DNA from: Escherichia coli
GTDB taxonomy: Bacteria > Pseudomonadota > Gammaproteobacteria > Enterobacterales > Enterobacteriaceae
Assembly (NCBI RefSeq): GCF_003334405.1
Contig: NZ_QOWM01000020.1
Length of the DNA: 60,030 nucleotides
Reading direction: 5' to 3' (one strand)
Below, one piece after another: positions 1 to 60,030 of this stretch. The translations under genes were made by a program, and so were the position numbers. Below the pieces are notes generated by a model. That model did not search any database. It was not told the origin of the DNA and worked only from the letters and a program-made list of their open reading frames with translations. Positions within the stretch are counted from its first letter, which is position 1; each line of letters opens with the position of its first letter.

Positions 1-898
1 GTGGCTTGCGCAGTGCGGGCTGACGGTGGAGCAACTGGCCAGACAGGTGGAGCCGGAATACACACCGGCGCGAAAAGCTCATCTTTATCACTGCGACCAC
101 CGGGGACTGCCGCTGGCGCTTATCAGCGAAGACGGCAATACGGCGTGGAGCGCGGAATATGATGAATGGGGCAACCAGCTTAATGAGGAGAACCCGCATC
201 ATGTGTATCAGCCGTACCGTCTGCCAGGGCAGCAGCATGATGAGGAATCAGGGCTGTACTATAACCGTCACCGGTACTACGATCCGTTGCAGGGGCGGTA
301 TATTACTCAGGACCCGATGGGGTTGAAAGGGGGATGGAATTTATATCAGTATCCTTTAAATCCACTACAACAAATTGACCCTATGGGATTATTGCAGACT
401 TGGGATGATGCCAGATCTGGAGCATGTACGGGGGGAGTTTGTGGTGTTCTTTCACGTATAATAGGACCAAGTAAATTTGATAGTACTGCAGATGCTGCGT
501 TAGATGCTTTGAAAGAAACGCAGAATAGATCTCTATGTAATGATATGGAATACTCTGGTATTGTCTGTAAAGATACTAATGGAAAATATTTTGCATCTAA
601 GGCAGAAACTGATAATTTAAGAAAGGAGTCATATCCTCTGAAAAGAAAATGTCCCACAGGTACAGATAGAGTTGCTGCTTATCATACTCACGGTGCAGAT
701 AGTCATGGCGATTATGTTGATGAATTTTTTTCAAGTAGCGATAAAAATCTTGTAAGAAGTAAAGATAATAATCTTGAAGCATTTTATCTCGCAACACCTG
801 ATGGACGATTTGAGGCGCTTAATAATAAAGGAGAATATATTTTTATCAGAAATAGTGTCCCGGGATTGAGTTCAGTATGCATACCGTATCATGATTAA
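1..898 (+). CDS. rhsD: Rhs-family protein, 3' portion (gene continues upstream of window): conserved Rhs core end followed by a ~168-aa variable C-terminal toxin domain
   Basis: Frame is open to base 1. Translation carries the conserved Rhs core-end block ([13 protein letters not shown]...[13 protein letters not shown], PxxxxDPxGL hallmark) then unrelated tip sequence. Locus assignment to rhsD is by synteny with ybbC/selU/allS. Confidence 0.75.
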
Positions 899-937
899 TT
901 TTAGTGCTTTTATTAGTGGGGCCTATAAGGAGATTCA

Positions 938-1306
938 ATGAAATATAGTTCAATATTTTCGATGCTTTCATTTTTTATACTATTTGCCTGTAATGAGACA
1001 GCTGTTTACGGTTCTGATGAAAACATTATTTTTATGAGGTATGTGGAAAAATTACATTTAGATAAATACTCTGTTAAAAATACGGTAAAAACTGAAACAA
1101 TGGCGATACAATTAGCTGAAATATATGTTAGGTATCGCTATGGCGAACGGATTGCAGAAGAAGAAAAACCATATTTAATTACGGAACAACCAGATAGTTG
1201 GGTTGTTGAGGGAGCAAAGTTACCTTATGAAGTTGCGGGTGGTGTATTTATTATAGAAATTAATAAGAAAAATGGATGTGTTTTGAATTTCCTACATAGT
1301 AAATAA
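938..1306 (+). CDS. ybbC: Rhs-associated immunity protein (YbbC-like), 122 aa, N-terminal signal-peptide-like segment
   Basis: Small ORF immediately 3' of the Rhs tip, the typical toxin-immunity arrangement; hydrophobic N-terminus [10 protein letters not shown]. Confidence 0.65.
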
Positions 1307-2016
1307 TGCTGGCGCTGATGGATGCGGATGGAAACATTGCGTGGAGCGGGGAGTATGATGAGTGGGGCAACCAGCTGAATGAAGAGAACCCGCATCACCT
1401 GCACCAGCCGTACCGGCTGCCGGGGCAGCAGTATGATAAGGAGTCGGGGCTGTACTACAACCGGAACCGGTACTACGATCCGTTGCAGGGGCGGTATATC
1501 ACTCAGGACCCGATAGGGCTGGAGGGGGGATGGAGTCTGTATGCGTATCCGCTGAATCCGGTGAATGGTATTGATCCATTAGGGTTAAGTCCCGCAGATG
1601 TAGCGCTAATAAGAAGAAAAGATCAACTAAACCATCAAAGAGCATGGGATATATTATCTGATACTTATGAAGATATGAAGAGATTAAATTTAGGTGGGAC
1701 TGATCAATTTTTCCATTGTATGGCATTTTGTCGAGTGTCTAAATTAAATGACGCTGGTGTTAGCCGATCGGCGAAAGGGCTGGGTTATGAAAAAGAGATT
1801 AGAGATTACGGGTTAAATCTGTTCGGTATGTACGGCAGAAAAGTAAAGCTATCCCATTCTGAAATGATTGAAGATAATAAAAAAGACTTGGCTGTAAATG
1901 ACCATGGGTTGACATGTCCATCAACAACAGATTGCTCAGATAGATGTAGTGATTATATTAATCCAGAGCATAAAAAAACGATAAAGGCTTTACAAGATGC
2001 TGGCTATCTCAAGTAA
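1306..2016 (+). CDS. Orphan Rhs C-terminal fragment (YlbH-like): Rhs core-end remnant plus a different ~142-aa toxin tip
   Basis: Repeats the Rhs core-end block ([14 protein letters not shown]...[13 protein letters not shown]...[13 protein letters not shown]) at ~85% nucleotide identity to 128-360, then diverges. ATG overlaps the ybbC stop. Confidence 0.7.
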
Positions 2017-2026
2017 TCTATCAAAG

Positions 2027-2257
2027 ATGATAATATTTATTTTTGCTATTATAATCATTGTTGTTTTATGCGTAATTACTTATCTTTATTTATACAAAGA
2101 TGAATCTCTTGTAAGTAAACATTACATAAACTATATGGCAATACCAGAAAATGATGGAGTTTTTACATGGCTCCCAGATTTTTTTCCGCACGTAGCGGTG
2201 GATATATCAATATACACAAATGTAGAAGATGATTATTTTTTTCTTATTTTTCCCTAA
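2027..2257 (+). CDS. Putative immunity protein for the orphan Rhs tip (YbbD-like), small membrane protein
   Basis: ORF directly after the orphan tip; strongly hydrophobic N-terminus (MIIFIFAIIIIVVLCVITYLYLY). Alternative start at 1997. Confidence 0.5.
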   Translation: MIIFIFAIIIIVVLCVITYLYLYKDESLVSKHYINYMAIPENDGVFTWLPDFFPHVAVDISIYTNVEDDYFFLIFP

Positions 2258-2289
2258 CAAATGATGATGGGGGTAGGTTTAAGAAAACA

Positions 2290-2487
2290 TTGACAGTGAG
2301 GGCCAGGGAACAAGTGGCGAAAATCGTATCAAAGAATGATCCAGATACAAAAAAAGTGTGGTGTAAATATGGTAAGATACCAGGGCAAGGGGATGGTGTA
2401 AACCTTTTTTTTGTTGGTGAAATTAATGTTACGCATTATTTTATAACAAATATTGGAGCTGGATTGCCTGATGCTTGTGCAGAGTAA
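2290..2487 (+). CDS. Hypothetical small protein (65 aa), possibly a remnant of another immunity/orphan cassette
   Basis: ORF only; AT-rich Rhs-accessory context; no recognisable motif. Confidence 0.2.
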   Translation: MTVRAREQVAKIVSKNDPDTKKVWCKYGKIPGQGDGVNLFFVGEINVTHYFITNIGAGLPDACAE

Positions 2488-3001
2488 TTGCTTGAATTAA
2501 GAGTCTATCCCATATCGAAGTCGTCAACTTCGTAGTGAGGAAAAGTAAAATTCCTGACTGAGAAAAGACATGTCGGCTATTGTGTAAAGCCATATAGCTC
2601 AGACGATGAATATCTACTCGTATTCAGTTGTTTATTGAGGGTGAGTTCCGACCCTGAAACAACAAATAAAATGAACAGTCAGAGAGTTTACATAGAATTG
2701 CACTGGTCTTTTACGATATCTGACATTGTGTAATACATATTCAGCCATGCATTAATTAAAATGTTACGTGTTTAATGTGAGTCCCTATCTGAAAATAAAT
2801 AATCCTTCCGGATTAAAATAAATTCTTGCCGGGAAAGAAAGAGGAAATAAACCATTAGCGGAAAACCAGCGGCACGCCAGGGTGACATGCCCCAGTACGG
2901 CGGCCCGATAGTCCAGGGTTCAGCGGGGGTACTGATAGTCGCGCCGACTGCATCGAGAACTCCATACAACTTTTTACGGAACGTCACCTGATAAAATTTG
3001 T

Positions 3002-3409
3002 TCAGTATCGTCTTTTGAGATTCTCAAGGTTATGGAGTAACCAGACAGAACGGACACCACTGTCGGAGATAAAAACCCCCTGTTTACGCAGCTCGTTGCT
3101 GGCCCGGTGCTGACCATGTGTCGGGAAAGCGACGGCGTAATCAACAACAGCCTGTTCAGTTGCCTCATCGGTACGGTTCTTAAGGTTAGGAGCGCGGCGA
3201 CTACGATTAATCTGCGCATCCACACCGCCTTCAGCGACCAGTTCGCGGTAACGATAAAACGTATCACGCGAAACGCCCATGATTTTACAGGCTTTTGATA
3301 CGTTGCTGAGTTCTTCAGCCAGATTGAGCAAACCGGCTTTGTGTTTGATGACGGGATTGGCAGTATGAAGCATGAGAGTTACCTCTTGTTTTGGATAAGG
3401 ATTCGACAC
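3002..3409 (-). pseudogene. ylbG: Truncated transposase-like HTH protein fragment (YlbG-like), degenerate IS remnant
   Basis: 135-aa ORF with an N-terminal HTH resembling transposase N-termini (GVSRDTFYRYRELVAEGGVDA ... ELRKQGVFISDSGVRSVW); the reading frame breaks and continues in other frames (2772-3267), with no intact catalytic domain. Confidence 0.5.
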
Positions 3410-3488
3410 TCATATCAAAACCGGTAACTCTCAACCTTTCAAGGCCATGTGTCAGATCAAGTCGCGACTAATACAAATACGTCCCTCA

Positions 3489-4598
<1,110 letters not shown>

Positions 4599-4651
4599 TC
4601 AAATCAGCTTGCGCGCTATTTTACGCGCCAACGCGCAAGGAAACTTGATTT

Positions 4652-5578
4652 TTAACTGCGTGGGTTGCCGAAAATTTCTAAAAATCCGCTGATTTCCGGC
4701 CTGCGCTGGGTAAACAAGGTCACAATATCTTCTACCGCTTTGCCGCTGCCAAATTTGCGCCATGCCAGACTCAATGGCGAAGGAGGGCGCATCGTTGGGA
4801 TTACCCGGCTGACCAGTTGTTGATTATCGATCATTGACTGGCAAAGCGATTTTGGCAAAAAACCAATGCCAACGCCCGCCAGATGGGCGGCGATTTTCGT
4901 TTCCATATCGGGAACAATAATCTCTTTTTGCCCTGGCAATCGCCAGGCGACGCGTTTGGTTAAGGTGCGGGCGCTGTCTTCAATATTGACCGCCGGAAAG
5001 CGCCGCAACTGCGCTTCTGTTAGCGGCTCTTCAACGTTCGCCAGCGGATGATCCGCCGCCATGACAAAGCGCCATTGCACCGATCCTAAGGGATCAAGAC
5101 TAAAGGTATTTGCCAGCGCCTCAGTTCCCGTGACGCCGATAGCCAGCGAAAAACCTTCGTACAATAGCGAGTCCCAGACGCCCATATAGATTTGTCGGGA
5201 GATGTGAAACTGGGTAAAGGGGTAACGCTCATTCAGCCACGCCAGCAACTGGGCGACGGCCTGGGGGTTGTAGAGCAGGTTGTTGATGACAATATTCACC
5301 TGGCGTTCCACGCCATCATTCACCTGTTGCAGCTCGCTTGGCATACTTTCCAGCCAGCTCAGCCAGTCTCTGGCCTGGGAAAGTAGATGCTCGCCAGCCG
5401 CTGTCAACGTCACGCTGCGAGTCGTACGGAAAAACAGCGCTACTCCGGTATTCTCTTCCAGAAGTTTAATGCGATAACTGATCGTCGCCGTGGTTTTACA
5501 TAATCGTTCTGCCGCTTTTGAAAAACTTCCTGTTTCAGCAACCGCAATGAAAGTCCGCAAGGTTTCTGGATCGAACAT
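4652..5578 (-). CDS. allS: LysR-family transcriptional activator of allD
   Basis: 308 aa; N-terminal LysR HTH ([33 protein letters not shown]); divergent to allA. Confidence 0.9.
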
Positions 5579-5685
5579 CTTCAGGTATCCCCTTTTAAAT
5601 CCGCAAGTTGCGTGATTTTCTTATCCTCTGATTTATCAGTATTTTTACATGATAACCCTGTTCAATTTGTGGACTAAATCTAGTT

Positions 5686-5702
5686 TTGGAAAAATATTCC
5701 AA
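5686..5702. promoter_or_regulatory. Candidate AllR operator in the allS-allA intergenic region
   Basis: Near-perfect palindrome TTGGAAAAATATTCCAA; a paralogous palindrome lies upstream of gcl. Confidence 0.55.
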
Positions 5703-5807
5703 CTTTTGTATTGATGTTGTTCTCTTAAGGTTTTAGATTGCCTGTTATTGAAACCAAGCTGACCGGTCGGCGGTGGTTGAACGGAATTATGTTACAAGGA
5801 CAAAAAG

Positions 5808-6290
5808 ATGAAACTTCAGGTATTACCGTTAAGTCAGGAAGCCTTTAGTGCTTATGGCGACGTAATCGAAACGCAGCAACGGGATTTTTTCCATATTAAC
5901 AATGGCCTGGTGGAGCGTTACCACGATTTGGCGCTGGTTGAGATTCTTGAGCAAGACCGTACGCTTATCAGCATTAACCGCGCGCAACCGGCGAATCTGC
6001 CGCTGACCATTCACGAACTCGAACGTCATCCGCTGGGTACTCAGGCCTTTATCCCGATGAAAGGTGAGGTGTTTGTGGTGGTCGTGGCGTTAGGTGACGA
6101 CAAACCAGACCTGTCAACGCTGCGGGCGTTTATCACCAACGGCGAACAGGGAGTGAATTACCATCGTAACGTCTGGCATCACCCACTTTTCGCCTGGCAG
6201 CGCGTCACCGATTTTCTGACCATCGATCGCGGCGGCAGTGACAACTGTGATGTTGAAAGTATTCCTGAACAGGAACTCTGTTTTGCGTGA
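5808..6290 (+). CDS. allA: Ureidoglycolate lyase
   Basis: 160 aa; synteny between allS and allR. Confidence 0.9.
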
Positions 6291-6367
6291 CGCCTGCAAC
6301 CGACTTGCATAAGATAAACTAATTGTTCATTGTTTATGCTCACTTGTAGGTCGGAGTTAACGTAGGT

Positions 6368-7183
6368 ATGACGGAAGTTAGACGGCGCGGCAGGCCAGGA
6401 CAGGCGGAGCCTGTGGCACAGAAGGGCGCACAGGCGTTAGAGCGGGGAATTGCGATTCTGCAATATTTGGAAAAAAGTGGGGGAAGTTCGTCGGTTAGCG
6501 ATATTTCTCTCAATCTGGATTTGCCGCTCTCCACGACCTTTCGCTTGCTGAAGGTTTTACAGGCAGCGGATTTTGTCTATCAGGACAGTCAATTAGGCTG
6601 GTGGCATATAGGATTAGGTGTCTTTAACGTCGGTGCGGCGTACATCCATAACCGCGATGTCCTCTCCGTCGCCGGGCCGTTTATGCGCCGCCTGATGTTA
6701 CTTTCCGGCGAAACGGTCAATGTCGCGATCCGTAACGGCAATGAAGCGGTATTAATTGGTCAGTTAGAGTGTAAATCGATGGTCAGGATGTGTGCGCCAC
6801 TGGGCAGTCGTCTGCCACTGCATGCTTCCGGTGCGGGCAAAGCGCTGCTTTATCCGCTGGCGGAAGAGGAGTTGATGAGCATCATTCTGCAAACCGGTTT
6901 GCAGCAGTTTACGCCAACTACGCTTGTGGATATGCCCACCTTGCTGAAGGACCTGGAACAAGCGCGTGAACTGGGCTATACCGTAGATAAAGAAGAGCAT
7001 GTTGTAGGTCTGAATTGCATAGCTTCAGCAATTTACGATGATGTCGGTAGTGTTGTTGCCGCTATCTCCATCTCCGGGCCTTCATCAAGACTGACAGAAG
7101 ATCGTTTTGTCAGTCAGGGTGAGCTGGTCAGAGACACCGCCCGCGATATCAGCACGGCGTTGGGACTGAAAGCACATCCATAA
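6368..7183 (+). CDS. allR: IclR-family repressor of the allantoin regulon
   Basis: 271 aa; IclR-type N-terminal HTH and C-terminal effector domain. Confidence 0.9.
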
Positions 7184-7195
7184 TGTCTGTCGCAT

Positions 7196-7220
7196 CCCGC
7201 TCTGCGGAGCGGGTTTTTTT
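7196..7220 (+). terminator. Rho-independent terminator after allR
   Basis: GC stem CCCGCTC-tgcg-GAGCGGG followed by a run of seven T. Confidence 0.6.
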
Positions 7221-7235
7221 GACAAAATTTGAAAG

Positions 7236-7252
7236 TTGGAAAAATTTTCCAA
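7236..7252. promoter_or_regulatory. Candidate AllR operator in the gcl promoter
   Basis: Perfect palindrome TTGGAAAAATTTTCCAA about 20 bp upstream of the gcl start. Confidence 0.6.
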
Positions 7253-7272
7253 TAAATAGAGGTAGGAATAAA

Positions 7273-9054
7273 ATGGCAAAAATGAGAGCCGTTGACGCGG
7301 CAATGTATGTGCTGGAGAAAGAAGGTATCACTACCGCCTTCGGTGTTCCGGGAGCTGCAATCAATCCGTTCTACTCAGCGATGCGTAAGCACGGCGGTAT
7401 TCGTCACATTCTGGCGCGTCATGTGGAAGGTGCTTCGCACATGGCGGAAGGTTATACCCGCGCAACGGCAGGGAATATCGGCGTATGTCTGGGGACTTCC
7501 GGTCCTGCGGGCACGGACATGATCACCGCGCTCTATTCCGCTTCTGCTGATTCCATTCCTATTCTGTGCATTACCGGCCAGGCACCGCGCGCCCGTCTGC
7601 ATAAAGAAGATTTTCAGGCCGTAGATATTGAAGCAATTGCTAAACCGGTCAGCAAAATGGCGGTTACAGTTCGTGAAGCGGCGCTGGTGCCTCGCGTGCT
7701 GCAACAGGCATTTCACCTGATGCGTTCTGGTCGTCCGGGTCCGGTACTGGTGGATTTACCGTTCGACGTTCAGGTTGCGGAAATCGAGTTTGATCCTGAC
7801 ATGTACGAACCGCTGCCGGTCTACAAACCTGCTGCCAGCCGTATGCAGATCGAAAAAGCTGTAGAAATGTTAATCCAGGCCGAACGTCCGGTGATTGTTG
7901 CCGGGGGCGGGGTAATTAATGCTGACGCAGCTGCACTGTTACAACAGTTTGCTGAACTGACCAGCGTTCCGGTGATCCCAACGCTAATGGGCTGGGGCTG
8001 TATCCCGGACGATCATGAACTGATGGCCGGGATGGTGGGTCTGCAAACCGCGCATCGTTACGGTAACGCAACGCTGCTGGCGTCTGACATGGTGTTTGGT
8101 ATCGGTAACCGTTTTGCTAACCGTCATACCGGCTCGGTAGAGAAATACACCGAAGGGCGCAAAATCGTTCATATTGATATTGAGCCGACGCAAATTGGTC
8201 GCGTGCTGTGTCCGGATCTCGGTATTGTCTCTGATGCTAAAGCGGCGCTGACACTGCTGGTTGAAGTGGCGCAGGAGATGCAAAAAGCGGGTCGTCTGCC
8301 GTGTCGTAAAGAATGGGTCGCCGACTGCCAGCAGCGTAAACGCACTTTGCTGCGCAAAACCCACTTCGACAACGTGCCGGTGAAACCGCAGCGCGTGTAT
8401 GAAGAGATGAACAAAGCCTTTGGTCGCGATGTTTGTTATGTCACCACCATTGGTCTGTCACAAATCGCTGCGGCACAAATGCTGCATGTCTTTAAAGACC
8501 GCCACTGGATCAACTGTGGTCAGGCTGGTCCGTTAGGCTGGACGATTCCGGCTGCGCTAGGGGTTTGTGCCGCTGATCCGAAACGCAATGTGGTGGCGAT
8601 TTCTGGCGACTTTGACTTCCAGTTCCTGATTGAAGAGTTAGCTGTTGGCGCGCAGTTCAACATTCCGTACATCCATGTGCTGGTCAACAACGCTTATCTG
8701 GGGCTGATTCGTCAGTCACAACGCGCTTTTGACATGGACTACTGCGTGCAACTCGCTTTCGAGAATATCAACTCCAGTGAAGTGAATGGCTACGGTGTTG
8801 ACCACGTAAAAGTAGCGGAAGGTTTAGGTTGTAAAGCTATTCGGGTCTTCAAACCGGAAGATATTGCGCCAGCCTTTGAACAGGCGAAAGCCTTAATGGC
8901 GCAATATCGGGTACCGGTAGTCGTGGAAGTTATTCTCGAGCGTGTGACCAATATTTCGATGGGCAGCGAACTGGATAACGTCATGGAATTTGAAGATATC
9001 GCCGATAACGCAGCGGACGCACCGACTGAAACCTGCTTCATGCACTATGAATAA
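7273..9054 (+). CDS. gcl: Glyoxylate carboligase (tartronate-semialdehyde synthase), ThDP enzyme
   Basis: 593 aa from ATG 7273 ([19 protein letters not shown]); the track ORF starts 30 codons upstream, inside the terminator/operator region. Confidence 0.9.
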
Positions 9055-9066
9055 GGGAGATAAATA

Positions 9067-9843
9067 ATGTTACGTTTCTCTGCTAATTTATCGATGTTAT
9101 TTGGAGAATATGATTTTCTCGCCCGTTTTGAGAAAGCTGCGCAGTGTGGTTTTCGCGGCGTTGAATTTATGTTTCCTTATGACTACGACATTGAAGAATT
9201 AAAACATGTGCTGGCGAGTAATAAACTCGAACATACGCTGCACAATTTACCGGCGGGTGACTGGGCGGCGGGGGAGCGCGGTATTGCCTGTATTCCTGGC
9301 CGTGAAGAAGAGTTTCGGGATGGCGTAGCAGCAGCGATTCGTTATGCCCGTGCGCTGGGTAATAAAAAAATTAACTGTCTGGTCGGTAAAACGCCGGCTG
9401 GTTTCAGCAGTGAACAGATTCACGCAACGCTTGTAGAAAACCTGCGTTATGCCGCGAATATGCTGATGAAAGAAGATATTTTATTACTGATTGAACCTAT
9501 TAACCATTTTGATATTCCTGGTTTCCATCTCACCGGAACTCGGCAGGCGCTGAAATTGATTGATGATGTTGGTTGCTGCAATTTGAAAATTCAGTATGAC
9601 ATTTATCATATGCAGCGGATGGAAGGTGAATTAACCAACACCATGACTCAGTGGGCTGATAAAATTGGTCACCTGCAAATTGCCGATAATCCGCATCGCG
9701 GCGAACCGGGAACCGGAGAAATTAATTATGATTATCTCTTTAAGGTAATCGAAAATTCTGACTACAACGGTTGGGTTGGGTGTGAATATAAACCCCAAAC
9801 CACCACGGAAGCCGGTTTACGCTGGATGGATCCGTACCGTTAA
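9067..9843 (+). CDS. hyi: Hydroxypyruvate isomerase
   Basis: 258 aa; TIM-barrel xylose-isomerase-like; synteny. Confidence 0.9.
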   Translation: MLRFSANLSMLFGEYDFLARFEKAAQCGFRGVEFMFPYDYDIEELKHVLASNKLEHTLHNLPAGDWAAGERGIACIPGREEEFRDGVAAAIRYARALGNKKINCLVGKTPAGFSSEQIHATLVENLRYAANMLMKEDILLLIEPINHFDIPGFHLTGTRQALKLIDDVGCCNLKIQYDIYHMQRMEGELTNTMTQWADKIGHLQIADNPHRGEPGTGEINYDYLFKVIENSDYNGWVGCEYKPQTTTEAGLRWMDPYR

Positions 9844-9942
9844 AACGTAACGCTATTCAGACAATGCTTTTTTAGGCCGCTAAGTTGGCAGGGGATCGTG
9901 TTGTCTGAATTCAGGAAAAGCGAAATTTAAAAGAGGTTAATT

Positions 9943-10821
9943 ATGAAACTGGGATTTATTGGCTTAGGCATTATGGGTACACCGATGGCCATTAATCTGG
10001 CGCGTGCCGGTCATCAATTACATGTCACGACCATTGGACCGGTTGCTGATGAATTACTGTCACTGGGTGCCGTCAGTGTTGAAACTGCTCGCCAGGTAAC
10101 GGAAGCATCGGACATCATTTTTATTATGGTGCCGGACACACCTCAGGTTGAAGAAGTTCTGTTCGGTGAAAATGGTTGTACCAAAGCCTCGCTGAAGGGC
10201 AAAACCATTGTTGATATGAGCTCCATTTCCCCGATTGAAACTAAGCGTTTCGCTCGTCAGGTGAATGAACTGGGCGGCGATTATCTCGATGCGCCAGTCT
10301 CCGGCGGTGAAATCGGTGCGCGTGAAGGGACGTTGTCGATTATGGTTGGCGGTGATGAAGCGGTATTTGAACGTGTTAAACCGCTGTTTGAACTGCTCGG
10401 TAAAAATATCACCCTCGTGGGCGGTAACGGCGATGGTCAAACCTGCAAAGTGGCAAATCAGATTATCGTGGCGCTCAATATTGAAGCGGTTTCTGAAGCC
10501 CTGCTATTTGCTTCAAAAGCCGGTGCGGACCCGGTACGTGTGCGCCAGGCGCTGATGGGCGGCTTTGCTTCCTCACGTATTCTGGAAGTTCATGGCGAGC
10601 GTATGATTAAACGCACCTTTAATCCGGGCTTCAAAATCGCTCTGCACCAGAAAGATCTCAACCTGGCACTGCAAAGTGCGAAAGCACTTGCGCTGAACCT
10701 GCCAAACACTGCGACCTGCCAGGAGTTATTTAATACCTGTGCGGCAAACGGTGGCAGCCAGTTGGATCACTCTGCGTTAGTGCAGGCGCTGGAATTAATG
10801 GCTAACCATAAACTGGCCTGA
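9943..10821 (+). CDS. glxR: Tartronate semialdehyde reductase
   Basis: 292 aa; Rossmann motif GLGIMGTPMA; synteny. Confidence 0.9.
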   Translation: MKLGFIGLGIMGTPMAINLARAGHQLHVTTIGPVADELLSLGAVSVETARQVTEASDIIFIMVPDTPQVEEVLFGENGCTKASLKGKTIVDMSSISPIETKRFARQVNELGGDYLDAPVSGGEIGAREGTLSIMVGGDEAVFERVKPLFELLGKNITLVGGNGDGQTCKVANQIIVALNIEAVSEALLFASKAGADPVRVRQALMGGFASSRILEVHGERMIKRTFNPGFKIALHQKDLNLALQSAKALALNLPNTATCQELFNTCAANGGSQLDHSALVQALELMANHKLA

Positions 10822-10852
10822 TACCCGCAATAAAAATGGCCGATATCAGAAA

Positions 10853-11131
10853 ATGAATCGGCCAGCAATATTAAAAAAGAAAGCAGCCAAAGATGTTGCT
10901 TCAGTATTAAAAATAATATTTTTATTTTATTTGTTCCTCATAGCTAGATTAAAACAACGTTATTCGATACGTGAAATTAAGAGGGATTTATGGAACATCA
11001 GAGAAAACTATTCCAGCAACGCGGCTATAGCGAAGATCTATTGCCGAAAACGCAAAGCCAGCGGACCTGGAAAACATTTAACTATTTTACCTTATGGATG
11101 GGTTCGGTTCATAACGTTCCCAATTATGTGA
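10853..11131 (+). CDS. ybbV: Small ORF upstream of and overlapping the permease start (YbbV-like, 92 aa)
   Basis: ORF only; overlaps the ybbW start in another frame, so it may be non-coding leader. Confidence 0.25.
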   Translation: MNRPAILKKKAAKDVASVLKIIFLFYLFLIARLKQRYSIREIKRDLWNIRENYSSNAAIAKIYCRKRKASGPGKHLTILPYGWVRFITFPIM

Positions 11132-12444
11132 TGGTCGGCGGCTTTTTTATTCTCGGCTTGTCTACCTTTAGTATTATGCTGGCAATTATCCTCAGCGCCT
11201 TTTTCATTGCCGCGGTAATGGTATTAAACGGTGCTGCGGGCAGTAAATACGGTGTGCCTTTTGCCATGATCCTGCGTGCTTCTTACGGTGTACGTGGTGC
11301 ACTGTTTCCCGGATTATTAAGGGGCGGAATTGCCGCCATCATGTGGTTTGGTTTGCAATGTTACGCGGGGTCACTGGCCTGCTTGATTCTGATTGGCAAA
11401 ATCTGGCCGGGATTTTTAACTCTCGGTGGTGATTTCACTCTGTTAGGCCTTTCTCTACCGGGCTTAATTACTTTCTTAATCTTCTGGCTGGTCAACGTTG
11501 GTATAGGTTTTGGCGGTGGCAAAGTTTTAAATAAATTCACTGCCATTCTTAACCCGTGCATCTATATCGTTTTCGGCGGTATGGCGATTTGGGCGATTTC
11601 ACTGGTCGGGATCGGTCCAATCTTTGACTACATTCCGAGCGGTATTCAGAAAGCAGAAAACGGTGGCTTCCTGTTCCTGGTGGTGATTAACGCGGTAGTT
11701 GCGGTCTGGGCGGCACCGGCGGTGAGCGCATCCGACTTTACGCAAAACGCCCACTCGTTTCGTGAGCAGGCGCTGGGGCAAACGCTGGGTTTAGTTGTGG
11801 CCTATATTCTGTTTGCGGTCGCCGGGGTATGTATTATTGCCGGAGCCAGTATTCACTACGGCGCTGATACCTGGAACGTGCTGGATATTGTTCAGCGTTG
11901 GGACAGCCTGTTCGCCTCGTTCTTTGCGGTACTGGTTATTCTGATGACAACTATCTCCACTAACGCGACCGGTAATATTATTCCAGCCGGTTATCAGATT
12001 GCCGCCATTGCACCGACAAAACTGACCTATAAAAACGGCGTACTGATTGCCAGTATTATCAGCTTGCTGATCTGCCCGTGGAAATTAATGGAAAATCAGG
12101 ACAGCATTTATCTTTTCCTCGATATTATCGGCGGAATGCTTGGTCCGGTAATTGGTGTCATGATGGCGCATTATTTTGTGGTGATGCGCGGACAAATTAA
12201 TCTTGATGAACTGTATACCGCACCTGGCGATTATAAATATTACGATAACGGTTTTAACCTCACTGCGTTTTCAGTAACTCTGGTGGCCGTTATTTTATCT
12301 CTTGGCGGTAAGTTTATTCACTTTATGGAACCGTTATCGCGTGTTTCATGGTTTGTCGGCGTCATCGTCGCCTTTGCGGCCTACGCCTTATTAAAGAAAC
12401 GTACAACAGCAGAAAAAACAGGAGAGCAAAAAACCATAGGTTAA
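10990..12444 (+). CDS. ybbW: Allantoin permease, NCS1 family
   Basis: 484 aa polytopic membrane protein; synteny within the allantoin cluster. Confidence 0.9.
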   Translation: MEHQRKLFQQRGYSEDLLPKTQSQRTWKTFNYFTLWMGSVHNVPNYVMVGGFFILGLSTFSIMLAIILSAFFIAAVMVLNGAAGSKYGVPFAMILRASYGVRGALFPGLLRGGIAAIMWFGLQCYAGSLACLILIGKIWPGFLTLGGDFTLLGLSLPGLITFLIFWLVNVGIGFGGGKVLNKFTAILNPCIYIVFGGMAIWAISLVGIGPIFDYIPSGIQKAENGGFLFLVVINAVVAVWAAPAVSASDFTQNAHSFREQALGQTLGLVVAYILFAVAGVCIIAGASIHYGADTWNVLDIVQRWDSLFASFFAVLVILMTTISTNATGNIIPAGYQIAAIAPTKLTYKNGVLIASIISLLICPWKLMENQDSIYLFLDIIGGMLGPVIGVMMAHYFVVMRGQINLDELYTAPGDYKYYDNGFNLTAFSVTLVAVILSLGGKFIHFMEPLSRVSWFVGVIVAFAAYALLKKRTTAEKTGEQKTIG

Positions 12445-12503
12445 TTAATCCCGATATTGAACATTGAGTTAAAAACCAATCTGTATTTTACAAGGAGTTT
12501 GTT

Positions 12504-13865
12504 ATGTCTTTTGATTTAATCATTAAAAACGGCACCGTTATTTTAGAAAACGAAGCTCGCGTTGTAGATATCGCCGTTAAAGGCGGAAAAATTGCTGCTA
12601 TCGGTCAGGATCTGGGCGATGCAAAAGAAGTTATGGATGCGTCTGGTCTGGTGGTTTCGCCGGGCATGGTTGATGCGCACACCCATATTTCTGAACCGGG
12701 TCGTAGCCACTGGGAAGGTTATGAAACCGGTACTCGCGCAGCGGCAAAAGGTGGTATCACCACCATGATCGAAATGCCGCTCAACCAGCTGCCTGCAACG
12801 GTTGACCGCGCTTCAATTGAACTGAAGTTCGATGCCGCTAAAGGCAAGCTGACTATTGATGCGGCACAACTCGGTGGCCTGGTGTCTTACAACATCGACC
12901 GTCTGCATGAGCTGGATGAAGTGGGCGTTGTCGGCTTCAAATGCTTCGTTGCGACCTGTGGCGATCGCGGTATCGACAACGACTTCCGTGATGTAAACGA
13001 CTGGCAGTTCTTCAAAGGTGCGCAGAAGCTGGGCGAACTGGGTCAGCCGGTGCTGGTGCACTGCGAAAACGCGCTGATTTGTGACGAACTGGGCGAAGAA
13101 GCGAAGCGTGAAGGTCGCGTAACCGCTCATGACTATGTGGCTTCGCGTCCGGTATTTACCGAAGTGGAAGCAATTCGCCGCGTACTGTATCTGGCGAAAG
13201 TTGCTGGTTGCCGTCTGCACGTTTGCCACGTCAGCAGCCCGGAAGGTGTTGAGGAAGTGACTCGTGCACGTCAGGAAGGTCAGGACGTTACTTGTGAATC
13301 CTGCCCGCATTACTTTGTACTGGATACCGATCAGTTCGAAGAAATCGGTACTCTGGCGAAGTGTTCACCGCCGATCCGCGATCTGGAAAACCAGAAAGGC
13401 ATGTGGGAAAAACTGTTTAACGGTGAAATCGACTGCCTGGTTTCCGACCACTCTCCATGCCCGCCGGAAATGAAAGCCGGTAACATCATGAAAGCATGGG
13501 GCGGTATCGCCGGTCTGCAAAGCTGCATGGACGTGATGTTCGATGAAGCGGTACAGAAACGCGGTATGTCTCTGCCAATGTTCGGCAAATTAATGGCGAC
13601 TAACGCAGCAGATATTTTCGGTCTGCAGCAAAAAGGCCGTATCGCCCCAGGAAAAGATGCCGACTTCGTCTTCATTCAGCCGAATAGCAGCTATGTTCTT
13701 ACCAATGACGATCTGGAATATCGCCACAAAGTCAGCCCGTATGTTGGCCGTACCATTGGCGCGCGTATCACGAAAACCATCTTACGTGGTGATGTGATTT
13801 ACGACATTGAACAGGGCTTCCCTGTTGCGCCGAAAGGTCAATTTATCCTTAAACATCAGCAGTAA
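12504..13865 (+). CDS. allB: Allantoinase
   Basis: 453 aa; amidohydrolase metal-binding motifs (DAHTHI ... HVCHVSS). Confidence 0.9.
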
Positions 13866-13921
13866 TCTGGCCCCTGCAATGCCCGTCCTTGCGGCGGGCA
13901 TTCTCCGGTTAAGGTGTGTTT

Positions 13922-15223
13922 ATGTTCAATTTTGCAGTCAGCCGCGAAAGCCTGTTATCAGGATTTCAGTGGTTTTTCTTTATTTTTTGCAACACGGTTG
14001 TGGTTCCTCCTACGCTACTTTCTGCTTTTCAGTTGCCGCAAAGTAGCCTGCTTACGCTCACGCAATATGCTTTTCTTGCTACCGCACTGGCCTGCTTCGC
14101 TCAGGCGTTTTGCGGTCATCGTCGCGCTATTATGGAAGGGCCAGGTGGCCTGTGGTGGGGAACCATCCTTACTATCACCCTTGGTGAAGCATCGCGCGGG
14201 ACACCGATCAACGATATCGCCACCAGCCTGGCAGTGGGGATTGCACTCTCCGGCGTGCTGACGATGTTGATTGGTTTTAGCGGATTAGGCCATCGCCTGG
14301 CACGGTTATTTACGCCGTCGGTGATGGTCTTGTTTATGTTGATGCTGGGCGCGCAGCTGACCACTATCTTTTTCAAAGGTATGCTCGGGCTGCCGTTTGG
14401 CATAGCCGACCCGAATTTTAAAATTCAGTTACCGCCGTTCGCGCTCTCGGTGGCGGTGATGTGCCTGGTACTGGCGATGATTATCTTCCTGCCGCAACGT
14501 TTTGCCCGTTATGGCCTGCTGGTCGGCACCATAACCGGCTGGTTGTTGTGGTACTTTTGCTTTCCTTCTTCGCACTCGCTCTCCGGTGAGTTGCACTGGC
14601 AGTGGTTCCCGCTCGGCAGTGGCGGTGCTTTGTCGCCGGGAATTATTCTGACGGCGGTGATTACAGGTCTGGTAAATATCAGCAATACCTACGGTGCGAT
14701 TCGGGGCACGGATGTTTTTTATCCGCAGCAGGGCGCAGGGAATACGCGTTATCGTCGTAGCTTTGTGGCGACCGGATTTATGACGCTGATAACCGTACCG
14801 CTGGCGGTAATTCCATTTTCACCGTTTGTTTCATCCATTGGTTTATTAACCCAGACTGGCGATTACACGCGGCGTTCGTTTATTTATGGCAGCGTTATTT
14901 GCCTGCTGGTGGCGCTGGTTCCTGCACTCACGCGACTGTTTTGCAGTATCCCTTTACCCGTGAGTAGTGCGGTCATGCTGGTTTCTTATCTGCCTTTACT
15001 CTTTTCCGCGCTGGTGTTTAGCCAGCAAATAACGTTTACCGCTCGCAATATTTATCGACTCGCATTGCCGTTATTTGTCGGCATATTTTTAATGGCATTA
15101 CCGCCTGTGTATCTGCAAGACCTTCCATTAACGCTTCGTCCTCTGCTCAGTAACGGCTTATTGGTCGGGATTTTACTGGCTGTTCTTATGGATAACCTTA
15201 TTCCGTGGGAACGCATCGAATAA
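13922..15223 (+). CDS. ybbY: Putative purine/uracil permease (NCS2-like membrane protein)
   Basis: ~433 aa polytopic membrane protein; ATG at 13922 (track ORF uses GTG 13916). Confidence 0.85.
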   Translation: MFNFAVSRESLLSGFQWFFFIFCNTVVVPPTLLSAFQLPQSSLLTLTQYAFLATALACFAQAFCGHRRAIMEGPGGLWWGTILTITLGEASRGTPINDIATSLAVGIALSGVLTMLIGFSGLGHRLARLFTPSVMVLFMLMLGAQLTTIFFKGMLGLPFGIADPNFKIQLPPFALSVAVMCLVLAMIIFLPQRFARYGLLVGTITGWLLWYFCFPSSHSLSGELHWQWFPLGSGGALSPGIILTAVITGLVNISNTYGAIRGTDVFYPQQGAGNTRYRRSFVATGFMTLITVPLAVIPFSPFVSSIGLLTQTGDYTRRSFIYGSVICLLVALVPALTRLFCSIPLPVSSAVMLVSYLPLLFSALVFSQQITFTARNIYRLALPLFVGIFLMALPPVYLQDLPLTLRPLLSNGLLVGILLAVLMDNLIPWERIE

Positions 15224-15244
15224 TTTGTTGAAAAAGGATTGATA

Positions 15245-16390
15245 ATGAAGATTGTCATTGCGCCAGACTCTTTTAAAGAGAGCTTAAGTGCAGAAAAATG
15301 TTGTCAGGCAATTAAAGCCGGGTTTTCGACCCTCTTTCCCGATGCGAACTATATCTGTTTGCCGATAGCGGATGGCGGCGAAGGGACGGTGGATGCGATG
15401 GTCGCCGCGACGGGCGGCAACATCGTGACGCTTGAAGTCTGCGGGCCGATGGGCGAAAAAGTGAATGCTTTTTATGGCCTTACCGGCGACGGGAAAACGG
15501 CGGTGATTGAGATGGCGGCAGCAAGTGGCCTGATGCTGGTCGCGCCTGAAAAGCGTAATCCGTTGCTGGCCTCCAGTTTTGGTACGGGGGAGTTAATTCG
15601 TCATGCGCTGGATAACGACATTCGCCATATTATTCTCGGCATTGGCGGCAGTGCGACGGTCGACGGCGGTATGGGCATGGCGCAGGCGCTCGGTGTGCGT
15701 TTCCTTGATGCCGACGGTCAGGCGCTGGCGGCAAACGGTGGTAATTTAGCGCGCGTGGCAAGCATTGAGATGGATGAATGCGATCCGCGTCTGGCGAATT
15801 GCCATATTGAAGTAGCATGTGACGTTGATAACCCGCTGGTAGGGGCACGCGGCGCGGCGGCGGTGTTTGGCCCGCAAAAAGGGGCAACGCCGGAGATGGT
15901 CGAAGAACTTGAACAGGGGCTGCAAAATTACGCCCGTGTTTTACAACAGCAAACTGAAATTAATGTCTGCCAGATGGCGGGCGGCGGCGCTGCGGGCGGT
16001 ATGGGTATTGCGGCGGCGGTATTTCTCAATGCGGATATTAAACCGGGCATTGAAATTGTGTTGAATGCGGTCAATCTTGCGCAGGCAGTGCAGGGCGCAG
16101 CACTGGTGATTACCGGGGAAGGGCGCATCGACTCGCAAACGGCAGGCGGTAAAGCGCCGCTGGGTGTGGCGTCGGTGGCGAAGCAGTTTAATGTACCGGT
16201 GATTGGGATTGCTGGCGTATTGGGTGATGGCGTGGAAGTGGTGCACCAGTACGGCATTGACGCGGTATTCAGCATTTTGCCTCGTCTGGCACCTTTAGCC
16301 GAAGTGCTCGCCAGCGGTGAAACCAATCTCTTCAACAGCGCGCGAAATATTGCCTGCGCCATTAAAATAGGTCAGGGAATTAAAAACTAA
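15245..16390 (+). CDS. glxK: Glycerate kinase II
   Basis: ~381 aa, [14 protein letters not shown] start. Confidence 0.9.
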
Positions 16391-16439
16391 CCCTTACCTT
16401 TAAAGCGGATGCGATTTATATCGCATAAGAGTGCAGTAC

Positions 16440-16550
16440 TCATGCCGGATGCGGCATGAGTACCATATCCTTCCTGAAAATCGCGCAAATTCTATATATT
16501 GCAGAGATCATGTAGGCCTGATAAGCGAAGCGCATCAGGCAATGTTACAA
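16440..16550. repeat. REP (repetitive extragenic palindrome) elements
   Basis: REP-type palindromes (GCCGGATGCGGC; GTAGGCCTGATAAGCG...CGCATCAGGCA) between convergent glxK and allE. Confidence 0.7.
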
Positions 16551-16617
16551 AAAAAGCCACGGTATAAACCGTGGCAAAATCCAACATAGCTAAAAATAAT
16601 CAGGCGAGTGGTATGAC

Positions 16618-17403
16618 TTAAATCTCTACGTCGCGGTTACAATCTTTCGAGTAAATATAGCTGAACGCTTCACCACGCCCTACACCATAACCAGCCTGTA
16701 AAGAATAAGCGCCCATAAAGATGTAATCGCCTTTTTTCACCGGGATCCAGTTATTGTCGAGGTTATAAACCCCCTGACCGGAAAGAATATAGGCACCGTG
16801 TTCCTGAACGTGTGTTTCGATATAACCGTGGCTGGCACCTGGTGCAAAAGAGAGGATATGCATGTTCATATCAAAACCTAACTCTTTGGGCAGAAAATCC
16901 AGCAGAATAACATCGTCCATGCCTTCATAATGAATGCGTTCCAGTTCGCTGGCATTGCCAGAAACCAGCCACGGTGCATAGCCTTCTACCGGAACATAGC
17001 GGCGCTTATATAAAAAGATTTGGCTGTCTTCGGCCTGGGCGTTAACAAACGTCATTAAGGAGCCTGGCGGGCAATAAAGATAGCCACCTTCGCTTAAGGC
17101 AAATGTTTTGCCTTCGGCTTTGGCAGTGATATTTCCAGAGATCACATACAGGAACGTTTCAATGCCTTCGCCACCGAAGCCCTGTTGGTTGCCACCGTTT
17201 TGATGCAGTGTGACCAGATAATCAACAAAAGAGGCACCCAGCTTTGGCGTGGAGAGGATTGTCGCGTCACAATTTTCAAAGCCCGGAATAATATTTTTTA
17301 CCAGACCATCCGGGGTTAACAGTGCGAAATTACCGTGTTTAACAATCGCACGGTTAGCCAGTAAATCTTCGCGGTAACCGGTGACGTTATTTAAATATCC
17401 CAT
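16618..17403 (-). CDS. allE: (S)-ureidoglycine aminohydrolase, bicupin
   Basis: 261 aa; synteny. Confidence 0.9.
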   Translation of the reverse strand: MGYLNNVTGYREDLLANRAIVKHGNFALLTPDGLVKNIIPGFENCDATILSTPKLGASFVDYLVTLHQNGGNQQGFGGEGIETFLYVISGNITAKAEGKTFALSEGGYLYCPPGSLMTFVNAQAEDSQIFLYKRRYVPVEGYAPWLVSGNASELERIHYEGMDDVILLDFLPKELGFDMNMHILSFAPGASHGYIETHVQEHGAYILSGQGVYNLDNNWIPVKKGDYIFMGAYSLQAGYGVGRGEAFSYIYSKDCNRDVEI

Positions 17404-17413
17404 TTATGACTCC

Positions 17414-18649
17414 TTATTTCTGCCAGGCAAGTTGATAAAGCATGAGTGCCAACGTTTTGACCCCTTCGGCAAGGTCGGTAATATTGGTGCGTTCCGCCGG
17501 GTTATGGCTGATCCCGTTGATGCTGGGGATAAAAATCATGCAGGTTGGTACGCGAGGCGCGAAAATTTGCGCGTCGTGCCCGGCACCACTGTGCATCACC
17601 CGGTAATTCAGTTTTTCTCTTTCACACAATTCTGTCAGGGTGGCGACCAGCTCCTTATTCATCGGCACGGGTTCTTCGTCCATCCATAAATCGATATCAA
17701 TACCAATGTCCATTTCATCGCAAATCGCCCGCATGTCGTTTTCTAACTGTTGGGTGAAATCGCGCAGCACGGCAGCGTCGGTATGACGACAATCAATGGT
17801 GAACGTGGTTTTACCCGGCACCACATTTACCGTATTCGGGCGCGGCTCTACTTTGCCAAAGGTCAGAACCAGCGGATCGCCCATCCTTTTCGCTTTTTCG
17901 ACCGACTGATGGCAAATGCGACTGAAAGCGTAAACTGTATCACGACGATAACCCATCGGCGTGGTGCCTGCATGGTTTGATTCGCCGTTCAGCGTTACCG
18001 TATAACGACGCTGCCCGACAATTGCATTCACCACGCCAATTGATTGCCCATTACTTTCCAGCACACAGCCCTGTTCAATATGCAGTTCAACAAAGGCTTT
18101 AATATCCTGACGCGGAGTTAGTGGGGCGTTCGGAAGAGTAAATCCGCAAGCCTTCATCGCATCGACAAAACTATTTCCTTTGGCATCACAGATATTCCGC
18201 ACGTCGTCAGGATTCGCCAGCCCAAAAATATTTTTACTGCCCCAGAAGACATACGGGAAGCGGCTGCCTTCTTCTTCTGCCATCGCCACCACTTCGACCG
18301 TACGTAGCGGCGCGCCGTATTGCGTTTTCAGCCAGTCAATTGCCAGCCACGCCGCCAGCGCGCCGAATTGCCCGTCAAGGTTACCGCCGTTAACCACGGT
18401 ATCGATATGCGAACCGCTCAGAACCACTTCCTGTGGATATTCGGTGCCATTCAGGCGACCGTATAAATTCCCCACTTCATCGAAACGTGTTTCCAGCCCG
18501 CTTGCTGCCATTCTTTTTTTAAATTGCTGCTGGGTTTCCAGCCATTCCGGCGAATAAAGTAAACGGGTCATCCCACCCGCTGGGTCAGCGCCAAAAGAGG
18601 AAAGCCAGGGCAGCGTTTCTTCTATAGCTTGACGGAAATGTGTAATCAT
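17414..18649 (-). CDS. allC: Allantoate amidohydrolase (M20 peptidase family)
   Basis: ~411 aa from MITHFRQAIE. Confidence 0.9.
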   Translation of the reverse strand: MITHFRQAIEETLPWLSSFGADPAGGMTRLLYSPEWLETQQQFKKRMAASGLETRFDEVGNLYGRLNGTEYPQEVVLSGSHIDTVVNGGNLDGQFGALAAWLAIDWLKTQYGAPLRTVEVVAMAEEEGSRFPYVFWGSKNIFGLANPDDVRNICDAKGNSFVDAMKACGFTLPNAPLTPRQDIKAFVELHIEQGCVLESNGQSIGVVNAIVGQRRYTVTLNGESNHAGTTPMGYRRDTVYAFSRICHQSVEKAKRMGDPLVLTFGKVEPRPNTVNVVPGKTTFTIDCRHTDAAVLRDFTQQLENDMRAICDEMDIGIDIDLWMDEEPVPMNKELVATLTELCEREKLNYRVMHSGAGHDAQIFAPRVPTCMIFIPSINGISHNPAERTNITDLAEGVKTLALMLYQLAWQK

Positions 18650-18670
18650 AAGAAAGTCCTGTCTCAATAA

Positions 18671-19720
18671 TTATTGCGCAAAGGGATTTTTCGTTTCGTA
18701 TGACGTGTTATAAAGCGCGTCGGAAATTAAATACTGGTAAATATCATCAACAATTTCGATGCCTTCGACGGCGGCTTTGCGTTGTTTAATATCCTGATCC
18801 TGTCCGGGATAATAAACCTGATTAAAACCGGGCGCGGGGGTAATGGCATTTAATTCGCGCATGGTCTGGCTAAGATGTTGACGGAATAATTCGCTGGAGG
18901 AGAAAAAGTTCGGATTAATAACTATATGTAATTGCCCCAAATTACGCCCTGCGTGTAAATCGTCATACATCGAACTAACCTGTCGCCCGAACGGTAAGCC
19001 GAGTAAGACGCCTGAGAGGACGTCAATCATCATCATCAGGCCATACCCTTTTGGCCCGGCGGCGGGGAGCAGAGCATGTACCGCGAACGGATCGGTTGTT
19101 GGTACACCGTTTTTATCGACCGCCCAGGTATCCGGGATAGACATATTACGCGAGCGGGCGTCGAGCACTTTTCCCCATGCCTGTACGGTAGTCGCCATAT
19201 CAAAGGTAAGGATCTCGTCGCCTTCTCCCGGCGCGGCAAAGGCCAGGGGGTTAGTACCGTAGTAAATTTCCGCGCCGCCAAACGGCACCACCATTGGATC
19301 GGACTGGCACATCGAAATGCCAATGAATCCGGCGCGGGCTGCCTGCTGCACAAAATAAGAGATTGCGCCGCTGTGACCCATCCGGCTGATACCGACCACC
19401 GCAACGCCATTTTGCTGGGCGGTTTTGATGGCATGTTCCATACCCATTTTCGCCGCGACCTGTCCGGCGGCATTGTCGGCATGTAAAATTGCCGAGCACG
19501 GCCCGGTTTCCTCAAGACGAAACTCCGGTTCGCGGTTGGTGCCGCCTTTTGAAATGCGTTCCGCGTAGTATTCCACGCGCACCGCGCCATGAGAGTGGAT
19601 CCCTCTGGCATCGGCGTAAACCAATACTTCAGCCACGGTTGCAGCGTGCTCACGTTTTAACCCAGCCTGGCAGAGTTTATTCTCAATTAGCTGGTGGAGT
19701 GTTTCCCGACTGATTTTCAT
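18671..19720 (-). CDS. allD: Ureidoglycolate dehydrogenase
   Basis: 349 aa; synteny. Confidence 0.9.
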   Translation of the reverse strand: MKISRETLHQLIENKLCQAGLKREHAATVAEVLVYADARGIHSHGAVRVEYYAERISKGGTNREPEFRLEETGPCSAILHADNAAGQVAAKMGMEHAIKTAQQNGVAVVGISRMGHSGAISYFVQQAARAGFIGISMCQSDPMVVPFGGAEIYYGTNPLAFAAPGEGDEILTFDMATTVQAWGKVLDARSRNMSIPDTWAVDKNGVPTTDPFAVHALLPAAGPKGYGLMMMIDVLSGVLLGLPFGRQVSSMYDDLHAGRNLGQLHIVINPNFFSSSELFRQHLSQTMRELNAITPAPGFNQVYYPGQDQDIKQRKAAVEGIEIVDDIYQYLISDALYNTSYETKNPFAQ

Positions 19721-20036
19721 CTGTCTTCCTTTTTAACGACGGTGTGAAGCATGACTGCAATTAACATACAGGGAAAATATCTGGATTATGTGATCCAGAC
19801 AGGCAAGAAAATATAGTTAGAATTTATTTGATAATCCGCTCACTTTTAACCTGATTTTTAAAACAACCACGCTTATTAAAAAATAATGAGTAATAGCCTG
19901 GCGGTTATTTGAATTCTTTTGTTAATAATTCCTGTGTGATATTCATCACCTTATTTACTCGTTGTCATCGATACCGTAATCGCCACATTAACACTGCTCG
20001 TGCAATTGCCATGGGTGCAATTTTTAAGGAGTTGTT

Positions 20037-21704
20037 ATGATCCACGCCTTTATTAAAAAAGGGTGTTTTCAGGATTCGGTCAGTTTAATGATTATTTCAC
20101 GAAAACTCAGCGAATCAGAAAATGTTGATGATGTTTCCGTAATGATGGGTACGCCCGCCAATAAAGCGTTATTAGATACCACAGGTTTCTGGCATGACGA
20201 TTTTAATAACGCCACGCCGAACGATATTTGCGTGGCAATTCGTAGCGAAGCGGCGGATGCGGGGATCGCGCAGGCGATTATGCAGCAGCTTGAAGAGGCG
20301 CTAAAACAACTGGCGCAGGGGTCAGGCAGCAGCCAGGCGTTGACGCAGGTGCGTCGCTGGGACAGTGCCTGTCAGAAATTACCCGACGCCAGTCTGGCGC
20401 TGATTTCAGTGGCTGGCGAGTATGCGGCGGAGCTGGCGAACCAGGCGCTGGATCGCAACCTCAACGTGATGATGTTCTCCGATAACGTCACGCTGGAAGA
20501 TGAAATCCAACTTAAAAGCCGCGCGCGGGAAAAAGGCTTGCTGGTGATGGGGCCGGACTGCGGTACGTCGATGATTGCCGGCACGCCGCTGGCTTTTGCT
20601 AACGTGATGCCGGAAGGCAATATTGGCGTCATTGGCGCTTCCGGTACCGGGATTCAGGAACTGTGTTCGCAGATTGCGCTGGCAGGGGAGGGAATTACTC
20701 ACGCGATTGGCCTTGGCGGGCGCGACCTCAGCCGTGAAGTGGGCGGCATCAGTGCGCTGACGGCGCTGGAAATGCTCAGTGCAGACGAGAAAAGCGAAGT
20801 GCTGGCATTTGTTTCAAAACCGCCTGCCGAAGCTGTGCGTCTGAAAATTGTTAATGCCATGAAAGCAACCGGCAAACCGACGGTGGCGCTGTTTTTAGGT
20901 TATACCCCGGCGGTGGCCCGCGACGAGAATGTCTGGTTTGCCTCCTCGCTGGATGAGGCCGCACGCCTGGCTTGCCTGCTTTCACGCGTTACGGCGCGAC
21001 GTAACGCGATAACGCCTGCCAGCAGCGGATTTATTTGCGGTTTGTATACCGGCGGTACCCTGGCTGCCGAAGCGGCGGGATTACTTGCTGGACACCTTGG
21101 CGTGGAAGCCGACGATACCCATCATCACGGCATGATGCTCGACGCCGATGGTCACCAGATTATTGACCTCGGCGATGATTTCTACACCGTCGGGCGTCCC
21201 CATCCGATGATCGACCCAGCCTTACGCAATCAGTTAATTGCCGATCTCGGCGCTAAACCGCAAGTGCGCGTATTGCTGCTTGATGTCGTGATTGGCTTCG
21301 GTGCGACCGCCGATCCTGCCGCCTCGCTGGTAAGCGCCTGGCAAAAAGCCTGTGCTGCGCGTTCAGACAATCAACCACTGTATGCCATTGCCACGGTGAC
21401 AGGCACTGAACGTGACCCGCAATGCCGCTCGCAGCAAATCGCCACGCTGGAAGATGCGGGGATCGCGGTAGTGAGTTCGCTGCCGGAAGCCACCTTGCTG
21501 GCGGCGGCACTGATTCGTCCGCTTTCGCCTGCCACTCAGCAACACACACCGTCATTACTGGAAAACGTCGCCGTGATTAACATCGGATTACGCAGCTTTG
21601 CGCTGGAGCTACAAAGCGCCAGCAAACCGGTTGTGCATTACCAATGGTCGCCAGTCGCCGGCGGCAATAAAAAACTGGCTCGTTTATTAGAACGTTTGCA
21701 ATAA
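20037..21704 (+). CDS. fdrA: FdrA, succinyl-CoA-synthetase-alpha-like/CoA-binding protein; proposed subunit of oxamate carbamoyltransferase
   Basis: 555 aa; synteny with ylbE/ylbF/ybcF. Confidence 0.85.
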   Translation: MIHAFIKKGCFQDSVSLMIISRKLSESENVDDVSVMMGTPANKALLDTTGFWHDDFNNATPNDICVAIRSEAADAGIAQAIMQQLEEALKQLAQGSGSSQALTQVRRWDSACQKLPDASLALISVAGEYAAELANQALDRNLNVMMFSDNVTLEDEIQLKSRAREKGLLVMGPDCGTSMIAGTPLAFANVMPEGNIGVIGASGTGIQELCSQIALAGEGITHAIGLGGRDLSREVGGISALTALEMLSADEKSEVLAFVSKPPAEAVRLKIVNAMKATGKPTVALFLGYTPAVARDENVWFASSLDEAARLACLLSRVTARRNAITPASSGFICGLYTGGTLAAEAAGLLAGHLGVEADDTHHHGMMLDADGHQIIDLGDDFYTVGRPHPMIDPALRNQLIADLGAKPQVRVLLLDVVIGFGATADPAASLVSAWQKACAARSDNQPLYAIATVTGTERDPQCRSQQIATLEDAGIAVVSSLPEATLLAAALIRPLSPATQQHTPSLLENVAVINIGLRSFALELQSASKPVVHYQWSPVAGGNKKLARLLERLQ

Positions 21705-21713
21705 GGGGTTCCC

Positions 21714-22973
21714 ATGTTTACATCAGTGGCGCAAGCCAATGCTGCGGTTATCGAACAAATTCGTCGCGCTCGTCCACACTGGCTGGATGTGCAACCGGCT
21801 TCTTCACTTATCAGCGAACTAAACCAGGGCAAAACACTGCTTCACGCCGGGCCGCCAATGCGCTGGCAGGAGATGACCGGACCTATGAAAGGGGCGTGCG
21901 TGGGCGCATGTCTGTTCGAAGGTTGGGCGAAAGATGAAGCGCAGGCGCTGGCAATACTGGAGCAGGGGGAAGTGAACTTCATTCCTTGTCACCATGTGAA
22001 TGCCGTCGGGCCAATGGGCGGTATTACTTCTGCCAGTATGCCGATGCTGGTGGTCGAGAACGTGACCGACGGCAACCGGGCGTACTGCAACCTCAACGAA
22101 GGTATCGGCAAAGTGATGCGTTTTGGCGCTTATGGCGAAGATGTCCTGACTCGCCATCGCTGGATGCGCGATGTGTTAATGCCAGTATTAAGCGCGGCGC
22201 TGGGGCGCATGGAGCACGGTATCGATCTCACGGCGATGATGGCGCAGGGCATTACCATGGGCGATGAGTTCCATCAACGCAATATTGCTTCCTCAGCACT
22301 GTTAATGCGTACGCTGGCCCCACAAATTGCTCGCCTCGATCATGATAAACAGCACATTGCGGAAGTGATGGATTTCCTCAGCGTGACCGATCAGTTCTTC
22401 CTCAACCTCGCGATGGCCTACTGCAAGGCGGCGATGGATGCTGGCGCGATGATCCGCGCAGGCAGCATCGTTACGGCTATGACCCGCAACGGCAATATGT
22501 TCGGGATTCGGGTAAGCGGGCTGGGTGAACGCTGGTTTACTGCGCCTGTAAACACTCCGCAAGGTCTGTTTTTCACCGGCTTCTCGCAGGAGCAGGCGAA
22601 CCCGGATATGGGCGATAGCGCGATTACCGAAACCTTTGGTATCGGAGGTGCGGCAATGATCGCAGCGCCTGGCGTAACGCGCTTTGTCGGTGCGGGTGGC
22701 ATGGAAGCGGCCAGGGCGGTATCTGAAGAGATGGCGGAAATTTACCTTGAACGCAATATGCAGTTGCAGATCCCAAGCTGGGATTTTCAGGGCGCCTGCC
22801 TGGGACTGGACATTCGTCGCGTGGTAGAAACCGGTATTACGCCACTCATCAATACCGGTATCGCCCATAAAGAGGCGGGGATCGGGCAGATTGGCGCAGG
22901 CACCGTGCGGGCACCGCTGGCGTGTTTTGAACAGGCGCTGGAAGCACTGGCTGAAAGCATGGGGATTGGTTGA
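21714..22973 (+). CDS. ylbE: DUF1116-family protein, uninterrupted reading frame
   Basis: 419-aa continuous ORF; I recall it as frameshifted in MG1655. Confidence 0.85.
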
Positions 22974-22983
22974 GGAACGCACA

Positions 22984-23799
22984 ATGACGATCATCCATCC
23001 TCTGCTTGCCAGTAGTAGCGCACCGAATTATCGCCAGTCCTGGCGGTTAGCGGGAGTGTGGCGACGGGCGATTAACCTGATGACGGAAAGCGGCGAACTG
23101 TTAACGCTGCATCGTAAGGGTAGTGGTTTCGGCCCCGGAGGATGGGTGCTTCGCCGCGCGCAATTCGATGCGTTATGCGGTGGATTATGCGGCAATGAAC
23201 GACCGCAGGTTGTGGCTCAAGGGATTCGCCTCGGGCGTTTCACGGTTAAACAGCCACAGCGTTATTGTTTGCTGCGTATTACGCCGCCTGCGCATCCTCA
23301 ACCGCTTGCAGCTGCATGGATGCAACGCGCGGAGGAAACCGGGCTTTTCGGGCCACTGGCGATGGCGGCAAGCGATCCGCTGCCCGCTGAATTACGCCAG
23401 TTTCGTCACTGTTTTCAGGCCGCGCTCAATGGCGTTAAGACCGACTGGCGGCACTGGCTGGGTAAAGGACCCGGATTAACGCCAAGTCATGATGATACGC
23501 TGAGCGGAATGCTGCTGGCGGCCTGGTATTATGGCGCTTTAGATGCGCGCTCTGGTCGCCAGTTTTTTGCCTGTTCCGACAATCTTCAACTCGTTACCAC
23601 AGCGGTGAGCGTCAGTTATTTACGCTACGCCGCGCAAGGATATTTCGCCTCGCCACTCCTGCACTTTGTTCATGCTCTGAGTTGCCCGAAACGTACCGCT
23701 GTTGCGATTGATTCGCTGCTGGCGCTGGGGCACACGTCAGGGGCAGATACGCTGCTGGGGTTCTGGCTTGGTCAACAATTATTACAAGGAACACCATGA
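22984..23799 (+). CDS. ylbF: YlbF, conserved protein of the fdrA-ylbE-ylbF cluster
   Basis: 271 aa from ATG 22984 with GAGGAA RBS; stop overlaps the ybcF start. Confidence 0.8.
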
Positions 23800-24689
23800 A
23801 AACACTGGTTGTAGCTCTTGGGGGCAACGCCTTACTCCAGCGCGGCGAGGCGCTGACGGCAGAAAATCAATATCGCAATATCGCCAGTGCTGTACCCGCG
23901 CTGGCGCGCCTGGCCCGTTCTTATCGGCTGGCGATTGTTCACGGCAACGGGCCGCAGGTGGGGCTGCTGGCATTGCAGAATCTGGCGTGGAAAGAGGTAG
24001 AACCGTATCCGCTGGATGTGCTGGTGGCGGAAAGCCAGGGGATGATTGGCTATATGCTGGCACAGAGTTTGAGCGCACAGCCGCAGATGCCGCCCGTGAC
24101 GACGGTGCTGACGCGCATTGAGGTTTCGCCTGATGATCCGGCGTTTTTGCAGCCAGAGAAATTTATTGGTCCGGTTTATCAGCCAGAAGAACAAGAGGCA
24201 CTGGAAGCGGCTTACGGCTGGCAGATGAAACGTGATGGTAAATATTTGCGCCGGGTGGTGGCGTCTCCGCAACCGCGTAAAATTCTCGACAGCGAAGCCA
24301 TCGAGTTGTTGCTCAAAGAGGGGCATGTGGTGATTTGCAGTGGCGGCGGCGGTGTGCCTGTGACGGAAGATGGGGCAGGGAGTGAAGCGGTGATTGATAA
24401 AGATCTCGCTGCTGCGTTGCTCGCTGAGCAGATTAACGCCGATGGGCTGGTGATCCTCACTGATGCTGATGCGGTATATGAAAACTGGGGAACGCCGCAG
24501 CAACGCGCCATTCGCCATGCCACACCGGATGAGTTAGCGCCATTTGCCAAAGCCGATGGTTCGATGGGGCCGAAGGTAACGGCGGTGAGTGGTTATGTCA
24601 GAAGCCGTGGTAAACCCGCGTGGATTGGGGCGTTATCGCGAATTGAAGAGACGCTGGCGGGCGAAGCGGGGACCTGTATTTCGCTGTAG
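23796..24689 (+). CDS. ybcF: Carbamate kinase-like protein (ArcC paralogue)
   Basis: 297 aa; amino-acid kinase fold start [18 protein letters not shown]. Confidence 0.85.
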
Positions 24690-24699
24690 TCGTAGGCAT

Positions 24700-24880
<181 letters not shown>

Positions 24881-24883
24881 CAG

Positions 24884-25951
24884 TTAACCGAACTTACTCT
24901 GCGCCCAAATCACGCCGCTGGCATATTCCGGCGGCAGCAGCGGGATTAAGGCTTCCAGCGTCGCAGTCAGACGCGATGTGTCGCTGTCGGTCAAATTCAG
25001 ATGCCCCACTTTACGCCCCGGACGGACTTCTTTGTCGTACCAGTGCAGATGCACCAGCGGCAATTTCAGCCAGTCATAATTCACATCGCTACCAATCAGA
25101 TTGATCATCACCGACGGATTATTCACTACTGGTTGCGGTAACGGCAGATCGGTAATCGCCCGCAGATGCAGCTCAAACTGGCTGATGCTGGCACCGTTTT
25201 GCGTCCAGTGACCACTGTTATGCACACGCGGAGCCAGTTCGTTGATCAGCAGACCTTGCGGGGTGACAAAACACTCCATCGCCATCACGCCCACATAGCC
25301 CAGCTCCTGCATAATCGCCGACAGCATCTCTTCGGCTTGCGCCTGCTGCTGTGCGTTGGCCTGCGGAAAAGCGACGCTGGTGCGCAAAATACCGTCCTGA
25401 TGCAGGTTATGCGTCAGCGGATAAAACACGGTGCTGCCATCAAAGCCGCGCGCGCCAACCAGCGACACTTCACCAGAGAAGTTTATGCCCTGCTCGACAA
25501 TACATTCGCCGTAGCATTCAGCCGGTAACTGTTCGGTTTCATCGGCGCGTAAACGCCATTGACCGCGTCCGTCATAGCCACCAGTGCGACGCTTAACAAT
25601 CGCCAGTTCACCTAAACGATCAAACACCGCAGGCCACTCGCTGCGATCGGCAAGTAACTGCCACGGCGCGGTCGGCAGGTGGAGCTTATCGAAAAGCTGC
25701 TTCTGAGTCAGACGGTCGGCAATAATCGGGAACACATCGCGGTTCACAAAGGCCGGATGGCGTGCCAGCTCGCGGGTTAATGCGGTTTCCGGCCAACGTT
25801 CGATCTCAGCGGTAATCACGCTTTGTTGAAAAGGCACCGCCGCCGGTTCAGCGTCCAGCCCGACCGGCCAGACAGCAATGCCTAACGGTTCGCCTGCCTG
25901 ACGCAGCATACGGCCTAACTGCCCGTTACCGAGGACGCAAACCTGTTTCAT
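24884..25951 (-). CDS. purK: N5-carboxyaminoimidazole ribonucleotide synthase
   Basis: 355 aa; ATP-grasp; overlaps purE by 4 nt. Confidence 0.9.
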
Positions 25952-26457
25952 GCCGCACCTCGCGGGTCCGGGTTTTCCAGCACTTCATCAGTTTGTGCTT
26001 TGCGCCAGTCATTCAGACGTTGGTGCAGTTCTTTATCATGAGTCGCAAGAATTTGTGCTGCCAGTAATGCCGCGTTTGCCGCGCCAGCTTTACCAATCGC
26101 CAGCGTACCCACCGGAATGCCGCGCGGCATTTGTACGATTGAGTAGAGGCTATCGACACCGCTCAGTGCGGCGCTCTGTACTGGTACGCCCAGCACCGGC
26201 ACCAGCGTTTTGGCGGCAATCATGCCTGGCAGGTGCGCTGCGCCGCCTGCGCCCGCAATAATCACCTGATAACCGTTCTCTTCGGCGCTTTCGGCGAAGC
26301 TGAACAGTTTATCGGGGGTGCGGTGAGCAGAAACCACTTCAACGTGGTGCGGGACATTCAGGATTTCGAAGATTTCGGCGGCGAACTGCATGGTAGCCCA
26401 GTCGCTTTTGGACCCCATCACGATGGCGACACGCGCCGGATTATTGCGGGAAGACAT
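25948..26457 (-). CDS. purE: N5-CAIR mutase
   Basis: ~169 aa from [20 protein letters not shown]. Confidence 0.9.
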
Positions 26458-26527
26458 GCGTCTTAAAACTCCTGTGGTGCACAACTCTCGGCTTTAGAGG
26501 GCACAGAGAATAGCACGGAAAGAGAGT

Positions 26528-26544
26528 AAGGAAAACGGTTGCGT
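26528..26544 (-). promoter_or_regulatory. Candidate PurR operator upstream of purEK
   Basis: Minus-strand ACGCAACCGTTTTCCTT resembles the PurR box (ACGCAAACGTTTTCNT); it sits upstream of the purE start. Confidence 0.45.
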
Positions 26545-26574
26545 GGCTGTGAAATCAGCAAAGTTGCGGGTTTT

Positions 26575-27297
26575 TTAAAACGGAAAATGAATCAGCTCAA
26601 CGTCATCCGCCGTGACTTTCACCATCGAACCTTCCGTATGCCAGGCACCCAGTACCACGCGAAAAGCAGGTTGCTGGTTGGCGATAAGTTCATGTACCGC
26701 CGGGCGATGGGTATGCCCGTGAATCAGCCATTGCACCTGATGTTTTTCCATCGCACTGACCACCGCGTTTTGGTTAACGTCCATGATCGCCAGCGATTTA
26801 CTGCTGTTGGCTTCTTTGCTGTTCGCGCGCATTCGCGCGGCAATGCGTTTGCGCACAAACAATGGCAGAGCGAGGAATAGCGTCTGCAGCCAGGGTTTGT
26901 GGACTTTGGCGCGAAAAGCCTGATAACCCGCGTCATCGGTGCACAGCGTGTCGCCATGCATAATCAACACCCGACGACCATAAAGTTCGAGCACCTTTTC
27001 TTCCGGCAATAACGTCATGCCGCTTTCACGGGCAAAGCGTTTGCCGAGCAGAAAATCACGGTTGCCATGAATGAAATAACAGGGAACGCCGGAATCGGAC
27101 ACCGCTTTGATCGCTGCCGCCATCTGGCGATGGAGTGGGTTGGGATCGTCGTCGCCAATCCACGCTTCAAACAGATCGCCAAGAATATACAGCGCGTCGG
27201 CCTTGCGAGCTTCCCCCGCTAAAAAACGCAGAAAACCGGCGGTGATCGCCGGTTCTTCCACGCAGAGATGAAGATCTGCAATAAAGAGTGTCGCCAC
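26575..27297 (-). CDS. lpxH: UDP-2,3-diacylglucosamine hydrolase (lipid A biosynthesis)
   Basis: 240 aa; calcineurin-like phosphoesterase motifs (DLHL ... GNRD ... GHTH). Confidence 0.9.
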
Positions 27298-27299
27298 GA

Positions 27300-27794
27300 T
27301 TACTCGCTAACGGTCACGCTTTCAATGATAACGTCTTCTTTTGGCACGTCCTGGTGCATACCGCTACGACCGGTTGCAACACCTTTGATTTTGTCTACCA
27401 CGTCCATGCCTTCAACCACTTCAGCAAACACGCAGTAGCCCCAACCTTGCAGGCTTTCGCCAGAGAAGTTCAGGAAGTCGTTATCAACCACGTTGATGAA
27501 GAACTGTGCAGTTGCAGAGTGCGGAGCCTGAGTACGGGCCATTGCCAGCGTACCACGGGTATTTTTCAGACCGTTGTTGGCTTCGTTTTTGATCGGTTCT
27601 TTGGTGGCTTTTTGTTTCATGCCCGGTTCAAAACCGCCGCCCTGAATCATAAAGCCGTTGATAACACGGTGGAAAATGGTGTTGTTGTAAAAACCTTCGC
27701 GGCAGTAGTCCAGGAAGTTTTTAACTGTTTCAGGTGCTTTATCGTCAAAAGTTTTGATGACAATATCGCCGTGATTGGTGTGGAAAGTAACCAT
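27300..27794 (-). CDS. ppiB: Peptidyl-prolyl cis-trans isomerase B (cyclophilin)
   Basis: 164 aa; cyclophilin fold. Confidence 0.9.
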
Positions 27795-27967
27795 TTTTGC
27801 ATCCTGTTCCGTTTGATTGGTGCTTCAACCCGGTTCGGGTCATATATAGGGTGGTGTTATAGCATAACCGCACGATCGGATCATCACGCAATGTATGCTG
27901 ATTCGCGCGGGAAATATGGGTATTATACGCAACTCAATTACCCACACATGTCTAAACGGAATCTTCG

Positions 27968-29353
27968 ATGCTAAAAATCTTCAATACTCTGACACGCCAA
28001 AAAGAGGAATTTAAGCCTATTCACGCCGGGGAAGTCGGCATGTACGTGTGTGGAATCACCGTTTACGATCTCTGTCATATCGGTCACGGGCGTACCTTTG
28101 TTGCTTTTGACGTGGTTGCGCGCTATCTGCGTTTCCTCGGCTATAAGCTGAAGTATGTGCGCAACATTACCGATATCGACGACAAAATCATCAAACGCGC
28201 CAATGAAAATGGCGAAAGCTTTGTAGCGCTGGTGGATCGCATGATCGCCGAAATGCACAAAGATTTTGATGCGTTGAACATTCTGCGCCCGGATATGGAG
28301 CCGCGCGCGACGCACCATATCGCAGAAATTATTGAACTCACTGAACAACTGATCGCCAAAGGTCACGCTTATGTGGCGGACAACGGCGACGTGATGTTCG
28401 ACGTCCCGACCGATCCGACATATGGCGTGCTGTCGCGTCAGGATCTCGACCAGCTGCAGGCAGGCGCGCGCGTTGACGTGGTCGACGACAAACGCAACCC
28501 GATGGACTTCGTTCTGTGGAAGATGTCGAAAGAGGGCGAACCGAGCTGGCCGTCTCCGTGGGGCGCGGGCCGTCCAGGCTGGCACATTGAATGTTCGGCA
28601 ATGAACTGCAAGCAGCTGGGTAACCACTTTGATATCCACGGCGGCGGTTCAGACCTGATGTTCCCGCACCACGAGAACGAAATCGCGCAGTCCACCTGTG
28701 CCCATGATGGTCAGTATGTTAACTACTGGATGCACTCCGGAATGGTGATGGTTGACCGCGAGAAGATGTCCAAATCGCTGGGTAACTTCTTTACCGTGCG
28801 CGATGTGCTGAAATACTACGATGCTGAAACCGTGCGTTACTTCCTGATGTCGGGCCACTATCGCAGCCAGCTGAACTACAGCGAAGAGAACCTGAAGCAG
28901 GCGCGTGCGGCGCTGGAGCGTCTCTACACTGCGCTGCGCGGCACCGATAAAACCGTTGCGCCTGCCGGTGGCGAAGCGTTTGAAGCGCGCTTTATTGAAG
29001 CGATGGACGACGATTTCAACACCCCGGAAGCCTATTCCGTGCTGTTTGATATGGCGCGTGAAGTGAACCGTCTGAAAGCAGAAGATATGGCAGCGGCGAA
29101 TGCAATGGCATCTCACCTGCGTAAACTTTCCGCTGTATTGGGCCTGCTGGAGCAAGAACCGGAAGCGTTCCTGCAAAGCGGCGCGCAGGCAGACGGCAGC
29201 GAAGTGGCTGAGATTGAAGCGTTAATTCAACAGCGTCTGGATGCCCGTAAAGCGAAAGACTGGGCGGCGGCAGATGCGGCGCGTGACCGTCTTAACGAGA
29301 TGGGGATCGTGCTGGAAGATGGCCCGCAAGGGACCACCTGGCGTCGTAAGTAA
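27968..29353 (+). CDS. cysS: Cysteinyl-tRNA synthetase
   Basis: 461 aa; class I HIGH (HIGH) and KMSKS motifs present. Confidence 0.95.
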
Positions 29354-29360
29354 TTGCGCT

Positions 29361-29389
29361 ATTGCCGGATGCGAGTTTTCGCATCCGGT
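29361..29389. terminator. Hairpin between convergent cysS and ybcI (REP-like palindrome, likely bidirectional terminator)
   Basis: CCGGATGCG-agttttc-CGCATCCGG inverted repeat immediately after the cysS stop. Confidence 0.4.
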
Positions 29390-29910
29390 TATCGTCTGTG
29401 CCACCACAACATTCCCATCAGTAGAATCCCCGGCAACCACACCCACATCAATTCAGAAATAATCACCTGATGCCCGTACGGCGTGGTGTAACGAGACAAT
29501 GCAAACGGCGCGACTTTAATCACCTGCCAGGGAGCGAAAAAGCGTTCATCTGACCACGGCCACAGCCAGCCAACCCCTTTACCGCCAGTGGTTACCGAAT
29601 CCAGCAAGCTGTGCGATAGCAACGAGACGGTTAAAAACAGCCAGCAGCGAATCAGCCCAGCCCTGAACCATCGGCGTCCAATCAGCACACATAACAGCGG
29701 GACAACAAACGCAAACACCAGCGAATGGGTAAACCCGCGATGACCAAAAACATTGCCGTAAGCAATGCCAAATTTAAACGACAATACGTCGGCGTCGGGC
29801 AGCATCGCCAGGATGATTCCGGCAAATAACAGACGCGGAGGGATGACTTTCGAACCCAACCCTAAACCAATGCATAGGGGAACGGCGGCGTGCGTAATAA
29901 CGGTTGGCAT
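29389..29910 (-). CDS. ybcI: Inner-membrane metal-dependent hydrolase-like protein (DUF457)
   Basis: 173 aa membrane protein; synteny. Confidence 0.8.
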   Translation of the reverse strand: MPTVITHAAVPLCIGLGLGSKVIPPRLLFAGIILAMLPDADVLSFKFGIAYGNVFGHRGFTHSLVFAFVVPLLCVLIGRRWFRAGLIRCWLFLTVSLLSHSLLDSVTTGGKGVGWLWPWSDERFFAPWQVIKVAPFALSRYTTPYGHQVIISELMWVWLPGILLMGMLWWHRR

Positions 29911-30017
29911 GATGGTCGCTTCGGCAAAATGTCGATGCTATCAGCATGGATGAACGGGGCGTAGAGGGCAAAAGTCTGAAAAGAGAACCGGCCTGTTGAT
30001 ACAGGCCGGGAAAGGGA

Positions 30018-30230
30018 TCAGGCAACAACCTGTACGCTGTGACCTGCAAAACTCACTGTCTGACCGGCGACGATTTTGCAGCGTTTGCGCGTTTCAACCG
30101 CGCCATCGACTTTCACCTGGCCTTCGGCAATCGCGATTTTCGCCTGCGCGCCGCTTTCGCTCCAGCCTTCCAGTTTCAGCAAGTCGCACAGCTCAACGTG
30201 CGGATGTTTACCTAAAGAAAATGTCGCCAT
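30018..30230 (-). CDS. ybcJ: S4-like RNA-binding protein
   Basis: ~70 aa from MATFSLGKHPHVEL; directly downstream of folD. Confidence 0.75.
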   Translation of the reverse strand: MATFSLGKHPHVELCDLLKLEGWSESGAQAKIAIAEGQVKVDGAVETRKRCKIVAGQTVSFAGHSVQVVA

Positions 30231-30231
30231 G

Positions 30232-31098
30232 TTACTCACCCTGTGGATCATGATATTCAACGCACGCCTGTAGCGTGTTTTCAATCAGCGTGGCAACCGT
30301 CATCGGGCCAACGCCGCCGGGAACAGGCGTAATGTATGAGGCGCGTTTAGCCGCGTCTTCAAACACCACGTCGCCCACAACTTTGCCATTTTCCAGACGG
30401 TTGATGCCGACATCAATCACAATTGCGCCTTCTTTGATCCAGTCACCAGGAATAAAGCCCGGCTTGCCGACGGCAACGATCAACAGATCGGCATTTTCTA
30501 CGTGATGACGCAGATTTTTAGTGAAGCGGTGAGTCACGGTAGTGGTGCAACCTGCTAGCAGCAGTTCCATGCTCATCGGGCGGCCAACGATATTCGATGC
30601 GCCAATCACCACGGCGTTGAGGCCGAAGGTATCAATGTTGTAACGCTCAAGCAGCGTGACGATGCCGCGCGGGGTGCAGGGACGCAGACGCGGCGCGCGC
30701 TGGCACAGGCGACCGACGTTATAAGGATGGAAACCGTCTACGTCTTTGTCCGGGTGAATACGTTCCAGTACTTTGACGTTATCAATACCCGCCGGTAACG
30801 GCAGTTGAACCAGAATGCCATCAATGGTGTTGTCGGCATTCAGCGCATCGATAAGCTCCAGCAGCTCCGCTTCGCTGGTGGTTTCCGGGAGGTCATAAGA
30901 GCGGGAGACGAACCCGACTTCTTCACAAGCCTTGCGTTTGCTTGCGACATAAATTTGCGATGCAGGGTTACTACCCACCAGCACAACGGCCAGTCCTGGT
31001 GCCCGCAGTCCGGCTGCAATACGCGCCTGAACTTTTTGAGCAACTTCAGAGCGCACCTGCTGCGCAATCGTTTTACCGTCAATAATCTTTGCTGCCAT
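30232..31098 (-). CDS. folD: Bifunctional methylenetetrahydrofolate dehydrogenase/cyclohydrolase
   Basis: 288 aa from [13 protein letters not shown]. Confidence 0.9.
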
Positions 31099-31577
31099 CA
31101 GAGAGAGGATTCCATCTGTTACGTAGGTCGAAGGGGATGCGCCTATTTTGTCAGAAGCGGGGCGCGCTGTCAGGTTTCGTTTCAGATTTATCACGTGAAG
31201 CGACCTCTTGCGAAGGTTAGGCGCACCGTCGCTGAGGTCGCTGAGATTGAAAGCTTCATTTTTCGTCCATGATGGCGTTGTAAATCTGGAACTGACTTAT
31301 TTCCTTGTCTAAGGATTAAGATAATTTAAGAAATACCTGACAATATAAAAAGAATTTTCAGCCTGGTAATTTACCGCTTCAGGTCTATATTTGTGTTGAA
31401 TATATTTTGCGCGGAAGTATTCATCTAACGGGGCTCTCTATTTTTTAGAATAGAGTGCATATTTTCAATTAAGACATTCTTAGAGGATAAAAAGGAATTT
31501 ACTACTATCAGTGTCTTAAATAAAGTAATCGGTTATATACGGATGTGGAGTCGATAAATGAGATTGAAGGAATATAT

Positions 31578-32120
31578 ATGAAATTAAGATTTATTTCGTC
31601 TGCGCTGGCTGCCGCACTATTCGCCGCTACGGGTAGTTATGCTGCCGTTGTAGATGGCGGTACAATTCACTTTGAAGGCGAACTGGTGAATGCTGCCTGT
31701 TCAGTGAATACTGACTCGGCAGACCAAGTTGTCACACTCGGTCAATATCGTACCGATATTTTCAATGCTGTTGGTAATACCTCTGCATTAATTCCATTCA
31801 CCATTCAGTTGAACGACTGCGATCCTGTTGTTGCCGCTAATGCTGCCGTTGCATTTTCTGGTCAGGCTGATGCAATCAATGATAATTTATTGGCCATTGC
31901 ATCCAGTACCAATACAACAACAGCAACGGGTGTCGGTATTGAAATACTTGATAATACATCCGCAATTCTCAAACCTGATGGGAATAGCTTCTCAACCAAC
32001 CAGAACTTGATCCCCGGGACCAACGTTCTTCATTTTTCTGCACGTTATAAAGGCACCGGTACAAGTGCATCAGCAGGGCAAGCAAATGCTGACGCGACTT
32101 TTATTATGAGATACGAATAA
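31578..32120 (+). CDS. sfmA: Type 1-like fimbrial major subunit
   Basis: ~180 aa with signal peptide ([22 protein letters not shown]) and fimbrin fold. Confidence 0.85.
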
Positions 32121-32339
32121 TCAAAACCACGTTGTTTTGAATTATATATCACGTCTTATAACAAAGTAATGTACCGGTTGTCTGAAGCGGTATGGTGGCA
32201 ATGTAAATCGAAATCATGTTCACTTTGTATCATGCCGCTTTATTAAATGAAAAGGGAATGATGTGTTGTAAGAAACCAAAGCAATCATTTCTTTATATTT
32301 CTTATTTTTGCCGTCAGGAATACACAAGGCGTATTAACT

Positions 32340-33032
32340 ATGATGACTAAAATAAAGTTATTGATGCTCATTATATTTTATTTAATCATTTCGGCCAGCG
32401 CCCATGCTGCCGGAGGGATCGCATTAGGTGCCACGCGTATTATTTATCCCGCTGATGCTAAACAGACTGCGGTATGGATTAGAAATAGCCATACCAATGA
32501 GCGTTTTCTGGTCAATTCGTGGATTGAAAACAGCAGCGGTGTAAAAGAAAAGTCATTCATCATTACACCGCCACTATTTGTTAGTGAACCCAAAAGCGAA
32601 AATACTTTGCGTATTATTTACACCGGTCCACCGCTGGCGGCAGATCGTGAGTCTCTGTTCTGGATGAATGTTAAGACGATCCCTTCGGTAGATAAAAATG
32701 CATTGAACGGCAGGAATGTTTTGCAACTGGCGATTTTATCGCGCATGAAGTTATTTCTCCGTCCAATTCAATTACAAGAATTACCCGCAGAAGCGCCGGA
32801 CACACTCAAGTTTTCGCGATCCGGTAACTATATCAATGTTCATAATCCATCACCTTTTTATGTCACCCTGGTTAACTTACAAGTGGGCAGCCAAAAGTTG
32901 GGGAATGCTATGGCTGCACCCAGAGTTAATTCACAAATTCCCTTACCCTCAGGAGTGCAGGGAAAGCTGAAATTTCAGACCGTTAATGATTATGGTTCAG
33001 TAACCCCGGTCAGAGAAGTGAACTTAAACTAA
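32340..33032 (+). CDS. sfmC: Fimbrial periplasmic chaperone (PapD-like)
   Basis: 230 aa; signal peptide; chaperone-usher synteny. Confidence 0.9.
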
Positions 33033-33062
33033 CCGAATCATCTGACAATATCAGAGCTAATT

Positions 33063-35672
33063 ATGAAAATACCCACTACTACGGATATTCCGCAGAGGTA
33101 TACCTGGTGTCTGGCCGGAATTTGTTATTCATCTCTTGCCATTTTACCCTCCTTTTTAAGCTATGCGGAAAGTTATTTCAACCCGGCATTTTTATTAGAG
33201 AATGGCACATCCGTTGCTGATTTATCGCGCTTTGAGAGAGGTAATCATCAACCTGCGGGCGTGTATCGGGTGGATCTCTGGCGTAATGATGAGTTCATTG
33301 GTTCACAGGATATCGTATTTGAATCGACAACAGAAAATACAGGTGATAAATCAGGTGGGTTAATGCCCTGTTTTAACCAGGTACTCCTTGAACGAATTGG
33401 CCTTAATAGCAGTGCATTTCCCGAGTTAGCCCAGCAGCAAAATAATAAATGCATCAATTTACTGAAAGCTGTACCTGATGCCACAATTAACTTTGATTTT
33501 GCAGCGATGCGCCTGAACATCACTATTCCTCAGATAGCGTTGTTGAGTAGCGCTCACGGTTACATTCCGCCTGAAGAGTGGGATGAAGGTATTCCTGCTT
33601 TACTCCTGAATTATAATTTCACTGGTAACAGAGGTAATGGTAACGATAGCTATTTTTTTAGTGAGCTCAGCGGGATTAATATTGGCCCGTGGCGTTTACG
33701 CAACAATGGTTCCTGGAACTATTTTCGCGGAAATGGGTATCATTCAGAACAGTGGAATAATATTGGCACCTGGGTACAGCGCGCCATTATTCCGCTGAAA
33801 AGTGAACTGGTAATGGGAGACGGCAATACAGGAAGTGATATTTTCGATGGTGTTGGATTTCGTGGTGTACGGCTTTACTCTTCCGATAATATGTATCCTG
33901 ATAGCCAGCAAGGGTTTGCCCCAACAGTACGTGGGATTGCCCGTACGGCGGCCCAGCTAACGATTCGGCAAAATGGTTTTATTATCTATCAAAGCTATGT
34001 TTCCCCCGGCGCTTTTGAAATTACAGATTTGCACCCGACATCTTCAAATGGCGATCTGGACGTCACCATCGACGAGCGCGATGGCAATCAGCAGAATTAC
34101 ACTATTCCGTATTCAACAGTGCCAATTTTACAACGCGAAGGGCGTTTCAAATTTGACCTGACGGCGGGCGATTTTCGTAGCGGTAATAGTCAGCAATCAT
34201 CGCCTTTCTTTTTTCAGGGCACGGTACTCGGCGGTTTACCACAGGAATTTACTGCCTACGGCGGGACGCAATTATCTGCCAATTACACCGCCTTTTTATT
34301 AGGGCTGGGGCGCAACCTCGGGAACTGGGGCGCAGTGTCGCTGGATGTGACCCATGCGCGCAGTCAGTTAGCCGACGATAGTCGTCATGAGGGGGATTCT
34401 ATTCGCTTCCTCTATGCGAAATCGATGAACACCTTCGGCACCAATTTTCAGTTAATGGGTTACCGCTATTCGACACAAGGTTTTTATACCCTTGATGATG
34501 TTGCGTATCGTCGAATGGAGGGGTACGAATATGATTACGATTACGACGGTGAGCATCGCGATGAACCGATAATCGTGAATTACCACAATTTACGCTTTAG
34601 CCGTAAAGACCGTTTGCAGTTAAATATTTCACAATCACTTAATGACTTTGGCTCGCTTTATATCTCTGGTACCCATCAAAAATACTGGAATACATCGGAT
34701 TCAGATACGTGGTATCAGGTGGGGTATACCAGCAGCTGGGTTGGCATCAGTTATTCGCTCTCATTTTCGTGGAATGAATCTGTAGGGATCCCCGATAACG
34801 AACGTATTGTCGGACTTAATGTTTCAGTGCCTTTCAATGTTCTGACCAAACGTCGCTACACCCGGGAAAATGCGCTCGACCGCGCTTATGCCTCCTTTAA
34901 CGCCAACCGTAACAGCAACGGGCAAAATAGCTGGCTGGCAGGTGTAGGTGGGACCTTACTGGAAGGCCACAACCTGAGTTATCACGTAAGCCAGGGTGAT
35001 ACCTCGAATAATGGGTATACGGGCAGCGCCACGGCAAACTGGCAGGCCGCTTACGGTACGCTGGGGGTCGGGTATAACTACGACCGCGATCAACATGACG
35101 TTAACTGGCAGCTGTCTGGCGGTGTGGTCGGGCATGAAAATGGCATAACGCTGAGCCAGCCTTTAGGGGATACCAATGTTTTGATTAAAGCGCCTGGCGC
35201 AGGCGGTGTACGCATTGAAAATCAAACTGGCATTTTAACCGACTGGCGCGGCTATGCGGTGATGCCGTATGCCACGGTTTATCGGTATAACCGTATCGCG
35301 CTTGATACCAATACGATGGGGAATTCCATCGATGTTGAAAAAAATATTAGCAGCGTTGTGCCGACGCAAGGCGCGTTGGTTCGTGCCAATTTTGATACCC
35401 GCATAGGCGTGCGGGCGCTCATTACCGTTACCCAGGGCGGAAAACCGGTGCCGTTTGGATCACTGGTACGGGAAAACAGTACCGGAATAACCAGTATGGT
35501 GGGTGATGACGGGCAAGTTTATTTAAGTGGTGCGCCATTGTCTGGTGAATTACTGGTTCAGTGGGGAGACGGCGCGAACTCACGCTGCATTGCGCACTAT
35601 GTATTGCCGAAGCAAAGCTTACAGCAAGCCGTCACTGTTATTTCGGCAGTTTGCACACATCCTGGCTCATAA
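33063..35672 (+). CDS. sfmD: Fimbrial outer-membrane usher
   Basis: 869 aa; synteny. Confidence 0.9.
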
Positions 35673-35684
35673 AGGAAATTATCA

Positions 35685-36692
35685 ATGAAGATAATCTGCA
35701 GATTATTATTGGCGATGGCATGTTTGTGTCTGGCAAACATATCCTGGGCTACTGTTTGTGCAAATAGTACTGGCGTAGCAGAAGATGAACACTATGATCT
35801 CTCAAATATCTTTAATAGCACCAATAACCAGCCAGGGCAGATTGTTGTTTTACCGGAAAAATCCGGCTGGGTAGGTGTCTCAGCAATTTGTCCACCCGGC
35901 ACGCTGGTGAATTATACATACCGTAGTTATGTCACCAACTTTATTGTTCAGGAAACTATCGATAATTATAAATATATGCAATTAAATGATTATCTATTAG
36001 GTGCGATGAGTCTGGTTGATAGTGTTATGGATATTCAGTTCCCCCCGCAAAATTATATTCGGATGGGAACAGATCCTAACGTTTCGCAAAACCTTCCATT
36101 CGGGGTGATGGATTCTCGTTTAATATTTCGTTTAAAGGTTATTCGTCCCTTTATTAACATGGTGGAGATCCCCAGACAGGTGATGTTTACCGTGTATGTG
36201 ACATCAACGCCTTACGATCCGTTGGTTACACCTGTTTATACCATTAGTTTTGGTGGCCGGGTTGAAGTACCGCAAAACTGCGAATTAAATGCCGGGCAGA
36301 TTGTTGAATTTGATTTTGGTGATATCGGCGCATCGTTATTTAGTGCGGCAGGGCCGGGTAATCGACCTGCTGGTGTCATGCCGCAAACCAAGAGCATTGC
36401 GGTCAAATGTACGAATGTTGCTGCGCAGGCTTATTTAACAATGCGTCTGGAAGCCAGTGCCGTTTCTGGTCAGGCGATGGTGTCGGACAATCAGGATTTA
36501 GGTTTTATTGTCGCCGATCAGAACGATACGCCGATCACGCCTAACGATCTCAATAGCGTTATTCCTTTCCGTCTGGATGCAGCTGCGGCAGCCAATGTCA
36601 CACTTCGCGCCTGGCCTATCAGTATTACCGGTCAAAAACCGACCGAAGGGCCGTTTAGCGCGCTGGGGTATTTACGCGTCGATTATCAATGA
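35685..36692 (+). CDS. sfmH: Fimbrial adhesin-like subunit
   Basis: 335 aa with signal peptide; FimH-like position in the operon. Confidence 0.8.
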   Translation: MKIICRLLLAMACLCLANISWATVCANSTGVAEDEHYDLSNIFNSTNNQPGQIVVLPEKSGWVGVSAICPPGTLVNYTYRSYVTNFIVQETIDNYKYMQLNDYLLGAMSLVDSVMDIQFPPQNYIRMGTDPNVSQNLPFGVMDSRLIFRLKVIRPFINMVEIPRQVMFTVYVTSTPYDPLVTPVYTISFGGRVEVPQNCELNAGQIVEFDFGDIGASLFSAAGPGNRPAGVMPQTKSIAVKCTNVAAQAYLTMRLEASAVSGQAMVSDNQDLGFIVADQNDTPITPNDLNSVIPFRLDAAAAANVTLRAWPISITGQKPTEGPFSALGYLRVDYQ

Positions 36693-36702
36693 GGTACGGA
36701 GA

Positions 36703-37218
36703 ATGAGAAGAGTACTCTTTAGCTGTTTCTGCGGGCTACTGTGGAGTTCCAGTGGATGGGCAGTTGACCCTTTAGGAACGATTAATATCAATTTGCACGG
36801 TAACGTTGTTGATTTCTCCTGTACCGTAAACACAGCGGATATTGATAAGACGGTAGATTTAGGCAGATGGCCTACGACACAACTACTGAACGCTGGCGAT
36901 ACCACGGCACTCGTCCCTTTTAGCCTGCGGCTGGAGGGATGTCCTCCGGGTTCAGTTGCGATTTTATTTACGGGAACGCCGGCATCCGATACCAACCTGC
37001 TGGCTCTGGATGATCCCGCAATGGCACAAACCGTCGCCATCGAATTACGTAATAGCGATCGCTCCCGGCTCGCACTGGGGGAGGCGAGCCCGACTGAGGA
37101 AGTAGATGCAAATGGCAATGTCACACTAAACTTTTTTGCCAATTATCGAGCGTTAGCCAGCGGTGTTCGGCCAGGTGTGGCGAAAGCGGATGCGATATTT
37201 ATGATCAATTATAATTAA
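36703..37218 (+). CDS. sfmF: Fimbrial minor subunit
   Basis: ~171 aa from MRRVLFSCFCGLLWSSSGWA. Confidence 0.8.
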   Translation: MRRVLFSCFCGLLWSSSGWAVDPLGTININLHGNVVDFSCTVNTADIDKTVDLGRWPTTQLLNAGDTTALVPFSLRLEGCPPGSVAILFTGTPASDTNLLALDDPAMAQTVAIELRNSDRSRLALGEASPTEEVDANGNVTLNFFANYRALASGVRPGVAKADAIFMINYN

Positions 37219-37220
37219 TA

Positions 37221-37853
37221 TTATATTAATTCGTATAATTTGGCGTAGTCGATAAGCTCTACAATTGAATGCAAACCTAGCTTGCCATAAATATTAGATT
37301 TATGCGCACTAACTGTTTTATTGCTAAGTAATAACTTATCGGCAATTTCTTTATTAGATAATCCGCTAACCAGATAACGTAATATGGTCACTTCACGATT
37401 AGATAGCACAGTGACCGTTGAACTATTCGTACTACATTTATTGCTTTTTATATAGTTAAGCGTTTCGCTGGGAAAAAACGTGTATCCGGAGAGGATCATC
37501 TGAACGGCATGAAAAATATCATTCTGATCATTGCATTTACTGACAAAACCGTTAGCACCAGCTTGTATCGCTCTGCCAGCATAAAAGCATTCTGATTTCG
37601 ATGATAAAAATAACACTTTCACTGTGCTCTGGATTTGTTTGATCCTTTTCAGGAAGGTAAAACCGTCTGTTCCGGGCAAGTCTATATCCATAATGATTAA
37701 ATCAACAGGACGGGTTCGGAGATAATCGATGGTTATGCGATAATCATCCGTTTTCAGGACAATCTGCAATTCACTGTTTTTTTGCAACAGAACTTCAATA
37801 GACATTCTGATGATAGGATGAGTATCCATAATGATCACCGACGTTGGTTTCAT
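37221..37853 (-). CDS. fimZ: LuxR/NarL-family response regulator of fimbrial expression
   Basis: ~210 aa from MKPTSVIIMDTHPI; receiver domain plus C-terminal LuxR HTH. Confidence 0.85.
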   Translation of the reverse strand: MKPTSVIIMDTHPIIRMSIEVLLQKNSELQIVLKTDDYRITIDYLRTRPVDLIIMDIDLPGTDGFTFLKRIKQIQSTVKVLFLSSKSECFYAGRAIQAGANGFVSKCNDQNDIFHAVQMILSGYTFFPSETLNYIKSNKCSTNSSTVTVLSNREVTILRYLVSGLSNKEIADKLLLSNKTVSAHKSNIYGKLGLHSIVELIDYAKLYELI

Positions 37854-38036
37854 AGTTACCAGTCTCATAGGAGCGGACAATTTTCCGTTAGGTCGGGAAA
37901 TTGTACTTTGATACATGAAAATACGGGTTTTCTTGATTCAGACGCGCAGCGGTGTGCGTTTGTTTGCCGCTATAGCGAAATAAATCAGAAAATCAGACGC
38001 GGTCGTTCACTTGTTCAGCAACCAGATCAAAAGCCA

Positions 38037-38064
38037 TTGACTCAGCAAGGGTTGACCGTATAAT
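38037..38064 (+). promoter_or_regulatory. Candidate sigma70 promoter for argU
   Basis: TTGACT (38037-42), 16-bp spacer, TATAAT (38059-64), about 30 bp upstream of the tRNA 5' end. Confidence 0.45.
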
Positions 38065-38095
38065 TCACGCGATTACACCGCATTGCGGTATCAAC

Positions 38096-38172
38096 GCGCC
38101 CTTAGCTCAGTTGGATAGAGCAACGACCTTCTAAGTCGTGGGCCGCAGGTTCGAATCCTGCAGGGCGCGCCA
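38096..38172 (+). tRNA. argU: tRNA-Arg (anticodon UCU)
   Basis: 77-nt cloverleaf GCGCCCTTAGCTCAGTTGGATAGAGC...CTTCTAAGTCG...GGTTCGAATCCTGCAGGGCGCGCCA with anticodon loop cuUCUaa and encoded CCA. Confidence 0.9.
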
Positions 38173-38217
38173 TTTCTTCCTCATTTATGCCCGTCTTATC
38201 CGTTTCCGCTTTGCCCT

Positions 38218-38979
38218 TCACCACATCACTTTTTGTCGCTGTTTGGCGAGATAATTCAACGGTGTCAGGCCGTAAAACGCCTTAAAAACAGAGATAAAGT
38301 ACGACGTGCTGCTATAGCCACATAATTGCGCCACCTGAGTGATATTTTTGTTATCCATCAATAACATCTGTACGGCGTAACGCATACGACACTCTGTGAC
38401 AATCTGGCTATAGCTGGTATTTTCGTTTTTTAATTTCTTTTTGAGCAGGCTGGGGCTTAAACATAGCGAACTGGCGACAATTCGCAGATTCCAGTAATGC
38501 TGAATATCGCTTTGAATAATGCGGCAGACGCTGTCGCGGACGCTGCTGCGTAAGATATACATCAGTAGGGCAATAAACCGCGATTGCTCAAGAAAGTTAG
38601 ACAATACGGTAAAAAGCAATGCGCGCGTCAACTCCGCTTCGCAGGGTCTGCTGGGTTGCTGCTTGCTGTGGTTGGCGGCTAGCCGGAACACTTCCGGTGT
38701 ACGGCTATGACAAGCGATAACCGGGGTTGCCAGCCGCGACCAGGGCTTTACACAGGTTAAGTTCTTATTTAAAAACAACAGATAATCGTTGATGATGTTA
38801 CGGTTGATGTGGGTGATTAATACGTGATTTAACGTTGAGAGTTCAATGACGTTATTGTTGCACGCGAAGGCGGCCAGGTAGTTTTTCGGAAGGGTAAACG
38901 TAGCATGGTTATTGACGCTTACCTCTACCTCTTTTTCGGTCAGGATCACCACGCAAGGTTCACTGCTGCTCAATTGCAT
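38218..38979 (-). CDS. envY: AraC-family transcriptional regulator (porin thermoregulation)
   Basis: 253 aa; C-terminal AraC-type HTH. Confidence 0.85.
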   Translation of the reverse strand: MQLSSSEPCVVILTEKEVEVSVNNHATFTLPKNYLAAFACNNNVIELSTLNHVLITHINRNIINDYLLFLNKNLTCVKPWSRLATPVIACHSRTPEVFRLAANHSKQQPSRPCEAELTRALLFTVLSNFLEQSRFIALLMYILRSSVRDSVCRIIQSDIQHYWNLRIVASSLCLSPSLLKKKLKNENTSYSQIVTECRMRYAVQMLLMDNKNITQVAQLCGYSSTSYFISVFKAFYGLTPLNYLAKQRQKVMW

Positions 38980-39161
38980 TTCGCACTCCTCAGATATCAG
39001 AAACTCCGCTCAAAGGATCTATGCTTCCTGCATGAGTGATCGGCCCGTTCGCCGATAACGATCTTCTTTCTTTAGCACGCTTTTTAGCAATTAATCTTGA
39101 TGGAATTCTGATGAGAGCGAAAGAGGTAAGCCAGGTCGTACCCGACTTACCTGGAGGAGAT

Positions 39162-40052
39162 TTAATACTCGAGAATGCCGTGCGCGACGGGCAAATAGCG
39201 CAGAGAGAAATAGAGAGTGTCTTTACCGCAAGAGGAACGTTTCGCTAACAGCGAGGCAATTTCTGCGTCCGGTTTCGGTTTCGCTGTAAAGGTTTTGCCT
39301 TTGCCGGCGACAAAAAGTTCATAAACAACGCCGCTGGCAGGGGCGGGACTTTGGCAATCGGCGCTGGCCTGTAAATAACGTTCACGCTGTTCAGCGGTCA
39401 GTTTATCCACGCCGCTGCCATCCTGTACCCAGACATTAACGCCGGTTGCTTTAACGTGTTCCAGCAGTTGGCGATAGCCATCGGGCGACATGTTTCCGGC
39501 GAAAAAACTACTGATATAAACCGGTTTTGCTGAAACATCGCTAATCAGCCGCTGCGCGTTGTTTAACCATGTTAGCAAAGGCTGACGGGCGGCTTCGCTG
39601 CGCCAGTTCAGGTCGTCAATTTCCGCGCTGATGTACCAGCCATCCGGCGTTATGCCAGGCGCGGCGCTCCATAATCTGGCTTGCTGGAGATCGGCAGCCA
39701 GCAGGCGATTAAGATAGCTTTCCAGCGCTGCGGACGACTGTTTCTGGTGCATAAAAAATTCCGGATCGGCGTTCAGCCCGACAATAAGCTTCAGACCAGC
39801 CTGTTGCGCAGCTGCGGCCCGCTTAAACAATAACGTGCGCTGTTCTGGCTGGGTAAATGCATCGCCGTAACGGGTCCATTGCAAAACAAGGGTATCGAAG
39901 CCTTGCAAACGTAACTGACTCATCAGCCCCTGCCACTGGGTATCGGTAACCTGACTATCTCGGTTTTGTGGTTGCCAGATAATACCTTTCATCGCAAAGG
40001 AAAAAGGGCTGACCAAAAGCAGTGTCAGCAATACGAAAATGAACTTACGCAT
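39162..40052 (-). CDS. ybcH: Periplasmic protein of the nfr locus (YbcH), secreted
   Basis: 296 aa with signal peptide MRKFIFVLLTLLLVSPFSFA; directly downstream of nfrA. Confidence 0.8.
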   Translation of the reverse strand: MRKFIFVLLTLLLVSPFSFAMKGIIWQPQNRDSQVTDTQWQGLMSQLRLQGFDTLVLQWTRYGDAFTQPEQRTLLFKRAAAAQQAGLKLIVGLNADPEFFMHQKQSSAALESYLNRLLAADLQQARLWSAAPGITPDGWYISAEIDDLNWRSEAARQPLLTWLNNAQRLISDVSAKPVYISSFFAGNMSPDGYRQLLEHVKATGVNVWVQDGSGVDKLTAEQRERYLQASADCQSPAPASGVVYELFVAGKGKTFTAKPKPDAEIASLLAKRSSCGKDTLYFSLRYLPVAHGILEY

Positions 40053-43025
40053 TTACCAGTGCACTCCAATGGTGAGAAACGCGTTGTTGCGCTCTCCGTT
40101 ACGTTGATTAATCGCCTTAAAGGTATGTTGATACTCGACGCCGAGACTGACTTTGTGCGGCCAGGCGTCGTAGTGCGTCTCGCCGGTCCAGATATTCCAG
40201 CGGACCCCGACTCCGCCAAGCTGCGCGCCCTGAGTGCCTTTATCACGATAGCCGTTGTCCTGAACGTGAGCGTAAGGCTCAATAGTCTGTCCGTTAGCTA
40301 CCTTCTGATGCCAGCTGACGCGATAATCTGCCGTCCACGCCTGAATATCCTGGCGGATATATTGCGCCGCATCGAGGTACAGGTTTTGGGCAAACCAGCC
40401 TGAACCGTTCGGGTGCCATTCGTCGCTGTATTTGCCGCCATTAAAGAATGAGGCGCTGGCGCGCAGCATGGTATCGGATGCGCCATTTTGGCCGTTCAGC
40501 GGCAACTGCTGTTCGACGGCGATGAAAAAGATCTGATCGCGCAGCGGCTTCCAGCGCAGACCGGTGCCGGACATCGGATTTTTCACCGGCATCATCACCC
40601 CGTTTTCTCCGGTATCGGCAAAGACGCGGCTATAAACTGAGAGCAGGTCGCCTTCCAGCAGCATATTGCGTCCGATGCGGTACTCGGCTTCCAGTTGTCC
40701 GTAGCTACGATAGCTTTTCCCTGGCGCTGCGCCGCCGACATTATTGTTAGCGGTACTCATTGCGCCGGAACGCAAGCCGATGGAAGAATCGAAACTGAAC
40801 GTCCAGCGGCGACCGACCTCCTCATGCAAACGGCGGAAATTGAAGCGTTGTTGATTTTGTTCTGGGGTCAGTGGGGTTATCAGCGCCTGATTATCAATGT
40901 CATCAATCACCAGCCGGGCGTAGTGCTGCGTCGCAGGCATGTCATCCAGACGCTGGTTCACGTAGGCCAGTTGTCGGATCAGTGCCGGATCGTCCGGAAG
41001 CCCTTTATGCGCCGGTTCGAGCATTTCCCGCGACTGTGCGATATCACCGCTATCCCACAAGGCGTAACCAAGCGCTGCCTGGGTGTTGCTATTATTCGGT
41101 TCCAGTTCCAGCGCGGCGCGCAAATCACTCACCGCGGCCGGGACATTATGACGTTGGCGATAAATTGTCGCCCGCGCAACGTAAGCGTTGGCAGAAGGCG
41201 CAATATTGATTGAGCGCGTGAGATCGTTCAGTGCGAGTTCCGGCTGACCAGGAATGTAACGTTGCGCATGCAGCCACCAGTAGAGGGCATTGCTTCCCAG
41301 TCCACGTTTTTCTGCCTGTTGTAGCCAGCGATCGCGAGCCGCACCATTTCCTGCCGCCTGGGCGGTATTGGCAGCAGCAAGCAGATCCTCATTGCTCATG
41401 TCGTGAAGACTGATTTTCTGCCAGGCCGCCAGTGCGGTGGCGTAGTCCTCAACCTGATACGCCTGATAGGCTACCGCACGATGTTGCCAGGCGCTCGGTT
41501 GTCGTTGTTCGGCCTGAAGCCATGCATACAACGCCACACCGGGTAGCGTGTCCCGATAACACTTTGCCAGACGGTTCCAGGCGGCGGCATCGTAGGAAGG
41601 CGACATATCGCCCAGCAAGCGAACTATTGCCGGGCAATTATCTGCAATACCCGGCAACTGACTTTGCCACTGATGTTGCTCCGCCAGCGGTAAGGGTTTC
41701 GATAAAATCGCCACCTTCGCCGGCGTTGCCAGGTAAGGATGACTTTCCAGCAGAGACGCCAGTCGCGCCATTAAAGTCTGGCTGACACGCGCATCGCCCT
41801 GGAAAGGATAGCGTTGCAGCAATAAATCGGCAGCTTCGCGTGACTGCTCGTTCTGCATCAGTTGCCAGGTTAGTTGATCCAGGCGGGTAAGATTTGCCGG
41901 TTCTTGCTGATACAGCAATCGTGCCAGACGCAGAGCTTCAGCCTTGTTACGGGTCGCCACGCTGACAGCATAACGCTCCTCAAGCATTTCATTGGCGGGG
42001 AGGGTGGCGAGCAGTTTTTGCGCTGCGTCGTACTGACCTTCTTTTAACAGCACCGGTAGCGTCGCGCCAACAACATACTGGCGGTTGTCGGCAAACTGTA
42101 CCGTATAATTCGCCAACGCCTGAACGGGGTTAGCGCTGTATTTAGATAACAGATAGAGCCAACTTTTCTCTTGTGCGTCCGTGGTAAATAGTGGCTTATT
42201 TTCAATGAGATAATGCTGGAGGCGTGCTTTTTCGCCACGATAAGCCAGCGCGGTCGCGTAAGTAATATATGACTGAGGATCGGTGAAGATCCCCTGTGAT
42301 TGCAGTGCCAGGATCCGATCGTCCAGCTGCCCGGCAAGAAGCACGTCAAACCACTGACGGCGTTCTGCCGCGCTTAATGTGTTCTGCTGGCGTGCTTCAT
42401 TGTATAGCGTATCTGCCTGGGACCATTGTTTCAGGTAGATTGCCCGTTGCAGCAGATCGGTTCGCAGCGTTTTTCCTTCCGGCGATGCAGCAAACGTCGC
42501 ATCGTTCAGTTGCGCTCTGGCGACAGGTAACTGTGCCAGCCGCAGGGCATTCTGCCCGACTTCACTGCGACAACGCAGGGTCGGCGCAGCATCGCACGCT
42601 TTTTGCTGGGCAAGCAGTTCTTCAACTGTCGTAACGCTTTTCACTTCAACCGGAATAGCCGCCAGACTGCGCTCAAGTCGGGCATCTCCTGGGTGACGTT
42701 TCAGTTGATCCTCAAGCAACAGCCGCGCCCGGTCATCATGACCAAAATGGCGATAGGCTTCCGCAAGGTATAAAGTCAGCGGAATATTATCCGGCACCTG
42801 CTGGTGTATATATTCAAATTCGCGGATGGCGGTTGCTTCGTCGTTATTTTTCTGTGCCTTCAGCGCTTTATCGAGACGGGGATAAATAACAAAATGGCGA
42901 TAATCGCTCAGCCCCAGCTCTTCTGCGCTGGTGCCGATATTGTCTGCGAGTGCGCTGGTACTCAATAAAGACGTCAGCAGTAAACCAGACCATCCGATGA
43001 CGCGATTAAGGTTATTCTCCTTCAT
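40053..43025 (-). CDS. nfrA: Outer-membrane phage N4 adsorption protein A (TPR-rich periplasmic domain plus C-terminal beta-barrel)
   Basis: ~990 aa; signal peptide; ends ...FLTIGVHW (aromatic C-terminus typical of OM barrels). Confidence 0.85.
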   Translation of the reverse strand: MKENNLNRVIGWSGLLLTSLLSTSALADNIGTSAEELGLSDYRHFVIYPRLDKALKAQKNNDEATAIREFEYIHQQVPDNIPLTLYLAEAYRHFGHDDRARLLLEDQLKRHPGDARLERSLAAIPVEVKSVTTVEELLAQQKACDAAPTLRCRSEVGQNALRLAQLPVARAQLNDATFAASPEGKTLRTDLLQRAIYLKQWSQADTLYNEARQQNTLSAAERRQWFDVLLAGQLDDRILALQSQGIFTDPQSYITYATALAYRGEKARLQHYLIENKPLFTTDAQEKSWLYLLSKYSANPVQALANYTVQFADNRQYVVGATLPVLLKEGQYDAAQKLLATLPANEMLEERYAVSVATRNKAEALRLARLLYQQEPANLTRLDQLTWQLMQNEQSREAADLLLQRYPFQGDARVSQTLMARLASLLESHPYLATPAKVAILSKPLPLAEQHQWQSQLPGIADNCPAIVRLLGDMSPSYDAAAWNRLAKCYRDTLPGVALYAWLQAEQRQPSAWQHRAVAYQAYQVEDYATALAAWQKISLHDMSNEDLLAAANTAQAAGNGAARDRWLQQAEKRGLGSNALYWWLHAQRYIPGQPELALNDLTRSINIAPSANAYVARATIYRQRHNVPAAVSDLRAALELEPNNSNTQAALGYALWDSGDIAQSREMLEPAHKGLPDDPALIRQLAYVNQRLDDMPATQHYARLVIDDIDNQALITPLTPEQNQQRFNFRRLHEEVGRRWTFSFDSSIGLRSGAMSTANNNVGGAAPGKSYRSYGQLEAEYRIGRNMLLEGDLLSVYSRVFADTGENGVMMPVKNPMSGTGLRWKPLRDQIFFIAVEQQLPLNGQNGASDTMLRASASFFNGGKYSDEWHPNGSGWFAQNLYLDAAQYIRQDIQAWTADYRVSWHQKVANGQTIEPYAHVQDNGYRDKGTQGAQLGGVGVRWNIWTGETHYDAWPHKVSLGVEYQHTFKAINQRNGERNNAFLTIGVHW

Positions 43026-45249
43026 TTTCGGACTCCAGTTGCGCAACCTGTTCTGTGTTTAAACCTGCTTTGAGTAATAGTGATTGCATCGAAACTTGTA
43101 ATTCGCGTTGAATTGTCAGGACGCGATCCAACGTTTCCTGGCTGATAACGCCTTCGGTGACCAAAAACTTGCCGAGCGGCAGAGAACTGCGTTCATGGCG
43201 CAATAACAACACGTTAATTGCTGAACGATTAATATGACCGAGCGTGGTCAGTATTTCGGCGAACAGGAACTGATGCGGCACATATTGCCGCCAGATTTCA
43301 CCGGCCTGCTGTTCCGTGAGCCACTGATGCTGAACCGCATTGTACAACATTGCCCGCGGATCGTGACCGCGTCGGCGTGCATACCAGTGACGTAACCCTG
43401 TGACAATTTGTCCCCGCAGAACAATGACGTAACGCACTTTGCGTCCGACTTTACGCGTCAGGGCCGCCAGCGAAACCGGGTCAATACCATCTTCACTGCC
43501 GACAATTAACTCGTCATTTTCCAGACGCAGCGGCAGTACCGCATAATGCAGCGCCACGGAGGCCGGCATTTCGGCAATCAGCGAGGAAGGGATCTGCCAG
43601 GCATCGATGGATTCCCACGCCACGCCGTTTTGCTCTGCCAGCGCCTGTGCCAGCTGCTCGGCGCTAATCAGCCCCTGCATCAGCATTGAACCGCCCAGGC
43701 GTAGACCTTCGACGCGATTACGCAGTGCTGTATCGAGTTGTTCTTCAGTGATGACCTGATTTTCCAGCAGAATTTGACCTAACGGGCGCAACGAGCGGGT
43801 ATCGCCAGTCACGCTGGGGAAGTCATGCGTTGTTTTATCCCACGCCACGCGACGTGGATCGCCGTGTTGAAGTACCTGTTTTAGCGCGCGCCAGTTGGCC
43901 ATGAAGTTAATCAGGTTGCCCCAGAAAAGACGCAGGACGGAAAGCAGCCCCTGCGTCAGGCCGTAGTAGCCAGTAACGAAAATCACCCGCTGCACGATGC
44001 GGTTAACCATCAAACCAAAGTTTAGCCACAGCAGGGTCATTAACCATGCGCTGCCGCTGAAAATAGAAAGGAAATGCCAGGCATCGGGCCACAAACTTTC
44101 ATACGCCAGCAACAGCAAAAGCTGGATCATCACCAGCATCGCGAGGAAGCTGACAAAGTTACTGATTGCCCCTTTGCGGTCGCGCCAGAGAAAGTAGTTC
44201 AGCGTCAGGCTGGAGGTCCATTTATGGGTTTTAAAGCCTTGGAAAACAATGCCGATGATCCAGCGGGATTTTTGTCGAACCGCAGTCGAAAAGGTATCGG
44301 GGAAATATTCGCGCACGCAGATCATGTTTGATGTCCGCGCGTGCTGTAAAAATTTACGCTGCTCGCGTTCTTTGGCTTCGTCCACCACCGGAAAACGGAC
44401 AAAAATTTCCGTCATACCTTTTTCTTTCAGGCGGAAGCCAATGTCGTAATCTTCAGTAAGACTCTGCACGTCGAAAGCAATACCGTCACCGTCAGCTAAC
44501 AGTGCGGTCACGGCGCGGCGGCTGAAACAGGTGCCGACGCCTGCGCTGGGCACTTGTCCGGCGAGGGCTTCACGCACCGGAACATCTTTGCCATGCAGCT
44601 CTGAAAACTCATCAATGTAAGTCATGCTGGTGAAGTGCGTCCATTCGCGTTCGAACGGATACACCGGGATCTGAATCAGATCTTTACGCTCGACCAGATA
44701 GTTGAACAGACGCAATTCCATCGGTGAAATCACATCTTCGGCGTCATGCAGAATAAAACCAGCAAAAGCGAAATTGGCGCTACGCTCAAATTGGGTGATG
44801 GCGTCCAGCACGTTGTTCAGACAGTCGGCTTTGCTGGTGGGGCCAGGACGCGCGCAGACTACCTTATGCACATTCGGGAAGCGAGCGCACACTTCGTCAA
44901 CATCACGCTGAGTATCGGGGGCGTTGGGGTAGGTGCCAACAAAGATATGATAGTTTTCGTAGTCGAGCGTGGTCGCCGCCAGCTCGGCCATATTGCCGAT
45001 GACGCCCGTTTCATTCCACGCCGGAACCATAATCGCTAACGGTTTTTCATCTGGTTTATACAGTTCGCGGTAACTCATTCGCGGGTAGCGGCGATAAACA
45101 CTCAACTTGCGTTTAATGCGGCGTACCCAGTAGACGACATCAATAAAAAAATCGTCCAGCCCGCTGATGAACATGATGACCGCTAACGTTATCGCGATTA
45201 CTTTTAAGCCGTAGAGCCAGGTAGCAAAAACATCAAGAAGCCAGTCCAC
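43012..45249 (-). CDS. nfrB: Inner-membrane family-2 glycosyltransferase with C-terminal MshEN-type c-di-GMP-binding motifs (phage N4 adsorption protein B)
   Basis: 745 aa; N-terminal TM helix; GT2 D-x-D-type motif (ILHDAEDVIS); C-terminal repeats RLGGSMLMQGLISAEQLAQALAEQ and LGKFLVTEGVISQETLDRVLTIQ; 14-nt overlap with nfrA. Confidence 0.85.
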   Translation of the reverse strand: MDWLLDVFATWLYGLKVIAITLAVIMFISGLDDFFIDVVYWVRRIKRKLSVYRRYPRMSYRELYKPDEKPLAIMVPAWNETGVIGNMAELAATTLDYENYHIFVGTYPNAPDTQRDVDEVCARFPNVHKVVCARPGPTSKADCLNNVLDAITQFERSANFAFAGFILHDAEDVISPMELRLFNYLVERKDLIQIPVYPFEREWTHFTSMTYIDEFSELHGKDVPVREALAGQVPSAGVGTCFSRRAVTALLADGDGIAFDVQSLTEDYDIGFRLKEKGMTEIFVRFPVVDEAKEREQRKFLQHARTSNMICVREYFPDTFSTAVRQKSRWIIGIVFQGFKTHKWTSSLTLNYFLWRDRKGAISNFVSFLAMLVMIQLLLLLAYESLWPDAWHFLSIFSGSAWLMTLLWLNFGLMVNRIVQRVIFVTGYYGLTQGLLSVLRLFWGNLINFMANWRALKQVLQHGDPRRVAWDKTTHDFPSVTGDTRSLRPLGQILLENQVITEEQLDTALRNRVEGLRLGGSMLMQGLISAEQLAQALAEQNGVAWESIDAWQIPSSLIAEMPASVALHYAVLPLRLENDELIVGSEDGIDPVSLAALTRKVGRKVRYVIVLRGQIVTGLRHWYARRRGHDPRAMLYNAVQHQWLTEQQAGEIWRQYVPHQFLFAEILTTLGHINRSAINVLLLRHERSSLPLGKFLVTEGVISQETLDRVLTIQRELQVSMQSLLLKAGLNTEQVAQLESENEGE

Positions 45250-45398
45250 ACAAAAACCTTACATTAACGCTGGTTATGTTTAGGGTGGCGTATATTAAGG
45301 TTTTTTATGAATTGTGACAGCTTTTTACCATTAATAGGTATGACTATTGCGGCACGTTATTTTTACACTGGTTATAAAAGTTGCCGTTTGCTGAAGGA

Positions 45399-46841
45399 TT
45401 AAGCGGGTAATGTGATAACAAACCTTGTCCCCCGCGCATCCGACGTTACCGCAACCGTGCCTTTATGCGCGACAACAATCGATTTCACTATCGCCAGGCC
45501 AATACCGCTACCTTCACCTTTTCGCTGGCGGGAGGGGTCAACGCGATAGAAACGGTCAAACAATCGCGGTAAGTGCTCGGGCGCAATGGGCGTACCGGGG
45601 TTTTCGACGATAACTTGCACCAGGTGATCGACCGTCTGACAGCGCACTACAATTGTCTCTCCGGTTGGCGTATAACGCAGGGCGTTCGAAAGCAGGTTGC
45701 TTAGCGCCCGACGCAGCATCAGCGGATCGCCCGCGACCTGACACTTGTCGCCAACAAACCGCAACTCCACGCCGCGATCTTCCGCTAACGCCTCGAAAAA
45801 ATCGAACACTTTGCCGACTTCATCCGCCAGGTTGAGCATTTTCTTTTCGGGGATTAGCTGGTTGTTATCGGCCTGAGCGAGAAACAGCATATCGCTGACC
45901 ATTTTCGCCATTCGCGTCAGCTCTTCGAGATTAGAGTAGAGCACATCTTCCAGCTCCTTCTGGCTGCGCGACTGGCTGAGGGCGATTTCGGTTTGCGTTA
46001 TGAGATTCGTAATTGGTGTGCGAATTTCGTGAGCGATATCCGCTGAGAAATTGGACTGGCGGGTAAAGACATCCTCAATACGCTCGATCATATGGTTGAA
46101 CGACAGTACCAGCTGTTCCAGCTCAATGGGCACGGTCTGCGGGTCAAGGCGAACGTCGAGATCTTTCGAGGTAATATTCTGGATTTGACGGCTGACGCTG
46201 CGGATCGGCGCGTGACCTTTATGTACCGCCAACAGCACGATAAAGACGATCAGGATGCTGATTACCGATGCGGTCATAATAAGTTTATTCATCAAATCAT
46301 TTATGTAATGAAGATGAAAATCGATCGAAAGCGCGATGTAGAGCGTATAAATCGGTTTGCCGTCAACCAGCGGGCCAACCGGTAAGTTAATCATCCGCCA
46401 GTTGCTGTGTTCCATATGCCCGTGACCGTGCCCTGGCATCATAATCGTCGGGCCGGAAAGGAGATACACCTCGCCGCCCCGCGCGTCTTTATCGGGTATG
46501 GCGTCACGCGTAAACTCGCGGATATCGGGCGCACCGGGGGAGTGATACACCGTTTTACCCTGACTATCTGCCAGGGAAATCAACACATTGGAATAACCAC
46601 TGACGATATCTTCCAGCGTCATTAAGCGTCGGGCTTGCGTTTCGTCAGGGTGATTTAGTACCCGTTCAAGGGTGGCGCTAATCTCTTTTAAATCATTAAT
46701 ATCCTGCTCGGCAAAATGCACTTTTACTGAGTGGATCATGATCCATGCAAAGGCGAAAAACGCCGCGATGGTGGCCAGGCTGATAAAAAAGGTCAGGCGG
46801 GTTGCCAGCGAAAACGGGCGCTGAAATGGCTTACTGACCAT
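45399..46841 (-). CDS. cusS: Copper/silver-sensing histidine kinase
   Basis: ~480 aa; two TM segments, H-box ([10 protein letters not shown]) and HATPase domain; overlaps cusR. Confidence 0.9.
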
Positions 46842-47514
46842 CCGGCACCTCAAGCATGTAACCCACGCCGCGCACGGTTTGAATCAGCTTCGGCTCAAAG
46901 TCGTTGTCGATTTTGCCGCGTAGCCGCTTCACCGCCACATCAATGGCGTTAGTGTCGCTGTCGAAATTCATGTCCCATACCTGCGAGGCGATAAGCGAGC
47001 GGGGCAGCACTTCGCCCTGATGGCGAAGGAAAAACTCCAGCAGAGTAAATTCTTTACTGGTCAGAGTGATGCGCGTGCCGCTGCGGGTGACTTTGCGGCT
47101 GACGAGATCGACCATCAGATCGGCAACCTGAAACTGACTTTCGATAATCACCGCCGCCCCGCGCCGCAGGAGAGTGCGCACCCGCGCCAGCAGTTCAGCA
47201 AAAGCGAACGGCTTCACCAGATAGTCATCGGCCCCCAACTCCAGCCCCTTGACGCGATGTTCAATGGTGCCAAGCGCGGTAAGCAACAGAATCGGCATCC
47301 CTTTATTGGCGGAGCGCAACATGCGCACGATATCCCAGCCGTTCACGTCCGGCAGCATAATATCGAGGATTATCAGGTCATAATCTCCGGTCATCGCCAG
47401 ATGGTAGCCATTCAGCCCGTTGTCGGCCAAATCGACCACAAAACCGGCTTCGGTTAACCCTTTGGTCAAGTATTCTCCGGTTTTCTTTTCATCTTCGACA
47501 ATCAGCAGTTTCAT
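46831..47514 (-). CDS. cusR: OmpR-family response regulator of the cus operon
   Basis: 227 aa; receiver plus winged-helix domain. Confidence 0.9.
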
Positions 47515-47568
47515 ATTTCCTCCACATGTTGCCCGGGCAATTCTAGAGTAGCGGGATCAGATGGCAAT

Positions 47569-47590
47569 CGCTTATTGGCAAAATGACAAT
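47569..47590. promoter_or_regulatory. CusR box in the cusR-cusC divergent promoter
   Basis: Perfect inverted repeat AAAATGACAA-tt-TTGTCATTTT. Confidence 0.7.
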
Positions 47591-47670
47591 TTTGTCATTT
47601 TCCTGTCACCGGAAAATCAGAGGCTGGCGAGTAAAGTTGGCGGCATAAAATCACCAGAAATTATGAGCCT

Positions 47671-49050
47671 ATGTCTCCTTGTAAACTTCTGCCATTTTGT
47701 GTGGCCCTTGCGCTAACCGGTTGTTCACTGGCACCGGATTATCAGCGCCCGGCAATGCCCGTACCGCAGCAGTTCTCACTCAGCCAGAACGGCCTCGTTA
47801 ACGCAGCAGATAACTATCAGAACGCGGGCTGGCGCACCTTTTTTGTTGATAATCAGGTGAAGACGCTGATTAGCGAGGCGCTGGTGAATAACCGGGATTT
47901 GCGCATGGCGACGCTGAAAGTGCAGGAGGCACGGGCGCAATATCGTCTGACTGATGCCGACCGCTACCCACAGCTCAATGGCGAGGGCAGCGGCAGCTGG
48001 AGCGGTAATCTTAAAGGGAATACCGCCACGACACGGGAGTTTTCGACCGGCCTTAACGCCAGCCTTGACCTCGATTTTTTCGGTCGCTTAAAGAACATGA
48101 GCGAAGCCGAGCGACAAAATTATTTAGCCACTGAGGAAGCTCAGCGCGCGGTGCATATTCTGCTGGTTTCTAATGTCGCGCAAAGCTATTTCAATCAGCA
48201 ACTGGCGTATGCGCAATTGCAAATAGCCGAAGAAACGCTGCGTAATTATCAGCAGTCATATGCGTTTGTCGAAAAACAACTGTTGACCGGTAGCAGCAAT
48301 GTTCTGGCGCTGGAACAGGCTCGCGGGGTGATAGAAAGTACCCGCAGTGACATCGCTAAACGTCAGGGGGAACTGGCGCAGGCGAATAATGCATTGCAAC
48401 TGTTATTGGGAAGCTACGGCAAGCTGCCGCAAGCGCAGACAGTAAACAGCGACAGTCTGCAAAGCGTTAAATTACCGGCGGGCTTGTCGTCGCAAATCTT
48501 ATTGCAGCGCCCGGATATTATGGAAGCTGAACACGCGTTAATGGCGGCTAATGCCAATATTGGTGCTGCGCGTGCGGCATTTTTCCCGTCTATCAGCCTG
48601 ACCAGCGGAATATCGACCGCCAGCAGCGATCTGTCGTCATTATTTAACGCCAGCAGCGGGATGTGGAATTTTATACCCAAAATTGAGATCCCCATTTTTA
48701 ATGCCGGACGCAACCAGGCCAATCTGGATATCGCCGAAATTCGCCAGCAGCAGTCGGTAGTGAATTATGAACAGAAAATCCAGAACGCCTTTAAAGAAGT
48801 GGCAGATGCGCTGGCATTACGTCAAAGCCTGAACGATCAAATCAGCGCCCAGCAGCGTTATCTGGCGTCGCTGCAAATTACTTTGCAACGGGCGCGGGCA
48901 TTATATCAGCACGGCGCGGTAAGTTATCTGGAAGTGCTGGATGCCGAGCGTTCTTTATTTGCAACCCGACAAACCTTACTTGACCTGAATTATGCCCGTC
49001 AGGTCAACGAAATTTCTTTATATACCGCACTTGGTGGCGGTTGGCAGTAG
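47671..49050 (+). CDS. cusC: Outer-membrane factor of the Cu/Ag RND efflux system (lipoprotein)
   Basis: 459 aa; lipobox LTGC. Confidence 0.9.
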   Translation: MSPCKLLPFCVALALTGCSLAPDYQRPAMPVPQQFSLSQNGLVNAADNYQNAGWRTFFVDNQVKTLISEALVNNRDLRMATLKVQEARAQYRLTDADRYPQLNGEGSGSWSGNLKGNTATTREFSTGLNASLDLDFFGRLKNMSEAERQNYLATEEAQRAVHILLVSNVAQSYFNQQLAYAQLQIAEETLRNYQQSYAFVEKQLLTGSSNVLALEQARGVIESTRSDIAKRQGELAQANNALQLLLGSYGKLPQAQTVNSDSLQSVKLPAGLSSQILLQRPDIMEAEHALMAANANIGAARAAFFPSISLTSGISTASSDLSSLFNASSGMWNFIPKIEIPIFNAGRNQANLDIAEIRQQQSVVNYEQKIQNAFKEVADALALRQSLNDQISAQQRYLASLQITLQRARALYQHGAVSYLEVLDAERSLFATRQTLLDLNYARQVNEISLYTALGGGWQ

Positions 49051-49076
49051 TAATTTTTAACTCCAGGAGAGAATAA

Positions 49077-49409
49077 ATGAAAAAAGCACTGCAAGTCGCA
49101 ATGTTCAGTCTGTTTACCGTTATTGGCTTTAATGCCCAGGCTAACGAACATCATCATGAAACCATGAGCGAAGTACAACCGCAGGTTATTAGCGCCACTG
49201 GCGTGGTAAAAGGTGTTGATCTGGAAAGCAAAAAAATCACCATCCATCACGATCCGATTGCTGCCGTGAACTGGCCGGAGATGACCATGCGCTTTACCAT
49301 CACCCCGCAGACGAAAATGAGTGAAATTAAAACCGGCGACAAAGTGGCGTTTAATTTTGTCCAGCAGGGCAACCTTTCTTTATTACAGGATATTAAAGTC
49401 AGCCAGTAA
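49077..49409 (+). CDS. cusF: Periplasmic Cu(I)/Ag(I) metallochaperone
   Basis: 110 aa; signal peptide; His/Met/Trp ligand region. Confidence 0.9.
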   Translation: MKKALQVAMFSLFTVIGFNAQANEHHHETMSEVQPQVISATGVVKGVDLESKKITIHHDPIAAVNWPEMTMRFTITPQTKMSEIKTGDKVAFNFVQQGNLSLLQDIKVSQ

Positions 49410-49424
49410 CCCAGGTTTAATGAT

Positions 49425-50648
49425 ATGAAAAAAATCGCGCTTATTATCGGCAGCATGATCGCGGGCGGTATTATTTCTGCGGCAGGTTTTAACTGGTTTG
49501 CAAAGGCTGAACCGCCCGCAGAAAAAACGTCGACCGCAGAACGTAAAGTCTTATTCTGGTACGACCCGATGTATCCCAATACGCGGTTCGATAAACCAGG
49601 TAAATCGCCGTTTATGGATATGGATCTGGTGCCGAAATATGCCGATGAAGAGAGTTCTGCGTCTGGTGTGCGCATTGACCCGACTCAGACGCAGAATCTG
49701 GGGGTGAAAACGGCTACCGTCACGCGCGGGCCGCTGACTTTTGCCCAGAGTTTCCCGGCGAATGTCAGTTACAACGAGTATCAGTATGCCATTGTGCAGG
49801 CTCGCGCTGCCGGGTTTATCGACAAGGTGTATCCGCTTACCGTGGGCGATAAAGTGCAAAAGGGCACACCGCTTCTCGACCTGACCATTCCCGACTGGGT
49901 GGAAGCGCAGAGTGAGTATTTACTGCTGCGCGAAACCGGCGGTACGGCGACCCAGACTGAAGGCATTCTTGAGCGGCTGCGACTGGCGGGAATGCCGGAG
50001 GCGGATATTCGCCGCCTGATCGCCACGCAAAAAATCCAGACTCGCTTTACGCTCAAAGCGCCCATTGATGGCGTGATCACCGCGTTTGATCTGCGCGCGG
50101 GAATGAATATCGCCAAAGATAACGTGGTCGCGAAAATTCAGGGTATGGACCCGGTGTGGGTCACTGCTGCGATCCCGGAGTCCATCGCCTGGCTGGTGAA
50201 AGATGCCTCGCAGTTTACGCTCACCGTTCCGGCGCGACCTGATAAAACACTCACCATCCGCAAATGGACCCTGCTACCCGGCGTGGATGCCGCGACCCGC
50301 ACGCTACAACTGCGTCTGGAAGTCGACAACGCCGACGAGGCGCTAAAACCAGGCATGAACGCCTGGTTGCAACTCAATACCGCCAGCGAACCGATGCTGC
50401 TCATTCCGTCACAGGCGCTGATTGATACCGGCAACGAACAGCGGGTGATTACCGTTGATGCCGACGGGCGCTTTGTACCGAAACGCGTTGCCGTTTTCCA
50501 GGCATCGCAAGGTGTCACCGCATTACGCTCTGGTCTGGCGGAAGGTGAAAAGGTGGTTTCCAGCGGCCTGTTCCTGATTGATTCCGAAGCCAATATTTCT
50601 GGCGCACTGGAGCGGATGCGCTCTGAAAGTGCTACCCATGCGCATTGA
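49425..50648 (+). CDS. cusB: Membrane fusion protein of the CusCBA efflux pump
   Basis: 407 aa; synteny. Confidence 0.9.
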   Translation: MKKIALIIGSMIAGGIISAAGFNWFAKAEPPAEKTSTAERKVLFWYDPMYPNTRFDKPGKSPFMDMDLVPKYADEESSASGVRIDPTQTQNLGVKTATVTRGPLTFAQSFPANVSYNEYQYAIVQARAAGFIDKVYPLTVGDKVQKGTPLLDLTIPDWVEAQSEYLLLRETGGTATQTEGILERLRLAGMPEADIRRLIATQKIQTRFTLKAPIDGVITAFDLRAGMNIAKDNVVAKIQGMDPVWVTAAIPESIAWLVKDASQFTLTVPARPDKTLTIRKWTLLPGVDAATRTLQLRLEVDNADEALKPGMNAWLQLNTASEPMLLIPSQALIDTGNEQRVITVDADGRFVPKRVAVFQASQGVTALRSGLAEGEKVVSSGLFLIDSEANISGALERMRSESATHAH

Positions 50649-50659
50649 GGGAATAACCA

Positions 50660-53600
50660 ATGATTGAATGGATTATTCGTCGCTCGGTGGCGAACCGTTT
50701 TCTGGTGCTGATGGGCGCGTTATTTCTGAGTATCTGGGGCACCTGGACCATCATTAACACGCCAGTGGATGCGCTGCCGGATCTCTCCGATGTGCAGGTG
50801 ATTATTAAAACCAGCTATCCCGGCCAGGCACCGCAAATCGTTGAAAATCAGGTGACTTATCCGCTAACCACCACCATGTTGTCGGTGCCTGGCGCGAAGA
50901 CTGTGCGTGGTTTCTCGCAGTTTGGCGACTCTTATGTGTATGTCATTTTCGAAGATGGTACCGATCCGTACTGGGCGCGTTCGCGGGTGCTGGAATACCT
51001 CAACCAGGTACAGGGTAAGCTGCCTGCGGGAGTCAGCGCCGAGCTGGGGCCAGATGCCACGGGTGTTGGCTGGATCTATGAATATGCACTGGTGGATCGC
51101 AGCGGTAAGCACGATCTGGCCGATTTACGCTCATTGCAGGACTGGTTTCTCAAATATGAGCTAAAAACCATCCCTGACGTTGCGGAAGTAGCGTCGGTGG
51201 GCGGTGTGGTGAAAGAGTATCAGGTGGTTATCGATCCTCAGCGCCTGGCACAGTATGGCATCAGTCTAGCCGAAGTAAAAAGCGCGCTGGATGCTTCAAA
51301 CCAGGAAGCGGGCGGTTCGTCGATCGAACTGGCGGAAGCGGAATATATGGTGCGCGCCAGCGGCTATCTGCAAACGCTCGACGACTTTAATCACATCGTT
51401 TTAAAAGCCAGTGAAAATGGCGTGCCTGTTTATCTGCGTGATGTTGCGAAGGTCCAGATTGGACCGGAAATGCGCCGGGGCATTGCCGAACTGAACGGCG
51501 AAGGCGAAGTGGCAGGCGGGGTGGTGATCCTGCGCTCCGGCAAAAACGCCCGTGAAGTGATCGCCGCCGTGAAGGACAAACTGGAAACGCTGAAAAGTAG
51601 TCTGCCGGAAGGCGTGGAGATAGTTACAACATACGATCGCAGCCAGCTCATTGACCGCGCCATCGACAACCTCAGCGGCAAGTTGCTGGAAGAGTTTATT
51701 GTGGTGGCGGTAGTCTGTGCGCTGTTTCTCTGGCATGTGCGCTCGGCGCTGGTGGCGATTATTTCGTTGCCGCTGGGGTTGTGTATTGCTTTTATTGTCA
51801 TGCACTTCCAGGGACTGAATGCCAATATTATGTCGTTGGGTGGCATTGCGATTGCCGTCGGGGCGATGGTCGATGCTGCTATCGTCATGATCGAGAATGC
51901 GCATAAACGGCTGGAAGAGTGGCAGCACCAGCATCCTGACGCCACGCTGGATAATAAAACGCGCTGGCAGGTGATCACCGATGCGTCTGTTGAAGTGGGT
52001 CCGGCGTTGTTTATCAGTCTGCTGATTATCACGTTGTCGTTTATCCCGATCTTCACCCTGGAAGGGCAGGAAGGGCGTCTGTTTGGCCCGCTGGCGTTCA
52101 CTAAAACCTATGCGATGGCGGGCGCGGCGCTGCTGGCGATCGTAGTGATCCCGATCCTGATGGGCTACTGGATCCGTGGCAAAATTCCGCCGGAAAGCAG
52201 TAACCCGCTCAATCGCTTTTTGATTCGTGTTTATCATCCTCTATTGCTGAAAGTACTGCACTGGCCGAAAACCACGCTGTTGGTGGCAGCGCTTTCGGTG
52301 CTGACGGTTCTCTGGCCGCTCAATAAAGTTGGCGGGGAATTTTTACCGCAGATCAATGAAGGCGACTTGTTGTATATGCCATCGACGCTGCCGGGGATTT
52401 CCGCAGCAGAGGCGGCGAGTATGCTGCAAAAAACCGACAAGCTAATTATGAGCGTACCTGAAGTGGCGCGGGTATTTGGCAAAACCGGGAAAGCGGAAAC
52501 CGCCACCGATTCTGCTCCGCTGGAGATGGTAGAAACGACCATCCAGCTTAAGCCGCAGGAGCAGTGGCGGCCAGGCATGACGATGGACAAAATCATTGAG
52601 GAACTGGATAACACCGTGCGTCTGCCGGGGCTGGCGAATCTGTGGGTGCCGCCAATTCGTAACCGTATCGATATGCTCTCAACCGGCATTAAAAGCCCCA
52701 TCGGCATTAAAGTTTCCGGCACTGTGCTGGCGGATATCGACGCGATGGCGGAGCAAATTGAAGAAGTGGCACGAACGGTGCCAGGCGTAGCTTCTGCGCT
52801 TGCCGAGCGGCTGGAAGGTGGGCGCTATATCAACGTTGAGATTAACCGTGAAAAAGCCGCACGTTACGGTATGACGGTGGCGGATGTGCAGTTGTTTGTG
52901 ACTTCTGCGGTGGGCGGGGCGATGGTTGGCGAAACGGTGGAAGGGATTGCCCGTTATCCAATTAATCTGCGTTATCCGCAAAGCTGGCGCGATAGTCCGC
53001 AGGCACTGCGCCAGTTGCCGATCCTGACGCCGATGAAGCAGCAAATCACCCTGGCAGACGTGGCCGACGTTAAAGTCTCTACCGGACCGTCGATGCTGAA
53101 AACCGAGAATGCGCGCCCGACGAGCTGGATTTATATCGATGCCCGCGATCGTGACATGGTGTCGGTGGTTCACGATTTGCAAAAAGCGATAGCTGAAAAA
53201 GTGCAGTTAAAACCAGGCACCAGCGTGGCGTTTTCCGGGCAGTTCGAGTTGCTGGAGCGCGCCAACCATAAGCTGAAACTCATGGTGCCGATGACGCTGA
53301 TGATCATCTTCGTGCTGTTGTATCTGGCGTTCCGTCGGGTGGGCGAAGCGTTGCTGATTATCAGCAGCGTACCGTTTGCGCTGGTGGGCGGCATCTGGTT
53401 GCTGTGGTGGATGGGCTTTCATCTTTCCGTGGCGACGGGCACTGGCTTTATCGCCCTCGCCGGGGTCGCCGCCGAATTTGGCGTGGTGATGCTGATGTAT
53501 TTACGTCACGCCATAGAGGCCGAGCCGTCGTTGAATAATCCGCAAACATTCAGTGAGCAGAAGCTGGATGAGGCGTTGTATCACGGCGCGGTACTGCGCG

Positions 53601-53803
53601 TGCGCCCGAAAGCGATGACGGTGGCGGTGATTATCGCCGGTCTGCTGCCGATTCTGTGGGGAACGGGGGCTGGTTCAGAGGTGATGAGCCGGATTGCCGC
53701 ACCGATGATTGGCGGCATGATCACCGCACCTTTGCTGTCGCTGTTTATTATCCCGGCGGCGTATAAGCTGATGTGGCTGCACCGACATCGGGTACGGAAA
53801 TAA
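50660..53803 (+). CDS. cusA: RND heavy-metal efflux transporter
   Basis: 1047 aa, 12-TM RND architecture. Confidence 0.95.
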
Positions 53804-53904
53804 AAGCAGGATACCCCGTTTAACCGTGTGGATTGTGTCTTGCGACGATGGGCACTAAATGTTAAAAGGTGCCCCTCAACAAAAAAGACACACAGGGGAA
53901 AGGC

Positions 53905-55281
53905 GTGAAAAACGCGTCAACCGTATCGGAAGATACTGCGTCGAATCAAGAGCCGACGCTTCATCGCGGATTACATAACCGTCATATTCAACTGATTGCG
54001 CTGGGTGGCGCAATTGGTACTGGTCTGTTTCTTGGCATTGGTCCGGCGATTCAGATGGCGGGTCCGGCTGTATTGCTGGGCTACGGCGTCGCCGGGATCA
54101 TCGCTTTCCTGATTATGCGCCAGCTTGGCGAGATGGTGGTCGAAGAGCCGGTATCCGGTTCATTTGCCCACTTTGCCTATAAATACTGGGGACCGTTTGC
54201 GGGCTTCCTCTCTGGCTGGAACTACTGGGTAATGTTCGTGCTGGTGGGAATGGCAGAGCTGACCGCTGCGGGCATCTATATGCAGTACTGGTTCCCGGAT
54301 GTTCCAACGTGGATTTGGGCTGCCGCCTTCTTTATTATCATCAACGCCGTTAACCTGGTGAACGTGCGCTTATATGGCGAAACCGAGTTCTGGTTTGCGT
54401 TGATTAAAGTGCTGGCAATCATCGGTATGATCGGCTTTGGCCTGTGGCTGCTGTTTTCTGGTCACGGCGGCGAGAAAGCCAGTATCGACAACCTCTGGCG
54501 CTACGGTGGTTTCTTCGCCACCGGCTGGAATGGGCTGATTTTGTCGCTGGCGGTAATTATGTTCTCCTTCGGCGGTCTGGAGCTGATTGGGATTACTGCC
54601 GCTGAAGCGCGCGATCCGGAAAAAAGCATTCCAAAAGCGGTAAATCAGGTGGTGTATCGCATCCTGCTGTTTTACATCGGTTCACTGGTGGTTTTACTGG
54701 CGCTCTATCCGTGGGTGGAAGTGAAATCCAACAGTAGCCCGTTTGTGATGATTTTCCATAATCTCGACAGCAACGTGGTAGCTTCTGCGCTGAACTTCGT
54801 CATTCTGGTAGCATCGCTGTCAGTGTATAACAGCGGGGTTTACTCTAACAGCCGCATGCTGTTTGGCCTTTCTGTGCAGGGTAATGCGCCGAAGTTTTTG
54901 ACTCGCGTCAGCCGTCGCGGTGTGCCGATTAACTCGCTGATGCTTTCCGGAGCGATCACTTCGCTGGTGGTGTTAATCAACTATCTGCTGCCGCAAAAAG
55001 CGTTTGGTCTGCTGATGGCGCTGGTGGTAGCAACGCTGCTGTTGAACTGGATTATGATCTGTCTGGCGCATCTGCGTTTTCGTGCAGCGATGCGACGTCA
55101 GGGGCGTGAAACACAGTTTAAGGCGCTGCTCTATCCGTTCGGCAACTATCTCTGCATTGCCTTCCTCGGCATGATTTTGCTGCTGATGTGCACGATGGAT
55201 GATATGCGCTTGTCAGCGATCCTGCTGCCGGTGTGGATTGTATTCCTGTTTATGGCATTTAAAACGCTGCGTCGGAAATAA
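53905..55281 (+). CDS. pheP: Phenylalanine-specific permease (APC family)
   Basis: ~458 aa from GTG 53905 (VKNASTVSEDT...), RBS-like GGGGAAAGG upstream. Confidence 0.85.
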   Translation: MKNASTVSEDTASNQEPTLHRGLHNRHIQLIALGGAIGTGLFLGIGPAIQMAGPAVLLGYGVAGIIAFLIMRQLGEMVVEEPVSGSFAHFAYKYWGPFAGFLSGWNYWVMFVLVGMAELTAAGIYMQYWFPDVPTWIWAAAFFIIINAVNLVNVRLYGETEFWFALIKVLAIIGMIGFGLWLLFSGHGGEKASIDNLWRYGGFFATGWNGLILSLAVIMFSFGGLELIGITAAEARDPEKSIPKAVNQVVYRILLFYIGSLVVLLALYPWVEVKSNSSPFVMIFHNLDSNVVASALNFVILVASLSVYNSGVYSNSRMLFGLSVQGNAPKFLTRVSRRGVPINSLMLSGAITSLVVLINYLLPQKAFGLLMALVVATLLLNWIMICLAHLRFRAAMRRQGRETQFKALLYPFGNYLCIAFLGMILLLMCTMDDMRLSAILLPVWIVFLFMAFKTLRRK

Positions 55282-55323
55282 GGCATTCACGCTACATCCG
55301 ACAAAACGATGTCAACCATCCGA

Positions 55324-55359
55324 AACCGCTCTCATCCATTCGATGAGAGCGGTTTTTTT
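55324..55359. terminator. Bidirectional rho-independent terminator between convergent pheP and ybdG
   Basis: AACCGCTCTCATC-cattc-GATGAGAGCGGTT followed by a run of seven T. Confidence 0.7.
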
Positions 55360-55361
55360 AA

Positions 55362-56657
<1,296 letters not shown>

Positions 56658-56716
56658 TTATGCAAATCAGGAGAATCTGAGAGGAAATAGCCGGGCAGAT
56701 GCCCGGCAAGAGAGAA

Positions 56717-57370
56717 TTACACTTCGGTTAAGGTGATGTTTTGCGGCAGACGAGATTTCGGCAGCGTAGCGTTAAAATCTTCAACGCTGTGATGACCTAC
56801 CGGAACAACCACCAGACTGGTGTAGCCTTTCTCTTTCAGACCAAATTCTGCATCGAGGATGGCGGCGTCAAAACCTTCGATGGGTACCGCGTCCAGACCC
56901 AGAGCCGCCACGCCGAGCAGGAAGTTACCGACGTTGAGATAAACCTGTTTTGCCATCCACTCTGCATCATCATGCAGATCTTTACGGTGCATATCAGCGA
57001 AGAACTTGCGACCTTTATCGTTCGCGGCTTTCGCTTCCGGCGTGGCAAAGCGGCCATCGGCATCTTCCTGGTCAACAACCAGCTTCAGCCAGACATCGTC
57101 CATCGCGGTTTTTGCACAGAACACCACGACGTGCGAGGCATCAAGCATTTTACGCTCGTTGAACACGTAATTACCGGCAGCGGATTTGGCAACACGCGCT
57201 TTACCTTCTTCCGTGCTGGCAACAATAAAATGCCACGGCTGGGAGTTGGTGCTGGATGGGCTGTATTGCAGTAGCGTTTTGATCTGCTCGGCCTGTTCCG
57301 GGGTAAGTTTTTTGCTGGCATCAAATGCCTTAGTGGAATGACGCTTTAAGGCGACAGAAATGATATCCAT
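56717..57370 (-). CDS. nfsB: Oxygen-insensitive NAD(P)H nitroreductase
   Basis: 217 aa from [17 protein letters not shown]. Confidence 0.9.
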
Positions 57371-57463
57371 AAAGACTCCATGTGAAAGTAATTTTGCGTG
57401 CCAGCAGATTACAAGGTTCAACGAGAAATGGTAAGCGAGAAAAATGCGCTATAGATTTCCGCT

Positions 57464-57832
57464 TTAGCCTGGACGCACTCTTTTTTGATCGCGTTTAGCC
57501 AGACCATCAACCACCAGATTCCACGAATCGTTGATCAGATCGCGAAGTAACGCTTCGGAGATTTCTTCGCCGGGATACACTGAAATCCAGTGCTTTTTAT
57601 TCATGTGATACCCTGGCTTAATGCTTGGGTATATTTGCTGATTTAACAGGGATTTTTGTGGATCGGACTTCAGATTGATAAAGGGGACGCCGCGTAGCTC
57701 CGACGACAGCATAAAAATCTTGCCGCCAATTTTAAAAACATCGAACTCCGGGCCAAAAGGCCAGCAAAGCTCGACAAAGGGTAACTCAAGGGCCAGGCGT
57801 TTCGCCGTTTCGTGCAGTGATTGCTTATCCAT
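57464..57832 (-). CDS. ybdF: Conserved protein YbdF (DUF419)
   Basis: ~122 aa from [18 protein letters not shown]. Confidence 0.75.
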
Positions 57833-57896
57833 AAACGTTCCTTTAGGCGAAGGAGAATAAGCAAAGTATGCCGCGAAGTACGGCGATAATCGACGT

Positions 57897-58145
57897 TTAA
57901 TCCGCCAGCGAGAACCAGCGTCGCCAGATAAAGCGCAGAACAAAATACTCAATAGCGCCCAGCACTAAAAACCACAGACAAAACAATAAAGTGTAAAGCT
58001 GACTAAGATCCATCAGATGGAACATGGTCACCAGTTTTTGTGCCAGCGCCAGCCCCAGTGCGGGGGCGGGCAGCAGCAGGCAAGAGAGGAAAGCCATCAG
58101 CAAAATGCCTGCTGCGGTGGTCAAGGTTTCTAAAGGGTGTTTCAT
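57897..58145 (-). CDS. ybdJ: Small inner-membrane protein YbdJ
   Basis: 82 aa, two hydrophobic helices. Confidence 0.7.
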
Positions 58146-58210
58146 AACATTGTTAAATGTAAGTTAAAACACCATTGTCAGGGATATTCTTCTGTAAGGC
58201 AATTCCCGGC

Positions 58211-59338
<1,128 letters not shown>

Positions 59339-59639
59339 TTATGTTGGCGTTTTCTATTCAGTATAGAAGTCGGAGCGGCTGGGCGAGATGCGGAAGTTCT
59401 GGAATGTTTCTTTTTTTTGGTGATGGTGAACTGATGGTGCCTGAAGCAATTTGGCTACTTTTGCAATGTGACAAGTTATGGCAGTGCTGACTGGTGGCGA
59501 AGAATTTTGACGATTGAGTCATGCAGAAAAAAACGGGTTCAGCTTCAGTTGATTAAATGAGGAGTGAGAAGTCCGAAACAGGACTCACTGTATAAATAAA
59601 CAGCTATTTTGTTGAGGAAGGGTAAGATAACGGCGGGTG

Positions 59640-59705
59640 CCTGAAGCTTTCCGGTTTCAGGTTTACTCTGAGGTCTGGAAAGATGAAGCCCCAGGAGATA
59701 TTTCT
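59640..59705 (-). ncRNA. sokE: Putative Sok-type antisense RNA (sokE), position approximate
   Basis: Inferred only from hok/sok architecture (antisense to the mok leader/start); no independent signal seen in the sequence. Confidence 0.2.
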
Positions 59706-59781
59706 ATCAACCCTGGGGCTGCCACTCCAAACCCGAACAATTTGGATGGTAGTCCCTTCTTCGCATGGAGGCAATATAAAC

Positions 59782-59934
59782 ATGCTGACGAAATATGCCC
59801 TTGCGGCAGTCATAGTGCTGTGTTTAACGGTGCTGGGATTTACGCTTCTGGTCGGAGACTCGCTGTGTGAGTTTACGGTGAAGGAACGTAATATTGAGTT
59901 TAAGGCTGTTCTCGCTTACGAACCGAAGAAGTAG
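59782..59934 (+). CDS. hokE: Hok-family type I toxin (small membrane peptide)
   Basis: 50-aa [53 protein letters not shown]; the in-frame upstream extension (59683) corresponds to the mok-like leader ORF. Confidence 0.85.
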
Positions 59935-59955
59935 CCGTTGTGCGGGGAGTAATCC

Positions 59956-60030
59956 CATAAGCGCTAACTTAAGGGTTGTGGTATTACGCCTGATATGATT
60001 TAACGTGCCGATGAATTACTCTCACGATAA
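59956..60030 (+). mobile_element. insL: IS186 left end (partial; element continues beyond the window), including the first codons of its transposase
   Basis: CATAAGCGCTAACTTAAGGGTTG... terminal sequence, then ATG AAT TAC TCT CAC GAT AA (MNYSHD...) at 60011. Confidence 0.65.

Follow-up and report, generated by a model that had tools for sequence, protein, structure and literature searches.

An rhsD-ybbC-ylbH-ybbD locus of Escherichia coli: a main rhs gene, an orphan SAA-like tip and a frameshifted partner gene

Results

The 3' end of an Rhs element at ybbP-mnmH

The window, a 60,030-nt stretch of Escherichia coli DNA, opens in the 3' end of an Rhs element at ybbP-mnmH, the rhsD-ybbC-ylbH-ybbD locus. 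These gene names had been guessed correctly in an earlier reading made without database searches (the sequence-only reading): bases 1-3500 differ at one base from the rhsD-ybbC-ylbH-ybbD-ylbI-ylbG region of E. coli K-12 MG1655, with the same gene order, the same two core-end copies, the same two tips and the same frameshift in ybbD. The single difference is A for T at 1188, a rare variant that makes YbbC Leu84Gln. In K-12, the rhsD locus is "position 3" of Jackson et al. (2009, PMC2935791), between ybbA/ybbP and ybbB/mnmH. The window is not K-12 itself, since divergence from MG1655 begins at about 19.8 kb; there are two differences across the first 9.5 kb and none in the compared stretch 10,031-19,806, and beyond about 19.8 kb the window matches strains 300709, ML35 and UMNF18 at 100% identity.

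The downstream edge of the Rhs element is ylbI (2851-2945, plus strand), a remnant of an rhs 5' end whose translation (SGKPAARQGDMPQYGGPIVQGSAGV...) covers RHS_core positions 1-32. In the alignment to the 5' end of rhsD, homology begins exactly at codon 2, and ATT stands where the start codon belongs. The element boundary before mnmH is ylbG, an N-terminal fragment of an IS481-family transposase on the minus strand (NF033577, E 2.8e-25, profile positions 2-112 of 284; also so annotated), which spans 3002-3409 as a mechanical ORF and 3008-3373 in the PGAP annotation.

The main rhs gene and its JAB-type tip

The window holds only the last 898 nt of rhsD (1-898, plus strand), in a frame open from base 2; another 3383 nt of the gene precede position 1. 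This part consists of the core end (1-361), the PxxxxDPxGL motif (362-391), the C-terminal tip (392-895) and the stop codon (896-898). Besides the match to K-12, the assignment rests on NF041261 RHS_core (positions 1141-1261 of 1261, E 2.2e-75), TIGR03696 Rhs_assc_core (1-76 of 76, 86 bits against a cutoff of 32.5) and Pfam RHS. The K-12 rhsD gene, whose 3' flank is one base off the window, is 4281 nt long; its product begins MSGKPAARQGD..., contains DUF6531 (E 7.5e-19) and matches Pfam PAAR_motif only at E 0.098.

The RhsD tip (392-898, plus strand; 168 aa and the stop codon) is a DUF4329 domain (Pfam, E 2.5e-37, residues 156-275 of the 290-aa ORF). DUF4329 is the Tox-JAB-2 family, with the motif E, H[ST]H, S, D and the partner Imm-NTF2-2 (Zhang et al. 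2012, PMC3482391, Table 3). The locus has both halves of that pairing: an H-T-H ... S-S-S-D signature is visible by eye in the tip, and the adjacent ybbC (938-1306, plus strand), an intact gene of 122 codons annotated as YbbC/YhhH family, matches Pfam Imm-NTF2-2 (E 1.9e-25) and is the predicted cognate immunity gene. In K-12, RhsB-CT and YhhH form a paralogous pair. By family membership, the tip is predicted to be a metal-dependent hydrolase toxin, the activity being a prediction in the Tox-JAB-2 family as it is here. Views differ on its target: Zhang et al. proposed a nuclease, and later in-silico papers speak of an "RNase." A signal- or lipobox-like segment (...FILFAC) appears in the hydropathy of the YbbC N terminus, and a lipoprotein-like YbbC would instead point to a periplasmic target. 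An AlphaFold2 (AF2) model of the tip, built on a seven-row alignment of mostly error-laden read-level sequences, was unusable (mean pLDDT 37.3), so no fold search was made with it; a sequence search of the tip against the PDB gave no matches even at E 10.

A core-end repeat ahead of two unrelated tips

The end of the rhsD core recurs downstream of ybbC. The sequence-only reading had placed a core-end block at about 128-360 and again at 1322-1565, with about 85% nucleotide identity, and had proposed an alignment of 100-400 with 1300-1600. A repeat search returned a single long direct repeat, 112-391 (plus strand, on the main gene) and 1308-1587, with 80% ungapped identity over 280 nt and a spacing of 1196, so that the proposed alignment does show strong nucleotide identity. 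Within the 60-kb window, the best ungapped match to 128-360 outside itself is 1324-1556, at 83.7% identity, which puts the proposed second copy right to within a few bases; background offsets taken every 7 nt from position 3000 onward gave a mean of 25% and a maximum of 37%. Homology begins abruptly at GCTGGCGCT (112/1308), in the second copy directly 3' of the ybbC stop codon, fades past about 345/1541 in the identity profile, and is absent by about 400/1596. No perfectly matching stretch exceeds 34 nt (270-303). The core-end blocks have a GC content of 55-64%, against 25-42% in the tips and downstream ORFs; past the motif of the main gene, it drops to 30-43%.

Both copies match the RHS core and Rhs-associated-core models through the final model position, and both have a PxxxxDPxGL motif, at 362-391 and 1558-1587. 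The blocks had been described as ending in this motif; it sits just after 128-360 and 1324-1556 rather than inside them. What follows the motif is unrelated between the copies, as had been claimed: 168 aa with DUF4329 after the first and 142 aa resembling serum amyloid A (SAA) after the second.

ylbH, an orphan rhs fragment with an SAA-like tip

The second copy opens ylbH (1306-2016, plus strand), which comprises the core end (1308-1587, with its motif at 1558-1587), the tip (1588-2013) and the stop codon (2014-2016). Its ATG at 1306 overlaps the ybbC stop codon (TAATG) and opens an in-frame ORF of 236 aa. The core segment corresponds to RHS_core positions 1169-1261 of 1261, and PGAP names the product [quoted passage not shown] Thus, ylbH has the marks of an orphan rhs-CT: a 5'-truncated core fragment, its own DPxGL, and a tip different from that of the main gene.

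The orphan tip (1588-2016, plus strand; 142 aa and the stop codon) matches Pfam SAA at E 1.3e-3. Word-indexed homologue searches with either tip, or with YbbD, reach only close relatives; the SAA family was reached by exhaustive HMMER searching, which found 92 homologues of the tip among 1.84 billion representatives, many of them after a DPxGL motif. The link to SAA is transitive, in that the tip matches P0164 (E 4.5e-5) and P0164 matches human SAA1 (E 5.3e-18), while the direct match to SAA in the PDB reaches only E 0.3. In an alignment of 40 sequences, one row of which is human SAA1, D39, H43, E70, D100 and N104 are invariant and G107 is nearly so. An AF2 model built without templates, from an alignment that includes the human SAA1 row, is a helical bundle with pLDDT 96.7 and pTM 0.89, and the top seven Foldseek matches of this model in the PDB are all SAA (probability 1.00, target TM 0.67-0.74).

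Sequence and model together predict that the orphan tip belongs to the prok-SAA family of the Lipocone superfamily and would target the head groups of lipids or lipid carriers at the membrane. Prok-SAA domains have been described as polymorphic-toxin tips whose immunity proteins are transmembrane proteins or lipoproteins (Burroughs et al. 2025, PMC12419801). With that family, and with the TelC/TipC lipid II phosphatase toxin system treated in the same work, the locus shares an SAA-like bundle at an Rhs C terminus; the conserved polar positions, including sNxxG in helix 4, and a partner with a predicted membrane anchor are further likenesses to prok-SAA. Unlike those systems, this locus has the domain as an orphan that lacks a delivery module, beside a broken partner gene. 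Enzymatic activity is a prediction throughout the prok-SAA toxins. The SAA motif reported in 2020 in RhsD (Z0651) of EHEC EDL933 (PMC7216683) is this tip in the attached state; the toxin tip of the O157:H7 "RhsD" described as having a serum-amyloid-A motif and that of the K-12 pseudogene ylbH are thus one and the same.

ybbD is split by a deletion in a T run

The gene after the orphan tip is ybbD, and its 5' part (1997-2257, plus strand) overlaps the end of ylbH by 20 nt. This part encodes an 86-aa product, truncated by a frameshift, that matches NF011298 positions 1-85 of 163 and carries an N-terminal transmembrane helix (Kyte-Doolittle 3.37 over 19 residues). The 3' part (2258-2487, plus strand; NF011298 positions 99-163 of 163) is out of frame and appears as a mechanical ORF of 65 aa at 2290-2487 or a PGAP ORF of 57 aa at 2314-2487. 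The cause is visible in the alignment with strain 23CRST032 and with the strain C012 allele, which is identical except for its T8 and encodes 163 aa: a T7 run at 2236-2242 (plus strand) replaces the T8 run of intact alleles. Hence, ybbD is split by a 1-nt deletion and is not intact here. A small ORF had been claimed downstream of each tip, and both exist, but only ybbC is whole, the second being split as above. The stronger claim of two effector/immunity pairs, each with its own immunity gene, holds for ybbC and fails for ybbD: the second pair is not intact, because ybbD is frameshifted. The place directly after the orphan tip, where an intact cognate immunity gene would be expected, is occupied by this broken allele, while other strains have intact 163-aa alleles.

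The 3' part has further variable runs, A7 at 2349-2355 (A6 or A7 in other strains) and T8 at 2405-2412 (T7, T8 or T9). About 70% of a spread sample of genomes have ybbD frameshifted, and the match lengths in that sample (n = 59 genomes) fall into classes of 491 nt (26), 492 nt (17), 490 nt (11) and 493 nt (5). Additional frameshifts in other runs occur in O157:H7, ESY003 and 504211. Between the E. coli and Hafnia alleles, the ybbD tail has a dN/dS of about 0.38 and was therefore under purifying selection until recently. Since ybbD is frameshifted in most sampled genomes, including strains that carry the SAA-like tip on a full-length Rhs protein, this state is due an explanation before assays are undertaken.

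Pfam found no significant family in intact YbbD with the library copy used, and PF26610 (YbbD_head) is listed in the precomputed matches of YbbD homologues. In Hafnia alvei, the order is main rhs gene, 166-aa ORF, orphan SAA tip and ybbD. In CP029992.1, an SAA tip 56% identical to that of YlbH is followed by a YbbD_head protein 31% identical to YbbD, which by hydropathy has an N-terminal transmembrane helix, as stated for prok-SAA partners (PMC12419801).

Attached and orphan states at the same chromosomal site

Comparison with rhsD-ybbC-ylbH-ybbD loci of other E. coli genomes, a check that the sequence-only reading had proposed, found the same array in K-12 and alternative alleles elsewhere. 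In O157:H7, 23CRST032 and C012, ybbP-mnmH holds one full-length rhs gene that ends in the SAA tip, with neither a JAB tip nor ybbC. The O157:H7 gene passes from one core-end copy to the other inside the repeat: all 11 informative sites at 124-142 are of the copy-1 type, sites 153-187 are mixed, and all 43 from 202 onward are of the copy-2 type, with 1098 of 1101 nt matching from 1386 to 2487. The switch thus falls at copy-1 coordinates 142-202, in the pattern that a single crossover would produce. The proposal that the repeat lets tip/immunity cassettes be swapped by homologous recombination is therefore backed by natural alleles. Among 5426 complete genomes, 2738 have the SAA-like tip with ybbD, 1855 have the JAB tip with ybbC, and 1757 have the whole K-12-type array. 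A recent origin of the O157:H7 allele by deletion from the K-12 array was rejected: in the 520 nt that precede the repeat, the two cores are only 92% identical, so these alleles are not a simple recent parent-product pair.

Discussion

The main-plus-orphan architecture of this locus is already known, since it is the published Rhs arrangement: annotation of the E. coli K-12 locus goes back decades, and the logic was established by accounts of tip displacement via circular intermediates (Jackson et al. 2009, PMC2935791), of orphan modules with RhsI immunity (Poole et al. 2011, PMC3150448) and of experiments that showed main/orphan recombination in Salmonella (Koskiniemi et al. 2014, PMC3967940). 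As a discovery, the locus matters little. Its value is as a clean population-wide example: thousands of sequenced E. coli genomes have either the orphan or the attached exchange state at a single chromosomal site, and the breakpoint maps to an interval of about 60 nt in the core end.

The nearest experimental model is rhs-main (STM0291) with rhs-CT-orphan (STM0292) of Salmonella Typhimurium LT2, which likewise has a full-length rhs gene, an immunity gene, and an orphan with a different tip and its own immunity gene, and where recombination between the shared core segments joins the orphan tip to the main gene (PMC3967940). The LT2 toxins differ from those here. The Salmonella locus lies in the SPI-6 type VI secretion system (T6SS) island and both of its immunity genes are intact, whereas this locus has no adjacent vgrG or T6SS genes and the immunity gene of its orphan is frameshifted. 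Toxicity and immunity have been demonstrated in Salmonella and are predicted for the pairs here; a full-text literature search found no experiments on RhsD-CT/YbbC or YlbH-CT/YbbD. The Salmonella repeat is 522 bp long at 95% identity, against about 250-280 nt at 80-84% here; with about 84% identity and no perfect block longer than 34 nt, present-day recombination at this locus may be very rare, and a rate far below that of the Salmonella model is to be expected.

Several features of the locus also recall the cases of Jackson et al. and Poole et al.: a dissociated tip is flagged by a GC-rich piece of core end, a given tip may be attached in one strain and free in another, and full-length genes elsewhere carry tips that are otherwise orphans. 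Exchange would run by homologous recombination within the core, perhaps via a circular intermediate. Jackson et al. gave an E. coli example only for a clade IV locus and described clade I loci as generally lacking dissociated tips. The present locus, of clade I with a dissociated tip, is an exception to that description, and a widespread one (about 1750 of 5426 genomes).

Very probably, then, this is a polymorphic-toxin locus built by C-terminal displacement, with a decaying spare cassette as its second module. The main gene would encode a YD-repeat shell protein whose core ends in PxxxxDPxGL and carries the Tox-JAB-2/DUF4329 tip, with ybbC as its predicted immunity gene, and downstream would lie an older module made up of about 280 nt of core end, the SAA-like tip (together ylbH) and ybbD, whose product is a partner with a predicted membrane anchor. 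One homologous exchange inside the shared core end would link the attached and orphan states: insertion of core end, JAB tip and ybbC as one 1196-bp unit would displace the SAA tip to the orphan position, and the reverse crossover would delete that unit and rejoin the SAA tip to a full-length gene, as in O157:H7. Integration and excision are mirror images, so the direction of exchange cannot be inferred from them; the direction and timing given here are presumptive, as is delivery by a T6SS. Both tips are presumed to be toxic, with YbbC and YbbD protecting against them. In the present sequence, the second module is not a working toxin/immunity pair. We regard it as a decaying spare cassette because it is an orphan without a delivery domain and its ybbD is inactivated by the 1-nt deletion.

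The array could instead be a non-functional fossil, its repeat left from one ancient insertion and neither pair active. We consider this unlikely, though it deserves some weight. K-12, which like B strains has no T6SS, carries the same locus with 1 base in 3500 different; besides the broken ybbD, some strains have internal stops in rhsD, the two repeat copies have drifted to about 84% identity, Rhs and IS fragments (ylbI and ylbG) lie directly downstream, and H-NS is flagged at the rhsD promoter. However, about 1890 genomes carry intact rhsD and ybbC at 99% identity or more, the ybbD tail evolved under constraint until recently, and both states, attached and orphan, are found segregating within E. 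coli. Moreover, a fossil reading concerns present-day activity only and does not conflict with the structure or origin set out in the displacement account.

The homopolymer tracts of ybbD might also act as a switch, either by slipped-strand phase variation (T7/T8, in replication) or by -1 ribosomal or transcriptional slippage (UA-U UUU UUU-C), in which case members of one clone could switch immunity to an SAA-like, membrane-targeting Rhs toxin on or off. Slippage by -1 in the U UUU UUU of 2236-2242 would restore exactly the intact protein (..DDYFF|SYFSLT..), run lengths at three tracts are all that separates near-identical E. coli alleles, and the match-length classes in the spread sample range over 490-493 nt; the idea keeps its standing because the diverged Hafnia alvei allele is also T7, with the downstream frame open and under purifying selection. 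Nevertheless, we judge a switch very improbable: the fold of 2243-2330 gives no stimulatory RNA structure downstream of the T7 run (z = 0.79), the extra frameshifts in O157:H7, ESY003 and 504211 look like decay, homopolymer errors in long-read assemblies may account for some of the length variants, and diverged YbbD homologues (71% identical; a 173-aa protein in L008) are plain intact ORFs.

Marginally less probable still is an internally expressed toxin-antitoxin-like module without recombination or export. YlbH alone would be made, either through coupling of the ATG at 1306 to the ybbC stop or under an internal promoter, and would act in the producer with YbbD as antitoxin, in the manner reported for main and orphan Rhs tips in Salmonella. 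The overlapping ATG, the internal promoters and toxic internally started product of Salmonella rhs-CTs, the same promoter upstream of E. coli Rhs toxins (both Starsta et al. 2020) and the in-vitro RpoD-holoenzyme binding sites listed in the ylbH>ybbD and ybbD>ylbI spacers speak for it, but an active intracellular toxin is hard to square with a frameshifted ybbD here and in about 70% of the sample, the predicted site of action of the SAA-like family is the membrane's outer face, with transmembrane or lipoprotein immunity, and the orphan has no export signal, no Shine-Dalgarno sequence is seen by eye before 1306, and a scan of 1-3500 found promoter- and terminator-like sites no commoner than in shuffles (11 versus 9.8 and 2 versus 2.3).

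Orphan cdiA-CT/cdiI modules of contact-dependent inhibition (CDI) loci offer an analogy to this locus, being spare tip/immunity cassettes 3' of a main gene that are preceded by its pre-tip homology (VENN there, DPxGL in Rhs); the likeness does not extend to membership, and CDI delivery, by two-partner secretion rather than Rhs/T6SS, uses unrelated proteins.

An annotated K-12 rhs locus in a window that departs from K-12

The sequence-only reading had pointed to the rhsD-ybbC-ylbH-ybbD loci of other E. coli genomes for comparison, and the match is nearly exact: E. coli K-12 MG1655 differs from positions 1-3500 at a single base, and at least 80% of this interval is carried by 1757 of 5426 complete E. 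coli genomes. In MG1655 the annotated gene order is ybbP, rhsD (4281 nt), ybbC, ylbH, the two halves of ybbD, ylbI, ylbG, mnmH and allS; the window begins 3383 nt inside rhsD and holds the final 898 nt of this main gene. The MG1655 record lists the ybbD halves as two short hypothetical ORFs and ylbI as a truncated hypothetical ORF. It names the orphan ylbH [quoted passage not shown] and ylbH is the name of this gene in the K-12 nomenclature. The locus is thus already known and annotated. The mechanism is also already published, with rhs tip displacement described by Jackson et al. 2009 (PMC2935791). What the present analysis adds is the finding that K-12 ylbH carries the same SAA-type tip as O157 RhsD, the ybbD frameshift with its homopolymer polymorphism, and a mapped breakpoint between the attached and detached states.

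Only two differences from MG1655 occur in the first 9500 bases, at positions 1188 and 5958; the latter is T in MG1655 and C in the window and, by its coordinate, falls on the first position of allA codon 51 (TGT to CGT). Past ~19.8 kb, dense SNPs appear and register is then lost, a divergence that rules out K-12 itself as the source. Over the interval 19,700-24,700 the identity is 100% with strains 300709, ML35, UMNF18 and others. The loss of K-12 likeness at ~19.8 kb implies either a non-K-12 source strain or a recombination boundary near fdrA/allD.

Two predicted toxin tips behind a repeated core end

A repeat search returned one long direct repeat, 112-391 in rhsD (copy 1) against 1308-1587 in ylbH (copy 2), 280 nt at 80% identity with a spacing of 1196. 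That the core-end block occurs twice, as first claimed, is borne out by 83.7% identity between 128-360 and 1324-1556, against a background mean of 25% and maximum of 37% at offsets sampled over the remaining window. Homology starts at GCTGGCGCT, immediately 3' of the ybbC stop codon, and weakens past ~345/1541; the longest perfect block within the repeat is 34 nt. Both copies match the last positions of NCBIfam RHS_core and the entire Rhs_assc_core, and both do end in the proposed PxxxxDPxGL-type motif (nt 362-391 and 1558-1587). GC content is 55-64% in the core-end blocks but drops to 25-42% over both tips and the small ORFs, as is classic for Rhs cores and their extensions.

The rhsD tip (tip 1; 392-895, 168 aa) matches DUF4329 (E = 2.5e-37), named Tox-JAB-2 by Zhang et al. 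2012 (PMC3482391), a predicted metal-dependent hydrolase with the signature E, H[ST]H, S, D and the immunity pairing Imm-NTF2-2. Tip 1 contains HTH ... SSSD, and its partner ybbC (938-1306) encodes an Imm-NTF2-2 protein (E = 1.9e-25) with a signal/lipobox-like N terminus (..FILFAC). Published proposals for the tip's target differ, with a nuclease suggested in PMC3482391 and "RNase" used in later in silico papers. The AlphaFold model of tip 1 (pLDDT 37) did not yield a fold, and no solved relative of it was found by sequence. Position 1188 is A in the window and T in K-12 and every complete genome listed; with A, ybbC codon 84 reads CAA instead of CTA (Leu84Gln), a substitution that lies within the Imm-NTF2-2 domain. 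Records of the Gln84 form come from only 7 contigs, those of the Leu84 form from at least 1000.

The ylbH tip (tip 2; 1588-2013, 142 aa) has a weak Pfam SAA match (E = 1.3e-3). Exhaustive HMMER searching recovered 92 homologues; many lie directly after a DPxGL motif, C-terminal in longer proteins, and one matched human serum amyloid A1 at 5e-18. Residues D39, H43, E70, D100 and N104 are invariant in a 40-sequence alignment, and the AlphaFold model (pLDDT 96.7) has SAA structures as all of its best seven PDB matches. Tip 2 belongs to "prok-SAA", a family within the Lipocone superfamily. PMC12419801 describes this family as forming the tips of polymorphic toxins, with a predicted cleavage of head groups on lipids or lipid carriers and with immunity proteins that are transmembrane or lipoproteins; YbbD has a strong N-terminal transmembrane helix. 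An SAA motif was previously noted in "RhsD" (Z0651) of EHEC EDL933 (PMC7216683), and the tip of that protein is tip 2 in its attached state. A full-text literature search found no experiments on tip 1, tip 2, YbbC or YbbD.

Probable exchange within the repeat

The proposal that the repeat serves as a recombination substrate finds its support in natural alleles. At the ybbP-mnmH site, O157:H7, 23CRST032 and C012 each carry a single full-length rhs gene (4197-4212 nt) with tip 2 attached directly, and the JAB tip and ybbC are absent from that site. Copy 1 and copy 2 can be told apart at 60 sites, and these served to map the breakpoint. In O157:H7, all 11 sites at 124-142 are of copy-1 type, those at 153-187 are mixed, and from 202 onward 43/43 are of copy-2 type, which places the switch inside the repeat; 1098/1101 nt match window positions 1386-2487. 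This pattern is the signature expected of a single exchange within the repeat. Such an exchange would have integrated or excised a unit of 1196 bp that comprises the core end, the JAB tip and ybbC; the direction cannot be told because the two are mirror images. Upstream of the repeat the O157:H7 and K-12-type cores are only 92% identical, so that other core recombination has taken place too, and the 23CRST032 pattern is more mosaic than that of O157:H7. Tip 2 with ybbD is present in 2738 of the 5426 genomes, tip 1 with ybbC in 1855 and the full array in 1757, counts that fit two common states.

Main/orphan recombination was shown in Salmonella across 522 bp at 95% identity (Koskiniemi et al. 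2014, PMC3967940). The two copies in the window are shorter and have diverged further, their longest perfect block being 34 nt; on this comparison, present-day exchange should be much rarer than in Salmonella.

Frameshifts in ybbD

Linkage of tip 2 to ybbD is conserved. In Hafnia alvei FMIQ01000046.1 (locus positions 3001-4075) the order is a main rhs gene, with a tip different from tip 1, then a 166-aa ORF, an orphan SAA tip and lastly ybbD. CP029992.1 carries an SAA tip of 56% identity and, behind it, a 173-aa YbbD_head protein 31% identical to YbbD. The CP029992.1 locus (1832-6183) is a longer spare-cassette array than that of the window, with ORFs having weak Ntox16 and DUF6714 matches, then the rhs fragment with the SAA-type tip and YbbD_head, then TseH and Imm58 genes.

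The claim that each tip has its own immunity gene holds only in part: both downstream genes are present and ybbC is of the Imm-NTF2-2 type, but ybbD is broken in the window. Its 5' part (1997-2257, 86 aa) covers positions 1-85 of the 163 of NF011298, and its 3' part (2290-2487), in a different frame, covers positions 99-163. The split arises because the run at 2236-2242 is T7, versus T8 in intact alleles; C012 ybbD equals the window gene plus one extra T in that run and encodes 163 aa. Near-identical E. coli alleles differ in run length alone, at 2236-2242 (T7/T8), 2349-2355 (A6/A7) and 2405-2412 (T7/T8/T9). With a 491-nt query against a spread sample of 59 genomes, the match spanned 490 nt in 11 genomes, 491 nt in 26, 492 nt in 17 and 493 nt in 5; of these lengths, 492 nt alone keeps the frame. 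Given 17/59 in frame, ~70% of sampled ybbD look frameshifted, a rough figure, some long-read assemblies miscounting homopolymers. In O157:H7, whose full-length Rhs bears the SAA-type toxin, ybbD nevertheless has two frameshifts.

A -1 slip on UA-U UUU UUU-C would restore the exact intact protein sequence, and Hafnia ybbD is likewise T7 with an open downstream frame despite ~13% nucleotide divergence. The out-of-frame tail has a dN/dS of ~0.38 between E. coli and Hafnia, equal to that of the head, which indicates translation that lasted until recently or continues today. However, RNA folding found no stimulatory structure downstream of the T7 run (z = 0.79) and several strains carry second frameshifts; we consider regulation of YbbD, by such a slip or by T7/T8 phase variation, very unlikely. 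The simplest explanation is that ybbD is decaying at runs prone to slippage.

K-12 and B strains are without a T6SS. An internally expressed toxin-antitoxin-like role, known for Salmonella (Starsta et al. 2020), would be possible in principle for ylbH-ybbD in that the ATG at 1306 shares bases with the ybbC stop codon, but it is hard to square with a frameshifted ybbD and with a class of toxins whose predicted site of action lies outside the cytoplasm, and seems to us very improbable.

The downstream edge

The ylbI remnant (2851-2945), reading SGKPAARQGDMPQYGGPIVQGSAGV.., shares ~80% identity with the rhsD 5' end. Homology starts exactly at codon 2, with ATT replacing ATG and none upstream, and suggests that a second rhs gene once began here. 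Adjoining this 5' remnant, ylbG (3002-3409, minus strand) covers profile positions 2-112 of 284 of an IS481-family transposase. This N-terminal fragment probably shows where the truncation lies.

Follow-up and report, generated by a model that had tools for sequence, protein, structure and literature searches.

The gene that follows rhsD in the 60,030-nucleotide stretch of Escherichia coli DNA analyzed here (hereafter, the window), ybbC, encodes a small immunity protein whose N-terminus has the features of a secretion signal ending in a lipobox-like motif, and comparable N-termini are present in most of the sampled members of its family. We propose, with a probability that we put at roughly 0.65, that YbbC is exported and neutralizes a JAMM-type RhsD tip that would act in the periplasm or envelope. 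Strong sequence-level clues to where a toxin acts are few, and the compartment of its immunity protein, which is among them, here points to the periplasm; since the immunity proteins appear to be exported, the RhsD toxin probably acts outside the cytoplasm. E. coli, Salmonella, and plant pathogens commonly carry DUF4329 Rhs tips such as that of RhsD, and surveys list these tips as RNases, a label that traces to a prediction. The clash between this label and the compartment of the immunity proteins is absent from the searchable literature.

Identity and Genomic Context of ybbC

The ybbC reading frame is 100% identical to that of E. coli K-12 MG1655 (WP_000877768.1, "YbbC/YhhH family protein"), and the first 3.5 kb of the window are likewise 100% identical to this strain (table 1). 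According to the RefSeq record, a gap of 39 nt separates the rhsD stop from ybbC. The end of rhsD was recognized by the NCBIfam RHS_core and Rhs_assc_core models and by Pfam RHS, which match the first ~122 residues of the ORF beginning at position 26, and 3' of ybbC the record has an orphan Rhs core-end with its tip, the split ybbD, ylbG, mnmH, and the all genes (genes named all). The G+C content of ybbC is 31%. Transposon mutants of K-12 ybbC are viable. As a separate observation, insertions in ybbC raised trimethoprim susceptibility in TraDIS-Xpress, beside those in ldcA, wbbK, and waaS, with polar effects being possible (PMC8767339).

Table 1. Features at the rhsD–ybbC end of the window (positions are those of the window; residues are those of YbbC).
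Feature	Position	Strand	Basis
rhsD 3' end: Rhs core end and toxin tip	1..898 (stop 896-898)	+	100% identical to K-12 rhsD
RhsD C-terminal toxin tip, 168 aa past the DPMGL demarcation motif	392..895	+	DUF4329 = Tox-JAB-2, JAMM/MPN+-like fold
Shine-Dalgarno AAGGAG	927..932	+	5 nt before the ybbC ATG; read from sequence
ybbC, 122-aa immunity protein	938..1306 (stop TAA 1304-1306 included)	+	K-12 identity, Pfam Imm-NTF2-2
Predicted signal peptide, residues 1-17: n-region MK, h-region, lipobox L15-F16-A17	938..988	+	PROSITE PS00013, G+LPP
Cys18 codon TGT: predicted lipidation site and mature first residue; +2 = Asn	989..991	+	lipobox/SPase rules
Imm-NTF2-2 domain, residues 55-122	1100..1303	+	Pfam PF15631, E=1.9e-25, model positions 1-68 of 68
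Orphan Rhs core-end and second toxin tip (ylbH), outside the YbbC module	1306..2016	+	NCBIfam/Pfam Rhs core matches; RefSeq: partial pseudogene
ybbD, second immunity-like gene, two pieces	1997-2257 and 2290-2487 (1997..2487)	+	NF011298 positions 1-85 and 99-163 of 163
ylbG, truncated helix-turn-helix/transposase-like pseudogene	3002-3409	-	

The N-Terminus and Predicted Architecture of YbbC

YbbC opens with a basic n-region (K2), followed by an uncharged hydrophobic core of 14 residues (residues 4-17) and a Cys at position 18, and its h-region has a mean Kyte-Doolittle value of 2.49 over 12 residues. The elements of a Sec signal were all found, comprising the basic n-region, an uncharged h-region within the range of 7-15 residues, and small residues at -3/-1 (L15, A17), and the sequence also matches the PROSITE PS00013 and G+LPP lipoprotein patterns (Cys at 15-35, Lys or Arg in the first seven residues). 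The strict lipobox [LVI][ASTVI][GAS]C is not satisfied by the LFAC of YbbC because of the Phe at -2; the E. coli variant P0005 presents LVAC. Both the -3/-1 rule of SPase I and the lipobox rule choose one and the same site, LFA/C, between A17 and C18. The sequence-only reading had described this N-terminus as resembling a signal peptide with a possible, atypical lipobox; the first description is borne out by K2, the hydrophobic core, Cys18, and the chance controls given below, and the second holds as worded, in view of the two pattern matches and the Phe at -2.

The chance controls comprised 20,000 shuffles of the YbbC residues, of which 1.5% equaled its hydrophobicity and 0.09% followed the lipobox rule, and 20,000 random ORFs at 31% G+C, for which the respective shares were 4.1% and 0.24%. 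These bear on the reading that YbbC is not exported at all, its hydrophobic N-terminus being a by-product of an AT-rich gene (31% G+C) or its translation starting at an internal Met, so that the protein would stay cytoplasmic. The 4% of composition-matched random ORFs that are as hydrophobic as YbbC would leave room for this, as would the database entries that begin at M33, but just 0.1-0.2% of the controls follow the lipobox rule, the M33-start entries are fragments from short contigs, and a strong ribosome-binding site is found only at the first ATG, with M33, the next in-frame Met, having no comparable Shine-Dalgarno site. Chance origin and a wrong start codon were accordingly rejected as sources of the signal, given the chance controls and the ribosome-binding site at the first ATG.

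The databases already know this signal, since "Signal peptide" is the category given to ybbC in a keyword table of the UniProt/DAVID type (PMC9501238); the gene, the family, and the signal keyword are known, and the YbbC signal peptide alone is ordinary. The searchable literature yielded no experiment on the export, cleavage, or localization of YbbC, on the activity or toxicity of RhsD-CT, or on protection by YbbC against its cognate toxin. Judging from these sequence features, export of YbbC is very probable, and we regard this part as robust. A lipid anchor is slightly favored over its absence: the assignment as a lipoprotein, which is less certain, is plausible for YbbC and does not appear to be conserved in its closest relatives.

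The AF2 model of YbbC, built on a 50-sequence alignment, reached a mean pLDDT of 85, with values of 95-98 over most of the core. It consists of an isolated helix (residues 4-16), an unstructured segment (17-26), a less confident helix (27-43), and, from residue 53, a core (two helices and four strands) modeled with very high confidence. This modeled layout is as expected for a signal peptide joined to a folded domain by a tether. NCBIfam offered no model for YbbC, and Foldseek returned no match of the predicted structure at E<0.1 against the PDB, where the NTF2-like 3ebt appeared only at E=1.6; hence, it is Pfam that supports the NTF2 assignment. No significant match in the PDB came from sequence searches with YbbC, the RhsD tip, or profiles of both.

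Signal-Like N-Termini across the Imm-NTF2-2 Family

An exhaustive HMMER search over 1.84 billion cluster representatives retrieved 256 YbbC relatives (50% clustering), many of them from Bacteroidota-type loci. The best 150 of these 256 were surveyed, and the exclusion of E. coli YbbC fragments and of one 2,096-residue protein left 130 representatives. Within this set drawn from the best 150, a signal-like N-terminus was observed in 92 (71%), which divide into 24 with a lipobox and a hydrophobic core and 68 with another signal-like N-terminus. The remaining representatives are ~75-residue domain-only forms without a signal (18), other forms of which several are borderline signal-like (18), and sequences with a truncated N-terminus (2). 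As a control, the hydrophobicity measure used on the immunity family flagged 3/85 DUF4329 toxin sequences in like samples. Because the signals share no sequence with one another, it is the feature that recurs in the family, not the residues. No discussion of the location of Imm-NTF2-2 proteins was found in the searchable literature.

The type of signal varies among the homologs. YhhH, the nearest paralog type and the partner of an RhsB-like tip, shows ...VSLFVFTYNTWA/QC (...TWAQC) with no lipobox, which from its sequence is plausibly an SPase I signal; therefore, lipidation may not be conserved. The Rahnella homolog has a signal without a Cys, a lipobox is present in P0042 and in many Bacteroidota members, and some homologs combine long h-regions with the absence of a clear cleavage site. 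These last forms, together with the strong hydrophobicity of the YbbC h-region and the N-terminus of the neighboring YbbD, which resembles a true transmembrane anchor, would agree with a signal left uncleaved, which would serve as a type II anchor in the inner membrane and leave the YbbC domain in the periplasm. We consider this decidedly improbable, since a typical membrane span needs more than the 14 residues of the h-region, the rules of SPase I and SPase II both give the A17/C18 site, and many homologs carry canonical lipoboxes or AxA-type sites.

The signal-less representatives were of two kinds. Upstream of the short form P0050, none of the frames contains an ORF that encodes a signal, and thus some short forms may be real. 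P0048 occurs in two isolate assemblies (GCA_010506355.1 and GCA_010676005.1; L021 and L022) of an organism taken to be a different enterobacterium because its tssF/tssG are ~79% identical to those of E. coli. It sits 156 nt 3' of a DUF4329 orphan, and directly upstream, in another frame, lies MKFLLAIFLVSFCAFSSERGIISFTKDSGG. A poly-G tract (L021 2989-2998, L022 2990-2998), which is G10 in one assembly and G9 in the other, splits the signal ORF from the Imm-NTF2-2 ORF, so that gene callers give a 73-aa signal-less protein. Removing one G from G9 (G8) produces a continuous 104-residue protein of signal and domain, and G11 also restores the frame. The "signal-less" P0048 is hence a frameshift artifact (sequencing error) or, possibly, the product of a slipped-strand on/off switch. 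In a survey of Salmonella, DUF4329 Rhs effectors are listed together with "CdiI" immunity proteins that lack a signal (PMC10469887), and a frameshift of the poly-G type might lie behind these reports. Returning to the reading in which YbbC stays in the cytoplasm, the existence of short signal-less family members speaks for it, but signal peptides of unrelated sequence in 71% of the distant homologs and the frameshift behind one of the signal-less forms, in combination with the start-site and lipobox evidence above, make it highly improbable, and export of YbbC remains the preferred reading.

Linkage of Signal-Bearing Immunity Proteins to DUF4329 Toxins

We examined nine independent DUF4329 loci, eight with Rhs/YD-type tips and one standalone toxin with a Sec signal (RhsD/YbbC, L004, L007, L009, L011, and L012-L015), and a downstream protein with a signal peptide or lipobox was observed in 9/9. 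In the loci entered from the immunity side (L004/L005, L007, L009, and L011), the upstream gene encodes an Rhs/YD-type protein ending in DUF4329, L007 being an RhsB/YhhH-like pair. Entered from the toxin side, L012 has a standalone DUF4329 protein with a Sec signal and, next to it on the 3' side, an Imm-NTF2-2 protein with a lipobox (...IFAVGC). The Imm-NTF2-2 protein encoded after the Rhs tip of L013 (Rahnella) bears a signal peptide, and the one downstream in L015 shows ...FWGC. In L014, the downstream gene encodes an unrelated 219-aa protein that starts with a lipobox-like signal. In total, Imm-NTF2-2 lies directly 3' of a DUF4329 toxin in the window and in L004, L007, L009, L011, L012, L013, L015, and L022, and some immunity homologs are orphans in apparent immunity arrays (L002, L008). 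The proposal of the sequence-only reading that an exported immunity protein would indicate a periplasmic or envelope target for the toxin thereby gains in silico support, both from the 71% of signal-like family members and from these nine loci.

Regarding the reach of the searches, single-sequence queries in the word-indexed protein searches brought up E. coli relatives and fragments only, and a genome scan with enterobacterial toxin tips found three loci, one 100% identical to the RhsD tip and two at 52%. Other gene arrangements were observed in these regions. In Rahnella sp. PD12R (L013 736-3217), the tip and the immunity gene are followed on their 3' side by small genes including Imm58, DUF6258, and YbbD_head, and this run, which has elements in common with the rhsD locus of K-12, resembles a poly-immunity array. 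A further case was noted at L021 1601-2185, where the full-length Rhs protein of a T6SS cluster has a different tip, over which no Pfam match is listed; the 194-aa protein encoded 3' of it has a clear signal peptide (MKRFLFFLLAIFINFDAIAA), and thus exported Rhs immunity proteins would not be confined to the DUF4329 family.

Fold and Predicted Activity of the RhsD Toxin Tip

The RhsD tip matched DUF4329 (PF14220) with E=2.5e-37, and its E, H[ST]H, S, D motif is intact, with E53, H98, H100, S114, and D117 invariant in the toxin alignment. Several Logan-derived entries resembling C-to-T-converted reads were left out of this alignment. Among the Logan entries, P0003 and P0171-P0173, near-identical E. 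coli sequences, contain many S-to-F, H-to-Y, P-to-L, and A-to-V changes, a pattern that suggests C-to-T-converted or damaged reads, not real variants.

The predicted model of the tip has the JAMM/MPN+ metalloprotease fold, and its closest structural matches are JAMM isopeptidases. The values obtained were 8.6 for BRCC36, 8.5 for Pyrococcus JAMM1, 7.9 for AfJAMM, 7.5 for CBASS Cap3, 7.2 for an Rpn11 homolog (C. subterraneum), and 7.1 for both RadC and yeast Rpn11. At the level of the model, the Tox-JAB-2 assignment made by Zhang et al. (2012) is thus confirmed. JAMM/MPN+ proteins (Rpn11, BRCC36, AMSH, archaeal JAMM1, and CBASS Cap3) and RadC share 8-19% sequence identity with the tip, and the HxH-to-S spacing is 10-13 residues in DUF4329 tips whereas it is 7 in the canonical JAMM motif.

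The nuclease label has a traceable history. Zhang et al. (2012) suggested a nuclease role for Tox-JAB-2 as a prediction, by analogy with RadC, and grouped it with nucleic-acid-targeting domains (PMC3482391); later surveys, among them that of Salmonella (PMC10469887), repeat "RNase" for DUF4329 tips by citation. In the searchable literature, we found no assay behind the nuclease or RNase label of these tips. For the RNase label, the source cited is Ma et al. 2017.

The N-terminus of RhsD is of the PAAR type, and along its whole length the protein lacks a hydrophobic segment (maximum KD19 = 0.89) and therefore anything like a membrane-crossing domain. Sec signals of their own are found in 3/85 DUF4329 proteins. 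As for delivery genes, a 13.5-kb stretch of K-12 was examined and showed no T6SS gene adjacent to rhsD; the homologous orphan module adjoins tssF/tssG/impA in L021 and L022. Six Cys are conserved in enterobacterial tips at 53% identity, with C49 and C59 lost together in Rahnella, and this pattern would fit, as a weak indication, disulfides made in an oxidizing compartment. Conserved disulfides were also considered as a family-wide sign of a periplasmic toxin and set aside, since they concern the enterobacterial clade only and Bacteroidota DUF4329 tips have 0-2 Cys.

An exported immunity protein could also act by interception, YbbC capturing the tip in the periplasm in transit, before it crosses the inner membrane toward a lethal target that would be cytoplasmic nucleic acid. 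Against this, the immunity proteins of the characterized systems known to us are located where the toxin acts, as with Tsi1/Tsi3, Cmi, and Pim in the periplasm and the nuclease immunities in the cytoplasm. Additionally, RhsD has no hydrophobic translocation segment, some DUF4329 proteins bear a Sec signal themselves, isopeptidases head the fold matches, and the RNase label on which such a target depends rests on citation and not on an assay. Interception is thus improbable, and we prefer action of the toxin in the periplasm or envelope itself.

Proposed Mechanism and Comparison with Known Systems

In the explanation that we favor, the YbbC precursor would bear a signal peptide of the Sec type and would be cut before Cys18; lipidation followed by the action of lipoprotein signal peptidase is the most likely route. 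Lipoprotein sorting in E. coli follows the established +2 rule, under which the Asn at +2 would make YbbC a substrate of the Lol pathway bound for the outer membrane, in whose inner leaflet it would be anchored. From there, the NTF2-like domain would reach into the periplasm on a short flexible tether (residues 18-26) and would bind and block incoming RhsD/RhsB-type tips. The toxin, for its part, would be a Zn-dependent (iso)peptidase that attacks an envelope substrate, its damage being done in the periplasm or envelope, in contrast to the cytoplasmic RNase of the usual label. A periplasmic site of action is rather likely; a cell-wall isopeptidase activity of the tip is doubtful, and the peptidoglycan or the Lpp-peptidoglycan linkage as the substrate is only a guess. 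To our knowledge, the periplasm has no ubiquitin-like substrate. The residues of the UBL-tail tunnel are not conserved according to Zhang et al. (PMC3482391).

Taken to its furthest extent, this explanation would make the Tox-JAB-2/DUF4329 tips, including RhsD and RhsB, the first envelope-acting JAMM toxins, that is, periplasmic Zn isopeptidases cutting a non-alpha cell-wall bond (a peptidoglycan cross-link, gamma-D-Glu-mDAP, or Lpp-peptidoglycan) and curbed by mostly lipid-anchored NTF2-like inhibitors, with the "RNase" label being wrong. We put this forward as a speculative version that is, on the whole, unlikely. Action of these tips in the periplasm, if correct, would call for a new functional label for a widespread family of effectors, the JAMM metalloprotease fold would extend to a new compartment and a new class of substrate, and a rare periplasm-acting example would be added to the Rhs toxins.

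YbbC (PF15631) and the RhsD tip (PF14220) are the same pair as the Imm-NTF2-2/Tox-JAB-2 pair of Zhang et al. (2012), who give Imm-NTF2 family 2 as the immunity partner of Tox-JAB-2 (PMC3482391). That work describes Imm-NTF2-2 as "E. coli only" and leaves an export signal unmentioned, whereas we found 256 representatives, with signals in most of those sampled. The same authors present Imm65, the partner of Tox-JAB-1, as the only lipobox-bearing lipoprotein immunity in their set (PMC3482391). The predicted lipobox of YbbC contradicts this singular status, since a second JAB toxin clade would also have a lipobox-bearing partner. The Imm65/Tox-JAB-1 pair of Bacteroidetes Rhs toxins, compared here via that paper only, likewise joins a JAB-fold Rhs tip to an immunity protein anchored through an N-terminal lipobox, although the toxin clade is different and the immunity family is unrelated to YbbC.

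An export signal on the immunity protein is also a property that YbbC shares with the periplasm-acting T6SS pairs Tse1/Tsi1, Tae4/Tai4, Tlde1/Tldi1, and Ssp/Rap. Those effectors are small cargo with amidase, NlpC/P60, or L,D-transpeptidase folds, whereas the RhsD toxin is the tip of an Rhs cage and has a JAMM fold. The characterized Rhs tips known to us are mostly cytoplasmic nucleases, ADP-ribosyltransferases, or deaminases. Outside the Rhs toxins, Cmi and Pim are periplasmic, membrane-tethered immunities against colicin M and pesticin, respectively, which hit peptidoglycan or its precursors in the periplasm. Their folds and the route of delivery of their toxins (Ton/Tol import) are unrelated to those of YbbC and RhsD, and the comparison is an analogy only.

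Neighboring Genes 3' of ybbC

The ybbC stop and the ATG of the ylbH ORF overlap by one base (TAATG). The orphan tip of ylbH contains several cysteines and gave a weak Pfam match only, to serum amyloid A (E=0.0013). Farther downstream, the N-terminus of YbbD (MIIFIFAIIIIVVLCVITYLYLY) resembles a transmembrane anchor, and membrane targeting would thus also apply to this second immunity-like protein at the locus. The ylbG pseudogene is located between the Rhs element and mnmH and may mark the edge of the accessory region.

Follow-up and report, generated by a model that had tools for sequence, protein, structure and literature searches.

The window, a stretch of DNA of 60,030 nucleotides, corresponds to the rhsD locus of Escherichia coli K-12 and is 100% identical to MG1655, where the genes follow the order rhsD-ybbC-orphan-ybbD-ylbG-mnmH-allS. 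Positions 1306-2487 hold ylbH(rhsH)-ybbD, an orphan Rhs toxin/immunity module of E. coli K-12. Upstream of this module, the plus strand encodes the 3' end of the main rhsD gene (26..898; 4281 nt for the gene in MG1655), encompassing the end of the Rhs core (NF041261 positions 1141-1261) and its own tip, which maps to Pfam DUF4329 (E 5.5e-38); the gene is annotated as rhsD in MG1655. The adjacent ybbC gene (938..1306, plus strand), the immunity gene for the RhsD tip, is annotated as encoding an NTF2-fold immunity protein of the YbbC/YhhH family. Together with rhsD, it lies directly upstream of the orphan, with the ybbC stop codon and the ATG of the orphan overlapping in the sequence TAATG.

The orphan, ylbH (rhsH), is an intact, in-frame ORF of 236 aa (1306..2016, plus strand) in the ORF list, as first described, and the position given in the initial annotation for the start of its tip (1588) was also confirmed. 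RefSeq describes ylbH as a partial RHS repeat-associated core domain protein with a missing N-terminus, and the exact protein is recorded on at least 1000 contigs. Residues 1-94 (1308..1587, plus strand) form a remnant of the Rhs core that covers the complete TIGR03696 model (positions 1-76 of 76, 85 bits) and positions 1169-1261 of NF041261 (E 2.2e-50). The PxxxxDPxGL motif closes this remnant (1546-1587), and the tip begins exactly at the next position. The description of this ORF as an orphan Rhs tip is borne out by the absence of an Rhs body and N-terminus, by its location downstream of full-length rhsD and ybbC, and by its low G+C content, with 29-37% at 1601-2600 (tip and ybbD) versus 57% at 1301-1600 (core). 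Over 280 nt, the core remnant shares 80% identity with positions 112-391 of the window, the longest uninterrupted match being 34 nt, and can be regarded as a homology patch for recombination with the main rhsD gene, the recombination partner of the orphan.

The DNA spanning ybbC-rhsH-ybbD is covered by H-NS and StpA and lacks transposon insertions. A scan for promoters and terminators in positions 800-3000 yielded a number of sites not above that of shuffled sequence, and hence no support for an orphan-specific promoter. No matches to PADLOC defence models were obtained for the tip, YbbD, YbbC or the RhsD tip. The ylbH-ybbD module of K-12, which is known and annotated, is apparently silent.

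The gene following the orphan, ybbD, overlaps the toxin stop by 20 nt and is split in two. Its N-terminal fragment (1997..2257, plus strand; 86 aa) was delineated with NF011297 (193.9 bits, cut-off 173), NF011298 (positions 1-85 of 163) and hydropathy, and encompasses a membrane helix at approximately residues 11-33 and the region termed YbbD head, for which PF26610 (YbbD_head) is recorded on members of the YbbD cluster in precomputed tables. The C-terminal half lies out of frame (2243..2487, plus strand; NF011298 positions 99-163), carries the conserved Cys123 and Cys161, and appears as an ORF at 2290-2487 in the ORF lister and as a hypothetical protein at 2314-2487 in RefSeq. Reconstruction located the -1 frameshift that truncates ybbD in a T7 run (2236..2242, plus strand), where the addition of one T (T8) restores a 163-aa YbbD that is recorded, in this exact form, on at least 1000 contigs. 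The ybbD gene in the window is broken by a one-T deletion. The ORF previously proposed to follow the tip, with a single strongly hydrophobic helix and a start at 2027, stands as regards the helix, which reaches a Kyte-Doolittle 19-residue mean of 3.37 at residues 12-30. Its start must be moved to the conserved ATG at 1997, on which the RefSeq annotation and the homologues agree, and it is a frameshifted fragment, with the anchor present, instead of a whole gene with an intact ORF of about 150-175 residues. Members of the YbbD family share a membrane helix at the N-terminus and the conserved residues W58, F63-P64, C123 and C161. Of the seven strands modelled for the periplasmic domain, four are lost through the truncation, together with both conserved cysteines. 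The restored 163-aa YbbD had no Pfam match in a scan library that apparently lacks PF26610, and a fold search of its model against the PDB returned nothing significant (best match DcrB, E 0.63).

The AT-rich tip of the orphan (1588..2013, plus strand) encompasses 142 residues (orphan residues 95-236). A spacing pattern in this region had been flagged in the initial annotation as reminiscent of serum amyloid A (SAA), a major human acute-phase protein, and we examined it through profile, fold and conserved-residue analyses. Pfam SAA (PF00277) was the sole meaningful match to the tip, with an i-E of 0.0013 on the whole ORF and an E of 3.6e-4 on the tip alone (residues 17-107 versus model positions 9-84 of 102), and a single-sequence phmmer search against the PDB returned weak matches (E 0.3-1.5). 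Scores this weak are what an accidental resemblance, arising in a helical, low-complexity tip, might also produce. The phmmer search being too weak to decide, the matter was settled with a profile of 67 relatives, which matched eight distinct SAA sequences in the PDB (E 3.8e-15 to 7.8e-8) and, apart from SAA, nothing under an E of 0.07. Furthermore, 47 of the 67 relatives matched Pfam SAA independently, with a best value of 1.5e-26.

The structural evidence points in the same direction. The template-free AlphaFold model of the tip (pLDDT 95, pTM 0.88) presents helices at residues 2-33, 39-51, 56-78 and 90-108, and a short fifth helix at 116-123. The top seven PDB matches in a Foldseek search with this model were all SAA structures (probability 1.0, target TM 0.68-0.74), with nothing credible besides them. 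The tip also agrees with SAA motif by motif, in DKYFH, a (K/R)E pair and a stretch in helix H4 (EDSLADQAANEWG in SAA; E-D-x-x-x-D-x-A-x-N-x-x-G as a shared pattern). Given that profile, fold and conserved-residue evidence agree, the likeness to SAA reflects true homology well above chance: the tip is a bacterial homologue of SAA, and the probability that the resemblance is accidental is practically nil. Animal SAA proteins (human SAA1 4IP8, mouse SAA3 4Q5G/6PY0, PF00277) share a homologous helical bundle with the tip, at 16-20% identity in structural alignments, but they are secreted acute-phase apolipoproteins of about 104 residues, found outside any Rhs context and devoid of the four conserved cysteines and of the cysteine-rich C-terminal extension (tip residues 109-142). 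The tip is thus a homologue of the animal SAA family and not a member of it.

The link to SAA has already been published (PMC7216683, PMC12419801), a likeness between E. coli RhsD tips and SAA having been reported in 2020; since the genes are annotated and the family described, the locus is unremarkable at the genome level. In E. coli O157:H7 EDL933, the C-terminus of RhsD (z0651), encoded at the same rhsD locus and SAA-like by published description, was modelled on human SAA1 (4ip8A, TM 0.623) and matches PF00277, and seven PAAR-Rhs proteins with the SAA motif were described in O157:H7 (PMC7216683). The motif was read in that work as a candidate modulator of host immunity, and not in terms of an antibacterial toxin directed at lipids (PMC7216683). 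The K-12 tip differs from that of EDL933 RhsD in being a detached orphan located behind ybbC and an rhsD gene with a DUF4329 tip. More recently, Burroughs, Nicastro and Aravind (eLife 2025) put forward a bacterial origin for SAA, deriving it from toxins that cleave the head groups of lipids (PMC12419801).

Sequence comparison places the K-12 tip in the prok-SAA family of the Lipocone superfamily (SAA-Wnt clade), with 60% and 63% identity to HAU8267270.1 and WP_074823867.1, respectively, both listed in the Prok-SAA table (PMC12419801). The tip presents the same domain, with a helical core to which a short fifth helix is added and with conserved His, Glu, Asp and Asn-x-x-Gly positions, and the same use as a polymorphic-toxin tip on RHS proteins accompanied by membrane-anchored immunity partners; the exact K-12 sequence is absent from the authors' table, and YbbD is not named in the paper (PMC12419801). 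Relatives of the tip likewise form the C-terminal ends of RHS proteins, the largest reaching 1935 aa. The active site predicted for the family encompasses a His in H2, a Glu in H3, with an acidic residue near the end of this helix, and an Asp in H4 (PMC12419801). The conserved residues of the tip correspond to these positions and to that of the sNxxG motif, also defined in H4. Across the 67 relatives, D39, H43, C44, E70, D100, N104 and C116 are invariant, and M30, C48, D73, D96, G107 and C120 are at least 90% conserved; H43, E70, D73 and D100, all invariant or conserved at 97% or more, sit in the matching helices of the model. The predicted catalytic residues include His43 (1714-1716), Glu70 (1795-1797), Asp100 (1885-1887) and Asn104 (1897-1899), all on the plus strand, and further Asp73, Asp96 and Gly107; as judged from the sequence, the predicted prok-SAA active-site residues appear to be all intact. 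At the site of the clade motif sNxxGR in H4, the tip reads V103-N104-D105-H106-G107-L108, keeping the small residue, Asn and Gly, but with a Leu, followed by Cys-Pro, in place of the Arg. This sub-type is common to most close relatives, with N present in 67, G in 66 and Arg in 8 of the 67 sequences, and the Arg is also missing from some members of the Prok-SAA table (PMC12419801).

An SAA-like tip might still be devoid of enzymatic activity, its amphipathic helices binding lipid or membrane, as in animal SAA, and killing by disturbing or permeabilising the inner membrane, with YbbD shielding the latter. The fold does match SAA structures that bind lipid or retinol, the immunity partner carries a membrane anchor, and members of the SAA family are not known to be catalytic. 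However, seven residues (D39, H43, E70, D73, D96/D100 and N104) are invariant or near-invariant among relatives sharing only 25-40% identity, and the conservation of polar and small residues at this level of divergence is more in keeping with an active site than with a surface for lipid binding. The hydrophobicity of the tip is also low, with a maximum 19-residue Kyte-Doolittle mean of 0.55, and we regard a purely lipid-binding tip as unlikely.

Many Rhs tips are nucleases, and the invariant pair H43 and C44 could suggest a cytoplasmic enzyme of another kind, such as a protease or nuclease using His43-Cys44, a notion to which a weak Pfam Peptidase_C7 match (E 0.02-0.064) lends some appeal. This match is not significant, was obtained for at most 3 of the 67 relatives at E<=0.1 and finds no echo in the fold search, which returns SAA alone, so the identification of the tip as a Peptidase_C7 was rejected. 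Moreover, the conserved tip cysteines (44, 48, 110, 116 and 120), four of which are near-invariant in the 67 relatives, are conserved as a set of four or five in a manner typical of disulfides, and the immunity partners bear export anchors. A cytoplasmic enzyme is accordingly a very improbable reading of the tip.

The initial annotation had also put forward a membrane-anchored immunity candidate downstream of the tip, and the genomic context of related tips sustains this proposal. Genes of the YbbD family are located directly 3' of tips with 56%, 50%, 46% and 43% identity to that of K-12, and a YbbD-type gene follows the SAA-like Rhs tip at loci L003-L008 and L012, where the tips are 43-100% identical; for L012, hhalign related the downstream protein to YbbD with a probability of 95%. 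The persistence of YbbD-type genes behind related tips down to 43% identity supports a role for YbbD in cognate immunity. The proteins encoded downstream of tips with 38% identity or less present weak or absent matches to YbbD. Two of the ORFs in this position, at L011 and L013, contain lipoboxes and match the YbbD profile with E 0.045 and 0.0022 (probability 1% and 13%), and the link between YbbD and tips of 34-38% identity was not counted because the matches are weak. A contig look-up for one relative (P0066) returned no record. The immunity proteins of Lipocone toxins are all membrane-anchored or lipoproteins, and a partner termed Imm-SAA has been described as a four-cysteine domain (PMC12419801). 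These observations support, at the sequence level, the view of YbbD as a membrane-anchored family that travels with SAA-like tips and as a candidate for cognate immunity.

The body of evidence as a whole is best explained by a silent, H-NS-covered reserve module encoding an SAA-like toxin that would act as a lipid head-group enzyme, with YbbD providing immunity, and we consider this explanation likely. By analogy with TelC, the tip is probably a lipid head-group enzyme acting in the periplasm. The mechanism combines this analogy with the published view of prok-SAA action on phosphate-linked lipid head groups, itself a prediction (PMC12419801). The TelC/TipC pair of Streptococcus intermedius, a lipid II phosphatase toxin and its immunity lipoprotein, has been placed in the same superfamily (PMC12419801), and TelC serves as the working model for the tip, since it is also a polymorphic-toxin tip with extracytoplasmic action and a membrane-tethered extracytoplasmic immunity protein. 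TelC differs in belonging to the prok-TelC family, which has a clasp element, in its type VII delivery on an LXG protein and in its experimentally shown activity, that of the K-12 tip being predicted, and no sequence match between TelC and the K-12 tip was seen.

According to this mechanism, recombination through the 280-nt core patch would place the tip on a complete PAAR-Rhs body, and the tip, once fused, would be delivered to a neighbouring cell by a type VI secretion system. It would then attack a phosphate-linked lipid head group at the periplasmic face of the inner membrane, functioning as a hydrolase or transferase, and its target would probably be lipid II or another undecaprenyl-linked precursor, as for TelC. 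YbbD, anchored in the inner membrane, would expose its folded domain to the periplasm and there bind and block the tip. K-12 is not known to have a type VI system, and the module would persist in this strain as a silent reserve, lacking an Rhs body and covered by H-NS and StpA. The four near-invariant cysteines, the outward-facing immunity protein and the precedent of TelC, which is active only outside the cytoplasm (PMC12419801), indirectly suggest periplasmic action, and a toxin target outside the cytoplasm could also explain how the immunity gene might decay without cost. E. coli K-12 carries an intact-looking toxin domain and a natural immunity partner one base from whole, and the presence of the tip and of a near-intact ybbD in a standard strain makes the published prok-SAA prediction easily testable.

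The recombination step is consistent with natural fused arrangements at the rhsD locus, where E2863, E2865 and L003 present the tip joined to the main Rhs body. In L003, the Rhs body runs in frame into a tip identical to that of K-12, at the same place in the chromosome. The core/tip junction contains a G6 run (1524..1529, plus strand, identified by alignment) that is in frame in the window and reads G7 in strains E2863 and E2865, splitting the Rhs body from the tip, with ORFs of 1256 aa and 151 aa at L010. Orphan Rhs toxin/immunity modules were reportedly described by Poole et al. in 2011 and, in Salmonella, by Koskiniemi et al. in 2014. Like them, the K-12 module lies downstream of a full rhs gene, whose main tip it can replace by recombination, and combines an AT-rich tip with a dedicated immunity gene and a truncated core bearing PxxxxDPxGL; it differs from them in its frameshifted immunity gene and in the frameshifts at the core-tip junction of some natural recombinants.

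Homopolymer runs also vary within ybbD. The segment is present in 2326 complete E. coli genomes, of which 1414 carry the exact T7 allele and 529 the exact T8 allele, with identical flanks, and E2863 and E2865 share the same locus layout and differ only in the T7/T8 run over an aligned 1.1 kb. A second T run (2405..2412, plus strand), T8 in the window, is shifted in the 149-aa alleles of other strains (P0034, P0046). The predominance of T7 and the otherwise identical E2863 and E2865 segments are also compatible with a functional 86-aa product, whereby the helix and head would suffice for immunity or slippage of RNA polymerase or ribosomes on the T run would yield some full-length YbbD, with the runs acting as an on/off switch. 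The head, which is what PF26610 models, shows the strongest conservation within the family, and Hafnia alvei also has an 86-aa form. In the same vein, the in-frame fusion of L003 adjoins a truncated, 86-aa ybbD, a combination that would be unexpected if the toxin were deployed and full-length YbbD required. Against this reading, at least three frameshift states are found in three runs (G6/G7, T7/T8 and the second T run), the expected outcome of mutational decay in unused AT-rich DNA, and the truncated product lacks most of the periplasmic domain and both of its conserved cysteines. We hold that a functional 86-aa product is unlikely, and favour decay of ybbD within a silent reserve module. The broader proposal that the three runs constitute a heritable on/off switch or are bypassed through slippage in transcription or translation, with the related notion of head-only YbbD as working immunity, appears a little less probable still; if true, E. 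coli lineages could toggle the expression of an SAA-like toxin and of its immunity protein.

The first 6 kb of the window are 100% identical to E. coli K-12 MG1655 and comprise, in order, rhsD, ybbC, a partial gene annotated as 'RHS repeat-associated core domain', two small 'hypothetical' ORFs, ylbG, mnmH (selU), allS and allA. The partial Rhs gene corresponds to ylbH (rhsH in PMC9948719), and ybbD is the small ORF immediately after it. The orphan ylbH/rhsH ORF (1306-2016, plus strand) encodes 236 residues, the first 94 of which make up the terminal part of an Rhs core and close with the PxxxxDPxGL motif (NF041261 positions 1169-1261, E 2.2e-50; TIGR03696 domain complete). The tip start placed at 1588 by the initial annotation is exact, falling right after the end of this core remnant. 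G+C content is 57% in the core remnant and 29-37% in the tip and ybbD; low G+C is usual for Rhs tips. The ybbC stop overlaps the orphan ATG (TAATG, 1304-1308), so coupled translation of the 236-aa orphan from an rhsD-ybbC transcript would be possible, although RefSeq lists the orphan as a pseudogene starting at 1330. The main RhsD tip (395-895, plus strand) is a DUF4329 domain (PF14220, E 5.5e-38), regarded as an RNase domain in work on EHEC (PMC7216683). Further downstream, positions 2854-2949 (plus strand) encode ISGKPAARQGDMPQYGGPIVQGSAGVLIVAP, a close match to the PAAR-like RhsD N-terminus MSGKPAARQGDMTQYGGPIVQGSAGVRIGAP. This segment is what is left of the 5' end of another rhs gene, truncated beside the helix-turn-helix (transposase-like) fragment of ylbG (3002-3409, minus strand).

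A spacing pattern resembling serum amyloid A (SAA) had been noted in the orphan tip (142 aa, 1588-2013) and flagged as possibly coincidental. The likeness is real, with several independent lines of evidence (profile, Pfam and fold) in agreement. Pfam SAA (PF00277) matched with an i-E of 0.0013 for the whole ORF and 3.6e-4 for the tip alone, aligning tip residues 17-107 to model positions 9-84 of 102. Searching PDB sequences with a single sequence retrieved SAA chains only, but weakly (E 0.3-1.5). Exhaustive HMMER searching across 1.84 billion representative proteins identified 92 relatives at E<=0.001, many of them forming the C-terminal end of RHS proteins that reach 1935 residues. Among PDB sequences, the profile of a tip-domain alignment (67 sequences, on average about 25-55% identical to the query) picked out eight different SAA sequences (E 3.8e-15 to 7.8e-8) and, apart from SAA, nothing below E 0.07, and 47 of the 67 relatives independently matched Pfam SAA (best 1.5e-26). 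The template-free AlphaFold model of the tip (pLDDT 95, pTM 0.88), consisting of four long helices and a short fifth, likewise retrieved SAA structures from the PDB: the best seven Foldseek matches were all human SAA1 or mouse SAA3 (probability 1.0, target-normalised TM 0.68-0.74), followed only by noise.

The 'Lipocone' superfamily, defined by Burroughs, Nicastro and Aravind (eLife 2025), unites Wnt, SAA, TelC, VanZ and others, and includes a bacterial family, 'prok-SAA', that serves as a polymorphic toxin tip (PMC12419801). The data presented here show that the orphan tip is a member of prok-SAA, homologous to SAA; its exact K-12 sequence is absent from the Prok-SAA table of PMC12419801, where it shares 60% identity with HAU8267270.1 and 63% with WP_074823867.1. 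The predicted Lipocone active site comprises His, Glu and Asp residues in helices 2, 3 and 4, respectively, plus a further acidic residue near the end of helix 3, and the SAA-Wnt clade additionally presents an sNxxGR motif (PMC12419801). In the 67-sequence alignment, D39, H43, C44, E70, D100, N104 and C116 (tip numbering) are invariant, conservation is 90% or higher at M30, C48, D73, D96, G107 and C120, and these residues map to the matching helices of the AlphaFold model. Because these conserved positions are present in the K-12 orphan, in matching model helices, all its predicted catalytic residues are kept. The sole departure from the clade motif is Leu108, where sNxxGR has Arg; this position is Arg in 8 of the 67 relatives, and most present a hydrophobic residue followed by Cys-Pro. 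Unlike animal SAA, which has none of them, the tip contains four near-invariant cysteines, which would fit folding in an oxidising compartment.

The case for YbbD as the putative immunity protein is one of genetic linkage across divergence. The downstream gene had been proposed as a membrane-anchored immunity candidate, and anchored YbbD-family homologues were indeed found to follow related tips of 43-56% identity in other genomes. Tips at 56% identity (loci L004-L006) are directly followed by a gene for a 173-aa protein with a YbbD_head domain (PF26610), those at 50% (L007) and 46% (L008) by 168-aa and 171-aa homologues, and that at 43% (L012) by a 151-aa PF26610 protein (hhalign probability 95%, E 2.2e-8). 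Identity of these candidates to YbbD is just 22-32%, and they have in common with it the anchor, W58, F63-P64 and two cysteines, C123 and C161. According to PMC12419801, all immunity proteins of Lipocone toxins are membrane-anchored or lipoproteins; the paper gives 'TM+Imm-SAA' beside prok-SAA tips, YbbD being absent by name. Tips at or below 38% identity, with lipobox-bearing downstream ORFs and weak or absent YbbD profile matches, were not counted. Among these, the ORFs following two distant SAA-like Rhs tips of 34-38% identity (L011, 3039-3626; L013, 7573-8106) carry lipobox-like signals (LSGC and LSAC) and match the YbbD profile weakly, the L013 ORF also containing a stretch that resembles the YbbD head (GWIPxxLPxSAxNI...NLDVN). 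In L004 (CP029992.1), the SAA-like orphan and YbbD gene are directly followed by a TseH (PF25218) and Imm58 (PF15581) toxin/immunity pair (5933-6667), preceded by Ntox16 and DUF6714 ORFs, the whole forming an array of stacked orphan modules.

The start of ybbD is most likely the ATG at 1997, overlapping the toxin stop, as both RefSeq and the conserved N-terminal sequences of homologues indicate. Of the ORF initially delineated at 2027-2257, the hydrophobic helix is upheld, as a strong membrane helix at residues 12-30, and the start is displaced to the likely one at 1997. The ORF is incomplete, covering residues 1-85 of the 163-residue model NF011298, and an ORF in a different frame (2290-2487) matches residues 99-163. 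Adding one T to the run of seven at 2236-2242 reconstructs a continuous 163-residue YbbD. At least 1000 recorded contigs carry exactly this sequence, and the same holds for the 86-residue K-12 form. A ybbD segment was detected in 2326 of 5426 complete E. coli genomes, with the exact seven-T version in 1414 and the exact eight-T version in 529 of the 2326, the truncated allele being the commonest. Some other strains are in frame at 2236-2242 and shifted at a second T run (2405-2412), yielding 149-residue products. Both runs vary in length by one base among E. coli strains, and strains E2863 and E2865 differ only at the first over an aligned 1.1 kb. In the model of the restored YbbD (pLDDT 86), a mixed alpha/beta domain comes after the membrane helix, and comparison with solved structures gave nothing significant.

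A 2020 study (PMC7216683) took human SAA1 as the template for modelling the C-terminal part of EDL933 RhsD (TM 0.623), reported Pfam SAA matches in PAAR-Rhs proteins and described seven PAAR-Rhs proteins with an SAA motif in O157:H7; the link between EDL933 RhsD and the window is one of shared locus. In 2025, PMC12419801 described the toxin family, the chemistry predicted for it and its immunity partners, which are anchored in the membrane. With the K-12 genes annotated, the SAA likeness reported and the family defined, the finding was already known. The present analysis adds three points: the K-12 orphan is assigned explicitly to prok-SAA, with none of the predicted catalytic residues lost; the tip is paired with the YbbD family; and the ybbD frameshift is defined exactly, together with its frequency. 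The interest is modest, and the finding is valuable mainly because it makes the chemistry proposed for the SAA family convenient to approach by experiment.

The module appears to be silent in K-12. No Rhs body is attached to it, the ybbC-rhsH-ybbD stretch shows H-NS and StpA coverage and is free of transposon insertions, and no promoter signals above shuffled sequence were detected around the module. K-12 is not known to have a type VI secretion system. If the toxin has a periplasmic target, this could explain how the immunity gene came to be lost harmlessly.

Beyond the module anatomy, SAA homology and prok-SAA membership, intact predicted active site, YbbD linkage and ybbD frameshift established here, a mechanism can be proposed by reference to TelC, a lipid II phosphatase toxic only outside the cytoplasm (PMC12419801). 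From that study and TelC, we infer that the tip would be a soluble enzyme that acts in the periplasm, where it would attack a phosphate-linked lipid head group and where YbbD would intercept it. Deployment would require the tip to be part of a full Rhs protein. Over its 280 nt, the core remnant shares 80% identity with the rhsD end (longest exact run 34 nt), and natural recombinants are known at the same locus, with L003 encoding an in-frame Rhs body fused to this tip.

The L003 fusion adjoins a truncated ybbD, which does not fit neatly, and neither do the predominance of the truncated allele and the presence of the 86-residue form in Hafnia alvei. Possibly the toxin is undeployed in strains with truncated ybbD, the YbbD head is protective by itself, or the T run is bypassed through slippage. 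Simple decay at mutational hot spots is the reading we rank first, over the less likely alternative. E2863 and E2865 carry the same Rhs body-tip fusion as L003, but with seven G (L009 and L010, around 6320-6330) where the window has six (1524-1529); this run, at the core-tip junction, introduces a frameshift that splits the Rhs body from the tip. The split products are a 1256-aa body and a 151-aa tip ORF.

What the first reader, a model, noticed from the sequence alone, without database searches (positions are those of the whole stretch)
2257..3488. Decayed mobile-DNA remnant between the Rhs array and selU
An AT-rich, mostly non-coding stretch holds a 135-aa HTH/transposase-N-terminus-like ORF (3002-3409, minus strand) whose frame breaks and continues as scraps in other frames, with no intact catalytic domain. 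It looks like the scar of an IS or regulator gene that accompanied the Rhs accessory region.
Basis: partly seen in the sequence, partly recalled or inferred. Interest (0 to 1): 0.3.

Follow-up and report, generated by a model that had tools for sequence, protein, structure and literature searches.

The report
Dead IS481 insertion-sequence stump (ylbG)
This is the already-annotated E. coli pseudogene ylbG, the broken left end of an IS481-family jumping gene that sits beside two other gene wrecks at the edge of the RhsD toxin island, so the finding is ordinary.

Summary

- **Source.** The window is a K-12-like E. coli chromosome with the gene order rhsD-ybbC-ylbH-ybbD-ylbI-ylbG-selU(mnmH)-allS.
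- **Extent.** Only 2949-3475 (527 bp, minus strand) derives from an insertion sequence.
- **Content.** It holds the left inverted repeat (3450-3475), a 5' leader, and codons 1-122 of an IS481-family transposase (ylbG, 3373-3008). These are 96% nt and 92% aa identical to intact 345-347-aa transposases of a 1201-bp element. A 23-codon scrap (codons 277-299) follows in another frame (3017-2949).
- **Damage.** About 472 bp covering the whole rve/DDE catalytic core was lost at a 9-bp microhomology (3009-3017). The last 202 bp, including the right inverted repeat, are also gone.
- **Left junction.** At 2948|2949 the scrap is fused to the first 32 codons of a dead Rhs gene (ylbI).
- **Rest of the interval.** The remainder is a unique AT-rich spacer and the second half of a frameshifted ybbD.
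- **Spread.** About 2,750-2,900 of 5,426 complete E. coli genomes carry the same remnant. None has an intact IS at this site.
- **Selection.** ylbG polymorphism looks neutral (pN/pS 0.92, against 0.12 for selU).

Verdict: already known, low interest.

The parts
1997..2487 (+). ybbD, the putative immunity-type gene after the orphan Rhs C-terminal module. Here it is split into two ORFs (1997-2257 and 2290-2487) by loss of one T in a T-run near 2235.
   Evidence: NCBIfam NF011298 (163 positions) matches 1-85 in the first ORF and 99-163 in the second. Strains L014-L017 have one extra T after window 2235 and an intact 163-aa gene.
2488..2833 (.). AT-rich spacer (about 35% GC) with no recognisable coding remnant, found only at this locus. 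It is possibly the former upstream region of the truncated rhs gene. A published RpoD-holoenzyme binding site, TCGTCA-19-TAAAAT, lies at 2521-2551 (+).
   Evidence: Composition. It has no homologues apart from the same locus and no family hits for its short ORFs. The promoter string comes from PMC3946193 and was located in the sequence.
2834..2948 (+). Rhs N-terminal fragment (ylbI): 20 bp of upstream sequence plus codons 1-32 (the PAAR-like start). The start codon has changed from ATG to ATT at 2854.
   Evidence: 79% nt identity to the first 95 nt of rhsD. 75-82% identity to many 'RHS element core protein' gene starts. NCBIfam RHS_core positions 1-32, E=5e-12. RefSeq annotates it as a pseudogene missing its C-terminus.
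2949..3017 (-). IS481-family transposase scrap, codons 277-299 (IS nt 931-999), in a different frame from ylbG.
   Evidence: tblastn 4e-09. blastn gives 81% identity to lineage A (L007/L008) and 94% to lineage B (L019). Matches genes annotated as integrase core domain (H75).
3009..3017 (-). Deletion junction. The 9 nt CAAAAGACG (read on the minus strand) align to both IS nt 459-467 and IS nt 931-939, so about 472 bp (codons 123-276, the rve core) are missing.
   Evidence: The two blastn alignments overlap here. A different IS fragment in UPEC132 is collinear with the intact IS across this point, so the deletion is specific to this locus.
3002..3373 (-). ylbG: transposase codons 1-122 (HTH_29/HTH_32 DNA-binding domain), then one out-of-frame codon and a stop at 3002-3004.
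   Evidence: 92% aa and 96% nt identity to intact 345-347-aa IS481-family transposases. Pfam result, NCBIfam. RefSeq: 'ylbG, incomplete, missing C-terminus'.
3374..3475 (-). IS 5' leader and left terminal inverted repeat. The IRL is 3450-3475 and reads TGTATTAGTCGCGACTTGATCTGACA on the minus strand. A stem, GAGAGTTACC/GGTAACTCTC (about 3376-3433), pairs with the Shine-Dalgarno region.
   Evidence: Aligned from IS nt 1 of the intact elements. The IRL/IRR pair is defined in L008. There is a single IRL copy and no IRR in the 60-kb window. Stem seen. A sub-threshold Rfam psRNA2 hit falls here and also at the left ends of intact ISs.
3476..3488 (.). 13 bp between the IS end and the selU stop codon. 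3476-3481 (AAATAC) is absent from island-free strains. Homology to the core chromosome resumes at 3482-3487.
   Evidence: Comparison with strains that have an empty site or other cargo.
3489..4583 (-). selU/mnmH (tRNA 2-selenouridine synthase). It is an intact core gene, co-directional with ylbG and immediately upstream of it.
   Evidence: No terminator-like site lies between its stop codon and ylbG.

Best explanation
The interval is a stack of three dead genes at the right-hand edge of the RhsD accessory island, which sits between ybbP and selU. It has no function as a mobile element.

**What is shown.** The IS-derived part (2949-3475, minus strand) is 44% of a 1201-bp IS481-family insertion sequence. 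It keeps the left inverted repeat, the leader and the DNA-binding N-terminal 122 codons (ylbG). It has lost the whole DDE/rve catalytic core through a roughly 472-bp deletion at a 9-bp microhomology. It has also lost the last 202 bp, including the right inverted repeat.

**What is inferred.** A second deletion fused transposase codon 299 to codon 32 of a convergent rhs gene (ylbI). That event probably removed the body of that rhs gene and the right end of the IS.

**Consequence.** With no catalytic domain and only one end, the element can neither transpose nor be mobilised as a unit. The wreck arose once. It is inherited with the island in about half of E. coli, and ylbG now drifts neutrally.
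For: 1. RefSeq context and pseudogene flags for ybbD, ylbI and ylbG.
2. ylbG matches the IS481 transposase profile at positions 2-112 of 284 and carries HTH_29/HTH_32 only.
3. Intact relatives have 345-347 aa with rve at 162-267 and rve_3 at 256-326.
4. The window aligns to IS nt 1-467 (96%) and nt 931-999, with a 9-nt overlap, and to nothing else.
5. The IRL is present once and the IRR is absent from the window.
6. The Rhs fragment abuts the scrap exactly at 2948|2949.
7. The island borders are defined by an empty-site strain and two strains with other cargo.
8. 2,904 of 5,426 genomes have the IS end next to selU, and 2,753 have the Rhs|IS junction region at 99% identity or more.
9. A synthetic query of the selU end joined to the full IS found 73 genomes with a full-length IS, none of them joined to selU.
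10. Across 7 alleles, ylbG has 6 nonsynonymous and 2 synonymous polymorphisms (pN/pS 0.92). selU has 21 and 53 (0.12) and allS scores 0.01; Fisher p=0.014.
11. One strain has a frameshifted ylbG cut by IS3, and another has an IS1-mediated deletion next to it.
12. dN/dS against intact transposases is 0.65-0.76.
Against: - The 122-codon ORF is still open in 6 of the 7 alleles examined.
- It retains a plausible Shine-Dalgarno sequence and start codon.
- It lies co-directionally 116 bp downstream of selU with no predicted terminator in between, so transcription, and possibly some translation, cannot be excluded.
- The selection test rests on only 8 polymorphisms.
- The order of the two deletions, and whether one or two IS copies were involved, is inferred rather than shown.
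Confidence: 0.93

Rival explanations
1. YlbG is a functional short HTH protein. It would be a domesticated transposase DNA-binding domain acting as a transcriptional regulator or as a trans-inhibitor of IS481-family transposition, by analogy with IS1 InsA, IS911 OrfA or the Tn5 inhibitor.
For: - The ORF is open in most alleles, with an intact HTH_29/HTH_32 domain.
- The cognate IRL sequence is retained.
- It could be transcribed by read-through from selU.
Against: - pN/pS is 0.92 against 0.12 for the neighbouring selU.
- Frameshifted and truncated alleles exist.
- The ORF ends in out-of-frame junction sequence.
- It is absent from about half of E. coli genomes.
- Only 73 of 5,426 genomes carry an intact IS that it could regulate.
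- RefSeq flags it as a pseudogene.
- The 5' leader stem pairs with the Shine-Dalgarno region.
- The ybbD-ylbG interval is routinely used as a neutral landing pad (PMC2847246; bioRxiv 10.1101/2020.01.04.894907).
Confidence: 0.04
2. The segment 3376-3547 (+) encodes a small RNA of the Rfam psRNA2 family, antisense to the selU 3' end and the ylbG leader.
For: cmscan hit to RF02349 psRNA2, 31.1 bits, E=2.5e-05 over model positions 1-201.
Against: - The score is less than half the gathering threshold (65 bits).
- Only the part inside the IS leader and IRL (3376-3475) aligns with high posterior probability.
- The same sub-threshold hit (33-43 bits) occurs at the left end of intact IS copies on unrelated plasmids. 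It therefore reflects the IS terminus, not a locus-specific sRNA.
- Nothing reaches gathering score here in the whole-window scan.
Confidence: 0.02
3. This rival concerns history only. The remnant would not be one IS with an internal deletion. It would be the fusion of two different IS481-family copies lying in the same orientation, with the N-terminal part from a lineage-A-like copy and the scrap from a lineage-B-like copy. The deletion would then have removed the rest of both copies and anything between them.
For: - Piece 1 (3009-3475) is 96% identical to lineage A and 86% to lineage B.
- The scrap (2949-3017) is 81% identical to lineage A and 94% to lineage B.
- The mismatch rates against lineage A differ between the two pieces (21/467 against 13/69, Fisher p=9e-5).
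Against: - The two lineages are themselves mosaic. Their first 170 nt or so are nearly identical while the rest is about 86-88% identical, so a single recombinant parental IS explains the pattern equally well.
- The scrap is only 69 nt long.
- No genome preserving a two-copy ancestor was found.
Confidence: 0.3

Closest known systems
ylbG (b0502) pseudogene of E. coli K-12, with its neighbours ylbI and ybbD in the RhsD element
   Same: It is the same locus. The sequence is 100% identical to K-12-derived genomes, in the same gene order rhsD-ybbC-ylbH-ybbD-ylbI-ylbG-mnmH. RefSeq annotates ylbG as 'helix-turn-helix domain-containing protein, incomplete, missing C-terminus'.
   Different: Nothing differs. 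This analysis only adds detail: the IS481-family assignment, the IRL, the 472-bp microhomology deletion, the exact fusion to Rhs codon 32, and the chimeric lineage pattern.
IS481-family insertion sequences, here an unnamed 1201-bp Escherichia element with 26-bp imperfect inverted repeats and a 345-347-aa HTH+rve transposase (examples: E. albertii plasmid NZ_CP117662.1 and E. coli plasmid NZ_OY856300.1)
   Same: The left inverted repeat, leader and first 122 codons are 96% identical. A further 23 codons are 94% identical to a second lineage.
   Different: The remnant lacks codons 123-276 (rve core), codons 300-346 and the right inverted repeat. No target-site duplication can be identified. It is not a transposable unit.
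N-terminal DNA-binding transposase derivatives that inhibit transposition (IS1 InsA, IS911 OrfA, Tn5 Inh). This comparison is from general knowledge and was not tested here.
   Same: YlbG would consist of the DNA-binding domain alone, without the catalytic domain, and its cognate end sequence is adjacent.
   Different: Those proteins are encoded by intact elements and are conserved. ylbG is a deletion product that evolves neutrally in genomes that mostly lack any intact partner IS.

Membership tests
IS481 family insertion sequence | A single transposase with an N-terminal HTH and a match to the IS481 transposase profile | tested here: met
   NF033577 transpos_IS481 at profile positions 2-112 of 284, E=2.8e-25. 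The 89 bits fall below the 224-bit cut-off because the protein is truncated. Pfam HTH_29/HTH_32 also match. Identity is 92% to proteins annotated as IS481 family transposase.
IS481 family insertion sequence | A DDE (rve / integrase-core) catalytic domain | tested here: not met
   Intact relatives have rve at 162-267 and rve_3 at 256-326. The window keeps only codons 1-122 and 277-299. It is therefore a fragment derived from the family, not a functional member.
IS481 family insertion sequence | Two terminal inverted repeats (TGT...ACA) | tested here: not met
   The IRL is present at 3450-3475 and identical to that of the intact elements. No IRR is found anywhere in the 60-kb window at 3 mismatches or fewer, and no inverted partner lies in 2200-3560.
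IS481 family insertion sequence | Target-site duplication flanking the element | not testable with these tools
   The right end has been deleted, so no second flank exists. Only 6 bp (AAATAC, 3476-3481) separate the IRL from the core flank.
Rhs / RHS element core protein (for the 2854-2948 fragment) | The conserved N-terminal PAAR-like start followed by the YD-repeat core and a C-terminal toxin | tested here: not met
   Only profile positions 1-32 of 1261 are present (NF041261, E=5e-12). The start codon is mutated to ATT, and homology stops at 2948. It is a fragment only.
Stand-alone HTH transcriptional regulator | A complete protein with full-length homologues of the same size that are under purifying selection | tested here: not met
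   Homologues that are not copies of this same locus are 345-347-aa transposases. pN/pS is 0.92. Frameshifted alleles exist.
Rfam RF02349 psRNA2 | A score at or above the family gathering threshold (65 bits) | tested here: not met
   31.1 bits. The hit is reproduced at the left ends of intact ISs elsewhere.

The most novel reading that the evidence does not exclude
The YlbG HTH fragment would be expressed from selU read-through transcripts. It would bind IS481-family left ends and act as a host-retained trans-repressor, helping to keep this IS rare in E. coli (intact copies in only 73 of 5,426 genomes).
Probability: 0.03. Interest if true: 0.35.

Novelty: already known. Interest (0 to 1): 0.07.

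Why it matters
It matters little for biology. It is a textbook case of IS decay and of deletions shaping the edge of an Rhs accessory island.

The practical value is for annotation:
[quoted passage not shown] It should be read as the stump of an IS481-family transposase.
- The sub-threshold psRNA2 hit should be read as a feature of the IS terminus.
- The ybbD-ylbG interval, widely used as a neutral landing pad in K-12, is indeed made only of pseudogene debris.

Tried and rejected
- **Flanking inverted repeats or target duplications.** Only the IRL exists. There is no IRR and no direct repeats of note.
- **An intact IS at the same site.** A synthetic query of the selU end joined to the full IS found none in 5,426 genomes.
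- **Coding or homologous content in the AT-rich spacer 2488-2833.** Its short ORFs hit no NCBIfam family. It has no DNA homologues in E. coli genomes or plasmids apart from the same locus.
- **An sRNA gene.** The psRNA2 hit is below threshold and is a feature of the IS end. The whole-window gathering scan found nothing in the interval.
- **Promoter and terminator scan of 2200-3700.** The number of sites is no higher than in shuffled sequence.
- **The Rhs|IS junction in one genome per species (GTDB representatives).** The only hit was an E. coli contig mis-binned into an 'Alistipes' metagenome-assembled genome, so it says nothing about age.
- **Folding energy of the leader.** The Shine-Dalgarno-sequestering stem forms in the minimum-free-energy structure, but the z-score is only -1.5.
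- **The IS fragment near cnf1 in UPEC132.** It was checked as a possible copy of the same deleted element. It is collinear with the intact IS and unrelated to this deletion.

Full report
**Where we are.** The interval 2257-3488 is 100% identical to K-12-type E. coli chromosomes. It matches at 80% coverage or better in 2,709 of 5,426 complete genomes. RefSeq annotation of an identical genome gives the gene order: rhsD, ybbC, an orphan Rhs C-terminal pseudogene, two 'hypothetical' ORFs, a 96-nt pseudogene, ylbG ('helix-turn-helix domain-containing protein; incomplete; missing C-terminus'), then mnmH/selU, allS and allA. The object is therefore the known K-12 pseudogene cluster ybbD-ylbI-ylbG.

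**Checking the observation.**
- The 135-aa ORF at 3002-3409 (-) exists.
- It carries Pfam HTH_29 (E=3.7e-20) and HTH_32.
- It matches the NCBIfam IS481 transposase model only over positions 2-112 of 284. The score is 89 bits against a 224-bit cut-off, which is what a truncated protein gives.
- GC content is 35-38% from 2250 to 2850 but 46-53% from 2850 to 3450. The 'AT-rich' label therefore fits only the left half.

**Anatomy of the IS remnant.** A tblastn search of plasmids found intact 'IS481 family transposase' genes of 345-347 aa that are 92% identical to the ORF. In one of them (L008), 26-nt imperfect inverted repeats, TGTATTAGTCGCGACTTGATCTGACA and its partner, delimit a 1201-bp element. 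Its transposase has HTH_29 at 11-74, HTH_32 at 38-111, rve at 162-267 and rve_3 at 256-326. Aligning these elements to the window gives exactly two collinear pieces on the minus strand.
- IS nt 1-467 aligns to window 3475-3009 at 96% identity. This piece holds the IRL, the leader and codons 1-122.
- IS nt 931-999 aligns to window 3017-2949. This piece holds codons 277-299 in another frame.
- The two alignments overlap by 9 nt (CAAAAGACG, 3009-3017). About 472 bp were therefore lost at a short microhomology, including the whole rve core. By my reading of the conserved motifs, which is an inference, this takes out all three DDE residues.
- IS nt 1000-1201, including the right inverted repeat, are absent.
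- The IRL occurs once in the 60-kb window. The IRR does not occur at all with 3 mismatches or fewer.
- No other terminal repeat or target duplication is present.
- The real start is probably the ATG at 3373, as in the intact genes, not the GTG at 3409.
- A leader stem (GAGAGTTACC/GGTAACTCTC) that pairs with the Shine-Dalgarno region is conserved in the intact copies.

**What the rest of the interval is.**
- Immediately left of the scrap, 2854-2948 (+) encodes ISGKPAARQGDMPQYGGPIVQGSAGVLIVAPT. This is 79% identical in nucleotides to codons 1-32 of rhsD, with ATG changed to ATT. It hits NCBIfam RHS_core positions 1-32 (E=5e-12). It also matches the starts of many Rhs genes at 75-82% identity.
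- Rhs homology ends at 2948 and IS homology ends at 2949. The two are joined without filler, inside both genes. The join is therefore a deletion junction, not a transposition junction. The rhs fragment and the transposase are convergent, so the simplest inference is that a deletion removed the rhs gene body together with the right end of the IS.
- 2488-2833 is a spacer found only at this locus, with no family hits. A published in vitro RpoD-holoenzyme site, 'TCGTCA-19-TAAAAT', listed between ybbD and ylbI (PMC3946193), maps to 2521-2551 (+).
- 2290-2487 is the C-terminal half of ybbD, and 1997-2257 is its N-terminal half (NF011298). Strains with an intact 163-aa ybbD have one more T after window position 2235.

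**Relation to the island.**
- selU is present in 5,407 of 5,426 genomes, but only 2,904 have the IS end beside it.
- In the other genomes homology stops at window 3482-3498, and the ybbP-selU gap holds something else. It holds only REP-like sequence in CUVET19-1704, a dinQ-like type I toxin in HS, and an extended Hcp (tssD) with three DUF2931 genes in R14.
- The RhsD island thus runs from just after the ybbP stop to window position 3481, and the IS stump is its last element.

**Is it ever intact at this site?** A synthetic query of 150 nt of the selU end joined to the complete IS found 73 genomes with a full-length IS. A different fragment near cnf1 in UPEC132 is collinear with the intact IS and does not share the deletion. 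The Rhs|IS junction region is present at 99% identity or more in about 2,750 genomes, which points to a single origin.

**Selection.** Across seven alleles from diverse strains:

| Gene | Nonsynonymous | Synonymous | pN/pS |
|---|---|---|---|
| ylbG | 6 | 2 | 0.92 |
| selU | 21 | 53 | 0.12 |
| allS | 1 | 25 | 0.01 |

- The ylbG and selU counts differ with Fisher p=0.014.
- dN/dS against the intact transposases is 0.65-0.76.
- SRY206 has a frameshifted ylbG truncated by IS3, and GF124.3 has an IS1-associated deletion next to it.
- Synonymous diversity in ylbG (0.023) is about nine times lower than in selU (0.21). The non-coding spacer is similarly uniform. This fits a single, relatively recent common origin of the island rather than constraint.

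**A small twist.** The N-terminal piece is 96% identical to IS lineage A (L007/L008) and 86% to lineage B (L019). The scrap shows the reverse, 81% to A and 94% to B (Fisher p=9e-5 for the contrast against lineage A). Either the parental IS was a mosaic, or two copies were fused by the deletion. The two lineages are themselves mosaic, being nearly identical over their first 170 nt or so, so I cannot decide between these.

**The sRNA lead.** A sub-threshold Rfam psRNA2 hit (31 bits against a gathering score of 65) at 3376-3547 (+) aligns well only inside the IS leader and IRL. It recurs at the left ends of intact IS copies on unrelated plasmids. It is a property of the IS terminus. Nothing in the interval reaches a gathering score.

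[quoted passage not shown] The ybbD-ylbG interval is used as a neutral chromosomal landing pad (PMC2847246; bioRxiv 10.1101/2020.01.04.894907). I found no paper that assigns ylbG a function.

**Verdict.** The remnant occupies 2949-3475 only, it belongs by descent to the IS481 family, and its neighbours are a 32-codon Rhs start and a frameshifted ybbD. It is a non-functional relic that is already annotated. The only reading with any novelty is a retained HTH fragment acting as a trans-inhibitor, and the neutral substitution pattern disfavours it.

Noticed in passing
window 2229-2240 (T-run); ybbD 1997-2487: K-12 and O157:H7 alleles lack one T after window position 2235 relative to strains EC571, STEC2018-607, E118 and WP2-W18. 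This splits the 163-aa ybbD into two ORFs.
   Followed up: yes
ybbP-selU intergenic site: island right border at window 3482 (its left border lies upstream of the window); L010, L011, L012: The ybbP-selU gap is a variable cargo site. It holds REP-type repeats only in CUVET19-1704, a dinQ-like type I toxin locus in strain HS, an extended Hcp/TssD (667 aa) with three DUF2931 genes in R14, and the RhsD island in K-12.
   Followed up: partly
window 3376-3475; L007 2298-2498; L008 2318-2498: Rfam psRNA2 (RF02349) gives sub-threshold hits (31-43 bits) precisely on the left end of IS481-family elements. This suggests the family model overlaps an IS terminus or leader.
   Followed up: partly
L007 3574-3696 (plasmid CP099096.1): A strong isrC match (150 bits against a gathering score of 39) lies directly after the IS481-family transposase gene, where the right inverted repeat would be expected. 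No IRR was found in this copy.
   Followed up: no
L018 (CASFSC010000074.1, 'uncultured Alistipes sp.' MAG): This 3,995-bp contig is 99.6% identical to window 127-4122. It is an E. coli contig mis-binned into a Bacteroidota metagenome-assembled genome.
   Followed up: yes
PLSDB records NZ_CP069916.1 (K. oxytoca, 19 kb), NZ_OL790696.1 (4.8 Mb), CP099174.1 (1.3 Mb): These 'plasmid' records carry the E. coli chromosomal ylbI-ylbG segment at 100% identity. They are probably chromosome fragments or contamination filed as plasmids.
   Followed up: no
L006 3001-3036 (E. coli MRSN346647, between yfdG and intS): A 36-bp exact copy of the IS left end (window 3440-3475) stands alone next to a prophage integrase. 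It may be a solo IS-end scar.
   Followed up: no
window 2488-3475 compared with 3489-4583: Synonymous diversity in ylbG (0.023), and overall diversity in the island's right end, are well below the synonymous diversity of the adjacent core gene selU (0.21) across the same strains. This implies a single, relatively recent origin or spread of the island.
   Followed up: partly
window 16477-16611, 38096-38169, 59635-59790: The rest of the window holds ES036 and STnc480 sRNA matches, one tRNA, and a sok antitoxin RNA above gathering thresholds. None is related to the finding.
   Followed up: no

What the first reader, a model, noticed from the sequence alone, without database searches (positions are those of the whole stretch)
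2290..2487. Unassigned 65-aa ORF at the end of the Rhs accessory array
A short ORF follows the second immunity candidate in AT-rich DNA typical of Rhs-associated cassettes. It could be a third immunity-gene remnant or a spurious ORF; I see no motif.
Basis: seen in the sequence. Interest (0 to 1): 0.2.

Follow-up and report, generated by a model that had tools for sequence, protein, structure and literature searches.

The report
Tail end of frameshifted ybbD pseudogene
The 65-codon ORF is not a separate gene: it is the out-of-frame back part of ybbD, an already annotated E. coli K-12 pseudogene (a probable Rhs-toxin immunity gene) broken by loss of one T in a run of eight, so the finding is ordinary.

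Summary
The ORF at 2290-2487 (+) exists as described (TTG start, 65 aa, AT-rich DNA). The window is the E. coli K-12 rhsD–ybbC–ylbH–ybbD–selU region. The MG1655 reference annotates window 1997-2487 as one pseudogene, ybbD (b0501). The "second immunity candidate" (1997-2257, 86 aa) and the finding's ORF are its two halves.

Other E. coli strains carry an intact 163-aa YbbD. Over the 511 bases aligned, strain ECL27977 differs from the window only by T8 instead of T7 at 2236-2242. Of 2327 complete genomes with this segment, 1413 match the T7 allele exactly and 530 match the K-12-like T8 allele.

Homologues down to 35% identity keep one continuous frame and sit directly after Rhs toxin tips related to ylbH. 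That tip is weakly serum-amyloid-A-like. A confident AlphaFold model places the break inside a β-strand of a single membrane-anchored domain, so the 65-aa piece is not a domain of its own. T7 lineages have picked up further frameshifts in the tail. Published TraDIS data show the tail tolerates insertions.

Verdict: a decayed immunity gene, already known. The only open point is whether U7 slippage restores a little full-length protein. Interest is low.

The parts
1..898 (+). 3' end of rhsD (b0497), including its AT-rich C-terminal toxin tip
   Evidence: MG1655 annotation mapped onto the window; ORF 26..898.
938..1306 (+). ybbC (b0498), the immunity candidate for the RhsD tip (first module)
   Evidence: Annotated as 'PF15631 family protein YbbC' / YbbC/YhhH family protein; ORF.
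1306..2016 (+). ylbH (b0499, also called rhsH): an orphan Rhs fragment made of the end of the Rhs core (to about 1590) plus a 142-aa toxin tip weakly similar to serum amyloid A
   Evidence: Annotated as a pseudogene. RHS_core and Rhs_assc_core match residues 2-94. Pfam SAA gives E=1.3e-3 on residues 111-201. PDB 7zh7 SAA gives E=0.3 and shares the DxxFH motif. The same tip ends full-length Rhs proteins in ECL27977, O157:H7 and SW4848.
1997..2487 (+). ybbD pseudogene (b0501), the whole disrupted gene; the intact form is 163 aa
   Evidence: MG1655 pseudogene 528640-529130 maps to window 1997-2487. The intact 492-nt gene in L002 2598-3089 encodes WP_000879785.1 'YbbD family protein'. The ATG at 1997 overlaps the ylbH stop (2014-2016) by 20 nt.
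1997..2257 (+). 5' fragment of ybbD: an 86-aa product with the N-terminal membrane helix, the first three β-strands and a 4-residue frameshifted tail (LIFP)
   Evidence: NF011297 scores 193.9 bits against a cutoff of 173. Residues 1-82 are identical to intact YbbD.
2236..2242 (+). T7 run, the frameshift site (T8 in intact alleles). In the upstream frame it reads TAT TTT TTT CTT, i.e. the slippery heptamer T_TTT_TTT
   Evidence: It is the only difference between the window and the intact ECL27977 allele in a 511-nt alignment; tract lengths; allele counts.
2290..2487 (+). The finding: residues 99-163 of YbbD read in the original frame. NCBI's pipeline calls a 57-aa version starting at GTG 2314
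   Evidence: WP_001297301.1 at L001 2915-3088 maps to window 2314-2487. Both the 65-aa and the 57-aa forms are deposited as 'hypothetical protein'.
2349..2355 (+). A7 run inside the finding's ORF, shortened to A6 in strain 167 (a second frameshift)
2405..2412 (+). T8 run inside the finding's ORF, shortened to T7 in O157:H7 7409; 353 complete genomes match that allele exactly over 89 bases (a second frameshift)
2179..2185 (+). T7 run in the 5' fragment, lengthened to T8 in strain 2011C_4247 (an independent frameshift)

Best explanation
The ORF is the 3' remnant of ybbD. This gene normally encodes a 163-aa protein anchored by an N-terminal transmembrane helix (a lipoprotein signal in some relatives). 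It sits directly after, and overlaps, an Rhs C-terminal toxin tip of the serum-amyloid-A-like type. Shown: in K-12 one T has been lost from a T8 run at 2236-2242. Translation from the ybbD ATG (1997) therefore shifts frame after residue 82 and stops at 2255-2257. Residues 99-163 are left as a stranded ORF in the -1 frame. [quoted passage not shown] Also inferred: in K-12, where the toxin is a promoterless orphan fragment in H-NS-bound DNA, the immunity gene has decayed by slippage at a homopolymer. The 65-aa piece has no function of its own because it is about 40% of a single α+β domain.
For: 1. Identity with the annotated pseudogene. The window is 100% identical to K-12-type genomes. MG1655 annotates window 1997-2487 as pseudogene ybbD b0501.
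2. A single-base cause. The intact allele in ECL27977 differs only by T8 versus T7 and translates to 163 aa whose last 65 residues equal the finding's ORF.
3. Family match. NF011298 scores 379.6 bits on the intact protein (cutoff 326) and 144.5 bits on the ORF alone, covering profile positions 99-163.
4. Population. 1413 genomes match T7 exactly and 530 match K-12-like T8, out of 2327.
5. One continuous gene elsewhere. Homologues at 92, 70, 50 and 22-35% identity all read through the site, and both halves carry conserved positions (W58, L59, P60, F63 ... C123, Y148, C161). dN/dS in the tail is 0.18-0.56.
6. Structure. The AlphaFold2 model has pLDDT 91, with a TM helix at 3-33 followed by one domain whose strands come from both halves. 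The break falls inside strand 80-86.
7. Toxin linkage. YbbD homologues at 70%, 50% and 35% identity directly follow tips 87%, 80% and 59% identical to the ylbH tip. Another homologue sits in an Rhs orphan array.
8. Decay of the tail. Second frameshifts occur inside the tail in T7 lineages: O157:H7 at 2405-2412 (353 genomes match that allele exactly) and strain 167 at 2349-2355.
9. Literature. [quoted passage not shown] The ybbC-rhsH-ybbD region is bound by H-NS and StpA (PMC9948719). In the Lipocone preprint, prok-SAA domains are polymorphic-toxin tips and the candidate immunity proteins reported for Lipocone toxins are all TM proteins or lipoproteins (10.1101/2025.01.14.632903).
Against: No experiment has shown that YbbD neutralises the ylbH-type tip. 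The toxin's SAA similarity is weak (Pfam E=1.3e-3; PDB E=0.3). NCBI's pipeline annotates the tail as a separate 57-aa CDS from GTG 2314, and an AGGG lies 4 nt upstream of that GTG, so independent translation is not excluded by sequence. I found no ribosome-profiling data. O157:H7 keeps a full-length Rhs with this tip (one residue different from K-12) beside a doubly frameshifted ybbD. That is unexpected if YbbD were strictly needed by a producer. The T7 allele is the majority allele (61%), so 'broken' is the common state. The upstream frame carries a bona fide slippery heptamer.
Confidence: 0.9

Rival explanations
1. The gene is not dead. Slippage on the U7 run restores the frame in a small fraction of products, so K-12 still makes some full-length YbbD and the ORF is translated as its C-terminus. 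The slippage could be -1 ribosomal frameshifting on U_UUU_UUU or insertion of an extra U by RNA polymerase. A related form is that the T7/T8 run acts as a heritable on/off (phase-variable) switch for immunity.
For: In the upstream frame the site reads TAT TTT TTT CTT. A -1 slip on T_TTT_TTT gives ...DDYFF-SYFSLTN..., exactly the intact protein. Sharma et al. 2014 list U_UU.U_UU.U among heptamers with more than 0.10% -1 frameshifting in E. coli without stimulators. They also note that U7 is under-represented in genes, possibly because of transcriptional slippage or indels (PMC4066793). T7 and T8 occur on otherwise identical 1.38-kb haplotypes, and T7 also occurs on the O157 haplotype. Indels were seen at four different homopolymer runs among nine sampled genomes. 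O157:H7 keeps the toxin with a frameshifted ybbD.
Against: There is no stimulatory RNA structure downstream: folding 2225-2330 gives a z-score of -0.23. I saw no Shine-Dalgarno-like element upstream in the sequence. The frameshifted arrangement is not conserved. Diverged homologues are in frame, and P0052 interrupts the T run. T7 lineages carry second frameshifts in the tail (O157:H7, with 353 genomes matching that allele; strain 167), which slippage at 2236-2242 cannot repair. The tail tolerates transposon insertions. Runs of 7-8 are shorter than those of classical contingency loci (own knowledge).
Confidence: 0.07
2. The ORF is an independent small-protein gene (57-65 aa) translated from GTG 2314 or TTG 2290, perhaps retaining part of the toxin-binding surface.
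For: PGAP calls a 57-aa CDS here in many genomes (WP_001297301.1). A weak AGGG lies 4 nt before GTG 2314. The tail sequence in K-12 is otherwise identical to the intact allele.
Against: The model shows these residues are part of one domain whose other strands lie in the 5' fragment. The fragment lacks the membrane anchor or signal that every full-length relative has. The full-length relatives (P0047, P0052 and the 140-183-aa representatives) encode this region as part of one longer protein, and the short database entries I inspected match the frameshift products or are labelled partial. Secondary frameshifts accumulate in it. It tolerates insertions and lies in H-NS-bound DNA. No promoter-like site was found between 2055 and 2290 on the + strand.
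Confidence: 0.03
3. A chance ORF in AT-rich non-coding DNA.
For: An open frame of this length occurs in 19% of shuffles of the surrounding 800 nt. No Pfam-A hit.
Against: E=3.5e-42 to NF011298. Residue-for-residue identity with the C-terminus of a 163-aa protein. Conservation with dN/dS below 1 in homologues down to 50% identity.
Confidence: 0

Closest known systems
ybbD (b0501) pseudogene of E. coli K-12 MG1655; YbbD family protein (NCBIfam NF011298/NF011297; Pfam PF26610 YbbD_head)
   Same: It is this locus. Coordinates, sequence and the frameshift coincide.
   Different: Nothing differs.
Rhs orphan toxin/immunity modules (C-terminal displacement arrays described for E. coli and Salmonella rhs loci; own knowledge of Jackson 2009 and Koskiniemi 2013/2014, not re-read here)
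   Same: An orphan Rhs core-end plus tip (ylbH) is followed by a small overlapping AT-rich gene, downstream of the main rhsD/ybbC pair. The same tip and gene end a full-length Rhs in other strains.
   Different: Here the immunity gene is frameshifted. Neutralisation has not been tested for this pair.
TelC/TipC and the other Lipocone-toxin immunity proteins (Burroughs et al. preprint 10.1101/2025.01.14.632903)
   Same: The toxin tip resembles the SAA branch of that superfamily (DQFFH and NxxG motifs). The partner is membrane-anchored or a lipoprotein, as that study reports for the immunity proteins it lists.
   Different: YbbD is not named in that paper's main text. Its model is not the BamE-like ααβββ fold, and it has two conserved cysteines rather than the four of the SAA-linked family described there. 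Membership of the toxin in prok-SAA rests on weak scores.
Programmed -1 frameshift sites (dnaX, IS3-family transposases)
   Same: A perfect X_XXY_YYZ heptamer sits in the right frame at the exact point where the frames must be joined.
   Different: There is no stimulator, no conservation of the shifted arrangement, and the downstream frame is decaying.

Membership tests
YbbD family (NCBIfam NF011298, 163-aa equivalog) | Whole-protein score at or above the curated cutoff of 326 bits over profile positions 1-163 | tested here: not met
   The ORF alone scores 144.5 bits and covers only positions 99-163. The T8-repaired/intact protein scores 379.6 bits. The ORF is a fragment of a member, not a member.
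YbbD family (NCBIfam NF011298, 163-aa equivalog) | One continuous reading frame with an N-terminal membrane helix or signal followed by the conserved domain | tested here: not met
   The window has T7 at 2236-2242. The frame breaks after residue 82 and stops at 2255-2257. The intact architecture is seen in L002, L006, L008-L010, L012 and L013.
Rhs-associated immunity proteins | Encoded immediately downstream of, and co-oriented with, the variable Rhs C-terminal tip | tested here: met
   The ybbD ATG at 1997 overlaps the ylbH stop at 2014-2016. The arrangement is the same after full-length Rhs genes.
Rhs-associated immunity proteins | Partner gene type tracks toxin-tip type across genomes | tested here: met
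   YbbD homologues at 70, 50 and 35% identity follow tips at 87, 80 and 59% identity. The unrelated ybfO tip is followed by the unrelated YbfC.
Rhs-associated immunity proteins | Protects cells specifically against the cognate toxin | not testable with these tools
   Needs toxin expression and competition assays.
prok-SAA (Lipocone) toxin tips, for the neighbouring ylbH tip | Significant profile match to SAA and conservation of the active-site motifs | tested here: inconclusive
   Pfam SAA i-E=1.3e-3 over 91 residues. PDB SAA E=0.3, with AWD..Y.DM and D.(F/Y)FH aligned. NDHG is present where the family motif is sNxxGR, read by eye.
Programmed -1 ribosomal frameshift sites | X_XXY_YYZ slippery heptamer in the 0 frame at the frame junction | tested here: met
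   T_TTT_TTT at 2236-2242, read in frame as TAT TTT TTT.
Programmed -1 ribosomal frameshift sites | Downstream structure or upstream SD-like stimulator | tested here: not met
   Folding 2225-2330 gives -19.4 kcal/mol, z-score -0.23 against shuffles. No GGAGG-like element is seen in the 20 nt upstream.
Programmed -1 ribosomal frameshift sites | The two-frame arrangement is conserved among relatives | tested here: not met
   Diverged relatives are in frame. T7 lineages acquire further frameshifts.
Phase-variable (contingency) genes | Intragenic simple repeat whose length differs among close relatives and switches the frame | tested here: inconclusive
   T7/T8 polymorphism occurs on identical flanks, with 1413 versus 530 genomes. 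I could not count independent events or reversions, and sequencing errors at homopolymers are not excluded for every assembly.

The most novel reading that the evidence does not exclude
The T7 'pseudogene' allele carried by K-12, and by most E. coli that have this locus, is leaky rather than dead. Slippage on the U7 run, by the ribosome (-1 on U_UUU_UUU) or by RNA polymerase, yields a low level of exact full-length YbbD. The run also mutates back and forth between T7 and T8 in populations. Immunity to a serum-amyloid-A-like Rhs toxin would then be tunable or phase-variable rather than simply lost.
Probability: 0.07. Interest if true: 0.35.

Novelty: already known. Interest (0 to 1): 0.08.

Why it matters
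It matters little beyond correct annotation. The two small ORFs after ylbH should be read as one frameshifted gene (ybbD, b0501), not as two cassettes. Automatic pipelines still deposit the tail as a separate 57-65-aa 'hypothetical protein'.

Three side points may interest specialists. First, the ylbH/YbbD pair looks like an untested example of a serum-amyloid-A-like, probably envelope-acting Rhs toxin with a membrane-anchored immunity protein whose fold matches nothing solved closely. Second, the immunity gene is broken in most strains, mainly at one homopolymer run, with indels at three other runs among the nine genomes sampled. Third, O157:H7 keeps the toxin on a full-length Rhs beside a dead immunity gene.

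Tried and rejected
- Pfam-A scan of intact YbbD gave nothing significant. The precomputed PF26610 YbbD_head is evidently newer than the local library.
- A sequence search of the PDB with the family profile found nothing.
- Foldseek against the PDB gave a best E of 0.84.
- I considered that K-12 YbfC, which lies after the other orphan tip ybfO, is the paralogue behind the NF007301 hit. I rejected this because there is no similarity. The ybfO and ylbH fragments share only the Rhs core.
- I looked for RNA structure that could stimulate frameshifting and found none.
- An Rfam scan of 1-6000 gave no hits.
- The promoter and terminator scan was at background level.
- I looked for ribosome-profiling supplements (Weaver et al.), but none are held.
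- ORF length as evidence was rejected because it is not significant.

Full report
**What is at the coordinates.**
The ORF is there exactly as described: 2290..2487 on the + strand, TTG start, 65 codons, stop at 2485-2487. The DNA has 29-36% G+C. Read back from the TTG, the frame stays open to 2233, just after a TGA at 2230-2232. It therefore overlaps by 25 nt the end of the preceding 86-codon ORF (1997..2257, stop TAA 2255-2257), which lies in the frame one base ahead. Two overlapping frames of this kind are typical of a frameshifted gene. ORF length is no argument on its own: 19% of dinucleotide-preserving shuffles of the surrounding 800 nt contain an open frame at least as long.

**Where the window comes from and what is annotated.**
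A 901-nt query around the finding is 100% identical to K-12-type E. coli chromosomes and is present in 2874 of 5426 complete genomes. In the MG1655 reference the features map onto the window as follows:

| Feature | Window coordinates | Strand |
|---|---|---|
| rhsD | to 898 | + |
| ybbC | 938-1306 | + |
| pseudogene ylbH | 1306-2016 | + |
| pseudogene ybbD (b0501) | 1997-2487 | + |
| pseudogene ylbI | 2854-2949 | + |
| ylbG | 3002-3373 | − |
| selU | 3489-4583 | − |

NCBI's automatic pipeline splits them instead. It calls an 86-aa 'hypothetical/YbbD family protein' and a 57-aa 'hypothetical protein' that starts at GTG 2314. The 86-, 57- and 65-aa pieces are all in the public protein collections under such names.

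**The lesion.**
Strain ECL27977 carries an uninterrupted 492-nt gene, 'YbbD family protein' WP_000879785.1 of 163 aa. In a 511-nt alignment it differs from the window at one position only: T8 where the window has T7 at 2236-2242. Its translation ends with the 65 residues of the finding's ORF. The reading frames compare like this:

- Window: GAT GAT TAT TTT TTT CTT ATT TTT CCC TAA
- Intact allele: GAT GAT TAT TTT TTT TCT TAT TTT TCC CTA ACA ...

NCBIfam has an equivalog model for the 163-aa protein (NF011298). The intact protein scores 379.6 bits against a cutoff of 326. The finding's ORF scores 144.5 bits (E=3.5e-42) on profile positions 99-163. A second model, NF011297, covers just the 86-aa product.

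**How common the break is.**
I used 89-90-nt queries for which only an exact match reaches 99% identity. Of 2327 complete genomes holding the segment, 1413 match the T7 allele exactly and 530 match the K-12-like T8 allele. The rest differ in some other way, among them a 3%-diverged allele that is T8 and intact.

Nine sampled genomes showed indels at four different homopolymer runs of this small gene:

- T8→T7 at 2236-2242 in K-12, strain 167 and O157:H7.
- T7→T8 at 2179-2185 in strain 2011C_4247.
- A7→A6 at 2349-2355 in strain 167.
- T8→T7 at 2405-2412 in O157:H7.

The last two lie inside the finding's ORF and occur in genomes that already carry T7. 353 genomes match the O157 allele of the 2405-2412 segment exactly. 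So where the first frameshift is present, the tail continues to decay.

**Is the tail part of one protein elsewhere?**
Yes. Word-based and exhaustive profile searches find a small family: 13 clusters at 90% identity and 56 representatives at 50%. Full-length members are 140-183 aa. They align across the frameshift site and have nearly invariant positions in both halves: W58, L59, P60, F63, I70, F81, F85, then C123, Y148, C161. Against homologues at 92%, 70% and 50% protein identity, the tail evolves with dN/dS of 0.18-0.56. The T8 run is kept in the 70% homologue and interrupted (TTT TAT) in the 50% one.

An AlphaFold2 model built on the 24-sequence alignment is confident (mean pLDDT 91, pTM 0.75). 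It has a transmembrane helix at 3-33 and then strands 38-45, 68-75 and 80-86, helix 89-97, strand 101-103, helix 105-112, and strands 120-126, 136-142 and 147-151. The break after residue 82 falls inside a strand. The finding's ORF supplies the last helix and three strands of what looks like one α+β domain, so it is not a self-contained unit. Several relatives replace the helix with a lipoprotein signal (L-x-G/A-C), and two cysteines are conserved. Both features point to the periplasmic side; this is inference.

**What the intact gene probably does.**
The ybbD ATG overlaps the ylbH stop by 20 nt. ylbH consists of the last ~95 residues of an Rhs core, ending in the DPxGL region, followed by a 142-residue variable tip. 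In ECL27977, SW4848 and O157:H7 the same tip ends a full-length Rhs protein. In K-12 and O104:H4 it is an orphan displaced downstream of rhsD/ybbC.

In metagenomic enterobacterial contigs, YbbD homologues of 70%, 50% and 35% identity directly follow tips of 87%, 80% and 59% identity. One further homologue lies inside an array of orphan Rhs tips. The partner diverges faster than the toxin, as is usual for immunity proteins (own knowledge).

The tip gives a weak Pfam hit to serum amyloid A (E=1.3e-3) and aligns to a solved SAA through the AWD..Y.DM...D.FFH stretch (E=0.3). A 2025 preprint places bacterial SAA-like domains in a 'Lipocone' superfamily. It predicts that these cut lipid head groups and lists them among polymorphic-toxin tips. 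[quoted passage not shown] YbbD is not named there.

The best-supported mechanism is therefore that intact YbbD is a membrane-anchored immunity protein for an envelope-acting SAA-like Rhs toxin. This is inferred from context. It has not been tested.

**Fold comparison.**

**Expression and dispensability.**
[quoted passage not shown] The finding's ORF is therefore dispensable.
- The insertion-poor stretch over ybbC, rhsH (the name that study uses; I take it to be ylbH) and ybbD coincides with H-NS and StpA binding (PMC9948719). That explains the apparent 'essentiality' of the head and suggests silencing.
- The ybbD-ylbG intergenic region is used as a neutral landing pad.
- In O157:H7 Sakai the ybbD transcript rises about fourfold at entry into stationary phase (PMC2241611).
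- I found no ribosome-profiling data.

**Rivals.**
(a) Leaky or switchable gene. The T7 run read in the upstream frame is a perfect slippery heptamer, T_TTT_TTT, and a -1 slip there would regenerate the exact intact protein. Sharma et al. report more than 0.10% frameshifting for U_UU.U_UU.U without stimulators, and they note that U7 runs are avoided in genes, possibly because of transcriptional slippage or indels. Against a selected mechanism:

- There is no downstream structure (z-score -0.23).
- The shifted arrangement is not conserved.
- Second frameshifts occur downstream in T7 lineages.
- The tail tolerates insertions.

I give this 7%.

(b) Independent small protein from GTG 2314 or TTG 2290. 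The support is the PGAP call and a weak AGGG 4 nt upstream. Against it are the single-domain model, the lack of the anchor and the decay. I give this 3%.

(c) Chance ORF. Refuted by homology.

**Verdict.**
The feature is already annotated as the ybbD pseudogene in the reference genome. Novelty: already known. Interest: low.

Noticed in passing
L005 (E. coli O157:H7 strain 7409) 1-3117 and 3098-3590; corresponds to window 1306-2487: O157:H7 carries a full-length 'RHS element core protein' ending in the ylbH-type tip, one residue different from K-12 (K224E). Its ybbD has two frameshifts: T7 at the 2236 run and T7 at the 2405 run. That is a seemingly intact toxin beside a dead immunity gene. 353 genomes match the second-lesion allele exactly.
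   Followed up: partly
window 1588-2013 (+): The ylbH toxin tip is weakly serum-amyloid-A-like (Pfam SAA E=1.3e-3). It has AWD..Y.DM, DQFFH and NDHG motifs and five cysteines. This fits the 'prok-SAA' Lipocone toxin tips proposed in a 2025 preprint. Its activity has never been tested, as far as the searched literature shows.
   Followed up: partly
window 2179-2185, 2236-2242, 2349-2355, 2405-2412: The 491-nt ybbD pseudogene contains four homopolymer runs of 7-8 bases. Each shows a length change in at least one of nine sampled genomes. T7 and T8 at 2236-2242 occur on otherwise identical 1.38-kb haplotypes. This could be recurrent slippage, recombination or, in some assemblies, homopolymer sequencing error.
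   Followed up: partly
window 2196-2284 versus 2370-2459: The 3' segment of ybbD is found in 2764 complete genomes but the middle segment in only 2327 at megablast sensitivity. About 440 genomes therefore have the tail with a diverged, deleted or IS-interrupted middle or head. Strain 98205 has an IS1 just upstream, and D53-1 has an IS1A within the 901-nt match.
   Followed up: no
window 2854-2949 (+) and 3002-3373 (-): Further debris lies between ybbD and selU. ylbI is a 96-nt pseudogene fragment. ylbG is an HTH-domain fragment that PGAP marks as truncated at the C-terminus. The G+C content rises from about 0.36 to about 0.5 across 2600-3100, which marks the edge of the Rhs-associated AT-rich block.
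   Followed up: no
intact YbbD protein (L002 2598-3086) residues 20-153: NCBIfam NF007301 (PRK09781, a 181-aa 'hypothetical protein' equivalog) matches at E=1e-16, well below its cutoff, so a related family exists. It is not K-12 YbfC, which shows no similarity. I did not identify which protein the model was built from.
   Followed up: partly
L017 1314-1865: A YbbD-family gene (29% identity) sits in a metagenomic array of orphan Rhs tips. It lies between a metallopeptidase-like tip with its partner gene and another Rhs tip, and has no SAA-like toxin next to it. It looks like an orphan immunity gene.
   Followed up: no

Follow-up and report, generated by a model that had tools for sequence, protein, structure and literature searches.

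What reads the two near-identical 17-bp palindromes that lie in the control regions of the allantoin and glyoxylate genes of Escherichia coli, and does it read them as one system? The sites were noticed in a 60,030-nucleotide stretch of E. coli DNA (hereafter, the window) by a first-pass annotation, which proposed them as candidate operators of AllR flanking the allR gene. The genes and sites concerned are as follows.

4652-5578, minus strand: allS, LysR-type activator (NCBIfam NF007501, 644 bits; annotation)
5686-5702, read on the plus strand as TTGGAAAAATATTCCAA: allS-allA palindrome, with one arm mismatch
5808-6290, plus strand: allA, ureidoglycolate lyase (NCBIfam NF002948; annotation)
6368-7183, plus strand: allR, IclR-family repressor (NCBIfam equivalog NF007548 AllR; RefSeq annotation)
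7236-7252, read on the plus strand as TTGGAAAAATTTTCCAA: gcl palindrome, a perfect 8-1-8 palindrome
7273-9054, plus strand: gcl, glyoxylate carboligase, first gene of the gcl operon (TIGR01504, 1283 bits; annotation)

Annotation and curated family models are concordant for allS, allA, allR, and gcl, and they agree with the gene context that had been given for both sites. The allR product scores 619 bits against NF007548 (cutoff 406), and its residues 95-271 match PDB entry 1TF1 with E = 2e-110. The upstream palindrome falls within the 229-bp divergent region between allS and allA, whereas the downstream copy ends 20 bp before the gcl ATG; both sites are therefore located in the control regions of AllR-repressed units (allS, allA, and the gcl operon). 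The description of the sites as flanking allR needs a small change, since they do enclose a block that holds this gene, but the block is allA-allR rather than allR alone.

The window represents the E. coli chromosome. The 2.1-kb stretch with the two sites matches many E. coli chromosomes at 100% identity and was found in 5405 of 5426 complete E. coli genomes, and the window as a whole is about 99% identical to strain 4/2-1 across positions 1-57485. Several features of the wider context were recorded in passing. The hyi gene (9067-9843) is an intact 258-aa open reading frame in the window and is annotated as frameshifted in strain 4/2-1. Around positions 38080-38160 the window is collinear with the reference strain, where envY directly follows tRNA-Arg with no prophage between them. 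Beyond position 57485 (to 60030) the window runs into ybdF-ybdJ-ybdK, while strain 4/2-1 carries IS26 there and the best-matching genomes carry IS150 in the region 57486-60030; the window has no IS150. Finally, two of the 5416 E. coli matches to the allS-gcl stretch are on records labelled as plasmids.

Both palindromes were confirmed on the plus strand exactly where they had been reported. They differ by a single base at position 11, which is A in the allS-allA copy and T in the gcl copy. The first copy, which ends in ATTCCAA, departs from the formula previously given for the pair, TTGGAAAA(A/T)(A/T)TTTCCAA. Allowing at most one mismatch to the pattern TTGGAAAANTTTTCCAA, we found two matches in the 60-kb window, namely these two sites, against 0.01 expected, and none of 100 shuffled sequences had two or more such matches. 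Generic 8-1-8 palindromes with at most one mismatch are frequent (39 across the window), so that the signal lies in the shared sequence, and palindromy alone would be insufficient. A lone half-site TTGGAAAA also occurs at 6467-6474 within the allR coding sequence; lacking a partner arm, it probably arose by chance.

The identity of the pair follows from comparison with published sites. The AllR motif of E. coli is given as KTTGGAAWAWTWTTCCAAC in a tabulation that cites Rintoul et al. 2002 (PMC8222616, Table 1). Taken with its flanks, the allS-allA site (5685-5703) matches this motif without mismatches and the gcl site (7235-7253) with one, while 0.03 matches are expected in shuffled sequence. 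In addition, a 2026 paper gives AAATCTAGTTTTGGAAAAATATTCCAACTTTTGTATT as the AllR recognition site after Rintoul et al. 2002 (PMC13300388). The same paper describes a lux reporter driven by an AllR-repressed gcl promoter fragment, which we placed in the window through the 3' ends of primers PgclinsF and PgclinsR. These two published segments correspond to the following positions.

5676-5712: the 37-bp AllR recognition stretch as quoted in PMC13300388, identical to AAATCTAGTTTTGGAAAAATATTCCAACTTTTGTATT and enclosing the palindrome 5686-5702
7184-7265, plus strand: the 82-bp AllR-repressed gcl promoter fragment of the lux reporter (by primer mapping)

The allS-allA site is thus identical in sequence with a delimited AllR site, as quoted at second hand by PMC13300388. 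AllR binding and the response to effectors at these sites are as reported by others: AllR binds to the allS-allA control region and to the gcl promoter, glyoxylate acts as the inducer that relieves binding, and allantoin acts as a co-repressor (PMC12535856; bioRxiv 10.1101/2024.03.11.584432). Repression of allS and allA by AllR is likewise documented (PMC12535856), and an AllR ChIP-seq map with in vitro binding energies has been published (PMC12059191). The earlier statement that AllR is known to repress both control regions accordingly agrees with the literature, and the EMSA and footprinting experiments that the first-pass annotation had suggested have already been performed, according to the cited work.

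The cross-genus distribution of the sites was analyzed in loci collected with the AllR protein, and not the motif, as the query, using one genome per species. This search yielded 22 loci with an AllR 66-100% identical to that of E. coli and one locus with a distant homologue (28%). Nine genera are represented: Escherichia, Superficieibacter, Klebsiella, Raoultella, Citrobacter, Buttiauxella, Izhakiella, Atlantibacter, and Providencia. Every allS-allA region contained in the orthologous loci has one site with at most two mismatches, and so does every gcl upstream region contained in them; no further sites were found at up to three mismatches in these loci of about 8.8 kb. The locus of the distant homologue has no AllR-type site. 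The gene for the cognate regulator is therefore present and strictly co-conserved with the sites. In intergenic alignments of 19 species, scored as mean identity to E. coli per 17-column window, the palindrome is the most conserved window both between allS and allA (0.96 versus 0.51 for the remainder) and in the allR-gcl spacer (0.94 versus 0.59). Across genera, the allS-allA site lies 92-106 bp from the allA ATG and the gcl site 12-27 bp from the gcl ATG, with a hairpin and T-run always ahead of the latter site. One record in this collection (CACSKA010000001.1, labelled Chryseobacterium sp. 18061) holds the allS-allA-allR-gcl locus in its usual enterobacterial form, with an AllR 86% identical to the E. 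coli protein, and its gene coordinates and both operators match those of a record labelled Citrobacter sp. 18056; the former is probably mislabelled or contaminated.

Based on the fit to the published motif, the quoted recognition site, and the co-occurrence with allR in nine genera, we are highly confident that AllR, the IclR-family repressor encoded between the two palindromes, has its operators in them. The word "candidate" is too weak for them, since they are established AllR operators that had been published before. In organism, genes, and sequences they are the AllR operators of the E. coli allantoin regulon (Rintoul et al. 2002, as represented in the later sources above), and nothing of substance differs; what is added here is the cross-genus statistics and a conserved asymmetry at the allS-allA site, described below.

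The same collection of 41 orthologous sites indicates how the palindromes are read. Positions 1-6 and 12-17 (TTGGAA/TTCCAA) are almost invariant, and positions 7-11 vary. At the central position 9, A and T interchange freely in both operators; at positions 7, 8, 10, and 11 the changes are one-sided and break the symmetry, and no compensatory double changes were observed among the 41 sites. Fixed arms, a drifting center, and the lack of compensatory changes fit a protein site and do not fit an RNA stem. Such a pattern of substitutions is characteristic of a dimeric helix-turn-helix protein reading two half-sites, and each helix-turn-helix of an AllR dimer would read one TTGGAA half-site.

How AllR could act at the gcl operator depends on the closely packed signals between allR and gcl, all on the plus strand.

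7196-7220, plus strand: intrinsic terminator of allR (stem CCCGCTC/GAGCGGG, loop TGCG, seven T)
7219-7224, plus strand: predicted candidate -35 element of gcl, a consensus-like TTGACA overlapping the end of the T-run
7229-7234 and 7253-7258, plus strand: TTGAAA and TAAATA, a predicted alternative candidate promoter pair for gcl
7259-7262, plus strand: GAGG, ribosome-binding site of gcl

The terminator scan placed a Rho-independent terminator directly after the allR stop codon, composed of a hairpin (7196-7213) with a 7-bp stem of six G-C pairs and a T-run (7214-7220); its RNA fold has an energy of -18.8 kcal/mol (z = -3.8). The hairpin and T-run are present in all genera, although the stems of Buttiauxella, Atlantibacter, and Providencia differ in sequence while continuing to pair. 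From the end of the terminator to the gcl operator there are 15 bp, and the adjacency of the two elements remarked on previously is anatomically correct. A functional coupling of the allR terminator, or of read-through at it, to the gcl operator would be hypothetical. The first two bases of the perfect -35-like TTGACA are the last two T of the T-run (window positions 7214-7224), and a T-run followed by TTG is retained in most genera. Because these elements share bases, the allR terminator and the next promoter would physically overlap. The operator is located between the -35-like TTGACA and the ribosome-binding site and so would cover the spacer, the -10 element, and the start region. Since the palindrome fills this region with either candidate -35 element, bound AllR would exclude RNA polymerase and might, in addition, serve as a roadblock to read-through arriving from allR. 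The only hit of a promoter scan, at 7246-7274, was rejected, as it overlaps the gcl start codon and would leave no leader. For RutR, to which the literature ascribes a site ahead of the gcl operon, no box was found in the allR-gcl spacer (7184-7272) at up to four mismatches, and matches elsewhere were at chance level.

For the allS-allA control region, two promoters are proposed from the sequence.

5711-5739, plus strand: putative allA promoter (TTGATG at 5711-5716, 17-bp spacer, TAGATT at 5734-5739)
5649-5654, minus strand: putative allS -10 element, TATCAT

Both putative allA hexamers are within conserved alignment columns, and A2 and T6 of the putative allS -10 element are retained in nearly all genera, as read by eye from the alignment; neither proposed promoter was among the results of a consensus promoter scan. 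With these assignments, the operator center (5694) would be at about -52 from each predicted start, midway between the divergent promoters. The quoted 37-bp recognition stretch touches both predicted -35 regions; this would account for the control of two divergent promoters from a single site. In this respect the region resembles the general class of single operators shared by back-to-back promoters, with the distinction that the symmetric placement near -52 comes here from predicted hexamers and not from mapped starts. By the mechanism that we infer from these promoter positions, AllR on its operators would sterically block RNA polymerase at three promoters. According to the literature, glyoxylate, which AllA produces and Gcl consumes, releases AllR and thereby derepresses allA, allS, and the gcl operon. 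A point against the steric part of this mechanism is that a center near -52 would be upstream of the core promoter, which is unusual for simple steric repression.

The same intergenic region contains a second conserved element, a 22-bp block (TGATTTATCAGTATTTTTACAT, 5629-5650) between the allS start codon and the AllR operator, which is conserved nearly as strongly as the operator and contains no AllR-like sequence. This block may be the allS promoter or the initial transcribed region; alternatively, the nitrogen-responsive regulator of allS that PMC12535856 mentions may have its site here. A comparison with the AllS-controlled allD-fdrA intergenic region gave weak A/T-rich similarity only, and a common element was rejected.

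Are the two operators used independently, or does one AllR molecule hold both? The tetramer is said to be the active form of AllR, a report attributed to Walker et al. in 2006. A single palindrome per control region, combined with a reportedly tetrameric repressor, makes it conceivable that one tetramer (a dimer of dimers) occupies both operators at once across a distance of 1550 bp, loops out allA-allR, and thereby represses cooperatively. Several observations are consistent with such bridging. Each control region has one recognizable palindrome, with no second copy at up to three mismatches in the window or in the orthologous loci, and the second AllR-like palindrome about 20 bp from either operator that a tetramer model predicts was not found; the abutting sequence TTGACAAAATTTGAAAG was considered for this role and rejected, since it has six mismatches and is not conserved. 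Tandem sites 18-22 bp apart serve tetramers in more than half of the IclR-family groups (PMC8222616), and the AllR effector domain crystallizes with four chains (1TF1). Regulators of the same family such as TtgV, also dimers of dimers, bind tandem palindromes 18-22 bp apart center to center (PMC8222616); in contrast, the AllR regions carry one palindrome each, with no tandem partner in any genus. The order operator-allA-allR-operator is also kept in all genera, with a spacing of 1541-1636 bp. However, conserved gene order alone could explain this arrangement, and the spacing differs among loci by as much as 95 bp and shows no clear helical phasing. The 37-bp recognition stretch, as quoted in PMC13300388, suggests that a second dimer contacts flanking DNA locally. 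Moreover, the isolated 82-bp gcl fragment is still described as AllR-repressed when placed elsewhere in the chromosome (PMC13300388). No mention of AllR-mediated DNA looping was found in the accessible literature, and on balance we regard bridging of the two operators as unlikely.

The single-base difference between the operators is itself conserved. Position 11 of the allS-allA operator (5696) is A in 17 of 20 species, and position 11 of the gcl operator (7246) is T in 20 of 21. Judged from the sequences, this hints at different, selected affinities. A combined scheme can be imagined in which a bridging tetramer acts together with this asymmetry, so that allS/allA and gcl would be derepressed at different glyoxylate levels; we consider it doubtful, to the same degree as bridging itself.

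A second possibility is that the sites are, or also are, operators of the paralogous repressor IclR (consensus TGGAAATNATTTCCA), which would create cross-talk between the glyoxylate shunt and allantoin utilization. The resemblance is real. The IclR box of the aceBAK and iclR promoters (TGGAAATNATTTCCA; PMC8222616) is, like the AllR sites, an A/T-rich palindrome with GGAA/TTCC arms, and in both systems the repressor site overlaps a promoter and the repressor is glyoxylate-responsive (for both proteins, bioRxiv 10.1101/2024.03.11.584432). The proteins are close paralogues, as AllR scores 248 bits on the IclR model and matches IclR structures with E = 1e-44. Relative to the IclR consensus, the cores have two mismatches (gcl) and three mismatches (allS-allA). 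Nevertheless, the AllR motif fits better, with zero and one mismatches, and three mismatches to the IclR box are also reached at four unrelated places in the window, which makes a match of this level unspecific. The two kinds of sites further differ in their inner bases (AAAT-N-ATTT versus AAAA-N-TTTT; two or three mismatches) and regulon, and the AllR sites have an additional conserved outer T/A pair. The AllR sites accompany allR in every locus, the literature attributes them to AllR, and the genes that they precede are not aceBAK or iclR, so that we do not count them among IclR boxes. An IclR operator at these positions is very improbable, although judged by sequence alone some cross-recognition by IclR is conceivable, the gcl site being two mismatches from its consensus.

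Even less probable is that the palindromes act as nucleic acid structures, either as an RNA hairpin in the gcl leader (an attenuator or stability element) or as a DNA cruciform. The gcl copy is close to the gcl start codon and as RNA can make an 8-bp hairpin (-6.5 kcal/mol, z = -2.45). Against this, the hairpins are weak (-4.4 to -6.5 kcal/mol), the arms TTGGAA/TTCCAA are fixed in sequence beyond what pairing alone would demand with no compensatory changes, and the same sequence is conserved in the allS-allA region, where by the predicted promoters it would be upstream of both transcription units. An Rfam search returned no family match apart from a sub-threshold eukaryotic lncRNA, and with a weak fold and no covariation the sites do not qualify as a structured cis-regulatory RNA.

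The notion that they are functionless chance palindromes in A/T-rich intergenic DNA, to which the 39 generic palindromes and the relaxed search (at up to three mismatches to the pattern, 7 of 100 shuffles reached at least two matches) might lend some color, is excluded by the stringent shuffles, by conservation at fixed positions in nine genera where the surrounding intergenic DNA is only 51-59% conserved, and by the fit of both copies to the published motif, and we give it practically no weight.

Within E. coli, short-query searches recovered the sites of these established AllR operators in 5404-5405 of 5426 complete genomes, and five divergent variants were examined individually. In the variants examined, the gcl site differs at the central base alone. 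In a rare allele of strain A8 (NZ_CP028766.1, 1344878-1344964), an arm of the allS-allA operator is mutated (TTGGAAAAATATCCCAA), along with several flanking changes. This allele might leave allS and allA less strongly repressed by AllR in the lineage concerned.

Published descriptions of the sites, their repressor, its effectors, and the target promoters go back to 2002, and all are covered by standard regulatory databases and by recent ChIP-seq and affinity studies. The value of the present result is therefore that of a positive control, in which true operators were recovered from raw sequence, and the cross-genus data provide a clean example of a phylogenetic footprint. Two modest questions follow: why a tetrameric repressor of the IclR family works with single operators here, and whether the order in which its targets are derepressed may be tuned by the asymmetry conserved in one operator.
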